Shown piece by piece: positions 1-64,000 of a stretch of 64,000 bases of DNA; the first letter of the stretch is position 1, and each line of letters begins with the position of its first letter. Source of the DNA: Camelus dromedarius (Eukaryota); contig NC_087436.1 in NCBI RefSeq assembly GCF_036321535.1, forward strand, positions 69,690,001-69,754,000, given 5' to 3'. The notes beneath the pieces are model-generated. The model saw only the letters and a list, made by a program, of their open reading frames with translations. It was not told the DNA's origin and did no database searches. The position numbers and the translations under genes were made by a program.

Positions 1-1524
1 TTTTTGCAAGTGTGTGCATTATTTCAAAGGTTTAAGTAACCTTTTTCAAAGTTACTTTATTCCCGTAACTAATTCATATCCATTACTCCTTGATTGCCCT
101 TCTCATCATTCAAAATAGGTTCCCGTTTCCTGCATAGTTAACACCATGTAACAGACTAGTTTATTTTAATAATTCATTTTATTTAACACATTTTTGTTTC
201 CTCTGTGATTTGGCTGAAAAAAGCTTTTACTATTTCAAACTTCTATGACTGAGTTCTTTGGGAAGTATTTTCTCAGAGTCCTTCAATTTATCTGTCTGTC
301 TGTCTATCTATCTATAGAATACTAGTTCCTGTGAATTTCTCTCAATCCTCTAAATAAAATTTCAAGTATAAACAATACTAATAGTTGCATTGTTTTTTTT
401 TTGTATTATAACATGACTGAACAATTGTTTAACTAGAAGGTGATGAGAAACTTCACCAAGAAATACATAATTTTCATGGTTTATCTAATGCCAGTCCTGA
501 ATTAAACCAATGAAGCAAAATCAGCAGATAAGGAGAGAGAGAAATACCACCAGTCCCCAGTTCCGATTCCTATGTTAGAGATGTAGTGCTTTTTAGCAGA
601 AGAATAGTTACTTCTATCATTTGGGAAAAGATGTTGCTGTGATGTTCTGTAAAACCTGATGACTAAAAATTATTTAGAAAGAGTTTTTACCCATTATTTA
701 CCTAATATTTTGGGAAGTATATTTATTTAGATATTTATAATTCAGAAGTAATCTGCTTTATTTCTTTTTCAACAACAACAGAACCAGGTTCACTGACAAA
801 TACAGAATTATAAAAACATATCAGAGTCCCAAATTAGCTTAATTTTGTTCATAAAATTATTTGAAGATTATTTCAATTCAATTTTCAAAATAACTACAAA
901 TATCTTTCCTGAAACCTCTTTTCAATTTGATTTTTCTCTACCTAGCATCCTTAATTTTGTAATGCCAGGGTTGCACCATCTATACAATTCTTAAGCCAGA
1001 AGCCTGGTTCATTTTCCTTATTCTAAAGCCAGTCTCTGTTGTTTGTCATTCTACCTTCTAAACATCTCTTAAGCTCTGCCTTAATCAGGATCCCTAATGT
1101 CATTTTGTAAGGCCCTTGTAATTTCACAGCAATCTAAGTGGTCATCCTGACCCCGGTTTTTGTCCTTCTTACAAAATAAACATTTTCACTTTCATGCTCC
1201 CTCATTTTCGTTTCTTTGCAGGAACTCTACATAACACAGGTCTTATCTTTTTATTCCCTTTAATACCTCCATTCTCTTAGTCTGTTTAAGAAGCCCATTT
1301 TCTGTGTGTTTATAGCACTTCAGTATTTCTGTATCACAACACTTACCTTTCCTTATCAAGGTTCCTAAGTTCCATGATGTCAGGTAATGTGTTTGAATTG
1401 TCTTTGAATTTCTAGTCAGTTTCCTAAGGCTTCAGAACACACTTAGATCAATAAAAGGTTTGTAAAGGCAGCAGTGAATGTACTATTGATTTCTCACATA
1501 TGCTTTCACAGGACTTTGCCAAAA

Positions 1525-1575
1525 ATGAAGATCCTCGTCTTTGCCTTTATTATGGCTCTCATGTTAGCCATGATT
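1525..1575 (+). CDS. HSTN: Gene 1 coding exon (signal peptide [17 protein letters not shown])
   Basis: Acceptor tttcacag at 1511, ATG at 1525, donor gtaagt at 1576. Confidence 0.92.
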
Positions 1576-3881
1576 GTAAGTATGTCAGGAAATTTTGAAG
1601 AATATGTTCTCAGAAATTAGCGTGAGTCTCTCCTCTTATTTCTTGTGTTTTGGCCTACATGTGCATTTACCTGAACATGGCTTTATAAATTTTAATATTT
1701 TTATATGAACATTTTCCTTGAATTAAGCTACATAAGTACATTAAGGACTTAGAATAAATCTTGAATACACACATACACAAACACACTAAGCATACAGACA
1801 CAGAAGTGTAATTAACTTAATGTAAAGATTAAAAATTTTAAATAGCCCCATGAAGACATGAATCTAAGAGGCTAATAGAGACATTTAAATCTTAAAACTC
1901 TAGATTTACCAAATGTCAGGGATTACCTGTATTGTCATTAACTACTCTGCGTCATTAGGTAAAACTGACCTTTCTGAATTGCTTTCTTCCTCCTCCCTCT
2001 AAATGTGTTTCCTCTTCTGTAAAAACAATGGTACTTTTCACTTCACTATTCTTTGTGTCTAGTTACTGAGATGTTCTTGGAGAAATAATAATATTTCTCC
2101 TAATCCAACAAGTTCTACTGGATGTCTCAAGACCAAGGTGGTCATGACATCACAGTCTAACAGATTATCTTTCATAAAATAACACAAATCTAAAAAAAGA
2201 GAAAAACATTATACCAGACCCTATTAGCACAATTAATATATGAATGTAAGTAGCTTTTAAGCTACTTGAACATTTCCATATAAAAAACATTTGACTTGAC
2301 AAATCCCAACTTTAACTTTTCAGTTTCATTGTCCTAGTCACAGTGATAGATTTGCCTTCCTTTCACACAAAAAAGAATTTGTTCCAAAGTGAATTGATAT
2401 TTGAATGTAGCAAATGAATTACGGTGAAATATTTCTCTTCATTCATATAAAAGATGCCATTCTACAAACACAAAATTAGTTTAGTGTATCATTTCCCCAG
2501 AACTTTACCTCCATTCCATTTCATCATAATTGTGGCAGCTAAATGCATTTTTACACTCAATCTAAAACTGTAAAATTAAAATGTTAACTATTTTCGTCTT
2601 TCCTTTTTTCCCAGAGCGCTGATTCATCTGAAGAGGTAAGACACTTTCCTTCACTGGAAAACGTGAAAAGTAAACATGTGTTAAAATGTTAATCTGTTCT
2701 TTACTTTAACAGAAACGTTTCTGGAAATGGAGAAAATACAATGTACGTATTCTCCTGATAATGTGGTATAGTACAAGAATATTTTCTTCTCTGATATTTA
2801 TATATTTACATATTTACATAATGACTGATTAAAGTACACATTGTCTTTTTGTTGATGATACACTGGGTAAAACCCAGTAGTCTGTGTACTAGTAGCATTT
2901 GGATGGAAACTCATAATGCCACCCTGATAAAGTCAATTATTTTTTCAAAAAAACAAGTATCTTTGTCTAGTAAATAATTACCTTGATCTAAAGAACACTG
3001 AGAGTCTAATTATGTTAAATACAAAATATGCCTAAAAGACCACAGAGACTTTCAAAATACGTATAATGTTGTCAGTTTCCACTTCCTGATTCTTTTGAAA
3101 GGCAATGCAGTCCTTAGTGTATGTTGAACTAACCACATTAAATAGGATAGAAAATTTAATTTATTTAACATTCCTCTTAGTGAAATGTTTCCGTGATAGT
3201 GCATGTTATTTTGACATGTCTATCGATGTGATAAGGTCTCAAAAATTCTTACTAATATAGTCAGTAGATGAATTCAAACAGCACCAGATAAAAGGATGCT
3301 GAAGGAGGGATGGAGGACATTTGGAATAACAAAAGTGAATATTTAAGAATGTAGGAGTTTTAAGAAACAGTATTTTATTTATAAGTAAAGAGTGAGAAGT
3401 AGTAATTCCACCTAACTTGGAATTAGTAAATATCTCTTCCCTGTAATATTCAAGGATGGGCAAAGAAGCTTGAAAGTTATATTATAAATAATAATTTAAC
3501 GTTTTATGAATGGTTGGCTATAATCAATGGCTCCATGTGTATTATAAAACAGCAAAATTTTCAACAAACAGCAAAAATATAAGTGCTTTATCATTTTACC
3601 ACTTTAAAACATTCTTATTTAAAATAATTAAAATCTACCTAAAAGCTTGAAAACACAATCATGTAGATGATATATAAGGTCCTACCAACGTTAACAACCT
3701 AAGTTTTTAATGAAATTTACTGAGAAATATTTGCACCATCATTGTCTCAATTCTCTGCAATTTCTTTTTTCCTTTCGTTTGTGTACAGTTTGGGTATTAC
3801 CAACCATACCAGCAATACGTGCCGTATCAGCGGTATCCACAAAACTATCCTAACTATCCTCTTCAATATCCATTTCCTTAA
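1525..3881 (+). CDS. HSTN: Histatherin/statherin-family secreted peptide, gene 1 (spliced CDS 1525-1575, 2615-2635, 2713-2742, 3789-3881; 64 aa)
   Basis: Four phase-0 exons with AG/GT boundaries give [64 protein letters not shown]. This is a signal peptide, a DSSEE motif, a basic segment and a Y/P/Q-rich tail, i.e. STATH/HTN architecture. The C-terminus YQRYP..NYP..YPFP resembles bovine histatherin as I recall it. The symbol is tentative (HSTN versus STATH). Confidence 0.85.
2615..2635 (+). CDS. HSTN: Gene 1 coding exon SADSSEE
   Basis: Polypyrimidine tract plus ccag acceptor, 21 nt, gtaag donor. S-x-E motifs at the exon end are typical of SCPP genes. Confidence 0.92.
2713..2742 (+). CDS. 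HSTN: Gene 1 coding exon [10 protein letters not shown]
   Basis: ttaacag acceptor, 30 nt, gtacgt donor, after a 77-nt intron. Confidence 0.88.
3789..3881 (+). CDS. HSTN: Gene 1 last coding exon (Y/P/Q-rich; exon continues as UTR to 3917)
   Basis: gtacag acceptor, TAA at 3879-3881, donor gag|gtaag at 3917/3918. Confidence 0.9.
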   Translation, partial: [30 protein letters not shown]

Positions 3882-4394
3882 AACGCTGCTCAGTAACCAC
3901 AGGACATGATTACAGAGGTAAGCCGGGTCTAGTGACATTTAATATTATTTAGAGGTATCAATGGTGACAGGTAAAACAAGAAAAAGCAAAAGCAAGCTGT
4001 CAAACCAAAAGCAGCCCCAGTTTAAGAAACCCATTCTGGTGTAGCTCTGGTAAAGTACACTTACCTCTCTAAGTGTGTCCAAAAGAGAGCATATGTCCTG
4101 GCATTGTTAAGAGGCTGGGCTCTGGGGACGGGGCAGTTGTGTCTGTGTCCTAGTCCTGACCATTCCTAGTTTCATCACCTAGAACTATTCCTGATCTTTT
4201 TCTAAACTTCAATTTTTCTCATGGACAAAATCAGTATTATAATTCATAACCACATCACAGAATCAGTGAGACTACTGAAGGGCGTATTACATAAAAGCTC
4301 TTAAAGAGAATTGTATATAATTGTGACTGCAGGCTGCCCTGCCACTTAATCTGTGCCTGGATGTTGCTTAAAACTTTTCCTTCTAAAGGTAATC

Positions 4395-4577
4395 TTGGGA
4401 GTGGATGCACAAGCACCATCTGGGAACTTGTCAGAATTTAGATTCTGAAGCCATACTCTGACCTATTGCACCAGAATCTGCAGGTTATTAAGATCTCTAT
4501 ATGATTAATAACACAAGAAATTTGAGAAACTTGGCTTTGAAGATTCTGATGAGCAATTAGAATAGGAACCACTGCTT
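4395..4577. mobile_element. MER5-like DNA transposon remnant (paralogous copy ~21805-21988)
   Basis: Motifs tgggaacttgtcagaa...agaatctgca...tttgagaa...gaaccactgc recalled from the MER5A consensus. Confidence 0.45.
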
Positions 4578-6550
4578 TAAAATAATACCTACAAGAAAAT
4601 AAGGAAATGTTACCAACTGGATTTTAGAAAGTCAATTTTGTGTAAAACAAAAATAAATGTTCCAAAATCTATGAAAGGTTAAATATTTCACTGCAAAATC
4701 AAGGAATATTTTTGGAGGCTGTCCCACAATTCGAAGTGGAAATAGTTCCCAAGGATTTCAATAAATTTTAAATGCACATACAGAATTAATTCAAATTGAA
4801 CTCCCTAATGCCATCAATGACAGGACAAAGACACTGTATTTGACTCCCTAGGCACTACGCAACAGCTGAAGATACTTGAAAAAGAAAGGATATATTAAAC
4901 GTATTATTTGGAAGATATATAAATGGATGAAATGTGTAGGCTATATTTAAGCAGAGGACAGGGGGACAGAAATAGGTTGGTGGTAGAAAGACTTAAAGAA
5001 ATATGAGAAGGAGACCCTAAGAAAAGGCAATCAGTGGATTTGGTGATGGATTGAATGAATGGCCAAATCAGGGAAGGAAGGAGAAAAAAACAAAGAAATA
5101 GATACACGTTTGTCAGGATTGGATAAGCAAATATAAGGACTAAGCAAATAAGTCTTTCAGAAAAGAGACATGGCTCTGCTGCCATCTGTCCATCTCTTTC
5201 TTTGTTGTTGTTATAGTTGTTTTATGGAATTTTGCATTATGAATATGTTTGATTGGCTGTGTTTATACAGAAGATGCTAAAGAAGATAATTTGGCTAAGC
5301 TCAATTGGAAAGAGGATACCATTCAAAGTGAAAGTCCAACTGGGCTAAAAATACAGACCTGAGCCCACTGCACCTCATGTGAGCAGTGACAAGTGGAGAA
5401 AAAAGATGATAGAAATCATTCTTTGAATTTTTCAATATTGATTCAAGATTTCTTAAGGTCCTGAAGTGCCAGGAAAAGTACTATCCTATCAGCACCACAC
5501 AGAATTAGATTGGTTACACATTTGAAGTGTTGGAAATAAAGGAGCTATTTTGAAGTAGAGAAAGAAACAATTGAAAATAAATACTGTTCCTTGTGTTATT
5601 TTTTTAGAAAATAAAATTCCAACAGAAGTTTGTATTCATTCAGTCATGAGATATTTCTTGACTACATCCTGAGCAGGCAGTGAATTAGCCACTGGGGGTA
5701 TAAATATCATGATTTATCTCTGCACTTGATGGCTTATTATCTAGTTTTCAAAATGGATGTAAAATCAAGCAATTATAAGTGAGACTATCATCTGATACAG
5801 GAGGGATGTGATTGAATGGGTTCTTTAGGCATCTATAGAGCAGGTGCATGGCAGGTAAAGGATAGACAGGCAGTAAAGTCCATTGGGAAACTATCAAAAT
5901 AATTTAACATGAAAAACAAGAGGTTGAACTAAGAAACAGTGGTAGTGATAACAGCAATTTAAAGTCTGGTTATATAACTATTTTAGAATAATTTTAGTAA
6001 AGCTTTTTTTTTATATGAAGGATTTTAAGCAGGCACAGCTTTGGTCAAGGGTCTTTTGTCATGTCCAAAAAGAACAGTTCTAAACTTAGACAAGGAGAGA
6101 TTTTATTCATAACAAAGATCATTGCAATAGGAAGAAAGTTCAAATCTCAGAAATCTGCAAGGGCTTCAAAGGCGAACAGAAAAAGTCTTTTTAAGATAGG
6201 TAAGCAAAGATTAGCAGAAACTTTTAGGGGAAGTTGGGCAAGCAGAAGGAAATGACCAGTAGAAAGGGTGTCCACTCTGGTCAGCTGATTCTCAGGATAA
6301 GCTGATAAGAGGGCACGTTCCACTTTTTTCCTGGTTGTCCAGGCTTGGGGCATGCAAAGGTCAAGGGCACCAAGGAAGGTGGGAAGGGAGGAGACAAGCA
6401 GGGGGTAACAAACGGGCAATTGTGAACACTTGGTTAGACAGAAAGAGTTATATCTGGATATAACTGAAAAATAAGAAGACATAATGACATTAGCAATGAT
6501 TCATTTATTGTTCAAATTTAATAAAATGTATGTTTTCTCCTTATCCACAG

Positions 6551-6825
6551 ACTTGGTGAGAAGTCCTATTTGCTTTGTACTCACAATGATTCTTCCTATT
6601 CTTCCTGCTGTGTCCAAATTCCAGCTTTCAAAACAAAGAAAGAAAAAAAAAGAAAAAGAAAATTCAATCAAGCAGTGTTACATAAAGAATACATACCTGA
6701 GATCAAATATCAATAATTTTAAAACAGTAGTAATGATAATCTGACCTTTCTTTTCTCTGTTAAAGTATTTTCAAAATTAAAAAAAAAAAAAGCCTTGCGT
6801 AATAAATCGATCTATCAAGCATGCA
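6551..6825 (+). other. HSTN: Gene 1 terminal 3'-UTR exon with poly(A) signal AATAAA at 6801-6806
   Basis: ttatccacag acceptor at 6550. Collinear with the paralogous segment 24001-24285, which has the same acceptor and AATAAA. The 3' end is approximate. Confidence 0.7.
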
Positions 6826-6838
6826 CTGGGTAACCCAT

Positions 6839-7257
6839 TGTATTAGCGTCCTAGGGCTGCTTTAACAAAGTGCCGGAAATGGCGGCTAAAAAACAGAAAC
6901 TTATATTCTCACAGTACTATGGCCAGAGCCTTGCTCTGTCTGAAAGCACTAGGGCACAATGTCTTGGTTCTTCTAGTATCCAGCATCTCCTCGCAATCCT
7001 TGGCATTTCTTGGTTCATCACACATCTCTTCGATCTCTGTCTCTTTTATCACAAAGCCAACTTCTCCCTCTGTGTCTCTGTCTTCTTATAAAGACATCAG
7101 TTGTATTCAGTTAAGAGCCCAGCCTACTCCAGTAAGGCCTCATCTTAACTAATTACATCTACAATAACCCATATTTCCAAATAAGGTCACATTCTGAAAT
7201 ATTGGGATCTAGGGGTTCAGCATATCTTTGGAGGACTGACACAATTGTCCCAATTAC
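6839..7257. mobile_element. MaLR (MLT1-type) solo LTR
   Basis: Starts tgtattag..ctagggctgc..taacaaag and contains ttctcacagt, ctcatcttaactaattacatct and ccaaataaggtcacattctga, all typical of MLT1. A truncated paralog lies at 24299-24420. Confidence 0.7.
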
Positions 7258-8854
7258 ACCCATCTTTATTTTAACTGCAAATAAAAATTTTCTGCAGCTA
7301 TGCTACGTAAATTCTCATAACATTCTTCAAAATGTCAGTATTTATAAAGAAAAGACATACAATACTATTTTATAACCTTCTGGGACAATGATTATGAAAG
7401 AAATCAAGTCATGCCAGAGCTGAGTGGCTATTCTAAAAACAAGAAAATCATCTAGTCAATCTCATTTTAATTGCAAAATATTCTTTATAAAAGAAACGTC
7501 AATCCATACAGTTTGCATGAAATCACTAACCTACTAGTGAAAATCTTGCCTTTAATTTTAATCACATTTACATGGAAAACAGATTCACCTTTCAGCATGA
7601 AACTGGAAAGAAAATCTTAGCTATACAATGATGGTAGATGTTGGCAGCTAAAAATCGGCCAATGATGCTGTATTACAATTTTTATGAGATAGAAACTTTT
7701 ATTCACCAAAATTAATGGAGACAAAGCTTCTCTTCCTGAGTGAAGCAGCCCAAACTAAGGACCAGTTGCCTGGGAGTTGAACACAGCAGAGAGGGCTGCT
7801 GTTGGAACCAAAGACTTTAGAAGGGAACAGAAGGAGTGGTACTCACACTGAGGAAAGAATCAAGAGTAAGGGAAGTGGTAGATGCTAAGTTATATGTGTT
7901 GTGTAAAACTCCCTGCTGGGCTCCTCACCCAGTCTCAGTTAATTTCACTGTGCAGATGCTGAGATTCAAAACCTAGGAATAAACATTTTTTCCCTCCTCT
8001 GCCCTTCACTTTTTCCATATAACCAATGTATACATTAATAAATTATTATTATTACATATAATAAAATATGCATGTATACTTTTGTGTGTATATATATATA
8101 TATATGGCTAAAAGCTCATTATTTGTGACCACAGTGTTATTCATAAAAGAGGTTAAGTACAGCATAGTTTCAAAATACAGACGGCGAGAGGTCATGTAGA
8201 CATTCCATCCATCAAGCATTGCTAACAAATTGGGCACTGAGAAATAACTTTATTTATGGTTTTCTTTTGGAAGAGGATAGGTTTAAGTATCAATGTTAAA
8301 ATGACTGATAAATGGCCTGTCACTCAAATAGGTATCTGCGCATGCATATATATTTTTTTCAAGTGTTTTAATTATGGCTCTCTCAATTTCTGGTGGCACG
8401 ATTCTCACCAGTTAACTTAGCCTGTCTGAACTCTATCTTCTTGTGTACCGACATCCTAAAGGAGTCTCTGGAAGAATTCAGGAAATAACAAAAACAAGAC
8501 ACCTATGCAATGCCTGACGTAGAACAAGTATCTAAAAATGGCAGCAAGAATGGTAACCACTGTCTAGGCTTGAGGGCTAAGTTCTTCCCCACAAGTAATT
8601 TTATTAGGTCTTTACATTATCCTGTTGAATCAGAAGTTATTACATCCAGATGAAAAATCCAGCATTGACCAGAATTAAGTCACTTGTCCTAAATCACACA
8701 ATTAGTGAATGTTAGAGAAGAAAATCAAAATTCATGTCCATTAGATTCCAAAGCCCATGCTACTTGTGATACTCCCATGCTGTCTAGATTAGCTTCCTAT
8801 TGCTGCTGTAACAAATTACAGGAAACCTAGTGGCTTAAAACAACACAAATGTAT

Positions 8855-9015
8855 TTTTTAATTTTTTCAAACTACTTTACTGAGGTAAGAGTTTGGGGAT
8901 GAGTTTGGGGTTTCATACCCATGAAACCGTCACCACCATCAACTCCGTAAACATACCCATAACCTCAGAATATTTCTGCCCACACCCTTTCTCCTTCTCT
9001 TTCCTCTCGTTCTAC

Positions 9016-9067
<52 letters not shown>

Positions 9068-9800
9068 GTTATTATTATCATCATCATCATCATCATCATT
9101 ATGTGTTTGTATGTGGTAAGAACACTTAACATGAGGTCCTCCTTTGCATATCTTAAGGATAAAATACAGGATTGCTTGCTAGGCACCGTGCTGTAGGGCA
9201 GGTCTCAGGACTTACTTATTTTACATGACTGAAACCTTGTACCATCTGACCAACACTTTCTTATGTGCCACTCACTCCCGTCCCTGGCTCCAGTTTTATT
9301 CTGTGCTTCTGTGTGTTTGACAAGTGTAGATTCTACACATAAGGGGTACCATACAATATTTGCCTTTCTGTGTCTGGTTTATTTCTCTTAGAATAAAAAT
9401 TTTCAGATCTGTCCATGTTGTCCTAAAGGGCAGATTTCTTCCTTTTTTAAAGCTGCATGTTGTATTCTGCCATGCACATATACCGCATTTTCCCTCTCCA
9501 TCCATCCGTTGGTGTGTGTTTAAGTTGTTCCCACATCTTGGCTATTGTAAATAATGCTGCAGTGAACATGAGAGTACAAGGGTCACCGTGAGATCCTGGT
9601 TCCAGTTCCTTCAGATAAGTATCCAGACATGGGAGGGTGGGATTAGATCGTAGCTCTAGTTTTAGTCTTTTGAGATGCCTCCATAATGTTTTTTCTTAGG
9701 GAATGCACCGATTTACATTCCCACAGTGCATAAGGGCTCCCTTTTCTCCTCTTCCTCAACAACACTTGTCATCTGTCTTTAAATATAAGCCATTATGATA
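8855..9800 (-). mobile_element. LINE-1 3' region (ORF2 end and 3' UTR), antisense
   Basis: L1 hallmarks tgtctggtttatttc..tag, ttggctattgtaaataatgctgcagtgaacatg and atttacattcccac. Confidence 0.8.
9016..9099. repeat. Compound microsatellite (TAT)n(CAT)n
   Basis: Directly visible trinucleotide run. Confidence 0.97.
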
Positions 9801-12800
9801 GGGAATCTTAAAACAGTACCCTCCTATCTCACTGCCCTTTGTGGTGTTGTTATCATGTATTTTATGTACATACATTAAAATCCACACCATACATTGTAAT
9901 TATATTTTTTAATTGTTTTATAATTTTGAAGAGTTTTAAAACACAGGTAATTGAGGTGTTTCATCTGCATCTCTCTATTTACCATTTTCCTTGTGCTTCC
10001 TTTGAGTAGATACAAATTTCTACATGGTATCACTTGACTTCTGCCAGTGAAATTCCTTTAAGTATTTCTGGTAAGGTAAGTCAGCTAGTTATTAATTCAT
10101 TCAGCTTTGTGAATCTGAAAAAAATATTATATCTTCATGGTAGAAGGATGTTTTCACAGATTATGGTATTTTTTGACAGATATTTTTTTCTGAGTACTTA
10201 AAAAAATTGCCAATCCCTTCTGGCTTATATATTTTGCAAAAGCAAGTCAGCCATCATTCACCTCTGCTACTCTGTATATGATATCTTTTTTCTCTGGCTA
10301 CTTTTTAATGTTTTCTTGTTGGCTGCTTGCAAGCAATGTCCCTGTAATGTGTTCATAGTAATTTGTTTCACGCTCTTGCAGTCATCATTTGTTGAGCTTC
10401 TTGATCTATGGTTTATAGTTTTCCTAATATTTGGACCTTGTTCACTCCTTCACTACAATTATACATGTATTAACACACATGTTGACCCACACTTCCTTGA
10501 AGTACTGCTGTTTTGCACTACTTTCCCCCCCCCCCCCTTTTTTTTGTCCATGTTATTTTGGATAGCTTTATTGCTATATTTTCAAGATTCCTAATCTTTT
10601 CTCCTTCCATACTCTTTCAAGTTCCCTCATCTTTTTTTCTAATCCTGCTATTAATTATAGTCAACGTGCTTTGCATCTCAGACCTTGTATTTTTCAAACA
10701 TGCTCATGCATGCCTCCTGTTATCATCTAGATATAATTACAATAAATATTTCAATATATTTGTTTACTAATTCTATACCTTGTCTCATTTTTGTTTATTG
10801 ACTTCTCTCTCTATTGTGAGTCATACTTTCCTTTTTTGGGTTCATGCCTGTTAATTTTGGTGTTTTTGTTTTTTGGATTTTTTTTCCATTTTTAATGATA
10901 CCTATTGTTTTCATTCTAATTTTATTAGCAGTATTACTTCATCACAGACAACTAGAAGTATGTGAAAGTGTAAAGTAAAATTAACAATCACACATACTTA
11001 ACACCCAAAGATAAACATCATCATATTTAACTAGGTGATTCGAAAGCTGTTTGCCAGAGGACCAGACTCCTTGCTGCTGAGAGTTGTTCCAAGAGATGCT
11101 GCTGGAGTCCCCATCAGAGCAGAAGGTTACTTCCCCCTCACAGCTGTGACAGCCATCGCCAGATCAGAGACCACGGCTTGTACAGAGATGACTCCTTCCT
11201 CACTTCTCCTTGGAGTGGACCCTTACTTCCTTTTCTCTACTTCGACTAACCTATGTTGGGTTCTAGTTGGGTGCAATAAACCGAGAGATTCTTGACTTGA
11301 ACCCCTCAGTATATCTCCAGTCCTGTGATTCTTCCCTGCCCTTAATGAAGGTCCCTGTGACAAATACAAGAAAATATGAGTTTAGGAGACATCACTTGCT
11401 CAATAGCTGTTAAAGTCCACATACACTAATTCTTCTTCATTGTTTAAACGTGAAAGGATATGTGTGGTAAGTCTTAGAAGAACTCTTACACAAAATGGTA
11501 AGTTAACATATTAAAGCGTAAACTTTTCATCATCAACCAAACAACAGAAATAACAAAGCAGAAACATAAAACCATGAATCTGACCATTTATTTTAAACTA
11601 GTTAATATTTGGAGATGTCTCAGTTCTATACTTTACTTTTCTGGGCTTCATATATCTTAGATGTAATGAACTTCTGAGCTAAGAATGTAGAAGTAACAGA
11701 GAAAACTAAGCATTTCAGAGTGTGGGTTTAAATATTACTACTTTAAATATTTATTAAATGTAGAAAGGACCATTCATTTAAAATTTAAATATATATTTTC
11801 TTTTTAAGCGAAATCTGTTATGTCTTGAGTTCATCATTCCATTTGACCACTTGGTAATTTCTTTATGCCTACAACTCAAGAAACAATAAAATAAGATATT
11901 TAGGCAGAAAATACAAAATCAGGAAGTCATGTTGAAACAACTTAATTATATATTTTTAAAATTTTGGTATGACATTTTAAATTGTGAAAACATTTTGATT
12001 CAAATGAAAACTGTGCTATAGCAACCATGTATTTTACGCATTCATTAAAAATAAGCTGTAGTCAATTTCTTCTGAAGGCACAGGGAATACCTACATCCTG
12101 TAGAAACACCACGAAAATAATTTAACCAGTCAAAAGTTTTGTCAAACTCAGTTGTTTCTGTGAAACACATTAAAGGTAAAGGACACTTTTCAAAAATTGT
12201 TATTATGTCAAAAGTAATAGTTCCACTTATACTTTGTATAATAGAAATATTCACCTTGAAGTATTTTTTGTTTCTTCATGTTGCATTCATTAAGTGTGCA
12301 ACATGTACATTACACAACGGGAGAAGCTGTAGTTACAAAAATGAGATACATACTTGGCCCTCAGGAAGCTTCATTTCAGATGAGGAATATGAGTCACATT
12401 TTCTGCTAACACAAAAAGGAAAGCTGAAAAACAAAGTGGCCAGAAGTTTTGCTGGAAAAAAAAATTGTTGGACAATTAGAAATTTCAAGAGGACAATTAG
12501 AAATGGCAGAAGGTTAGAAAACAATGAACTTTTTGAGGCTGTTTGAAGCAATCTGGTGGTGAAAGAATGGCATCATTCTATTTTTTTGAGGGAGATCGTT
12601 TTAAAATTATTTTTTTAAAGTTGCTTTTAAGTTCTCTAAAGCTATTTTGCTAACAAAATTGAGTGAATCTGGATTTCAATTAGATCCACCAATTCTAATT
12701 GTAGAAGTTGCAGCATCTTCGGATGCATACTAAACTAGATCTAATTAGAATAATTAATAACATCCTATCAGTATATGGTGAAAAGAGTAACTATTTCTCA

Positions 12801-13810
12801 TTGGATGTGTAATGATAAATTTTTTTGTCTAATATATTAAGAAATGGAATGATAATTGCTATTTATTCAGATACTAATTTAATGAATATTTAATAGTCTA
12901 CTCAGACACTAAGTTACTTTAATAGTATAGTCAGTGATATATATGAATATTTATATATATATTTATATAAATTTAGCTATAAATAAGTAAAATAATCTGT
13001 AAACAGCTATTCTGTAACAGGCTAGAATGTATATGCTTTTACAGCAATGTACATTTTAGGCAATCTGTTATTTTCTTTCTCTGTATAGGTGTGACTGAAA
13101 AACCCAGTTTCAAACATGAAAAAGAAGAACAAAGAAGGAAAAGAAAGTCCAGTAATAATATCACCATAACATTTACACGTTGCATCCTTATGCCACAATT
13201 TAATGTCACATCTTTGACATAGCAGCAGCCTTTTATTGATTTTCCCTTGTAAATGAGAGACCTTGGCACTAATTCAAATACTCCTCTGAATCTCTGACTT
13301 TAAGTAACTGCTTGCTAAAATGTCAATTCTGGAATGTCCTACCAAAGATACTAAACTGTACAGGAAAAAAAGAGTTCCTTTTATATTTTCCAAGTGTAGA
13401 ATGTAATACTGCTTTCTAAATGTTTTTTTTTTTTCTTTCATTTGGCCATACACCTCTCACTCTTTCCTTTCAATAAACTGTCAAAAATAACATTAATTTT
13501 CTGACGCATCTAACTCATCTTATACATTAGTCAATTCCAGAAAACAGTCACCTATTTAGTAAAAAAACAAAGTGAGTCCATTTGACATCACTGCCTTCAT
13601 TTCCCCCCTCTCACTCTTTTGTATATTGATCTATGTCTGATCAGATTTCTAACTTTCTCCCACTAGTCTTAAAGTTTCAGGTGACTCTCATATTTGACAA
13701 AGTTGTTTTATCTCTGTACTTCAGTTTTCATTTCCTCATGCAGCCTTAGAAAAATATTTTAATTAAGATGTTCTTTCTAATGAGCATAATAATAAAATAA
13801 AATAATAATA

Positions 13811-13930
13811 TTTATATTTGAAAATTTTCTACTTACAATATGATTTATATATATTCTCAAAGCAGTCCAAATGTTTATATTTGAAAATTTATTTTCAATG
13901 TGATTTATATATATTATCAAAGCAGTCCAA
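13811..13930. repeat. Two-copy tandem repeat of about 60 bp
   Basis: tttatatttgaaaattt...tgatttatatatatt.tcaaagcagtccaa at 13811-13870 and 13874-13930. Confidence 0.85.
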
Positions 13931-14385
13931 GTACTTATTATAACTTTTCCATTTGAAAACTGTAGTCTAAGGACATTAAGCAACCTTTAAGGTAATTATA
14001 ACATTTGTTCATGATAGTTAAGCTTCCTTCTTCAAATTTCATCCCCTTGGCTTCCACAGCTCACAAACTGCTGGAAATTCTCCTCTCTTCTGTTCTTCTT
14101 TCCCTTCTAGGAAACATCCGAGGACCTCTGTATTTTCTGTCAGACATTACATCAGTGTTATCTATGACTTCTCTCCTCAGCCTGCTTCTCTCTTGACTCA
14201 ACACACATTCCTATATGATCTCTTCAATTTCCAGTGTACATTATAATCAATAGACAAATCCTTCTAAATCTTAAGCTCTGGTCTGGACCTTTTCCTCCCC
14301 AATTTAGAATCACATATTCCACTTGCTCCGTGGTCTTTTCTAACTTCACTTCCACTTTAAACTTTCTATTTTACAAATTACAAAA

Positions 14386-14748
14386 TGTCTTACTCAGCTA
14401 AGGCTGCCATAATAAAATGACACAGACTGAGTTGCTTAAACAGCAGACATTTGTTTCTCTTAGTTCTGGAGACTGGGAAGTCCAACAGCAGGGTGCCAGC
14501 ACACTTGGCTTCTTGGTGCAGGCCCCCTGCCTGGCTTACTTACTGTTTCTTCACGTGGTCCAGAGAGAGAAAGCTCCAGTGTCTCTTCTTCTTACAAGGC
14601 CTCTAATCCCATCGGGGGTGAGGGGGCTCTACCCTATGATCTCATTCTACCTAATTTCCTCACAGAGGCCTCACCTACTAATACCTCATATTGGGGGTAT
14701 GACTTCAACATGTGATTTGCGGGGGACACAATATTCAATCCATAATAT
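14386..14748. mobile_element. MaLR (MLT1A/MST-like) solo LTR
   Basis: tgtctta..cagctaaggctgccataataaaat ... agttctggagactgggaagtccaa ... ggggacacaatattcaatccataa. Confidence 0.7.
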
Positions 14749-17112
14749 AAGGTAAACCCCCTGAAGGGCAGGAATAGAAGATCGTCATTTTTGTATCCCA
14801 AATGACTTGGAGATATTTTGTTATCAGGTAGTCAGTCATAAGTTGTTCTTTATTGTCATTTGTGATTTTTTGTTTTTAGTAGTTCACACAGGAATATAAT
14901 GCAAAGTTTTTTATTTAATAAGAAAAGCATGAATTTTGTCATAGACTGAAGATCATGCTTTCATTGTAGGACAAATGAAGAAGGACAAGCAGGAGGAAGA
15001 GGAAGAAATGAAAGAGGAGAGGGACTGGGACTTTCCAGCAATAATATCACCATCAATACTCATTCACAGGTTGCCTTCTAATGCCACCAACTTAATGCCA
15101 CATCTGTGATACACAGTAGCTCTTTATTGATGCTTTTCTTCTAAATGAAAGACCTTGGCATTTTCAAACAGGATGGTGCTTGGTTTAGTATGAACAAGAC
15201 ATCTGTGTTCTTAATATAAAATATCAGGACATGTTCTGGTTCATCAGTCTTCCAAAATGACCCATTGTTCCTATAGGATGAAACCACAAGTAACACAAGA
15301 AGTCTACTCTTTGTTTAGAGTCCACTATTCCTGTTTCTTACTGTCATACGTAATCCCTCCACTTCCTACCGCTTGAAGCAGCAAATGATGGATGGAATAA
15401 TACCTGCATTTTGGTGCCCCAAACTAACATATTAGTGAGTTAAGTTTAATTGTAGGTTTTAAATATTAATGTTAACATCTATCAATTTTTATTACTTGGC
15501 AGATTGTGTTTGTTGCTCTTGTTGCTTGGTAGGGCCTCTGGAGCATTCGTTTTCTTCTTGCTCACTAGGCTGTGACTATCATAGGTCATCTAGAATAGTA
15601 GCTAGGGCCATTGCTTAAATGAATCAATAAGCACAAAAGTGAGTGAAGAAAATCAGTGAGAAAAGGCAGGAGAAATAAAGAATAGAGGAAAGAAGGAAGA
15701 AAATCATTTGTCATTTATGCAATGAATAAAGCAAGGCTCATTTTTAAAAAACAGACTAGTTTCAGGGCTTGCTGAAACCTATGTATCTTTTCTCCATTCA
15801 GAATATACTAGAAATTAGATTTGGTTTGCATTTCAGACAGTATATCTACAAGGCATAGAAATCATTAAAAAATAATTGAAATTGAATTTAACTTTCCTTT
15901 TTTTGCTTTAATAAATCATGTATGTTTTGTATACTATCCAGAGAACAAGAATAATTTGTAAGGAGGTTGTTCATATGCAACATAAAATATTCACCTAATA
16001 AATATGTCCTTAAAACACCTGATACAAAATTGTAAGTTCTAATTATAGGGTGATACCTATAAACAAGTAATACCTTTTTTGAGTATCTATGTGGCTTCTT
16101 AAACTTTATGTTGCTAAAAGAATCACCTGGAGATATTGTTACAATGAGATTCCTAGTGCATGTCCAGGAGTCTGATTCAATGTGTCTGGAAAGAAGGTTA
16201 ATGAATTTGCATTTCCAACAAGTTCTCAGGCGATGCTGATTCCGATGGTCTCATGTAACACATTTTGAGTAACGATGAATAAAGATGTATGATTTATTTA
16301 AATTTTACATGATTTGCTGATTTTTGGTTCTGAATACATTAAATTAGCCAATAAGTAGCAAAGAAATAAATTTTTTTGTAAATTTGTCTAGGGACTTTGT
16401 GAAACCAGTTTAGTTTCTTCTATCTCGTATAATTACATCAACTCATGACTTCCACTGAGAAACGTGTAAGACTCAAAGGAAGGAAATTAAATTCCAACTA
16501 TACGCATCTAGTCCCTATGTGAAATATATACTACTGAGATTTTATGGTTACTTAATTTAAGAATAAGAATTATTTTATCATGCAATACCCAAAAGATTAC
16601 CAAATTTTTCCAAGTGCTTGAATATACTTTAAGAAAATATCCTAAAGTCAATAGAACAAATGTAAAATGTAATAGTTTGTAGGAAACATATTTGAAATAA
16701 ATGATGACTCCAATTTAATTGACAGGTGTCACCATACTAGACAAAGGTAAAATTTTCATTGGATGATATATTTTTGGCATAGATTTGTTCCATTTTGAAC
16801 ATATATTTCTTGAACTAAAGTAAATGGTGTTCTCAAGAAACATTTCTGCCACTTCAATTCTAATGTGATTTACTCTACCATATTTGTCTTTGTCAAAATC
16901 ACGTTTCCTAGATTGACACTGGGATTAACATTTGACATTTCCGTGTGCTTTCTTATCACTCTACTTTACAATATTCTATTGTAAATCACTCTTAATTTCA
17001 CTTAATTAATTTCACTCTTAGTGTCTCTGGGGACAGGATTTGGGCATTATTTGCAGTTTTATATGATCTCATAATTAACATGATTGAGAAAGACAAGTGG
17101 AGGATTTCAGTG

Positions 17113-17120
17113 TATTTAAA
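17113..17120 (+). promoter_or_regulatory. TATA-like box (TATTTAAA) of gene 2
   Basis: Lies about 25-30 nt before the putative exon 1. The same TTTAAATA variant occurs in the CSN1S2 promoter. Confidence 0.6.
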
Positions 17121-17139
17121 TACTTCAGTCCTCTAGGGA

Positions 17140-17207
17140 AGCACATCCTCTCTTAGGACTTCAGAATTTCAGCTTCTCTGACGCGTGAGTCTCATCTTGG
17201 GTGAAAG
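17140..17207 (+). other. STATH: Gene 2 non-coding exon 1
   Basis: Ends ctcatcttgggtgaaag|gtatt, resembling the recalled histatin/statherin exon-1 end. The start is approximate. Confidence 0.6.
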
Positions 17208-17489
17208 GTATTATGCCTAATATGATGTCTTCTACTAATATTTTGCTTGGTAGAATAATCTGAAGAATATTTATTAGGTTCATATTATTTATTGATAATT
17301 GATAATTAGTAATAGAGAAATAATTTAAAGAAATGATCACCCCATGTCAAATCTGAAGGATACAGGATCTTAATGCCTCTGAATTGACAGTGATCATTGT
17401 ACAAAGTAACTGATGTGTAAAATGGAGGAGATATGTTCTGTTGGAAGGGTATGCTAGTAGCCTTTTTATTTTCTTAACATTTATTTCTC

Positions 17490-18000
17490 TGTTTCTGATT
17501 AGTATGAAGTGATAACTTCTTTGTAGTTGTGATTTGCATTTCTCTGGTAGTTGGCAATATTGAGCATCTTTTCATGTGCCCATTGGCCATTGGTACTTCT
17601 TCTTTGAAAAAATGTCTGTTTAGGTCTTCTGCCCATTTTTGATTGGGCTAATTTTTGTTGTTGTTGCTGCTGTTATTGAGTTGCATGAGCTCTTTGTATA
17701 TTCTGGAAATTAAGCCTTTGTCAGTTGAATCGTTTGCAAATATTTTCTTTGAGTCCAAGGGTTGTCTTTTCTTTTTGCTGTAGATTTCCTTTGTTGTGCA
17801 AAACCTTATTAGTTTAATTAAGTCCCATTTATTTATTTTTGCACTTATTTCTATCTATTGTCTTGGTAGACTTACTTGGGAAAATATTGCTACGATTTAT
17901 GACAGAGAATATTTTGCCTAGGTTCTATTCTAGGAGATTTAAGGTGTCCTATCTTATGTTTAAGTCTTTAAGCCACTTTCAGTTTATCTTTGTGTATGAT
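17490..18000 (-). mobile_element. LINE-1 ORF2 fragment, antisense, in intron 1 of gene 2
   Basis: gatttgcatttctctg...ttgagcatcttttcatgtgcc..ttggccatt...gtttaattaagtcccattt. Confidence 0.85.
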
Positions 18001-18879
18001 GTATTTGTGGAAATATTTTTATTTGGATGTTTATAATTCAGATGTAATCTGCTTTAAGTCTTTTTCAACAACAGGAGAACTGTGTTTACTTGCATGTATA
18101 GAATTATAAGTACAAATCAAAGAGTCCTACATTCAGTTAATTTCTTGAATAAGAATATTTGGAAGATTATATCATTTTACCAACTCAATTTCAAAACAAA
18201 AAACTACAAATATTTTTCCTGAAAATTATTTTCAACTTGATTTTTCTCTACCCACTATTATTAAATTTCTATTACCAGGTTACACCATCCACATAATTCT
18301 CAAGCCAGAAAACTAGCTCACCTTCACTAACTCTATTATAAACTCAGTCCTTGTCATTCTACCTTCTAAACATCTCTTTAAACTTTGCTTTAATTATGAT
18401 CACTAATGTCATTATTTCAAGCCTCTATGACTTCACGACAATCTAAGTAGTCAGTCTGTCTCCATTTTTGCCCTTCTTACAAGCTGAACTTTTTCACTTT
18501 CATGGTACCGCATTTTTTTGTTTGTTTGTTTGTTTACGAGCTCCCAACAACTCTTTACTTACCCTATATACTGTAATGCAAATTTTGCCTTTTTCTTTTT
18601 TTAACACCGCCATTCGCTTGGCCTGTTTCAGATGTCTGTTTTATTAATGTTTGTAGAAATGTGGTGTTTCGATATCACAACATTTGCCTTTACTTATCAA
18701 GGTCCCTACTAGTCTCTAATTTCCACTATTTCAGGCAGTGTGTTTCAATTGTCTTTGTATTTCTCATCTGTTTCACAAGGCTTCAGAACACAGTTCGATC
18801 AATAAATGTTTGGTTTGTAAAGGCAGCAGTGAATGTGCTACTGATTTTTCGCATATGCTTTCACAGGACTCTGCCCAAT

Positions 18880-18930
18880 ATGAAGATCCTTCTCTTTGCC
18901 TTTATTATGGCTCTCATGTTAGCCATGATT
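18880..18930 (+). CDS. STATH: Gene 2 coding exon (signal peptide)
   Basis: tttcacag acceptor at 18866, ATG at 18880, gtaagt donor. Confidence 0.9.
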
Positions 18931-20238
18931 GTAAGTATGTCGGGCAATTTTGAACAATATGCTATCAGTAATTGTCTAAAGTATCTCTCATATTTCTTGT
19001 CCTCTGGCCAAGATTTGCATTTATTTGAACATGCCTTGATAGATTTTAATGTTTTTATATGAACATTTTTCTTGCACTAAGCTACATAGGTCATTAATGA
19101 CTTAAAATGTATTTTGAGTATGTGCACCCACATGCACATACTCAAACACACCCTAAACATACTAAACGCGCTCAGACCTCATGAAGTGTAACTGGCATAA
19201 TGTAAAAATAAAATTCGTAAGAGCCCCATAAAGATGTGAGGCTGGGAGGCTGATAAAAGACACTTAAATACTAAAAGCTCTACACCTACCAGGTGTTCCA
19301 AGCTGGTCTTGTCATTTACTACTGTGTGTCATTAGGTAAAACTTGACTTCTCTGAATTGCTTCCCTCCTCCTTCCTTTCCTCCTCCTCCCTTTCTCCATA
19401 ACCTTGTTTCTTTTTCTGTTAAAATTAATGGTCCCTTTTACTTTGGTATTCTTTGTGCTTAGTAATAGAGAAATACTAGCGGATGTTTAAAAAACAACTT
19501 GGTTATGATATCACAATCCATCACATTATTTATCATGAAATGATAGAAATGGAAAAATACAAATTTAAAAAGAACAGAGAAAAATGTAATACCTGGCTCT
19601 ATCAGCTCAGTAAGATTTGAGTGTAAGTAACTTTGAGCTACTCAAACGTATCCTAATAAAATACATTTGTCCTAAGCAAATCCAAAGTTTACCTTTTTGT
19701 TTTCACTCTCCTACTCACAGAGATGGGTTTTCTTCCCTTTCACACACTAAAGAAATTTAAACCAGAGGAGATGTTTGAAAATAGCAAATTAATTACAATA
19801 AAAATCTATTATTCACTCATTTTAAAGATTTCATTAAACAATAAAAAAAAAAAAGCCTACTGTATCAGTTAACCTAAGACTTTACTTCCATTTTCTCTTG
19901 CTCACAATTGTGACAACTAAGAGGTTTTTTTACACTTAAACTTGAGTTATAAAATTAAGATGTTAACTATTTTCTTCTTTTCTTTTCCCAAGGGAGCTGA
20001 TACGTCTGAAGAGGTAAGACACATTCATTCACTGAAGAAGTTGAAAATTAAGCATGTATTAAAATTTTAATTTGTTCTTTATTTTAACAGGAACATTTTC
20101 ATAGGAGACGTTTCCTGGTGAGTATTTCTCTAATGATATGGAATAGTAACAACACATTTTCTTCTCCGAGTATTTATTCTCTGAGGTGGCCATACCTAAT
20201 TCTGAAATCTGTTTATATAATGAGTGACTAAAATATAC

Positions 20239-20269
<31 letters not shown>

Positions 20270-21351
20270 TAAAATACCCTGGGAAAAGCCCCCGTAGTGT
20301 TATATATTAGTAGCATTTAGGTAGAAACTCATAATGCCAACCTGAAGAGTCCAATTATTTTCTCAGATCTCAAGTACTTTTGTCTGGTAAATAATTGCCT
20401 TGGCCTAAAGAATGGTTGAAATTCTAATTCTTTTGGGCATGATATATACCTAATGGAACATAAAGGTTGCTAAAAACATTTCTGCTGTTATCAGTTTCCC
20501 ACTTATTCTTCTGAAGGGTGATGAAGTCATTAAGTTAAATTAGCGATGTTAAATAAGATAGGAAATTTAATTTATTTCACATTTTTCTTAATGAAATGTA
20601 TCCCTGATCTCTCACATTATTTTGACATGGCATATCCACGTTGTAAGTTCTCAAAAATTTACACTAGTATAGTAAGTAGATGAATTAAAATGGCATCAAA
20701 TATCACTTCTCGGCCATTTGGCTAAGATCAAGTGTAAAATGGCATCAAATAAAAAGATGCAGAAGGAAGGATGAAGGATACTTGAATTAACAGAAGTGAA
20801 TGTTAAAGAACGTACCAGTTTGGAGACAGTAAGCTTATTAGAATTCAAGAGTGAGAAGAACCAGTCCCACCTACCCCAGAACTAGTAAATTCCTCCTCCC
20901 TGGACTTCTCACTGTTGGGCAAAGCTTGGAGTTAATATTACAAAAAAATATTTAAAACTTTTTTCAGTGGCTGGCCGTAATCAATGCCCCCATATATATT
21001 ATGTAACAACAAAACTGTCAACAAACAGTAAAAATGTAAATGCTTTATTCTTTTACCTTTTTAAAGACATTTTTTCTTATAAAACAGTAGAAATCTAACT
21101 AAAAGTTTGAAAAAACAATCATGTAGATGATGTATAAAGTCCTACCAATAATGACAACCTAAGTTTTCAATGGGAATTATGGTGAAATATTTGCACTGGC
21201 ATTGTCTCAATTTCTCTGCAATGTTCTCTTTCCTTTTGTTTGAATACAGAGAGGGAGTCCCATACGTCAGGATCCAGACATTCAACAATATGAGCCAATA
21301 CCTATTTATCCACAACCTCAAGATCCATTTCCTTCTGGGGCTCATCAGTAA
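18880..21351 (+). CDS. STATH: Statherin-family secreted peptide, gene 2 (spliced CDS 18880-18930, 19993-20013, 20091-20117, 21250-21351; 66 aa)
   Basis: The exons give MKILLFAFIMALMLAMI-GADTSEE-EHFHRRRFL-RGSPIRQDPDIQQYEPIPIYPQPQDPFPSGAHQ*. All splice sites are canonical, the ORF is intact and the introns are collinear with gene 1. The symbol is tentative. Confidence 0.8.
19993..20013 (+). CDS. STATH: Gene 2 coding exon GADTSEE
   Basis: cccaag acceptor, 21 nt, gtaag donor. Confidence 0.88.
20091..20117 (+). CDS. STATH: Gene 2 coding exon EHFHRRRFL
   Basis: ttaacag acceptor, 27 nt, gtgagt donor. Confidence 0.85.
20239..20269. repeat. (ATTG)n microsatellite
   Basis: Directly visible. Confidence 0.9.
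20702..20735 (+). pseudogene. 3'-truncated U2 snRNA retropseudogene with 15-bp target-site duplication
   Basis: atcacttctcggccatttggctaagatcaagtgt matches the U2 5' end (ATCGCTTCTCGGCCTTTTGGCTAAGATCAAGTGT) with 2 mismatches. It is flanked by aaaatggcatcaaat at 20687-20701 and 20736-20750. Confidence 0.93.
21250..21351 (+). CDS. STATH: Gene 2 last coding exon (P/Q-rich; exon continues to 21368)
   Basis: aatacag acceptor, TAA at 21349-21351, donor cag|gtaag at 21368/21369. Confidence 0.85.
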   Translation, partial: RGSPIRQDPDIQQYEPIPIYPQPQDPFPSGAHQ

Positions 21352-24000
21352 CCAGACTGATTAGACAGGTAAGCTGGGTCTAGTGACATTTTACTTTTTC
21401 CACAAGTATCAATGATGACAGTTAAAATAAGACAAAGCAATCAATCAAACCAAAAGCAGCTCCAGTGTAAGAAATGTTGCATGGTGTAGCTCTCCTAAGT
21501 GTACTTATTTATCTGAATGTTTCCAAAAGAATACTTCTGTCCTGGTATGGTGCCAAGACTAGAATGCTTGTATCCTGGCCTAACAATTATTTGAGCTGTT
21601 CTTAATCTGTTCTAAACTACAACTTTCCATCGGACAAAATAGGTATTATCATAATAATTAACTTCTTAATAGAATCATGAGACTAATAAATGTTCTGTTA
21701 CATAAAAGCGCTTGAACAGAATCACATATAATTGTGACTGTAGGCTGCCCTGCTGCTAAGATTGCACCTGGATATATTTTTTTAAGCTTTCCTTCCAATT
21801 GTAAACTCTGGAGAAGCTGCACAAACATCACATGGGAACTTGTCAGAAATTTAGAGTCTGAAGTCACAGCCAGACCTCATGAACCAGGATTTGCATTTTA
21901 AGAAGATCCTTACATGGTTCGTAACTCAATAATGTTTAAGAAACTTTCCTTGAGAATTCTGATGAGGAATTAGAATAGACACCACTGCAATTAATACAAT
22001 ACCAACAAGAAATAAGGATATAGAACCAATTCACATTTAGAAAGTCAATTTATCTAAAACAACATTAAAGGTTCTAAATTCTCTGCAATATTAGATACTT
22101 CACTACTAGGTAAAACAATATTTTTGGAGATAAAAGAATGCTGTCCCACAACTTAAAGCTGAAATAATTCCAAAGAATTTCAATTATTTTTAAATGGAGG
22201 TTGAGAATTTATTCAAATTGAATTCCCTGTTACCATTAATAATAGGACAAAGAGTCTGAACTTCACTCCCTAGGCATTAGGTAATAGCTGGAGATATTTG
22301 ATCAAGAAAGAATATATTAAAAACACTATTTGGTACAGATAAACATAGGTGAAATGTGTGTGCATATTTAAGTGGTGAGGCAGGGGGACTCAAATTGGTT
22401 GGTGAGATAAAGACTTCAAAGAAATGAGAGAAAAGGGCCCTAAGGAAAGGCAATCAATGGATCTGGTGATGTATTGAATGGAAGAACCAATCAGGGAAAG
22501 AGAATAAAAAGAAATGGATGCAAGTTGTCAGGACTGGCTTAGCAAATCAATGTGCTAGGCAAATTTGGCTTTCAGAAAAGAGACAATATTTCTATTGCTT
22601 GTCTGTTTCTTTGTTGTTATTCTTGTTTTTTAAATTCAGGGAATGCTGCTTTATGTATATGTTTGGTGGGGTGTAAGTAAGGGAAGCTGAAGAAAATATT
22701 TTGACTATGTTCATTTTGAAAGGAGAAAAGCATTCAAAGTGTAAGTCCGAGTGGACTGAACTACAAACCTAAACCACTGAAACTCATATGAGAAGTGACA
22801 AGTGGAGAAAAAAAAAAGATGATAGAAATTATCTCCTGAATTTTTCAATATTCACTCACTATTTCTCACATCCCTGAACTACCTAGAAAAGTAATATTGG
22901 CCTCATATATAATTAGTTCAACTAGGAGAGTTGAAGACATGGAAATAAAGGAGCTCTTTTAAAGATTGCAATGAAATAATTGGATTTAAATACAGTCTCT
23001 TGCATCGTTATTTTAGGAAACTCGTATTCATTCATTCAACAGTTATTTCGTCACCACTCATAAGCATGCAGTGTGATAGCCACTGTAGATATAAATACCA
23101 TCAAGTCAGTCTCAGCACTTGAAACTTATCTTCTAGTTTTATCATCTATTTTAAAGATGGATGTAAAAACAAGCAATCATCAGCCAGAATATCTTTTGAC
23201 AAAGGAGTGACATGATTGGATGCCTTATTTAGGCATTTCATAAAAGGAAGAGTAAGCCAGGTGGAGTGCGAGGGAGTACAGACAAACAATAGAAAGTTCA
23301 TTTGGAAACTATCAAAATAATTTTGCATGAGCAGTAATAGTCTGATTTAAGAAACAGTGGTAGATATAGCACCAAATTAGTATAGAGACTGGTTATATCA
23401 ATATTTTAGAATAATTTAATAAAGTATTTTTATATGTAGAATTTTAAATAAGCACAGTTTTTGGTAAAGGATCTGTGACAATTCAAATAAAAACAAAAGC
23501 AAACTTCGGTAAGGAGAGATTTCATTCAGAATGGAGAACACTGTAAGGGGAAGAATGCTCAAATCTCAGAAATCTGCAAGGGTCTCAAAAGCAAACAGAA
23601 ACAGGCTTTATTTGTTAGATAAAGAGAGGTAAATCAAGATTAGCAGAAACTTTTGGGGGAATTTGGGCAAACGTAAGGCAATGGCCTGAAGGATCTGACT
23701 GAAGAAGTGTCCCATGAGGTCACTTGATTCTCAGAATAAGCCACTAAGGAGGCATGTTCCACATTTTAGTCCTTGTCCAGGCTTGGGGGCAAGCAGAGAT
23801 AGGGGCACCAGGAAAGAGAGAAGTCCAACGAACACGTGAAGGAGACAGAGCTGGGAGTTACAAATGGGCCATTGTGAACACTTGGTCAGAGAGAAAGAAG
23901 TACGCCTGGATATCACTCAAAAACAAAAAGCATATCGGTACTAGCAAGGACTTCGTCTGTAGTTCAGATTTAATAAAAAGCATATTTTCTTTTCCTGCAG

Positions 24001-24285
24001 GCTTGATGAGGCTATTTGCTTTGTACTCTTGATGAATCTTGCTACTCTCCTGCTGTGTCCAAATCCCATCTTTCTAAATAACAACAAGAACAAAAATGAA
24101 AAAGAAAATGCAATCACTACTTTTCCATGAACAACACAAAATTGTGAGTTATCAAGATTTTTTTAGATGGTAGTAATTTTGTCCTCTGAAGTACTTGATT
24201 GTTTTCTATTTTCTCTTCTTTGTTAAAATATTTCCAAAAAAAAAAAAACTTGCCACGCATAATAAATTGATCCATCAAGCATATA
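24001..24285 (+). other. STATH: Gene 2 terminal 3'-UTR exon with AATAAA at 24261-24266
   Basis: ttttcctgcag acceptor at 24000; paralogous to 6551-6825. Confidence 0.7.
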
Positions 24286-26552
24286 CTGGTTATCCTGTTG
24301 TATTAGCTTTCTAGGGCTACCTTAACAAAGCCCAAAAGTGGTGGCTACAAACCAGAATCTTATGTTTTCACAGTTCTGTGGACAGAGCCTAGCTCTGTCT
24401 GATGGCTCTAGGGTACAATGAAATCACTTTTATACACTTAGGGCCCTTCATTTCAAGTATGCCTATTATACACACTGTAGTTGAATGCTACGAATACAAT
24501 AAGCTGTGCTCTCAGTACTGTTCAGTCCTCACCCTAACATCTCTCTGCTTCGTTCCTGCTCCCATCTGTTACCACAAACAACCTTCACCAAAATGCTCAG
24601 GTCTCCAATCATAGCCCCTGCTTGCCCAGATGACAGCCCACAGTATGACTCCCCAAGAAGCAATTCAGGCCCTGAGAACGCAAACCTTCTAAGGCCTTGC
24701 ATCAGCAGTTTAGACTTTCTTTCAACAAACTGAACACCAATGATACGCTAAACATTTTTCCTAGATGTTACTGAACAGCAGAAAATAAAACAAGGCCCCG
24801 GCTTTAATGATATTTACATTCCCATCACTGGAGGAAGACAAACGAGAAAAGCAGCATGACATGGTAATGAATCACTAGGCTGTACTGTACACCGGAAATG
24901 AACACAATATCGTAAATCAGCTCTACTTCAATTAAAAAAAAAAGCAGCAGCGATACATGGTATGCCAAGCAGAGATACTTGCACTAAAGAACAAGGCAGA
25001 GCAGCAGAGGAGTAACTTAGATAGGGCAGTCAGAAAGGCCATTCCGACAAGTGGAAGTTTGACCAGTGAAATGAAAATAATGTGAGAATGAGCTGGAGAA
25101 ACACAGTTCCAGTAGAAGATAGTGCTGTTTTGCAACCTCATAGAGAGCTTACTGAGTGTAATATGAACGTAACCCCCTTACACGGAGGGCAAGGACAGAC
25201 CAAACAAAGAGGCAGACCTCTCCAGGTTTAATAAGCAAGGGAACTTACTTGCAAGGCTTGTCTTAGGTGGCTGCAAGACCAGTGGATTTCCACACCACAC
25301 ACCCGAATCTTAAAAGTTTATATAGAGGCATTAACTGGATTCAGTGGTGTACAGAGTAGGACTTAGCCGGATTGAAATAGCGTCAACAGCACATTTCTGT
25401 TTCAAGGCTGTATCCTTGGAGCGGTTTCTGGGCATCATGGAAGGCAAGCAGAATGCCCAGGGGAGGGGGCAAAGAGCCTCCCTACCTCCCTTGTGGGTCA
25501 ACTGACTGTCACATCTTTCTGATGGCTTCTTTCAGCAAACAGTAAAGCAAATTCACTGAGGTGGGTGCAAGCGTAGAGGAACAGGAACGCATGAAAAAGC
25601 TAAGCATGTCTTTAGAAAACCTAGGGATGTGAGGAATTCAAAGAAAGTGCATCAGGAAGCAGTGAAGACTACTACGACATGGCAGTCTGTGTTATGCAAT
25701 TGGTTTGAGGTGGGAGACCACCTGAGAGGCATTATGTGACATATGTATTTCAGAAGGGTAAAATGAGTAAAAGCTGGGGACTTCTGATTTCACTTCAAAG
25801 ACTCTTCCAATCAGTCAAGCCTCTCCCACCACAGCAATCCATTCTATTTATTTCCACTTGCCTGCCTTCCTTTCCTACTTACCTGGACTCCATCATTGAT
25901 CGTTTTAACTATTCTCTTCATAGTTCACACTGCCTTTCTGCCTTTAACCATCCTGCCTGGAAAAACCCCAACACTAGAAATCCTTAAAATTCACTCCCAC
26001 TGCCATTTTACCCAGGCAGCTAAATTCTAAAGGAAAAAAATATCTCCCAACCATATAACTGCCCCCTGTATATTTATGTATCTTTTAATTTACTGAACAC
26101 TCAAAACTCCTTACCGAATATTTTCTTGTTGTTAGAAGGTAGCTATATTTCCTTTTTTGGTCTTCAAAAACCATTAGTCGTTCCATTATTCTCCACAGGG
26201 CTTGAATTTTCTCTCCTTCACTCATTAGCAGAAAATAATCTCCCTTTCTTCACCAAAGAAGACATCAAATTTATCAACCATAAGCATCAACCTCCCAGTC
26301 TAATCTTTCTATAAGTTGATCTAAATTTGAACGTGGACCTTCACCTTCCAGTCCCAAAAATGTGCTGATCTTCTAGTCCAAAGCCAACATCGCTTTCTCT
26401 TTCTTTTCACTCCCTTCCAAAGCTATTCTTTTCTCATGAGAATGATTATGATGAAAGTAGTAATAATGATTTTACAGCTAGAATTTACTGAGCGCCCATC
26501 ATGTGCCTTGTGATTAATACGCACTGTATCAGCTAACTCTCACAATCATTAC

Positions 26553-26712
26553 TTTTTAACACCTTTATTATGGTATGGTTCCTGTATAGTAATCTACACT
26601 TAGGTCAGCTGTACAGTTTGATGAATTTTGTTAGATGTAGGCACCAATGAAACCACTGCCACAATCAAGATAGCTAACATTTCCATCACTCCCCAAGAGG
26701 TGCAATTTTCAA
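26553..26712 (-). mobile_element. 5'-truncated L1-type 3' end, antisense, with degenerate TSD
   Basis: Reverse complement of ~43792-43950. Flanked by aactctcacaatcatta and aactcttacaattatta. Confidence 0.7.
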
Positions 26713-28760
26713 AACTCTTACAATTATTAACAACAATGCAGTAGATGCAATTGTACCTTGTCCCCAAGGGCACGACTGCATTTGGTCCTAGGGATGAAGT
26801 CTCACTGCTCAGTACTCTCCTTGTATCTCTCTTCCTAGGACTACTTCTCTTTCTTTTTTCATTGATTTCTTTTGCTCAGATGTAACACTGATATCCTCTA
26901 GGGTCCCTCCGCAGCCTCTTTTTCTTCTATATACCTCTTCCCCTATCATCTTGCCACTTTGAGAATTTTAATTCTCACCTATGGTCTGATGATGTTGAAA
27001 TATTTAGATGTGATTCTGAATTTCTGCCCCTCAATTTAGACTGGCATACCCAATTATCTTCTGAACATCTCTGTTTATTTTTATATTTCTCAAATTAAAA
27101 TATAAGCACCACAATCACCTTTTCACTTGAATCACTTGTTCACAGAATGCATCCATGTGAAACCACATCTTGTTCCAAATCTGTCAGATCTATATTTTTT
27201 ATTATAATAAGATGAAACAGAAAAATATTATTTATGTAGCTGCTTTTGCAGATAACTAAATAAGCTTCTAGGATTTGTACTCTCTCCTGAAACTCTCCAG
27301 ACTAATTTTCCTCATTCGTATATGTTTGCAGTGAGAGATTTTCTCCCCCCACTAACTGGAGTCCTTAAAAACACTTAAAACAGAAAAAGGAAGTAGAGAA
27401 CCTTGGTACCATCCTTGCAAAATCACATAAGCACATTGATGAGTATTTGTCTTTCAAATGAAACACCATTTCATTTTCAAGGACATGGAATGGGGTCATG
27501 GAGATAAAAGTGCTTTTTCCCCCCTTTATTACAAAATAGTGGGACATGTTCTTGTCCATCAGTCTTCTAAAACCATCACTTGTTTGTGGAGTTGTGGAGT
27601 TGAATTGTAGATATATAAAAATGCCACTTCTGGGTTTATTGTCTGTTCTTTTCGTTCCTGACTGTCAAGCATATTCTGCACATTTCCTAGAGTGTTGAAT
27701 AAAAAAGAAGGCAAAATAATGTCTATATTTTAATTTCCCAAGCTAAAATATGGGTCTAGTTATATTGAAAATTAATTTTTAAACTTCTCCATTTAAATGA
27801 CAGATGTTACTTTGAAACTTAAATTTATAATAACTTATAGGCTTTTTGCTTTTATCATTTTCTCTCCAAAGGGTCACATAACTTATATATTCCCATTGTC
27901 TTAAATAGTCTTAATAACTACTGTTTGGGTGATAGTGAATAAAGCAAGAAAGGAAAGAAAGATGGAAGGAAGGAAAAAGAAATGGAAAAAAGGAATATAG
28001 TCAAACATACTGAAATCCATTTCTAAAGTGACTAGTACAGGAGCATTTTTCTTTAAAAAGGATCCCAATTGTTCAGAAGAGTGTATTAGAGATTAGTGTA
28101 TTTTGGAGAAGAGCCTATGTAACCACAATATTTAGAATTTCTTCTTAAAATTATTGATTTTAATTATCTAGCTGTCTCCTTCAAACATACATTCTTTTCT
28201 ATATTACCCAGAAAGGCCACAAAGGTACTAAAGGAGACAGTTTCCAGTGGGGCTTTCTTAATACACTCTAGAAATGTTTCCTTAAAACAAATGATAGAAA
28301 AATCAAATCCAAGTTTAATTTGGAGCTCAAACCAATATGCAAATAGCATTATTGAGTCTAACATAATAACCAAAACAAAATTAACAATAATGTTTTGTTC
28401 TGACTACATAAAATTATCCAGCCTAAAAGAAATAAAGTAAATGAATTTTCTAGAGAAGCAGTGAAAAGATTTATTTTTATGTCACATGTAAACATATCAC
28501 CGCATAACTTCACTTGAAGTATGTGAGTCTTCCACGACCCAAATTCAGGGAACTAAATTCCACATAGTAGCGTTCAACTTGCTAAGTAAGACATAAAGTT
28601 CCGACCTCCAGGCACCTATTTTGTTGAGGACAAATTTATCAACTCAAACCATGTAAGTCATTGGATTTTGACAGGAATCATATCTATTTTATGGTTGTAA
28701 ACAGCTGAGAGAAAATGAAATAGTAAAATGTAAATATTAATTTCAAGAAAACATAGTCAA

Positions 28761-28891
28761 GGCGGGAGGGTATAGTTCAAGTGGTAGAGCGCATGCTTAG
28801 CATACATGAGGTCCTGGGTTCAACCCCCAGTACCCCCTCTAAGAATAAATAAGTCAATGTAATTACCTCCCCCACCAAAAAAAAAGAAAAA
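28761..28891 (+). mobile_element. tRNA-derived camelid SINE (vic-1-like)
   Basis: A-box and B-box-like head (tagttcaagtggtagag; ggttcaacccc), A-rich tail, perfect 16-bp TSD aagaaaacatagtcaa at 28745-28760 and 28892-28907. Confidence 0.9.
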
Positions 28892-30871
28892 AAGAAAACA
28901 TAGTCAAAATAATGACTACAATTTTATTTTGACCTTTATCTCCATGTATGAGAAAATAGGTAGAGTTAACAAAATTACAGGTTTTCCTTTTGTTAGAAGG
29001 ATGTGCATCTCAGACATTAAGTTTTTAAAGTGGAAATAAAGCTAATCTACAGAAACAGCTATGTCAATTCATGTCTACATTAGCTTTATTCTACTTTTTT
29101 TTTCCTCACTGACCCTCTTTGTGTAAAATACTGAGAACTTTAAAACATCAACCACCCAGTCAGACCCTAAATATGAACATTAACTTTTCCTTAATCTGAA
29201 AAGATTTCCTGATTCTTCTTTATTTTAAAGTGAACTTCTCAGTCCTTTTGTTCCTTATCCAAACTATTTTCTTAATGATAATAATGGTGAGAAAAGTAAG
29301 AATGACAATTATAAATCCTAAAATGTACTGACCAACTCTACTGTATGCATTTTTCACAATTTTTTTCTCAAAACTATTACTCTATCATCTTGCAAGTGAG
29401 AAAATGGCAGCTGAAAATTAAGCAAGTTGCCTCTGAAGGTCTCCATTTTACTTAGTTCTATTTATTATGTTTTGTTTTTTTCCTGACATTTTCCTTATAA
29501 GTGTCTTCATTTGGTTATTTCTTCCTGGTATTTTCATGGACTCCTCTTCTTTCTCCCATGCGTGACATTAATGTTCTAAGTTTCTGAACTCAGCTTACTT
29601 ATTATCGGACTGCACTTTTCCTGTATCATCTTACCCTTGTTAATTACCTCTTATGTCCAAGGATTCCCTAATGCCTTCAAAACGCTCCTAGGCAGTCTGT
29701 ATAGTTGTTTGTCTCCCAGATTAATATGAAAGTAACTTAGGGCAATTTCAATATCTTTTCAATCCCCTGGATGCAAACAAATATCTTACATCCAGTTGCA
29801 CTTAAAGAATGTTTCTATTTTTTCATCTCATATCTCTATATTACAGTAGAATAACATAGTAATATAACATACAGCTCAGCTGTTTGGGGACTTAGACAAT
29901 GTACTTCAAGAATCTGTCAAGGACTCTCCAGCTTTGGGTTTCTCTCAATGGTATGAATTGATAGCTAAAGATCATCCGGTCATTGGAGGAGATTAAAAAA
30001 CCATAAAACAGGAAAGGGCGTTATAAAACTTGGCTAGGGTTGTATCCTCATGGCAGCACACTCGTGAGATGTCAATATTGTTTTGTTGTGCTGTGCTGTT
30101 AATGAAACACCTTGATGTTTTCAAGGGCATGACAGTTGGTCTTGGAAGAAAATGTATTATTCTTCCTTTATTTAAAGATAGCAATATAAACTCCAGTCTA
30201 TTAGATTTATAAAGTCATCAGTGTGTCATGGAATATAAGATTATAGATAAAATAAGAAAGCCATTTCTGAGCTTGGAGTTAGCAGCTGTTATTTTGAATA
30301 TCACACATATTCCACAACTTCCTATCTTGTCAAATATAATTTTAAATATATCTCATTTAATATATAACAATTTAATTTAGTGTTCTAACCTAAAATATAA
30401 GATATGTTAAATTTCAGAGTGGTTTACATCTTCATTTACATTAAAGTAGGATCACTTGAATTTTTATTCACGATTCCTTATATTTACTTTATCCACATAT
30501 TGCTTTTAATCTGCTCAGTAATGTGACCTAGTGCCTATAAAAGTGCTTAACACCTGTTGTTTCAAAGAATAAGGAAAGAATACAAGAAGGAAGAAAGGGA
30601 GGAAGGGAGGGAGGGAGGGAAGGAGGTACGAAGGGAGGGAAGAAGAAAAACTGTAAAGGAAAAGAACATAATAAAACCTGTTGAAAATAAACCTTGCACA
30701 TGACTTAGCCATGTTTATTTTAAAAGGCAGACTTATTCCAATAGTTATTTAGAGGGAGCCTACGTGAATACAATATTTAGAAATCAAATGCCAAAATACT
30801 ATATTTGAATTATCTAGCTGCCACAATCAAACATGCATATGTATTTCTTTATGATCCAAAGCAAAAGGACA

Positions 30872-31005
30872 GGGGTGAGAGTGTAGCTAATGGTAGAGTT
30901 ATGTGCTTAGCATGCAAGAGGTCCTAGGTTCAATCCCCAGTACCTCCATTAACCACCCCTCAAAATAAATGAATGAATAAATAAATAAATATCTTAAAAA
31001 AAAAC
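30872..31005 (+). mobile_element. tRNA-derived camelid SINE (vic-1-like)
   Basis: gtagctaatggtagag...gaggtcctaggttcaatccccagtacctcc, A-rich tail, TSD aaag(c/a)aaaaggaca. Confidence 0.88.
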
Positions 31006-31212
31006 AAAGAAAAAGGACAATCTCCAATGGAGAATGAGAGTTACTAGCTTACTGTCTGAGTACCTAAAACCTTATTTATTACCTGGAAGTCTAATATGTA
31101 CTTTGCCATAATTGATTATATTTTTAACCTTAAGATAAATTCAGAATTTATGTGTATGTTATTTCTTTGCTAACAAAATGATCTTTTGGAAAGATTATTT
31201 ATTGTTTTTAAG

Positions 31213-33100
31213 ATATACATGAACTTTTCTATTTTATTCCCGTATTAAATTTTGCCTTCTTTTTACATTTTAATTTCCATCATTAAGAAGTTACCTTTTT
31301 GATATTCTCATAACATTTTGACTTTTGAATATATTCCCATCACATTTTGGTCAACTTATCTCATATAAGTTTATTATAAAAACACTTGAAATAAGGGAAT
31401 ATAATCTAAATTTTCTTTATATCACTAGTGTCACAATGCTTTAGCACATAGAATGATCACATTTGACAAAGAATGAATTATTACTACTTTATCATATCTA
31501 CTTAATTTTATTTTAGATAAAATTGAGTTTGTATACACTACCTTTATTCTAATTCTGGTAATTTCCATGTCTATAAGCACATAAGAAAATCTAGATAATA
31601 AATTCTTATTAACTACACTGATGAGGTCCAATTCTTATTAATTAACATTATCTAATATATTTGTGTTTTAAACTACATTTATATTCATCTACATGTTGTC
31701 TATTAATACTTTTCACATAAATATTTTCCTCAAGTTAGACTACAAAATTTCCTGAAGTTGACCAAATATATTTTCATTCACACACACCAAGATGTATTTG
31801 GCTCAAAAATCAAAATTGAAAAAGATTACTCAGTAAAGAAGTGGGGTGACAGAGTACTCTTGAATATAAAAATCACTGGAATAAAAGCCAGTATTTCCTG
31901 ACTTGAGTCCAACTGTGTCTTTATACTCTTCACATGACTTCCCTGGATCTCTCTTCCTCTTCTGGTAAACTTAGAGGAACTTTCTTGTATTCAGTTACTG
32001 AGAAAGTCATACATGATTAGTGGCAATACTCTAAATACTAACATGTGCTCTATTCTGAGTTTAAAACTACAAATGAGTTATGAAACCATCATTTACCACC
32101 TCATATGGCATGGAAAAGAAGGAGGGTATAATAGAAAAGAAGAAAAAAAAAACAGTTTAATGAACCTATCAGAAAAGCAAATATTTGAATTTAAGAAACT
32201 CTTGCTCTTTCGAAATGGAGAAACATCTATTTTCACTATTAGCTTTATAATAATAATCTTTAAATAGAAATCACTAGTTTAATATACAAATTACCCAATG
32301 ATCTGTATCAGTTCCATGTTTAATCATGATAGTGGCACAGGGCTCATTGTAATTTTACCTTACTACACATGCATATAGCTATTCCAATAGATATCAGACA
32401 TTTAGTTTAAAAGGATGTTTTCTATGTAATAGAGGAACATTTTGACATTAAAATTAGAGGTAACTGTATGTTTTGTGTTTTAATAAAATTGCATTCATAG
32501 ATTTCTCAAAACATATCAAAAATATATTGATTAAACTTTTTTAGAAAAAAATGGTTAGATACAGTTCTCCTAAGTCATTCTTCATAGCTCACATAAATTT
32601 GATGTTTTTTTCTACCAGAGACCACTTCCTTTCAGACTTAGAAATTCATGAAAGTTACAATTTATTTCCAATAAGCCAAAATTGTAATCAATTATTAACA
32701 CTTTTAATGATAATTGGCATTTCTTAAATTATTTCTAGCTCTTATCAACCTGTATTCAAGTTTTATTTTTATTCTCAGAGGGCTGTTGATCTTTTTGTTT
32801 GCTTATGTCCTAACTCTCAGTTCCCTCAATTTCACACAAATACCTCCACACATTATCTTCTTTCTGGACTACCTGGTTCTTACACTTAAGGAAGTTCCTG
32901 TATACAGGTAAGTGTGTTGATGAACTATGGATACAATTATTGTAATGTATTAAACATATGACATCAACTATATACCCACTGAAATAGTATGGGGCTTCAT
33001 ATATTATAGGACTTTCTTTCTTTCTATTTGCATCCTACAGAACTCATCTACTTCAGGCCTTTTACATCTCGCTGTGGTAAAAAGTTCCTTTTTTTTCATC
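31213..33100 (+). pseudogene. Probable decayed SCPP (statherin/histatin-like) paralog
   Basis: Segments 31710-31790, 31950-32005 and 32160-32215 align by eye to intron 2 of genes 1 and 2. There are exon-like remnants at ~31213-31284, 32545-32573, 32619-32651 and 32779-32907, and an acceptor at 33040. Confidence 0.45.
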
Positions 33101-34575
33101 CTCATATTAGCTGTACACCAGTTGCATAAGAAGTTATGAGGCTAGCTAATTTTGATAAAAGTCTGCCTTTGGTCTTTTCTTTAATATTTTCATTAATCCC
33201 ATTAGGCAGTCAAGTGTTATACAATGTTTACTCTACATTCTAACTTAAATTTCCAATGAGCACTTCAAACTTAACTTTTATAAACTAAGCTCCTAATTTT
33301 TCCCCCTAAACCAGCTCCTCTCTCCATCTTTGCTATCTCAGTAAATAGTAACTACATTATTCCAGGTGATCAAGCCAAAAATCTGGAATAATTATTGACC
33401 TTTTCCTTTCTCTCTCACTTTACCTCTAAGTTATTAAATTTTATCTTCTCTAAGTTTCAGAGTATATCTAGAATATTACAATTCTTAACCATCCCCTCTA
33501 CTGGCACAATCACATATCTAGACTACTATAGTAGGCTCTAAACGGTTCATGTCTCTTCCCTTGACCCCTTAAGATATCTCCTATTTGACATCAGTTTCCA
33601 ATCAATGTCATTGTCTTCTTAAAGTCCTTTCATTACCAGAGAACCCTGTATTATTGGTCCCATTTGCTTCTCTGACTTTGTTTCCACCAAATTCACTATT
33701 TCACACTGGTCTATCCAGTATTTCTCAGACTTGCCAGGAAGACTTATAAATCAGGGCCTCTGTAAATGGGTTCTTTCTGAACTACCTGCAAGATTTACTT
33801 TCTTCTAGTTTTTGCTCTTTTGCTAGGGGAAACAGTTCCTGTTCACACTATCCAGCTGTGAACACCTTATCCCAACCAGTACTTCCCATTCGCTTTCTAC
33901 AATTCAGCTTTCTCTTTAGCATGAAACATGATCACACCAACAATTTATTATTTATCATGGGTTCATCTCTCTCAGCCAGTTAAAATATAAGCTCCGTGAA
34001 AGAAGAGATTTTTCTTTCACTTATGGTTTTCTTCTAGATGGTTAGAATAATTCCTGGCACATCCTGATTCATTTCCCAATAATTACATGCACTTAGAAAC
34101 TAACATTTTCTCCAAAGGTCTCAAATTGGCTCAAATTGCCCAGCAAACTTGGGCAAAATTTAGCTGGGCTTGGGTTTTGTCTGCAGACACGATATTTTTA
34201 AACAACTTTAATTTATTGACAGTCAACATACAAAAATATCCCGAATAAATAATGAAACACTCAGCTTACCCTAAAAGGTGGAAGATTTGATGACAATGGG
34301 GCTTGGATGTTACATGTCAAAATTGACTGGAGCTGAGAATTACCTGGCTGACACTTTCAGGAAGGCCACATTACAGTCCCCATGATGCCTTCTTTTCCTT
34401 AAACCTGGACTGACTTCAGGCACTTATGTGCCTGGTTACTCCAGCCATCTCATTTTGTGACTTCTGAAAAAGTAGGTGCCATGGAGATACCAATTCACTT
34501 CACAGAAATTATTTCTAATCATTATAATTATATAAATTAGATTGAATGTGGGAGCCCATGACTGGGTGAACAAAT

Positions 34576-35335
34576 TGTAACAGACCCCAGCCACTTGTCT
34601 CCTTAAAGAAGAGCAAATGTGCTTAGTAACTGCCTTGCTTGCATAGTTGAGGTTGTAGGTAGCACTCTGCTCGTTGCAAAGCAACGACCCAGGCCCTCGG
34701 CTATAAACGCTGGGCGTGCCTGCTGTTAGATAGTCTTCTGTCCCCAAAGCAAGGAACTGGCTGGTCTGGTGGTCTGCTTCAACATATCTATAAGAATGTA
34801 TCTTGCTCCCCTCCTCCCATGACTTCCCTAAAGGTAAACTGTAGGCCCCCAAAGGAACGAGTCTTGGGCTGGAACGGTAAACAAGTTATAAAAAGCTGCA
34901 GACTCAGAGGTGAGAAGGCTGGTTAGCCAATGACGGGTAAGATCTCCAGAGGGGGGCAACCTAAGACAGGCACAGCCACCTGAGTCCAAGAAAAACGTTA
35001 AGCAGCTGCTTCTCATACATTCCACCCTGATAAGCTGTAAGGCTGGCTGATGTCAACATGAACATGATTTACCAAAACATAAAGGGTCTTCTGACCTTGA
35101 GCCAAACTCAACAATCTTGATCCCACCCTGTCTTTCCCTAAATTCCTGCATTCCGGGTCACATAACTGTCAGTGATTTCTCCTTTGATTGTACACAACAA
35201 ATGTGGGAGCATTTGAGAGGTTCGTGGAGTTGGCTCCTGACTCCCTCTCGCTCTCTTGACTTTTTGCACAGAGTCTCGAGTAATTCAGTCCATCTCTGTG
35301 GGACTTCTGCTGGTGAAAACCCACAGCTGGTGACA
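34576..35335. mobile_element. Probable ERV solo LTR
   Basis: GC-richer block of about 760 bp bounded by TG...CA with CCAAT and TATA-like motifs. No clean TSD seen; family not identified. Confidence 0.55.
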
Positions 35336-35622
35336 AACCCACAATTAAATATGAATATTATTACCGATTGGGAAACTACTGAGAGAAGTTAAGAAAGTAA
35401 ATGTTTATGAAAGTTACTACTAACTAATATGAGAGCTGAGTTTCCCATTATATCACATAGACTTGCATAAGGCTAACCATATTTTTAGTGTTGGCAAACG
35501 GTAAGCAATGAATATGAAAAATGTATGTTCTCATGTATTAATGAAATTTTAATTAACACATCCAAAATATCATTTTAGATATTTGTTTAAAGAGTTTTAG
35601 ACTAAAAGACACATTGAGGTAC

Positions 35623-35897
35623 TTCTAGGAAAAAAAAAATCCTGAACCACACAGCTGGTACATAGCAGAGGTTAGCCACACAAACACAAACTATAAATAA
35701 TTCCTACACACTATAAAATCCTCATTTCTTATAATCATGTTCTAAATCAACCTGAGTAGAAGCATTCCTTGGAATATGTGGTACAAAAATTGGATGGGAA
35801 AACAATTCTAATTGTCATGACTTCTTAGAATTCGAATTCTTTTTTAGGTATTTCAAACCACAGAGTTACCATATTATGGAGGAACAAGATTTAAATA
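35623..35897 (+). promoter_or_regulatory. CSN1S2: CSN1S2 proximal promoter: STAT5 GAS sites TTCTAGGAA (35623-35631) and TTCTTAGAA (35822-35830), RUNX-like AACCACA (~35856-35862), TTTAAATA box (35890-35897)
   Basis: The motifs are read directly. The arrangement matches the known calcium-sensitive casein promoter layout. Confidence 0.8.
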
Positions 35898-35916
35898 GCA
35901 CCACAACCCATCTCTG

Positions 35917-35960
35917 ATCTCCCACTGCCTGGACTACTTGTCTTCCCTTCAGGAAATAAG
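35917..35960 (+). other. CSN1S2: CSN1S2 non-coding exon 1
   Basis: ccactgcctggactacttgtcttcc...aaataag|gtaat; about 44 nt, downstream of the TATA variant. The start is approximate. Confidence 0.85.
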
Positions 35961-36817
35961 GTAATATTTTCATTTATCTTCCTGTTGTTCTATATAACTT
36001 ATGATTTTGTAAAACTTAATAACATTTCTCCAAAAAGTATTTTTAAAGAAACTAGTCAGTGTACCTTAAGATGCACTGAGAGATTGTTCGATAACTAATT
36101 GTTTGGTAGCTACTGATTTACCTCCTTTTCAGTGCTTCTGAATACAATTAACGTATAGATGTTGGAAACTATTGACTCCCTCAAGATTCAGCAGCCTGTC
36201 CTAAGTTGAGCTGGGATCAGCAATTCTCCTTGTACCTGACACAGTATTATTTCTACCTGCTAATTCTTCTCCTTATGAGGAAGCCAGACTCCATGTTTTG
36301 GCTCACCTGAAATCTGATTTAAAAATTAGTTCCTCTTGCATTTTGCATTTCTGATAGTCATTCTCCACAAGATTAAAGAAGAGTTGTAAATAATATGCAT
36401 ATGTCAATAATATATAAATAATATATAAATTTTTTTCATTACTGTATCTTCACGTCTGGAAGAGTACCTGGCATAGTAGCAAATATTCCTTAATTTAAAT
36501 AGTCAATTAATTAACCACTTATACATAGGGTCAATAACCCTACTAACTTGCTAGGCCCGAAAGGACCTCCCACAGTTTAGAAACCAAGATTTTACATTAT
36601 GTTGTGTTAATTTCTCCTTATAAAGAACTTGTCATATTCACATCCATGTGTTTCTCAGTGAACCTGCTTTTATCAGTCTTCATTTCCCTTTCCCAATTAT
36701 TTGGTACAAATATAAATTAATATATAATTAATGAGGAAATATGGGAAATATGTGATTTCAAAAAGAGTAAAACTATTATTGATCAGCTCCATATCTGTTC
36801 CACAGGACTAAGTAAAC

Positions 36818-36868
36818 ATGAAATTTTTCATTTTTACCTGCCTTTTGGCTGTTGTTCTTGCAAAGCAT
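36818..36868 (+). CDS. CSN1S2: CSN1S2 exon, signal peptide MKFFIFTCLLAVVLAKH
   Basis: Acceptor at 36805, ATG at 36818, gtaagt donor. Confidence 0.96.
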
Positions 36869-39800
36869 GTAAGTATAATAAGATATTTATAAGTACCTCC
36901 TGTTATTTAAATATTAGAAGAGTGAATCTTTTATGCAGACAATGGCAAGGGTAGGCAGCAGGGAAGAGAGACTAAGTGTGTGAACTTTTATAATCAAAGA
37001 TGGCACTGGCCCTGCCTTATATAAGATATCAAGGTGGATAAAAATACTTTTTATTAAGTGTTTTCCTTGTAGGGTTGGACAAACTTTAGTTATAGGTTAA
37101 ATGGCATACCCTTTCTTCTATATCTGTTTGAATGTACCTGGGAACTCTTTTCACCCCAAGAACAACTTCCTAAAAGTAAGAAATATATTAAGCATTAAGA
37201 AGGATTTATTTGAAGTACAGAATTATTTGCTTTTTAATATTATAAGCTTCTATACTATTCCAATAATAATGAAAATAATTCAACTAAACCCTACACATTC
37301 CCAGAAACAGAATTCTAAAAGCCCCGGCCACCAAAACAAAACAAAAACCACAAAAATGAAAACAAACACAAACAACAACAGCAAAAAAAAAAAAAAAAAA
37401 CTCAGTGAGACAGCTTGACATTTTAAACCTACCATAAAACTGAAGCTTATATTTGTTTTTGTTTCTTATATAGGAGATGGATCAGGGCTCCTCCAGTGAG
37501 GTAAGATACTTTAGTATAAATATAAAACCCTTTCACCTGGTAAAAACGTAATATTCCCTGAACTATCACTTTTATAATAGTTTTATCACCAGTAAGTCTA
37601 GAGGTACAGAGTCAGAGAAAATTGGAAGCACAATCATAAAAAATATATATATAGGGGTGAGTAAAGACCAAAAGCCTACACATTTAAATCACCAAGAGTA
37701 AATTTGTGCGTTTTTTTCTAGACATCTCTCATATTAATGGTATTAGTTCAGAAGTCATGATGAACATTTTGTGAGAGAGTGACAGCAATCAATTGTGTTT
37801 CTGCAATAAGGACTCATGCTGTTCCTTATTAGATGCTACTTTCCAAATGACTTCCTGGCCATGGGTGCCTAACAGAGGCCCACAGACAATTTCAGCGTCA
37901 CCTAAGCATTTTCTTGTTTTCCTATGATTATTTAATCTCTTTTAAAATGACAAAAGAAAAAAGATAATAATGAAAAAAAAAGAAAAAGAAAATTGGAAAT
38001 TGTACAGAAGAAATGGGATATTTTTCCTCTCTTCTCTGTCGATGACATTTGGGAAAGCTTTGATTCAGTTATTCATAGCCCAAAAGCACAGTGTGGAATG
38101 AGTTAGTTATATGAAATATAATAAGTTAATTTAATAAAGGAAATGAAACTTTGGTTAACTTGTTGTGTAATTCAAGTAAAGATGTAAGTTATTTACCCAA
38201 TGGATAATGGTTGTGGACTGATACTTTATTAATACAATTTAGGTAAATAAATAATATTGTCTTTCTTTTTCTAAGGAATCTATCAACGTCTCTCAGCAAG
38301 TAAGTCCTAAATTCTTAAATTAAATATATTTTAACTTCCTTTATTTAATCAAAATTATAAAATAAATTTATTTATTTTATAGAAATTTAAGCAGGTAAAG
38401 AAGGTGGCCATTCATCCCAGCAAGGTAAAGTTATTACTCTATTCATCTTGATTGATGACACATCTTTATCTATAAAACATGGGTCACTTTCTCATTCATT
38501 CCAAATGAGTATCATTTTTAACTATAATTGTGAAAATGGTGATGTTTTCATTGTTTTGACAAAATGCTACGGACTAACATGAAAGGAAAAGATTTGTGAG
38601 CCATTTTTGAGCCTCACTGTTAAAGCACATTATCTTTGAAATGGTTCATCACCTTTGCTTTTTTTCCGTAATTTTGTAATCTTTTTGTTCACAAAATAGT
38701 ATTTTATTTTCTATCACTTCATGCTCAAGAATATAATACTGCATTTCAGTAAATGCTGTATCCTTCTTGGTTTTGCTTTCTTTCAGGAGGACATCTGCTC
38801 CACATTTTGCGAGGTACATATTCATTTCATATCTGTAGTATAATGTGAAGTAAAATATTATAGTACTTTGAACAGAATTGAAATTAACCTGGATTTGGAA
38901 AGTACATTTCAAGTCAATCAGATTTGAAAACCAAAATTATCTTTAAAGAATGAGACCAAATTATATCTTCATCTCTTAATTCTATGAATAATTCAAATGA
39001 AGAAAATACATCTTTGCACGAAGCAGCTAATATATTTGATTCCCAGATTCTATGAGGAATGAAGAAATTTTCCTTTAGATTCATTCTCAGTCTCCAACTA
39101 AACATTTTCATTCTTAATGCTTCAAGCTTAACATTTTTTTCTTTTTTAAATTCTTTCCTATTGAAGTATTTTTCTTAAAATTGATTAACTTAAATCAATC
39201 TGTTTATCACAGAAACAATAGCTATTTACTTCCAAAAGATGTTAATTGGCCTAGTGAGGTATTTTTCTGAATACATAACAAAACAAAAAATGACCATTAA
39301 AATGGAAAAGAAAAGCTTATCTATGAATTGCCTAAATTTATCTTGTGTATTCGTTAATTCACTTGACAGCATTTATTCAACAAGAACTATGTCCCCGATA
39401 CTATCCTAGTCTCCAGGGACACAATACAAATATGATCGCCTCTGGGATGCAACAATAGATACAATAAATGACAGTGACTACCTCTGGTTGTACGTTTACC
39501 ACCAAAGCAGAAATGCTAATATAATTCATTACAAAACTCAGACAATGAAAATGAATCCATTCTAGCGCTTTTCTTTATGGGAGACGGAAATGTCCCTTTA
39601 TACTCGGGAGAAAACGTTCTAAGTAATGCTGTGGCAATAATAGATCTAATTCTTTTTCTTCTCTCTTTTAAGGAAGCTGTAAGGAACATAAAGGAAGTGG
39701 TGAGAAATTTTTATTTATTTTGAAGAATTTTTGATTCATATTACTGATACATATTCCTATAATACTATCGATGGCATATGAGGACATCTGTAAATTTCCT

Positions 39801-42324
39801 CTTTTCATAAACTGGAAAGAGATTTATAAGTTGCTCAAAAATGACCATGTTTCCTGCCCACTTTAGTAATATCCACCTAACTGGATATATAGTATGATCT
39901 ATAGTCTCCTAAGCCTGCTACATTTAATCATAGGATCATTTTTACTTCTTTCACTTGTTTTCCAAAGGTGATTAATAACAAACAGCCAAGAAACCTGGTT
40001 ACATTGCTTTTATGTCAATCTTTTTAACTTATCATGCTAGTGTGTGTAACCTGAGACATATTCCAAATAGCCACTAATATTCAAAGAATTATGCTGGCAT
40101 GTCTTCTGGTCACCAGATTTTGATTATATATATTATTATTTTTCAGGAAATATCCTAGCTCAGTAAGAGACTTTTTCCTTTAACATCAAATAGCAAGTTC
40201 ACCAAAAACTAGATTTTCAGCAAAGTGTGGATTAATTTGTTGTTGACATCGCAAATAGTGTGAGCACCGGAGAAATCATTTACCCAAACCTGATGTAGTT
40301 TTGGGGAGATTCAAAGTGACTCTCTATACCATGGTGTGCACTGGTGCTCCTGACAGCAATATCAGATATCTGCCTCCAGGGGAAAGTGCATTTTAAATCA
40401 AGCCAGTCAAATCAAGAGCCTACCAATTGCCTTCAACGTGGTTTCAGCCTGAAACACCTCAGTATTGCTCGGGGCAATGGTTCTCCATGTGCTATTTCTC
40501 AGCTAGCAGTATTAGCATCACCTGGGCATACTGATGCACTTTAAAATTTGAGACCGTCTTGTTTAAGGGAGGTGACTGAGGGAATGGATTAAAATGTATA
40601 GGTCACTGGAACAAGAAAGACATGCTGTGGTAGAAATAGCCAAGCAATAAGCACGGCAGGAAAAGGCGCCTGGGAAAGGATGGAGCACAGGCGAGGTCCA
40701 GAGCCTTGTGTCCTGAGGCACAGCCAGAAGCCTTCCTACTCAGTACCTAGGAAACCTGCTTTACTCTTTTATCTCCAACAGGGAGCCAATGGCCTCTTAC
40801 AAATAAGCACTGTGTCCTCTAGAACAGGTACACAGGATTTAGTGTGCCACATGTCTCATCAGGCCTACTGTGTAATTTTTTTTGTCACCTGCCTTCACTC
40901 CATAGGCATTTGATATTGTATGAATAATATAGAATTGATGAAAACTTCTAAATGAAACATATTTTCAGTCACACGTTATTGCTTTGGCACAAAGTGAGGG
41001 GTCTGAATATTTAATTTATTGAATTCCTAAAAAAATATATGATTTCTCAGTAGTTGTGGCTTGGGCCCTAAATATATTTAATTAATTGCCTCTTCTACTC
41101 TAGTACAACTCAAAAGCTAAGTGCATTCTTCTTTTCTTCCCCTAAGGAATCAGCTGAAGTCCCCACAGAGGTAAGTAATTTTCATTCAACTGAAATGAAA
41201 TTAATACCAACTAGCACTATTTTCTTTTTGTGTATTTTTATGGCAAGTGCTTTTGTTTTCTTAACAGAAAGATAAGCCCATTGTGGAAGATAAGCACTAC
41301 ACACAATTTCTCACACAAATTGTAATTTCAACTAAACCGTAATATCATTGCTGTTTTTTCTCCCAATGTTCACATAACTCATTCCACCCCAATGAGATAT
41401 TTACCCTCAATTTACAGTAAGTAGTATATTTTCTCTGTTTTTGTTACTTTGATTTCCAGCTATTAGCTTGTTAAACTTGTGGACTTACAGTTTAAGATAA
41501 GTAAGTGTTGGGCAATTAACCAAATGATTTTGAAGGAGTTACAAGCCTCAGAAAATTTGTTTCAAGTTTAAATGGTGTAAGTGTAGTTGAGGTATCACAT
41601 CTTTGTCCACTCAACGTCTTTTTGCCAATAGCATCATAGACATGTCTCAAAAGTAAAGGTTTCCAAGCTACACATAGGAGGTCATGTACCCCGTCCTCTG
41701 GACTAGAGAAGTTTGTTGGGTGCACAAGGATAGAGCACCTGCTTTACAGTCAGCAACTTGTATTCCAATCATAACTTCACAAACTATTTCTTAACCTTTC
41801 CAAGCTACAGTTTCCTCAACTAAAAATGAAGATAGTTATATTGACCCTGAGGAATTACATTAGATGATATGTACATAAATTATGTTAAAAAATGCTTGGA
41901 ACACAGTATAGGCACATCTAAAAAAAATAACAGTTATTATTACCATGTCCCTACACAGAGCAGACATTCCTTCTAAAAACTTTAGAATAGAAACTGCCTT
42001 TCTTTGAATACCTAAATATGGGACTCCCCACATAAAACCTCTGTTTTTAGGAAATTATGATTGCTTTAAAAGCCATTCTTATACTTTGTCAAAATAATTC
42101 CAGTAGCACTCTCCCTTTGTACCACCTTCAAGGTAACAGGTTACTCACAGAAAATTCTAAAGACCGATTGACATTCTACACACCCATATTTTCAAATCTC
42201 TATGAAATGAACATTCTTTTGAGTGAAGCTGGCACTGCAGTTTTATATTTAATCTCTAAAAAGATCTTTAGAGTCAGCTCAAAGGCTATGGAATTTACTA
42301 GAATATTTATTAAGCCTGATAGGT

Positions 42325-42368
<44 letters not shown>

Positions 42369-45300
42369 TAGCACACTGTCATATATTTTAACAGATATAA
42401 TCCTACATGGTAAATAATGCTCAGGGAGAATGCAATATGATATATTATGCATAAACAACATAATGACCAAGTTATGAATTCTAACACCTAGGATAAAGGG
42501 AGTTAAAGTTCAGTTCTGTCTGACTCCAAAGAGCAGACTTCTTACACACACCAGACAGAAATGACAGACATTTGCCTTTTAACTCAAGAAATGTTCCTTT
42601 CCCTTCTCATACCTACTTTTGTTTTTTTCACATAGATACTGTTCTGGAGGTCTTCATAATCAGACAATGTTGTTAATTTTGCTATGTATTAACAAAGGTA
42701 GAAACAGCTACAATAAATTTTATGTGACTGAACTATTCTTGTTAGGTAAATTTGCCACCATTTTTAAATTATCTAATTAAAGGTCTAAGTAATTTGGTTC
42801 TGACAAAATGTGCTTTTGAGCCATGGAGGAGGTTCAATATTGGAGTAAATTTTATAATTTTCTTTCTCTCTAGAACAAAATCAGTCAATTTTATCAGAAG
42901 TGGAAATTCCTCCAGTATCTCCAGGCTCTTCATCAAGGTCAGATTGTGATGAACCCATGGGATCAGGGCAAGACAAGGGCCTACCCCTTTATTCCCACTG
43001 TGGTGAGTGCTGGTTTTTTAGTTTGTCCTTTGCTATTTTTGTTTGTTTGTTTGTTTTTGGCGGGGGATGAGCTCAGGGTGAAGATATGAACAATATCTAG
43101 AGACAAAATGCCCCAACAAGGTTTTAACTTAGAAAGTAGAACAATTGGGAACAAAATCTCATAGTCCAGAAATTAAATCACAGACAATATAGTCTTAAAT
43201 ATAGTAACAAATAACAGTAGTAACCATAGTGACAAGGAATTAATTGAACATACCTGTCTTAAGCATTTGCCCCTATATCATTTCACTTGGTTCCTCAAAC
43301 AATTCTCTAAGTTGGGAGGGGACAGTAATCATTATCTTCATGTAACAAAAAGATCGTACTGTAAGAAAATATAAGGAAATGAAGTAACTTGCCCAAATTC
43401 CAAGTACTGTCTACCATAAAACAGTTTATCTTAAGGAATTTTTTCTCATATGAGGAATAAATAACAAAAGTTATCTTGGCCCTCTTTTTTTTTTTTTTTT
43501 TTTTTTTTGAATACAGAACACAGAGCAGCTCTCCATCAGTGAGGTAAGGCATTTTATTACAAAGGTAATACCCGGGAAACTACTAAGATACTAACATTTA
43601 TCAAACATGGTAATAGACGGTTTTTGATCTAGTTTTGTAAGCAATAAATCTTGACTTACAGAATACGGGGAAATTGGAACTTCAGACATCCAAGAAAAAT
43701 ATGGGGAAGGCAGAACAAAAATGTACACATCCAAGGATACAAAGATGGTTACCAGGGGTAGAGGGGGGTCAGAAGGGATAAATTGGAAATTTGAAAATTG
43801 CATCTCTTGGGGAGTGATGGAAATGTTAGCTATCTTGATTGTGGTGGTAGTTTCATTGTGTGTACATCTATCAAAATTCATCAAATTGTACATTTGAAAT
43901 ATGTGTAGTTTACTGTACAGGAACCATGCCACAATAAAGGTGTTAAAAAAAAAAAAGATTAGATTTGTGCTAGTAGACCTTATCAAAAAGTTAATACTAC
44001 TGCTTTTCCCAAAGTCACTATTACTATTGCTGTGGCACAGGAGGCTGAATAATGTAGAACTGAGGAAAACTTTGAAAGGAAACACATTTTCAGTCACATG
44101 TTACTGCTCTGACACAAAGTGAGGGCTCTGAATATTTATTTACTGAATTCCTAAAAAAATAGTAGTTCCTGGGCTCTAAATATATTGAATTAATTGCCCC
44201 TTCTACTCCAGTACAACTTTAAAGCTAAGTTAATTCTTCTTTTCTTCCCCTAAGGAATCAACTGAAGTTCCCACAGAGGTAAGTAATTTTCATTCAAATA
44301 AAATGAAATTAATATCACCCACAAGTCATGGTGTACATCTTAAGTTTTGTAAACATAGTGAGAGGAATCCAATGTACCATTCTGAAATAAGAACTCTAGT
44401 TCATCAAGATCCATACAAAGTGCTACAATCCAAGCGGTTCATATTTTATCAACAAGGTTAAAATGTATTATTTCAGTTTTTTTTACGGAATCTGCCAACT
44501 TCTCTCAGGAAGTCAAAATCACTTACATTAAATGTAGTTAAGAAATTACTTTTTATTTTGTTATGGTATACAATAACTATTATTTATTTTATATAAATGT
44601 AAGCAGGAGGGGATGTGGTTATGCACACCAATCAGATGAAATTTATTTATCTATTTATTGGTTCACTGATGAGATATGTCACTCATCATTCACTTAAGAA
44701 GTAGGTATTTAGCAAGTAATATGTCCCTTACATGGTTCTAGATCTTTGGGATACAACAGCAATCTACAAAAGCAATGAAAATAAATTTAATTATTCTTCT
44801 TTATAAAAGAGGGGTTTTATATATATATTCAAGAGGAAATTATGTATAAACAATACAGTGAGAATAAAATGTCTAACTCATTTCTTTAAGGAAAATTCAA
44901 AAAAGACTGTTGATATGGTAAGGTATTATTATTTCTATATAAAGATATATTTAAGTCATATTTTCAAAAACTAATATTAAAATATTACTAGCTAGGCTTA
45001 TCTGAAATCTTTCTTTTTTTTAATCAGATTTTTACTTTTTTGAGCTGGAAATTTTACTTCAATTCTTCTTTTTCATCTCTCATACTAATATTCTTTCTAA
45101 AAGAAAGACTTTTAATTCCATAAATATTAAGAATATACTAAGGATTCAATTACTCTGGTCCCCAAAGTTTGGTTATTTTGTTTGTTTCTAAAGGAATCTT
45201 CTAGTAGTTCATCTAGTGAGAAAAATGATGATTTTAAAATAAAACAACCAACTAGTTTATTGAGAAATACTGCACTTTCCTGTTGTTAATTATTTTAAGT

Positions 45301-48139
45301 AAATTATGTATTGCTAATTTGTTTTAGCAGAACCACATCAAAATAGCAAATGGAAATGAAGAAAAACCCTTGTAAGAAATATACACAGGTTCAAAGTCAT
45401 TTTAGACACCTGAAATGAACTATCTACATAGTCAAGACTAGCTGTTCTATCCCATGCCTTTGCTAATTTTCACTGGACTCTGGTTCATTGGTATTTATTT
45501 TTAAGTTAATTTTAAATAAGGTATTTTAAAAATAAGCCAATGTCAAATCAGCATGTTGTCAATTGCCTTCGGCAAAATTTTACCCTGATTCTCTCTCATT
45601 GTTTAGGGGGTTGAATACTGGATTGGGTTATGAGTTCTGTAAATCACAGGTACAAAACTGCTGTGGTAGAAAGAGCCAAGTGGGTAAGCACAATGGGAAA
45701 GCGTCCTGGGAAAGGACGAAGCGTGGATTGTAGCCCACAGTCTTGTGGCCTGAGGCACAGCACAGCTTCCTCCTCAAGGGCCTTAGGAAGCATGCTTTAC
45801 CCTTTCTCTCAAACTTGGGGTCCATGGCCACCAAAAAAAAAAAAAAAAAAAAAATGAAGGTCTTCCTAAGTGTATGCAGGCTGATTAGCTTTCTTCTCTC
45901 TCTCACTCACCCTCTCCTTCTCTCTCTCCCTTTGTACCTGCACATACTCAATGAGAATCTGACATTATGTGAAAAATACAGATAAACAGAAAATTTGAAA
46001 CATATTTTCAGTCAGGTATCATGTTCACACAGAGAATGCTCTGATAATGAATATTTGAACTCACTAAATTCACAATCAATTTCTATAAAGTAGCACTTCG
46101 TTTCTTGGTAACAGTGGCTTGGCCCTGAATTATTAAACTAATTCACTCTAGTTCTCTAAGAATGATAAAGATAAAATTACCAGTGAGCTATCCAAGTAAA
46201 GCCGACTTTCATTTTCTTTCCCTAAGGAATCAACAGAAGTATTCACTAAGGTAAGTAATTTCCGTTCAAACAAAATTTATTAAATATTAACCTTTGATAT
46301 TTTCTCCTGTATTTATCACGGTTTATTTTTATTATTAACAGAAAACTGAATTGACTGAAGAAGAAAAGGATCACCAAAAATTTCTGGTAAATTTTTCATA
46401 CGAACATTTATAACACAGCCAGACTCAGCTTGGACACTGCTGAGCCACAATCCTCTCAACAAAACAGAACAAAACAAATTTTTTAAAATAAATTCAAATT
46501 TCTATAAGTCTTCCTTTACTTTGTCAAAACTCTTACGAAAGCATTCTCTCATTGGACCAATGGTATCATCATTATTCCCTTGTTGTTCTAAAAACTCAGT
46601 GATTTTTCATTTTGTAAAAGCAGTAAATTATCTTAAAGGCAGATGCTACTGTGTTTAATTCCAATTTTAATCCCTGTAATAATCCATAGTTGGGCCCATA
46701 TAGATGGTTCGAAATAGAACATGAAGGAGAGAAATATTTAGTAATCATAAATAGGTGTCAGGCATTATGCAAAATGCTCTCTCTATATTAATTAATTTAA
46801 TTCCAGAAGGTAAGTGACACTCAGAGAGAGTAACAATTGGCTCAATGTCACAGATTCTACTAAGTTAAATCACACCTTCTATACGACTCTAAGGACCAGA
46901 GTGTTTCCACTAGACATGGAAAAACCACAATCTGAAACGCTTATTTCAGTAAATTAAGAAATTATCCTTTTGCCTTCTTGCACATTTTTTTTCCTTTTTC
47001 CTTTTCTCTTTATTCCTCTCACTTAAGCATTTTGACATTGGGGTCTGAAAAAACTAAAGAATATTCTTAATTCTACAGTTCATTCTATGAATGCAAAACA
47101 TAGAATTAATTCTAAATGAATAAACTTTATTTTGCTTAGGTCTGTTTGGTATCATTTAGAATGTATCCAAATAGATCAAGCTTTAGTTTATTTAGTTATG
47201 TCCAGGTGTGCTCTGACACAAAATTACTTACAATTTTTTTCAGAACAAAATCTACCAATATTATCAGACATTCCTCTGGCCAGAGTATCTCAAGACTGTT
47301 TATCAATATCAGAAAACTATGACTCCATGGAATCACATCAAGGTAAAAGCTTACCAAATTATTCCCAATTTGGTGAGTTCTACCTTTTATTTGTAGTTTT
47401 AAAAAAAGTTATCTTTTGTAGTAAAAATAAGCTAAGGACATGAAATAGAGACATAAAATTCCAACAAGTTCTCAAGCAGAAGCTGAAACAAAATTAAATT
47501 TAAAAATTCTAGGCTGGAAATAAAATTATAAATCATATGGTACAAATATAGCTACAATAAGCGAAAATAATTATAATGATAAATTGCATTTACATTGGAT
47601 TTAAATTTATTGAGTGTGTGCTCATAATGTTTCAGTGGATTCCTACAGTAATTCTTGACGGTAGGTCAAGATAGAGATTATTACTTACGTTTTATAAAAT
47701 TATCTGAAATTCTAAAATTAGCTGGACCAAGCTCTAATTTACAATTCTCCTTTATTTCATTTTTTAAAAGGTGACTTAAGAAACATCTTTTAATGTAAGG
47801 AATAAGTGGGAAAGCAGTAACTTGAACCCAGAGAACTGACAATTCAGTACAAAGAATATAGGATTGGAATCAGAAGATCTGATATGAAATAAGCTTTTGA
47901 TTTTGACAAGTCACTTCATTTTGCATTATTTTTAAAAATATGATTTACTTTATTATATCATTTAAAGATATCCTCTCCATGATTAGAGAAAATAAGAATT
48001 TAGTCCTATAGTTTGAATATGAGATGCCAAAAGAACATTCTAAATATCTCCATGGAAATGTAAATATTCCTTTCTTTTGTTATTATGAACATTTAGCTAA
48101 AATATGTTATTCCTTTCTCTTTTAAAGAGATACTTTTAA
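36818..48139 (+). CDS. CSN1S2: Alpha-s2 casein precursor (spliced; 193-aa core isoform, 202 aa with the optional ENSKKTVDM exon)
   Basis: The exons assemble to MKFFIFTCLLAVVLAKH EMDQGSSSE ESINVSQQ KFKQVKKVAIHPSK EDICSTFCE EAVRNIKEV ESAEVPTE NKISQFYQKWKFLQYLQALHQGQIVMNPWDQGKTRAYPFIPTV NTEQLSISE ESTEVPTE [ENSKKTVDM] ESTEVFTK KTELTEEEKDHQKFL NKIYQYYQTFLWPEYLKTVYQYQKTMTPWNHIK RYF*. This matches camel alpha-s2 casein as I recall it. Confidence 0.98.
37474..37500 (+). CDS. CSN1S2: CSN1S2 exon EMDQGSSSE
   Basis: AG/GT bounded, 27 nt. Confidence 0.95.
38276..38299 (+). CDS. CSN1S2: CSN1S2 exon ESINVSQQ
   Basis: AG/GT bounded, 24 nt. Confidence 0.93.
38383..38424 (+). CDS. CSN1S2: CSN1S2 exon KFKQVKKVAIHPSK
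   Basis: AG/GT bounded, 42 nt. Confidence 0.93.
38787..38813 (+). CDS. CSN1S2: CSN1S2 exon EDICSTFCE
   Basis: AG/GT bounded, 27 nt; carries the two Cys residues. Confidence 0.94.
39673..39699 (+). CDS. CSN1S2: CSN1S2 exon EAVRNIKEV
   Basis: AG/GT bounded, 27 nt. Confidence 0.94.
41147..41170 (+). CDS. CSN1S2: CSN1S2 exon ESAEVPTE
   Basis: AG/GT bounded, 24 nt. Confidence 0.94.
42329..42368. repeat. (GACA)10 microsatellite in a CSN1S2 intron
   Basis: Directly visible. Confidence 0.95.
42874..43002 (+). CDS. CSN1S2: CSN1S2 exon NKISQFY...PFIPTV
   Basis: AG/GT bounded, 129 nt. Confidence 0.96.
43517..43543 (+). CDS. CSN1S2: CSN1S2 exon NTEQLSISE
   Basis: Poly-T tract, AG/GT bounded, 27 nt. 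Confidence 0.94.
43660..43957 (+). mobile_element. L1-type 3' end with poly(A) tail in a CSN1S2 intron
   Basis: atggttaccaggggtagagggggg...gggataaattgg..tttga motif, followed by aataaa and poly(A). Confidence 0.7.
44255..44278 (+). CDS. CSN1S2: CSN1S2 exon ESTEVPTE
   Basis: AG/GT bounded, 24 nt; duplicate of the ESAEVPTE exon. Confidence 0.93.
44891..44917 (+). CDS. CSN1S2: CSN1S2 alternatively spliced exon ENSKKTVDM
   Basis: tttctttaag acceptor, gtaagg donor, 27 nt. Recalled as absent from the major camel isoform. Confidence 0.85.
46227..46250 (+). CDS. CSN1S2: CSN1S2 exon ESTEVFTK
   Basis: AG/GT bounded, 24 nt. Confidence 0.94.
46342..46386 (+). CDS. CSN1S2: CSN1S2 exon KTELTEEEKDHQKFL
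   Basis: AG/GT bounded, 45 nt. Confidence 0.95.
47244..47342 (+). CDS. CSN1S2: CSN1S2 exon NKIYQ...WNHIK (alternative donor extends it to 47372, adding VKAYQIIPNL)
   Basis: Donors aag|gtaaaa at 47342 and ttg|gtgagt at 47372, both in frame. Confidence 0.94.
48128..48139 (+). CDS. CSN1S2: CSN1S2 last coding exon RYF* (exon extends to 48172)
   Basis: tttaaag acceptor, TAA at 48137-48139, gtaagt donor at 48173. Confidence 0.92.
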   Translation, partial: RYF

Positions 48140-50190
48140 GATTCTTGAATTAACTGCTTCTACTTGATTATGGTAAGTGCCTTTAGACTTGGAATTTAAA
48201 CAATAAATAGGATTTTTGTGCAAAGACTGCGACTGTAAAACTGTTTAATATAGTTTCAACTTTAAATCCTACTTGATTTATGAAATATTTTCAATTTTGC
48301 TTAGACCTTTTTGATTCACAAGTGTAAGTTATCTGTGTAATTTGCATGCATTTTATAACTATTTTGAAAATAAATTTTAAGAAAGTTTCTCTAGAGCTGA
48401 TGATACATTCAGCCACAAGCAATAGTTCTGGGTGGAAACTGTCACAAGCATAATGTTCACGGAGATGTTTACCTACTGCCTTTGAGTTGAGCCAAGAAGT
48501 TCAGACAGCATTTCAGTTTGGTGGAAGATATACGTCAAGAGAGTTTTCCTATAGAAGATTTTCTGAAACAAATTATCTGCATCATTTTCTCTGGAAAAAA
48601 TCATCATTTTTTTCAATACACAAAATTTATTTTTCCTAGTTTCTTTCTTTGACATTTTAACCATTGCTTTAAAAAGTCATGATGAGACCCAAAGAAACTA
48701 ATGCATATTAGTGTTGCTTTTTTTGTATAGTCACCTTTTATTTTTCTTATATTGTCCTTGCAGTATATAGGTTATCTCCAATCTTGGAATTCTGTCTCAC
48801 TCAATTTATCTTCTTGTTCTTTTTATATGCCCTGCAACAGGACAAAGTAGGTTTCAGAGAAATGAATAATAACAGTAGTAATAATTTGTTGAGGCCTCAG
48901 AATGCTGGTCACAATTTTAAACCCTTTGCCTATCTTAATAAATTTCGTGGTCACAGAAAAACCTAGGCGGTAGTTAATATTACCAGCCAATTTGAGATAT
49001 GGACACTGAAGCCACAGAAGTTAAACATATTGTCTGTGATCACCCTTCAACAGCAGAAGAGCCAAGACTCTAACACTCATATCCAGCTCTAGGACTCAAC
49101 ACTCCATTGCTGACGCCAAACTACACCCAAAGTCCAGCTCGGGGATTTTTTTAGAGGATATTTTTTAACTTTAGGTACATTGTCACGAACTTGATTTGTT
49201 TGATCATGTCATTTCAACCCTCCAAATGTGAAGAAGGGCAGGACAACTTCACAAAATAATTTTATGTGAGAAAAATAGTAACTACCCTGGGTAAGAGCTG
49301 AAAATATAGCTGTATTTTATAAAAAACAATATTCTCCACGCTATCATTATTTATATACCTATTCTACATTTTTAAAAAGCTGATCATGTGTCCCATAATG
49401 TGAGAGACATGAGGGAGACAGAAATAAGATACTAAACTTATCCTCATTGAGCTCTGTTTTGGATAAGGACACAGAAATGGCAATAAAATGTGCCAAATGC
49501 TAAGTTAGAGGCATGAGAAGTATATGGTAGCACAAAAAGGTCAAGCGATGCATCAGACTTAAGTCCTAAACTAAGTGCTTTCAGATAATTAGAAATAGAC
49601 TAAGCAGAGCAATGGCAGAGGGAAAACAAAAAGGCAAAAGCCACTGAACTGACAGAAAAATTATAAAATAAACAGTAACCAAAAAATGCACAATAGATTT
49701 TGAAGAATTTATTCATTTTAAAGTGATTTCTTAAAACATCAACCCAAAGTAATTTTGCATAATAAATGTTTTTTCACTAAAATCCAGATTTTAATTTAAT
49801 AGAAGGATTTTAAATGTAAGAAGCAGTAATATTTTATTTCTAATAAACTGTTTGGAAAATAAGGATAATTAAATGTTCCTTCAAAATTGGCTGAAAATGG
49901 AAATATTTACCATTTAAGAAATAAATATAAATATTACTTTGGTATGCTGGATTGAAGAACCTGGATATCAATTTTCACTCATTCATTAATTTTTTTCAAC
50001 AAATAGTTATTAAAATCCTATTTGTTAGATATCATATTGGGCACTAGAAAATATTAACTAATAATAGTTATAAATAATAACATTCTGTTAGACTAAGGAT
50101 GGATGGGTATGTGTTGTTCTGTGTATAGACATACATTACTTCTGGAATATAAGTCTAGTAGATGATACAATATTATCATTTTCTTCTTAG

Positions 50191-50480
50191 GCTCAACTGG
50201 AAAATCTATCTTCTGCAGTTTCTTATCTACCACTTTACTTCATCCTACCGGCATGTTTAGAGAGACCCATTAATAAGATAGAAATATTGAGGAAAAGGAA
50301 GACTGTGCAGAATATTTCCTGAAGTATTTATACCATCCCGTTAGTTCATGTTGAGTATACTGGGTCTGTATTGTGGTTATATACGAACTTAGCTGATGAT
50401 TATTGAAAATGTTTTCACTACTCTTTGAGTTATAGAACTACATTTCTTTTTCCATGAAAATAAAATTTCAAATGCATTCA
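50191..50480 (+). other. CSN1S2: CSN1S2 terminal 3'-UTR exon, AATAAA at 50459-50464
   Basis: ttcttcttag acceptor; ctggaaaatctatcttct resembles the recalled alpha-s2 3' UTR. The end is approximate. Confidence 0.8.
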
Positions 50481-53400
50481 TTGGTGCATAATTGTCATTT
50501 TTATCGTTCATACGGGCCCACGAGGCTACTGATGATAATATAAACAGTCCTTTAACAATTACTTTAAACCAGCTTGGCTACCAGAGAAATAACTGTATAG
50601 TTTCTCGGTACTTCAGTTTTACTTCTCACAATGGCTAACCTTGGACGTTACAAATTACATTCTCCAACCACAGCTAGGGCCACAGTACTATTTGGCCAAT
50701 GTGCTACCATTTTTTAAATTTATTTGTGTTTATAATTTGCCACAGCATTAATCCCAAACCTTCACCAGAGCCCTCAGTCCTCCTCCCAGTTCACATTGTT
50801 ACAATAGAGGCAGACATTGAGAACATAAACTTTCCAAGGCCCCCATTAATGAGATCAACACATGGGGAAACAGCAAAAGCAAATAAGTGGGTTTATGCAT
50901 GGGATGTAAGGGAAAACTCTGGAGGGATGACATGTCCAGAGAAGACAGAGGGACAGGGAAAGTTAAAGAAAGTAGATCAAGGAGGAAGGTATAAAGATGA
51001 AAGTGATTTGAGCTTAGAAAGTTGTGTTAAGCATTTGCCTGTGATGGAAAGGCAATGGAGGAGTTTTCACAGGGGAGTGACATTATATGATATGTACCGT
51101 TGATGAAAAGATTTAAAAATTGGAGACTTCTTTGATTTCGTAGAAGACTGCAATCTCTTTAACCCTCTCATTGTATTCCATTCCATCCAAGCCCTCTTTG
51201 CCTCACTTCCTTTCTTATTCAGGCTGAATACTGAAGGGTTTGTCAGAAGGAGGTAACATATGCCATATACTTTGAAAGGGTGGAACAGGAAGAAGCTAAG
51301 AGAATTTTTCTTTGTCTTCGTAGAACATTCATCCCTTAGCACTCTGATTATATTCCATTCTCTCCATTTCCTGTTAGCCTCACTTCCTTTCTTACACAGC
51401 TCAGACTTCATCCTTTCTTATTTTAAATATCATCTTGGAAACTCATGGAACCCTTCTGCCCCTCTGCCCTTGTCCTACTGGAAAACACCCAACCATGAAC
51501 TAAATTTCTACTACCACTCCATGCAAGCAGCTGAATGTTAAAGTAAGTTTGTTTTCTGAACATTGTCAGTCACCAAAGACTGCTTATCCAATTTTGTCTT
51601 GTTGGCATTAGAGTTAGCTGCCTTTCTCAAGTCTCCCTAAACTTTCAATTATGTCACTAGAAAAAAAATTTGCCTTTCTACTTTATTGACAAAGATTGTC
51701 CATCAAGCCTAACCACTAACCACCTCCCTAGAATGACACCTCAGTAACTCAATCTAAATCTGAACTAGCTTTAACTGTCTCCTTCAAGTCTCAAGGGGTA
51801 AGGTGATCTTTAGTTCAAAGCTAACAGCTCTTTTAGTGCTTTTTAAAATTACCTTTATAATCTATCCTTTTCAATGACGTTCATTAGGGCAAAGTAATAA
51901 TGATGATTATAATATCTAAAACTAATTTAACAGCTATGTGCAGGGTAATTTATATATTTGCTTCATCCTTACAAGTATTAATACTACTTTTATATTACAA
52001 ATACGTATCAATATTATACCTGGCAGATGAGAAAATTGTAGTCAAAAAAGAATAAGTTGCCCCCAGGGGCATCATTCTATTGAACCTATTGATTAATATT
52101 TATTTCCTGATAATTCTTATAATTCTCTTTCTTTAGTTATTCTTTGTAGGTATTTTGCAGAAATACTTCTCTTTCTCCTACACAAACACCAATGTTCTCT
52201 AGGGCTCTGACCTCAGCCACTTCTTTTAAAATTGTACATATTTTTTCCTGAATGATCTTATCCATTTTAGCCATTTTAATTGCCACCTACAATCAGCTCA
52301 TTAAAATCAGTTCCTAATTCTCTAGATAACATCAGGTGTAAAATGCTGACCCCCAAATTAGACAGATATACCCAATTTACTTCTAAATCTCTCTACATAT
52401 TTACTGGCTTCCCAAATTGAAATGTAAGCAACACGAGGGTCAATGTGTAAGCAGAGCTTCACTTGAGTCCCCAGTAGCCAAAACATTATCTGACATTCGA
52501 ATGAATTCCACATATTACATAAATTTCAGACCTAATATTTTACCATAAATTAAACTGGAGCTTAGCATTTATCATAGCTCCTTTTTGCGATCAGTAAATG
52601 ATCTTCAAGGATTTGTCGAAGACTCTCCAGGTTTAAGTTTATATTACTAGTATGGCCAGATAGCTAAAGAGTTGCCTGTAATCGAAAGAGATTTAAAACA
52701 TACTAAAGTAGGAAAACACATTACAAAAATCTGGCTATGGGTTGTATATGTACAACTATAGTTAGTAGCATATCTTTGTTGAGTATTTCTCTTGTAAATT
52801 AAACACCCCGACATATCCAAAAGTGTAGCAGTCAATGACAAAGAAAAGGTATCCTATTTCCATTATTAGAAAACAGCAGGATGTGTTCTGGTCTACTAGT
52901 ATTCTAAAATCACCTCCTGTTTGTGGAGTTTGAGACTATAAAACAGAAGAAGGGTGCTCTTGTATTTATACAGTCAAACATAATCCACAGATTTCCTGTT
53001 TTGTTGAGTCATACAATAGTGGACTCAGTAATACCCATTTCTAGTGTAATAGTCTAAAATAGAGGGTCAGTTAAGGCAGCTTTCCAATGGCTTCATTCAC
53101 AAAAAGGTAACGCCTTCAAAGCTTTATATTCCAAAGGTCTGATTTTAATTTAACTTTTAATTATTTAATATGTCCCAGATTACTTTTTATTTAATGGGCT
53201 GCAGTTCTCATAGTCTCTAGCGTCTATAATAGTACTTAATAATCATTATTATAATAACTAAGTGAAGGAGGGAAGGAAACACATCTTCAAGTTCTCTGAT
53301 TCTTTCCTGGGCTGAGTCTACCAATGAGCCAATCAAATACATTGTTTCTCTGTTCTTAGTAAAATTTTGATTTCTAGCATTTTCATTTCTTCCTTACAGT

Positions 53401-55574
53401 TTCCATCTCTGTGCTGAAAACTACCCCTATGATCTTGCATCAGTTTATCTTACCATTAGAATCTTCTATCTATTAATTTAAATTATTTTAATTCTCTGTT
53501 TGAGAACCCCAATATCTGTGTAACAACTGGCTCTGGTTCTGATGATTGCTTTTTTATCTTCAGATTTTTTTCTTGATTTTCTGTATATCTTATAATTTTT
53601 TTACTAAAGGCCAGACACATGTTATTGTTCAGTGTATGATGAAGTAAATATATTTATACTTGTATATGAGCACTCTTTTTCTTCTATGAGGCCTTTAGTG
53701 TGGGGTTTGTATTAACTGATTCCACAGAGAGAACACTGCACACTCGGGAGAGGGGGTTCTCTCACCCGGAACAAACACCACAGCCACTATCATAATTTAA
53801 GAGGGCATCAGACAAAATCCCTTCACATCACTCTGACTTGGGCACTGCCAAACAGTGATAGTCATTATCATCATTTCTTACTTGATCTTACATATAACTG
53901 GAGATATTGGATTGTCAGCAATAAATTGACACGATGGAAGGGCTCTTCCTGTTTTTCATCTTTAACCATAGTAGGTAATTGATATTTATAACACTAGTAT
54001 AGGAAGAGACACCACAGTGTTATTTTTAAAAATATTTATGGTTTCCAATCTTTTCCACGCTTAACATAAAATGAAATAAAGCATAAGATTCCTTTATTGC
54101 ACGTACTAACTGATGCCAAAATTCAGTCAAGTAATGAACATTCACAAAGTGTATTTGGGAATTAAGTTAAATGTAGTTTCCAGGTTTGACTTTTACTGTC
54201 ATATTGTAAGGGAACTTCCCTGTTTTTATGGTTCTCTGAAATGAGGAAAGTAATTTACAGCCAAGTCAGCCAAATTGATAGGTTTCTATTTTTCCAGATT
54301 TAATGCTGATTTATTTCAAAACAAAGAAGAAACATTAATTTAAGTACTTGTTATAAATACCCCTGGAGGAAAGGGAGTGAGGCACATTGTCCAGAGTAAG
54401 ACCAGGATCTACAGCCATTAGTTTGCATACTGGAAACAAGGTATCTTTTGTTTTCTCCCACCACATTAAATTGCTCTTATTTTTAAAAGATTCTCTAATG
54501 GGTCTCAGCTAGATGAACTTGAACAGAGTGGTTGGCATATAAATGGTTGGCATATTTACATTCTCTCCTGGCTTGGAGAGGTTGGTAAAGTGGGGTGTTG
54601 TGTAAATATAATCCCCACACACCTGAATTCTCACTTAAGACTTCATGAGAGGAGATTTATCAAAGGGATTTTTTTCTGTAGGTTCACTCTGGACTCAAAA
54701 GTTCACATAAACCCTAGAAGGATGGGTTTGTTCTACTCAAGAATTCTCATGTTCTTCTAAAGAACTAAACAGTGGGGTCAAGTAAGCTCCTCTCAATTAA
54801 AAGCTATTTGAGGGGGGAAAAATCTGAGGAAAAGGAAAAAGAAAAAGCATTATAAATGTTTTGTTCCTTATGGAGCATTCTAAAGTACTATATTCCAAGT
54901 GATATATGGGTAGATAAACTGAGACACTGATACACTGGAGAAAAGATTTTTAAATGCTGATAAATCTGGGGTTTTTCCATTTCTGAAATGATTGTTTTAA
55001 AGACTAAAATTATAATTTTATTATCCTTCATTAGCTGTTTATCATTCTGACAGGCATAAAAACTTTATTTTTACATTCTTTATGAAGAAGAAATACCTAT
55101 TTCTCTTTAATAGAATTGCTAAAGCATTAGAGCTTCCTTAAATTAAGCTGTCATATTAAAACAGAAGTCAAATTTAAATTAAAATATGTATATTGGATTA
55201 TCTATCATATAATAATAATTTAAGCTGATGTTATTTAAACTATTTATGTAGAATTTCTTTTAAAGCATGTCAGAAAAAGGTGAATGTGCATTTTCTCACA
55301 GTTTCTTTTATCTATATTTATATTTTGGCCATAATATATGACCAAGTTGATAGGTTCCCACAATAATAGTGGGGTAAGGGAGAGATTCTTCTAAATTATT
55401 CAACTACCATACAATATGTCAATTATTAGATAATTATTAGGCAATGTGACAATTATTAATATGGTAAATTAGACTACTGCCATATAATTTGTCTTTAAAA
55501 ACTGGCTTCAGCCAAACAAGTCCTCCTGTTTCAAAAACCCAGAAAGGGATAAATGGGAAGACTTAGAGGGAAGA

Positions 55575-55625
55575 CCGGCACATCAATTAACTTTGCATTG
55601 TTAATCTCTACAGCTCTACAATAAG
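55575..55625 (+). other. PRR27: Candidate PRR27 non-coding exon 1
   Basis: Ends aataag|gtatag like CSN1S2 exon 1, with a gataaat TATA-like motif near 55548. Inference only. Confidence 0.35.
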
Positions 55626-57422
55626 GTATAGGTTACTTTAAAAATAACTGAACTATACTGAGGAATAAAACATTATCTTCTTTAGGTATAAATTAATGAT
55701 ATTTTTGTTTCACTAATTAAATACTTTAATTTTTTACAAAAATGTTAAAATATAACAGAAATTTTGGTACTGAAAACAATTTTAGAAAGATTCATTAGAT
55801 TGGTTACTTTTTTCCTTTTTCTATTTGTATATAATATGATCCATTCTAAAGGGACTTAAAACAGCTTGCAAAATAGGTAAAACAGGATTCTTTAAAAAGT
55901 TTTAAATGTTCTGATGAAGGGAAAATAAGACTAGAGGAAATAAGATAAAGCCAGAGATGATGTAAGCACCCCAAAATGAGATGCCACAATGTCCTATGGA
56001 GCTCTGAAAATACACAAGATATTTGACTCTGAAGTTCCTGGTAGGCACAGAACAAAAATAAACACAAAACCAAGAATATCAGTGTATCTAAGACATGAAA
56101 ATATACCAATAGTTCAAGAGAAGCCTAAGTACTGGGACCTGTCAAGGAACTTCTCCAGGGCTGCTCATAGAGAGCAGAACGAGGCACAGATTTGTGTCCT
56201 GTATGTCTTTATAACTTACAGACAATAATAATAATCCTGTTGGTCTTTATCTTAACTTATGTCTCCAAAAAAGGTGTACAATGCCAAGAAACATTATAGC
56301 AAAGACTATTAAATATGTGGCCAAAGTCATGTTGAACAGGTAAGCAGATGGTCCAATATAAAAAATGTATTTTGAAAACTTCCAGGGCTTTCTCCATGGA
56401 TATAATTTTTCCAGCCTAGATTTTGCTAAGAATTAGGCAGGTAAGCATTAGAGTCTCATCAAAAAACTTGAAAATTCTTCAAGGTTATTAGAATATAGTT
56501 AGCATACAAGGAATATAATCTCACTTCATACAAAAAAAATTTACAGACTACAGAAGATAAAATGAAATTTCAGAAATAATTATTCTAAAAATAAGTCATC
56601 AACTAATTATAAATAAACCATTAAATACTTTAGGTATATTTAATATTTGAGTACTCATTTAGCAATAGATCTTGAAACTGATATTCTTATTGGCCATGTA
56701 TATTTTTTTCATATTTTGAGATACTAAATAATGCTGTAATAAATGCACTATATATACATTTTTTGTTAAGAGTGTAAATAATTTATGTTTTTAAGAAGAA
56801 AGAAGCCATGGAGTTTAATAATCAACCAACTAGAAATTGGTTTTACATTATCTGAAGAAAACTGAGCCTAATCAAGATACACACTTGAATATACAGCCGC
56901 CCCACTATTTTTCAGAGATAGAGGGAAAAACTGATGATCAAGAGCCCAAAGGTTTATGCCAGAGCACATGGTGGCAACAACTGTAGGACTGGACATTTTT
57001 CCAAGGAGGTGATACTAATCACCCAGTGAATCTATAAAAAGAAAAATCTCAATAAAGTGCCCATATTATGGCTACTTTTAAGCAATTTTATTTCCTGTAA
57101 GCCTTCCAAGACAAATTAATAGCAAAATGTATCCCAAGGTAAGTAAATTGAGGTGGCTTCCACTTAAAGAAGTTTAGCCAGAAGCCAATTCATTGTGGAA
57201 GGACATCTGCCAAGAAAAGATCATTCTGGCGGTAGTGTCATCCTGTGAGGTAATGCTGAAAGTAGTTAAATAGCGGGACCAAATTTTCTGTGAAGGGTCT
57301 TCCTTGTCAGACAAATAAAGCCATATATTCTTTCGTCCCTCTCAAGAAGAGATATACTAAATATATTGCATATTTTCTGAAGCAACCCATTTACAATATT
57401 CATGTTCATAGGGTCGATCAAA

Positions 57423-57470
57423 ATGAAGCTTCTACTTTGGGCCTGCATCGTGTCCGTTGCTTTTGCAAGG
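57423..57470 (+). CDS. PRR27: PRR27 signal-peptide exon
   Basis: Acceptor at 57411, ATG at 57423, gtgagt donor. Confidence 0.93.
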
Positions 57471-60400
57471 GTGAGTAGATGGACTTTTCAAATGGCAGCA
57501 AGAGTAGAATCATCAAATAATTGTAGCCAGGGATCCATGTTCATGATAGAAGTTGTCATAGTGTTGATAATGATGCAGCAGAGAGATGTGTTAATGGGCA
57601 CGGGGTTTGTGGTGCCAAACTTTTCAAAAGAAATTTTAAAAATCAAAATGATAAAGTTGTGTGATCCAAAAGTGGATTGACAACGAAGAAAAGAGGTGAT
57701 TTCAGAAATGCAGTGGGCAGAGAAGGATATAATTATAGGGAACCAGAATTTCATGTAGATGACCATAACGGTCTTTGTCTTCAAATTATAGAAGACTGGA
57801 TTAGGCTTTTTCTGACAGCAAAGTCCCAGCTGGAGGTATTTCTGTAGAGTCACAAAGAGTACTTGATGGAATTAAAGTAAATGGACATAATGACCATCAA
57901 TGTAGTGTAAATAGAAGAGCCTCTAATGTAAGAAGCTGATGGAAAATTCTTAATCCTAGTCAGTGAGTGTGCTAAATATCCTCTTTTGTAAAAAGGAGAA
58001 AATTCTGATATCTACCCCATAGAATGACTTTGAGGATTAAATAATTATGTAAAGTGCTTAGCAGACTAACTAGGCTATAGTAGGAATTCAAATGCTACTT
58101 GATATTATTAACTTTATTATCTGATATTACTAATTATTATCATCCTGTGAAAATTTCAAGATACTTCTAAATCTCTTAAAATCACCTGGATTAAACTCTA
58201 ATTCTTAAAACAGTAAATGATGAATTTCCTACACTATTTTGTCATCCTTATCTCATGCTGTGTTCTTTAATCTGAGAGGAATGTATAAAAGATATTGAAG
58301 CTTAACTGGAGAACAAGTGGATATATAGTCCTGCAACTGGTAAGGAGGTGGCTACAAACCACAAATACCCTCCACCCACATACACAGACTGCAAACAAAA
58401 TCTAAGAGGTAACAGAACAAACACATCTGCAAGACCAGATGTGTGAATAGGACTGAATGATCTTTCAGATGGTAAGATTTATGTACATCTAGGAAATTAC
58501 AATCCAAAGTCTATCAGCCAATGTAGAACTTCCTGGGACAACTGTCTATGTCAAAAGTATATAATGATGATAATGATAATAAATAATTTATACTAGTGAT
58601 TTATATTTCAAAAGTAAATTAACTATACTAATAATAAGATTATACAAATTCTTCAGTAATATAAAATCTAGGTACAGATGTTTTCAAATAACTAACCATA
58701 GTGAATTTTTGTTTGTTTGTTTTAGAAGCGTTTCTACTTCTTTGATGAGGTAAAACTTTTTTTCATTTATGTATAAATGTATTTGTTTTTAAAGTATATT
58801 TTATATTTTAAAACTGATTTTTTTACAAAGCAATTTGGTGACTACTTTTACTGTTGAAATATTAGTGCTATTAATCTCTTATTTTATAGAAAAATGTTTA
58901 TGTAGTATAAATCTATTTGCATTTAACATATTTACCATAAGTTCATTATTTCTTTTCAGTGACTAGAAGCATTAAGTGTACTCCCTTTGTAGTGTGACAA
59001 AATTTTTGCTACGCCCAGGATTCCTCCTCACGCTTCTGTAAAATTTTATGACAATGTTATCCTAAGCTTACTTCAACAAACTAAGTGATGAATCCAGGAA
59101 GGCTTTGCCTGTATGAAAGAGTAGAGCAGAAGAAAACATGTCTAGGCACTACTAGCAGGAGGAATGTGTCCCAAGCTGTTAGATGATTTCTGTGCTACGA
59201 ATATTCACAAATCATCCCTATGTAGGAGACCAGAACATTCATCAGCTGACTGATATTAGTTTTTTGTTTTGTTTTGTTTTGTTTAGTTTTTCGTCACTTC
59301 TGCCTCAAATTTTGATGACAGGAGTGTGCTAAAAAATTGATACTGGTATCTACACACAAGCATGTGGTAGATAAACATAACAATCTAGCAAAGAAAGGCA
59401 GAATCTGAACGTGCACGTTTTTAAACAAGTACTATTAGATATATGGTGGAGTATAAAGGCTGTGAAAATAATTTAAAAAATGAAAATAGTATGAGATACT
59501 ACTTTGAATTTCTCGTAAGAGTTAAGATTTGGGGAGAGGGTATAGCTCAGTGGTAGAGCATGTGCCTGAGGTCCTGGGTTCAATTCTCAGTACCTCCATC
59601 AACAAAAATAAAATTAAAAAAATAAATTGAATAAATTTTTTAAAAAGAGTTGAGATTTTAATCATAAGAATCTAGGGCTCTATACTCACAATATGCATCA
59701 CTGGTATTTGTCTCTGTGAACATTATGGAGCATCTATCACTTATGTAGCACGCATCATACCTTCAGGTATGATTTTAACTTGTTAATTCAGGAAACCAAA
59801 CTAAAGTTGGAAAGAAACATTATACACAATTTTAAATTTTAATAAAGAAGCTTGACCAACTGGGAGATGTAGCAACTCAGACATAAGTAAAGAAACCTTA
59901 TCTGTTCTCTCCAGTACCTAAGATCTAGCTGGTACATGACAGTACATAGTAGGCATTCATTTTATACCCTTTTAAAAAATTCCTTGAATATCCATCAAGA
60001 AAAACTTAAAATATCCCAAAGCCACTGAGGAACAATCTACATTCGTTGAGAAGTTATGTTACAAAGACTTATTTAGTTCCTGGGGTTTTGTGATAAATAC
60101 AGGTGATGACCTAATGTAAGAATTTAGTGTAAATAAGTTGCTAGCCACACAATTAAATCAGAACATTTGGTTCCGTGTACATGAGCGTTTATAAATAGAT
60201 ATGAATAAGGCAATTTAAAGACAGTGTAGAAACACTAGAACCAGTAGGGCATTAGGATTGGCCATTGCTCATCTACTTTGTAAGAAGGTATTGGTAATAC
60301 CAAGACTGAGTCTACATAGTCCCAGGAAAACAAGGCAAACAGCTCTGTTGCTTAAGAAAGAAAATTCCAAGTTACTCAGAGAGTTTTGTCAGTTAGAGTC

Positions 60401-62688
60401 ACTCTGAAAGCAAGCAGAAATCTAAACAAAGATTTTTTTTCAAGAGCCTGAAGTTTAAACTTACTTTGTTTTCTTTGTTGTTTTAGAATTTTGCCTCATC
60501 GAGTGAAGAGGTAAAATATATCTAGATTTGTTTATATGTTAAGATATAGAAGTATATTTTATATTAATTTTTAAATAGCATTTTCTATCTAATAGTGTTA
60601 AATCATTCAGTATTATGTTTGTTTTTCTTTATTGAGTTATAGTCAGTTTACAATGTTGTGTCAATTTCCAGTGTAGAGCACAATTTTTCAGTCAGTATCA
60701 TTATGTTTTTCCTAGAAAAGTTAAGAAAGTAATTTCAGAACATGTTCTCTTTTCTTGCTATGATGGTCTCATTTAAAAATGGATCTATAAGAATTAACAT
60801 ATTTATATTTATACATTCTGCAATTTTTTATTCATACTGATATCCTACCCAATTTCATTGCCTACTCACTAGGTAAACACTTTTAAATAAAAATTATATA
60901 AATAAAGTTTTATATCATAGAAATGTATTGTTGATAAAGAAGACAGTATTTTCCAACAAATATGAAAACTGGGTCTATGTTTATAAATAGTGCCTTTTAT
61001 TGACAAGTTAACTTCGAATACATGGAAAGAAAATTACTCCATCAACTAGTTACATAAAATAAACATATGATAAGAAATGTTAAATATTTATTAGATTTTA
61101 AAACTAGGTTTATGTTATATGAATATTTAATTTCTTGAATTATAATTGGGCTATGCAATGAATCAAAGAATCTAGAGTCTTGATATATAAAGAAATACAC
61201 AACAAATGTGCTTATAAAACTGACAAATTTATGGTAGGAAATAAAACTTTATGTATGTGAGACCAAGAAATGTCTTAATTTTCTATAAATTCTTACATAA
61301 GGTTGTGACCTTGGAGCACCCTGACAGTTTTACATACATGTAGGAGACAGACCTAAAGCAATTAAAGGAAAATGAGGAGGTCCTTCTACCAAAAAAACAA
61401 TGCCAGATGTAACAGTAAATGCATTAGTAACATTAATAATTTCCTCATTTAAACACAAATACTACAGGGAGAATTAAATGTGAAAAGCCAGTAGTGTATG
61501 TTGTGAAATGATCATCACAATTAGTTAACATCCATCACCACATACAGTTACAATTTTTATCTTGTGATGAAAACTTTTAAGATCCCTCTTCGCAACTTTC
61601 AAGCACACAATAGAGTGTTACTAACTATTGCCAATTGTAACTCAATTGGAAAGAAAAAAAAAACATCTAGTAGCCATCATTAACATCCAGCCTGCTTTCC
61701 TTCTTAATAACAATTGAAGCTGCCTGGCCTAGAAGGAGTAGAAGCTTTGAGGAAGGGTGGGAGGAGCTGGGAAGGACAGCTGGAGGAGGCAGAGCTAAGT
61801 GAGTGCTTCCACTGGCACTTGAGAAGCCCTGAGGGTCCTGAGGGCCTCAGGCTAGGCCGGCAGTGCAGAGGAGGAGGCAGGGAAGTGCTCACCCTGTACT
61901 GTCCATATTCTTCTCTTCTATTTTTGTCCTGTCTGTGGCTGGCATATTGTGCAGTTGATAACACTCCGACTTGACTACACACAAAATATTTCCCTCTAAA
62001 TTGAGGTTTATTCAGTTTTCTTAATATATTATTAGCTCCTAGTTTAAAAATTATGCAAGCACACTAGCTATGAGAATGAGCCTAAATTGGAATTCTTAAA
62101 AAAAAAATCCTCTCTCATTGTACATCATCACAGTCATACCATAAGTAATGTATGGCTAGGATAGAGGTCGTCACCTTTGACTTGTTTGTTCTTCTCTAGG
62201 ATTACAGTGGCAATTTTGGCAGTCGTTACCCAATTAACCCATCTCTGAATATTCCTTATCCCCTGCCAGAGAGTGACTTCGCCCCGCCCAGCAATCCTCC
62301 GGGGAATAATTTCCCCAGTTACCCTAGGAATCGTGACCCTGATAAACGGATACTCCCAAATCCCTGGATTTTCACTGCTTTTGGGGCCCCCTTCTACCGC
62401 ATTCCCAATTTTCCCACACCTTCTTGGTTGCCCCGCCCTCTTCCTCCTCCTCCTCGTGGGGATCTCCCCTTCCTCCCACCCCCAAGTAGACGTTGGGGCC
62501 CTTTTTCCCCAACTGAGACAGCTCTACCTGTTGCAGCCAAACCATACGTAGCTAAGCCTTTTGTCCCACCTACACCCCCACGCACTGTCCCCGAGATTGA
62601 GCCGCCTGCCGTCACTGCGCCGGATGAAGGCGAGCCCGCCGCCGCCGCCGCCGCCGCCGCAGGGCCTCAGCCCTCGGCTTTGGACCAG
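57423..62688 (+). CDS. PRR27: Proline-rich protein 27 (C4orf40 ortholog); spliced CDS 57423-57470, 58726-58749, 60487-60510, 62200-62688; final exon not found in the window
   Basis: [53 protein letters not shown]...PPPRGDLPFLPPP...EPAAAAAAAAGPQPSALDQ. The signal peptide and the [14 protein letters not shown], PPRG and EPAA motifs match human PRR27 as recalled, and the position after CSN1S2 is syntenic. Confidence 0.92.
58726..58749 (+). CDS. PRR27: PRR27 exon KRFYFFDE
   Basis: AG/GT bounded, 24 nt; compare human KRRFPFIGE. Confidence 0.85.
59531..59644 (+). mobile_element. tRNA-derived camelid SINE (vic-1-like, internally deleted)
   Basis: ggggagagggtatagctcagtggtagagc...gaggtcctgggttcaat; TSD aagagtt(a/g)agattt at 59517-59530 and 59645-59658. 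Confidence 0.88.
60487..60510 (+). CDS. PRR27: PRR27 micro-exon NFASSSEE
   Basis: Pyrimidine tract plus ttttag acceptor, 24 nt phase 0, gag|gtaaaa donor. Confidence 0.72.
62200..62688 (+). CDS. PRR27: PRR27 large Pro/Ala-rich exon (163 codons)
   Basis: cttctctag acceptor, open frame (includes ORF-track entry 62428+), cag|gtgggt donor. Confidence 0.9.
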
Positions 62689-62789
62689 GTGGGTTGCCTC
62701 AGTCTTACTCCCATGACGCACGGAGTTGTAGCAGCGGGAAAGAAACATAATCTCCCAACAGGCAAACGTGCATCGGTTTAAACATTTTA

Positions 62790-63245
62790 AACACTTCTAT
62801 TGAGACACAATGACATACAGCAAACTACCAAAACTGAAAGTGTATATTCTGAGAAGTTTTGACTTGTATTTGACATGCGCATGAAAAAACTAACCAGGAA
62901 AATGAATATATCCACCACAGCCAGAAGTTTCCTCCTGTTTTGTTTTGCTTTGTTTTGTTTTAATAATCCAACCCTCCCCTTTTTCCTGTTCTTGATCTAT
63001 TTTCTGCCAGTACAGATTGGCTTGCATTTTCTAGAATTTTATGTAAGCAGAAACACACTATATACGCTTTTGTGTCTGGCTTCTGTCACTCAGCACAATT
63101 ATTTTATTTGTCCATGTAGTTATTCATAGCAATAGTTCAGTCTCTCTCTCTCTTTTCTTTTTTTTTGCAGAGTAGTATTAGATTATATGGATATATCATA
63201 ATTTTTTTAACCTACCCATTCATTTATTGATGGACATTTTAATTT
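62790..63245 (-). mobile_element. Old LINE-1 3' end, antisense
   Basis: ttctagaattttatgtaa...ttttgtgtctggcttct.tcactcagca...ttgatggacattt. Confidence 0.65.
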
Positions 63246-63684
63246 CCAAACTGGATATCATTTATTTATATCCATTTATTTTATTGTACACTGTACTGGC
63301 TTAAAGTGCACAGTTCAATATTAAATAAAAGTGATTCAGTGAGTATCTCTGCCTTGTTTTTGACATTAGGGGAAAACTTTCATTTTAGGATACCGTGAGG
63401 TTACTAGGCTTTTAACATTTAGTACACAGGAACAGAGAAGCATTTTGATCTAAGGTGAATTTTTCCCATTGCAGAGATCAAACCATCCTGAGTGCTCAAT
63501 CATATGCCCTGTGAATTTCAAGTTTTCTGTTCTCTGGCTTGTGGGATCAAAAGCTTTCTCCTATGCTATGTTAGCACCAGATACTGTTCCGTTTTGTCCT
63601 TTTAAGTGGTTCTTTTACCTAATCTGAGGTAGTATCTTCATATGAATAATGTATCCTTGGTTGAAAGTATCAGAATAACCTTCA

Positions 63685-64000
63685 TTTATTTATTTATTTT
63701 TATTGAGATAGAGTTGATTTATGATATGATATATGTTTCAGGTACACATGATAATGAGTCAATATTTTTATAGATTTTATACTCTATTTAAAGTTATTGC
63801 AAAACAATGGCTACATTTCCCTGTGCTGTACAGTATATCCTTGTTGCTTATCTATTTTATACATAGTTTGTATCTCTTAATCCCACACCCCTATCTTGTC
63901 CCTCCCCTCTGCCTTCTCCCCACTGGTAACCACTAGTTTTGTTCTCTATAATAATGAGTCTTTTTCTGTTTTGTTATATACATTTGTTTGTTTTAATTTT
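63685..64000 (-). mobile_element. LINE-1 3' UTR, antisense (runs off the window end)
   Basis: (ttta)n tail, then ttccctgtgctgtacagta...tcccccactggtaaccactagtt.tgttctctat. Confidence 0.85.

Follow-up and report, generated by a model that had tools for sequence, protein, structure and literature searches.

Introduction

Genes of the SCPP class are defined by coding introns in phase 0, a signal peptide encoded in exon 2, and an S-x-E site at the end of exon 3. In human statherin, the product of STATH, the mineral function is carried by the phosphorylated N-terminal 15-mer (PMC8541499). Fam20C phosphorylates S-x-E sites, and in human statherin Ser2 and Ser3 carry phosphate (PMC10454625). Fast change has been reported for the primate STATH and HTN genes in PMC12457735, whose supplement also records the gene order in other mammals: in cattle, histatherin (HSTN, spanning 12.6 kb) is followed by STATH (9.4 kb) in this part of the casein cluster; pig has one annotated STATH; and the alpaca order is CSN2, STATH, CSN1S2, PRR27. 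In that supplement alpaca STATH stands without a RefSeq entry, and two Ensembl alpaca proteins are assigned to the STATH/HTN orthogroup. Bovine HSTN is expressed in the lactating mammary gland (PMC4219721). A comparison of camelid casein clusters (PMC6726744) reported no known gene between CSN2 and CSN1S2.

We analyzed a stretch of 64,000 nucleotides from Camelus dromedarius (contig NC_087436.1, positions 69,690,001 to 69,754,000 of the forward strand), referred to below as the window. It holds two related genes, here called gene A and paralog B. We consider it rather probable, though well short of settled, that gene A is the HSTN ortholog, that it stems from an old tandem pair of STATH/HTN-family SCPP genes between CSN2 and CSN1S2, and that it encodes a statherin-like secreted peptide.

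Genomic context and structure of gene A

The order of genes on the + strand is gene A (1525), paralog B (18880), CSN1S2 (36818), and a PRR27-like exon, which agrees with the cattle and alpaca orders given above. The features used in this analysis, all on the + strand, are listed below.

1512-1575, +, gene A exon 2: 13 nt of 5' UTR and 17 signal-peptide codons, with the ATG at 1525
2615-2635, +, gene A exon 3 (21 nt): end of the signal peptide and the DSSEE head, with two S-x-E sites
2636-2712, +, gene A intron 3 (77 nt): same length in the paralog, 65/77 nt identical
2713-2742, +, gene A exon 4 (30 nt): ten-residue core of charge +5 with four aromatic residues
3789-3917, +, gene A exon 5: 30-residue Tyr/Pro/Gln tail, stop codon at 3879-3881, and start of the 3' UTR
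6551-6806, +, probable non-coding last exon of gene A: polyadenylation-type hexamers at 6776 and 6801, limits inferred, inside the A/B homology
17113-17207, +, what we take to be the TATA-like box and exon-1-like stretch of paralog B, from a comparison of 1-705 with 16900-18001
18880-21351, +, paralog B coding span: signal exon 18880-18930, exon 3 19993-20013, exon 4 20091-20117 (27 nt), exon 5 from 21250
36818-47372, +, exons of CSN1S2 (alpha-s2-casein), the synteny anchor
57423-57470, +, signal-peptide exon, presumably PRR27-like

Exon 13 of camel CSN1S2, as given in PMC6437144, matches 44891-44917 with 0 mismatches, which identifies the sequence as Camelus. CSN2 lies outside the window; the distance of 48 kb between CSN2 and CSN1S2 (PMC6726744) places it on the far side of gene A, which sits between the two casein genes. 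Within CSN1S2 itself we also observed an internal duplication (42847-43011 versus 47221-47381, 68%) and, in the exon at 47244, two alternative donors 30 nt apart that correspond to the known exon 16 extension.

Gene A comprises four coding exons, all with GT-AG boundaries and phase 0, and its 64-residue reading frame runs without stop or frameshift. By analogy with statherin, we infer signal cleavage after residue 19, so that the predicted mature peptide is 45 residues long and begins at 2621. It contains two Trp, 10 Tyr, seven Pro, six Gln, and three Arg; F, W, and Y together account for 15/45 residues, and Y, P, and Q make up 73% of the 30-residue tail. The first-pass annotation had been drawn from 2615 to 3881, so that it opens with exon 3, closes with the stop codon, and has the signal-peptide exon outside its limits. 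Its claim of a His-free mature peptide with a Trp/Arg/Lys core is borne out by the count (0/45 His, two Trp) and by the intact exons.

Three observations argue that exon 4 is not a chance reading of the sequence. The exon layout recurs in the paralog; the splice sites rank high in the window (the donor, scored on an approximate matrix, at the 94th percentile among + strand GT sites, the acceptor pyrimidine tract at the 94th percentile among AG sites); and ten-residue segments with at least two W, at least five K/R, and at least four aromatics, a composition criterion set post hoc, number only 2 among the 65,821 that are stop-free in six frames, both of them at exon 4.

Such an exon could still contribute little to the product. 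If gene A were silent, or exon 4 mostly skipped, the Trp-rich core would seldom be made and its content would reflect relaxed constraint. Human statherin SV2 skips a 30-nt exon and loses residues 6-15 (PMC10454625), and skipping of exon 4 in gene A would likewise keep the frame, which together make partial skipping possible in camel. The exon 4 donor is also the weakest of the four scored in gene A (75.9, versus 79.4, 91.4, and 91.3) and scores below that of paralog B (89.4), on an approximate matrix. Furthermore, no TATA-like box or exon 1 for gene A was found in window positions 1-705. The A/B homology begins only at 706/18002, and gene A would have either a longer first intron or a different promoter, one that lies beyond the window edge or is unlike that of B; bovine HSTN, too, covers more DNA than STATH. 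The wider reading of a silent or skipped core is nonetheless very improbable in our judgment. The frame of gene A is intact, conservation of its signal and head exons surpasses that of the introns (pN 0.06, p=7e-4), the splice sites and intron 3 have been kept between paralogs about 0.31 substitutions per site apart, and the divergence of exons 4 and 5 exceeds the intron level, beyond what relaxation alone would give. Contigs of runs X1, X2, X13, and X14 over 1400-6750 contain two joints, none at an exon boundary; they read through the introns and are uninformative on splicing and expression.

A profile search returned three candidates, namely P0002 and two felid gene models, P0003 and P0004. 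P0002 (34 aa) corresponds to the signal exon plus exons 3 and 4 of gene A, with 33/34 residues identical; it is present letter for letter in Atlas, where a search gave no look-alike. We considered P0002 as cDNA evidence and set it aside: it ends exactly at the end of exon 4, and alpaca has two STATH/HTN orthogroup models, which makes a gene model the more likely explanation. Pfam assigned 0 families to 6/6 queries, which were partial and included the felid homologs. Homology searches with exon 5 gave no match, a PDB search gave one chance match (E=0.79), and a metagenome scan with the exon 3 motif gave matches that were by chance in 3/3 cases and without similarity to the window.

Paralog B lies 17 kb downstream and shares 71% identity with gene A over 6.6 kb. 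It too is intact, with a 66-residue precursor, and is the positional counterpart of bovine STATH. Its mature part is acidic (-3) and contains three His, its exon 4 has no Trp, its C-terminus extends beyond the position of the gene A stop, and it retains one S-x-E site only, the first Ser being replaced by Thr. Intron 4 of paralog B carries a 5' fragment of U2 snRNA (20702-20737; Rfam U2 E=2.7e-6, under the gathering score), which is flanked by two copies of a short direct repeat and is absent from gene A. Between the two genes lies a pair of diverged direct repeats (13148-13278 and 15034-15168, 78% over 138 nt) that may derive from a former exon or from an ancient repeat.

Relationship to histatherin

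The layout of gene A is that of the STATH/HTN family: phase 0 introns, an exon 2 that encodes the signal peptide, an S-x-E site that closes exon 3, a 30-nt exon for mature residues 6-15, and then a Tyr/Pro/Gln-rich exon. The multiple His residues of histatin-like metal-binding peptides are absent (0/45).

For comparison with cattle we used the bovine histatherin sequence (C6KGD8) in the supplement of PMC7070694, where the ten-residue segment KRHRKRKKHH, cited in the first-pass annotation, is indeed found. Aligned by eye, about 41/58 residues are identical between gene A and bovine histatherin: 19/24 in the signal peptide and head, 4/10 in exon 4, and 18/24 in the tail, where camel has two 3-residue Tyr/Pro-containing insertions. 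The corresponding by-eye values for paralog B are about 11/24 in the tail and about 1/9 in exon 4, so that gene A is the closer of the two to bovine HSTN. Gene A is also the first, CSN2-proximal member of its pair, as HSTN is in cattle. From this match in position and sequence, gene A is probably the camel HSTN ortholog, as had been proposed, on a basis of location and by-eye comparison with one bovine protein, histatherin. It is thinly annotated. The two camel genes are nevertheless not wholly unrecorded, given the alpaca STATH, the two Ensembl alpaca proteins, and the public protein P0002.

Age of the pair and divergence of its mature exons

The two genes have diverged very unevenly along their length. 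The signal peptide plus exon 3 is identical at 66/72 nt, and the signal exons alone at 49/51 nt (1525-1575 versus 18880-18930), compared with 75% in the introns; this identity reflects strong constraint or gene conversion. In the mature exons, by contrast, divergence outpaces that of the introns: identity is 59/114 nt across exons 4 and 5, versus 996/1,306 in the flanking introns (Fisher p=7e-8), and 14/27 nt in exon 4 alone (p=0.006). For exons 4 and 5 together, pN is 0.53, pS 0.36-0.38, and intron p 0.25. The excess of pN over intron p is significant (p=2e-8), that of pN over pS (46/86 versus 9/25) is not (p=0.17); the exon 5 alignment is of low complexity, and the pN excess covers both branches and is not placed on gene A.

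Over 4,869 columns, the introns of A and B are separated by a K2P distance of 0.31. The neutral branch length of the camelid lineage since the artiodactyl root is roughly 0.09. Set against this approximate branch length, the intron distance would make the duplication look older than the camel-ruminant split. The two megabat members of the STATH/HTN orthogroup (supplement of PMC12457735) and the two unlike felid homologs point to an early duplication as well. The authors of PMC12457735 favor instead a duplication within Artiodactyla, and call orthology in the subfamily hard to resolve.

Within camelids, contigs of runs X1 and X2 (about 0.4% from the window) cover exons 3-5 and show no other letter at coding positions, and exon 4 of P0002 is that of gene A. 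This conservation was considered as evidence of selection and rejected, since no change is expected by chance (probabilities 0.92 and 0.58).

Variation of the exon 4 core among mammals

In the ten residues directly after the head, cattle have KRHRKRKKHH, P0003 has KHHWHKKHRH, and P0004 has KLGWYPPWFR; the camel segment carries Trp at its fourth and sixth positions. P0003 (Prionailurus iriomotensis) and P0004 (Lynx pardinus) are gene predictions, and their exon limits were inferred from position. Both resemble the camel protein in a near-identical signal peptide, in DSSEEK, and in Trp at position 4; P0004 is, in addition, His-free, with two Trp in the segment and four in the mature part. They also differ from camel, in that the P0003 segment contains five His, whereas that of P0004 has a charge of only +2 and includes two Pro. 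Felids appear to have both His-rich and His-free, Trp/Pro-rich statherin-family peptides, both annotated only as hypothetical.

These comparisons divide the earlier proposal that His was exchanged for Trp in exon 4. That His was lost in the camel lineage is plausible, since cattle and P0003 have His 3 and His 10 in common; in camel, Phe, Tyr, and Asn take the places of bovine His 3, 9, and 10, and the Tyr and Asn codons each lie one nucleotide from His. The Trp residues, however, face Arg and not His. Cattle have Arg at both sites where camel has Trp 4 and Trp 6. A single substitution separates TGG from an Arg codon and three separate it from a His codon; aligned at the DNA level, the second camel Trp codon pairs with an Arg codon of the paralog. 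The presence of Trp at position 4 in both felid proteins suggests that this residue is old and was probably lost in cattle. We therefore do not regard the change as special to camelids: Trp 4 occurs in 2/2 felid homologs, the lynx protein is His-free with four Trp, and human statherin is His-free (PMC8541499, Table 1).

Together, the His-free, Trp-rich lynx core, the His-free human statherin, and the Arg-facing position of Trp indicate that the camel core is one state of a variable exon. In camel, the probable changes in exon 4 are a loss of His and the replacement of one Arg by Trp. Across mammals, the exon would act as a variable cassette that is His-rich, Arg-rich, or Trp-rich depending on the species.

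Proposed function of the peptide

After removal of the signal peptide, gene A would yield a secreted, disordered 45-residue peptide built like statherin. Ser2 and Ser3 both lie in Fam20C-type S-x-E sites, in agreement with the phosphorylated SSEE head put forward in the first-pass annotation, and Fam20C would be expected to phosphorylate both. The resulting acidic head could bind calcium phosphate, as enamel pellicle in saliva and possibly as casein micelles in milk. The basic-aromatic segment from exon 4 would complete the surface-binding N-terminal 15-mer and meet microbes, and the Tyr/Pro/Gln tail may bind proteins and polyphenols. A secondary, antimicrobial role is plausible, on condition that the acidic head is first removed or held on mineral. 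Without phosphate the peptide carries a charge of +3, two phosphoserines bring it to -1, and the charge of the N-terminal 15-mer is -2; since the whole peptide is near-neutral (-1), killing would need proteolytic release.

Could antimicrobial action instead be the main task, with exon 4 an HHC36-like, membrane-active Trp/Lys/Arg motif that a phospho-head keeps on enamel or casein micelles until proteolysis frees it? KRWWKWWRR, cited earlier as an antimicrobial, is named HHC36 in PMC8406695, and the camel core does resemble it: by eye, it agrees with both HHC36 and HHC-10 at 5/9 positions in register. The core also has a charge of +5, four aromatics, and a favorable interface score of -0.76. 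In PMC10074679, bovine HSTN figures as an antimicrobial protein of 6 kDa that showed enrichment in one quarter infected with S. aureus. The fast divergence of exons 4 and 5 fits host defence, and cleavage of histatin 3 is the source of histatin 5. The core contains KR and RK dibasic pairs, and we conjecture that a cut behind the KR pair would release a cationic fragment.

Several features nevertheless lead us to rate this main-task reading as unlikely. One is the charge given above, +3 before phosphorylation and -1 after it, with -2 in the 15-mer. Trp/Arg-rich antimicrobial peptides carry a charge of +2 or more and several Trp in their active form; the isolated ten-residue core, with +5 and two Trp, fits this description, and the whole doubly phosphorylated peptide, with -1, does not. 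The core is no more amphipathic than chance would give, its helical moment ranking at the 35th percentile among 20,000 shuffles. By eye, there is no R-x-x-R convertase site such as those of statherin and histatin 3, trypsin-like cuts would fall within the core, and the core has two Trp, compared with four in HHC36. The unchanged exon 4 among camelids is of little weight (no-change probability 0.58 to 0.92). The likeness of the core to HHC36 and HHC-10 is convergent. That a released core is antimicrobial in vivo seems doubtful to us, and we are about as skeptical of the fuller account, in which histatherin did not arise in cattle or ruminants, the HSTN/STATH pair predates the camel-ruminant split and perhaps even the laurasiatherian radiation, the cassette is under diversifying selection, and the camelid core is an HHC36-like antimicrobial, anchored to enamel or casein micelles by the head and activated by cleavage behind the KR pair, so that camel saliva or milk would contain a so far unrecognized defence peptide.

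Diet offers another explanation of the composition. Statherin, histatins, and proline-rich proteins bind tannins, and camels browse tannin-rich plants. The enrichment in aromatics (15/45 F/W/Y) might accordingly serve tannin or polyphenol binding in the saliva of a browser, with the Trp/Arg core as part of it; the 10 Tyr, seven Pro, two Trp, and three Arg residues, together with the two Tyr/Pro-containing insertions of three residues that by eye set it apart from bovine HSTN, are in keeping with such a role. Trp-containing cores occur, however, in two obligate carnivores as well (P0003 and P0004), and a search of the literature on statherin, tannin, herbivores, and saliva gave none on camelids by title. 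We assign this explanation a very small chance.

The probable camel HSTN ortholog with its unusual core is a real, intact gene of a known family, and its product is most likely statherin-like in function, with a possible antimicrobial side role.

Significance

Two intact STATH-family genes lie between CSN2 and CSN1S2, where a survey of camelids had reported none. The intron distance of 0.31 suggests that the pair is older than the ruminants, which bears on the view of HSTN as a cattle novelty. Gene A also provides a cheap test of how a single 30-nt exon can change the chemistry of a mucosal peptide among His, Arg, and Trp. Should the released core turn out to kill microbes, it would count as a natural counterpart of designed peptides and might contribute to the defence functions of camel milk or saliva; if it does not, gene A encodes one more fast-evolving statherin-type peptide. 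In open-licence PMC and bioRxiv, three pieces of the camel core, two tail motifs, and the bovine motif were not found, and the histatherin or statherin literature there included, by title and among the matches listed, none on a camelid gene.

Comparison with known systems

The designed peptides HHC36 and HHC-10 share 5/9 residues in register with the camel core by eye. They differ from it in being free peptides with four Trp, whereas the camel motif has two and stands beside a strongly acidic head. Primate histatins (HTN1, HTN3, histatin 5) belong to the same gene family and cluster and are, like the camel product, small secreted cationic peptides. They differ in having many His and metal-binding motifs, and the activity of histatin 5 depends on convertase cleavage.

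Human statherin is closer in design. It is 43 residues long, compared with 45 for the camel mature peptide, and shares with it the absence of His, S-x-E at Ser2 and Ser3, a 30-nt exon encoding basic and hydrophobic residues 6-15, and a Tyr/Pro/Gln tail. Unlike the camel peptide, it has no Trp, its charge is 0 (-4 when phosphorylated) as opposed to +3 (-1), it possesses an R-x-x-R convertase site that camel does not have, and its tail is less alike. Bovine histatherin (HSTN, C6KGD8 / NP_001156886.1, 58 aa) has the DSSEE head, a ten-residue basic segment starting with KR, and the YPFP tail end in common with camel. The two part in the segment itself, which has three His in cattle and none in camel and two Arg where camel has two Trp, and in the tail, which is six residues longer in camel.
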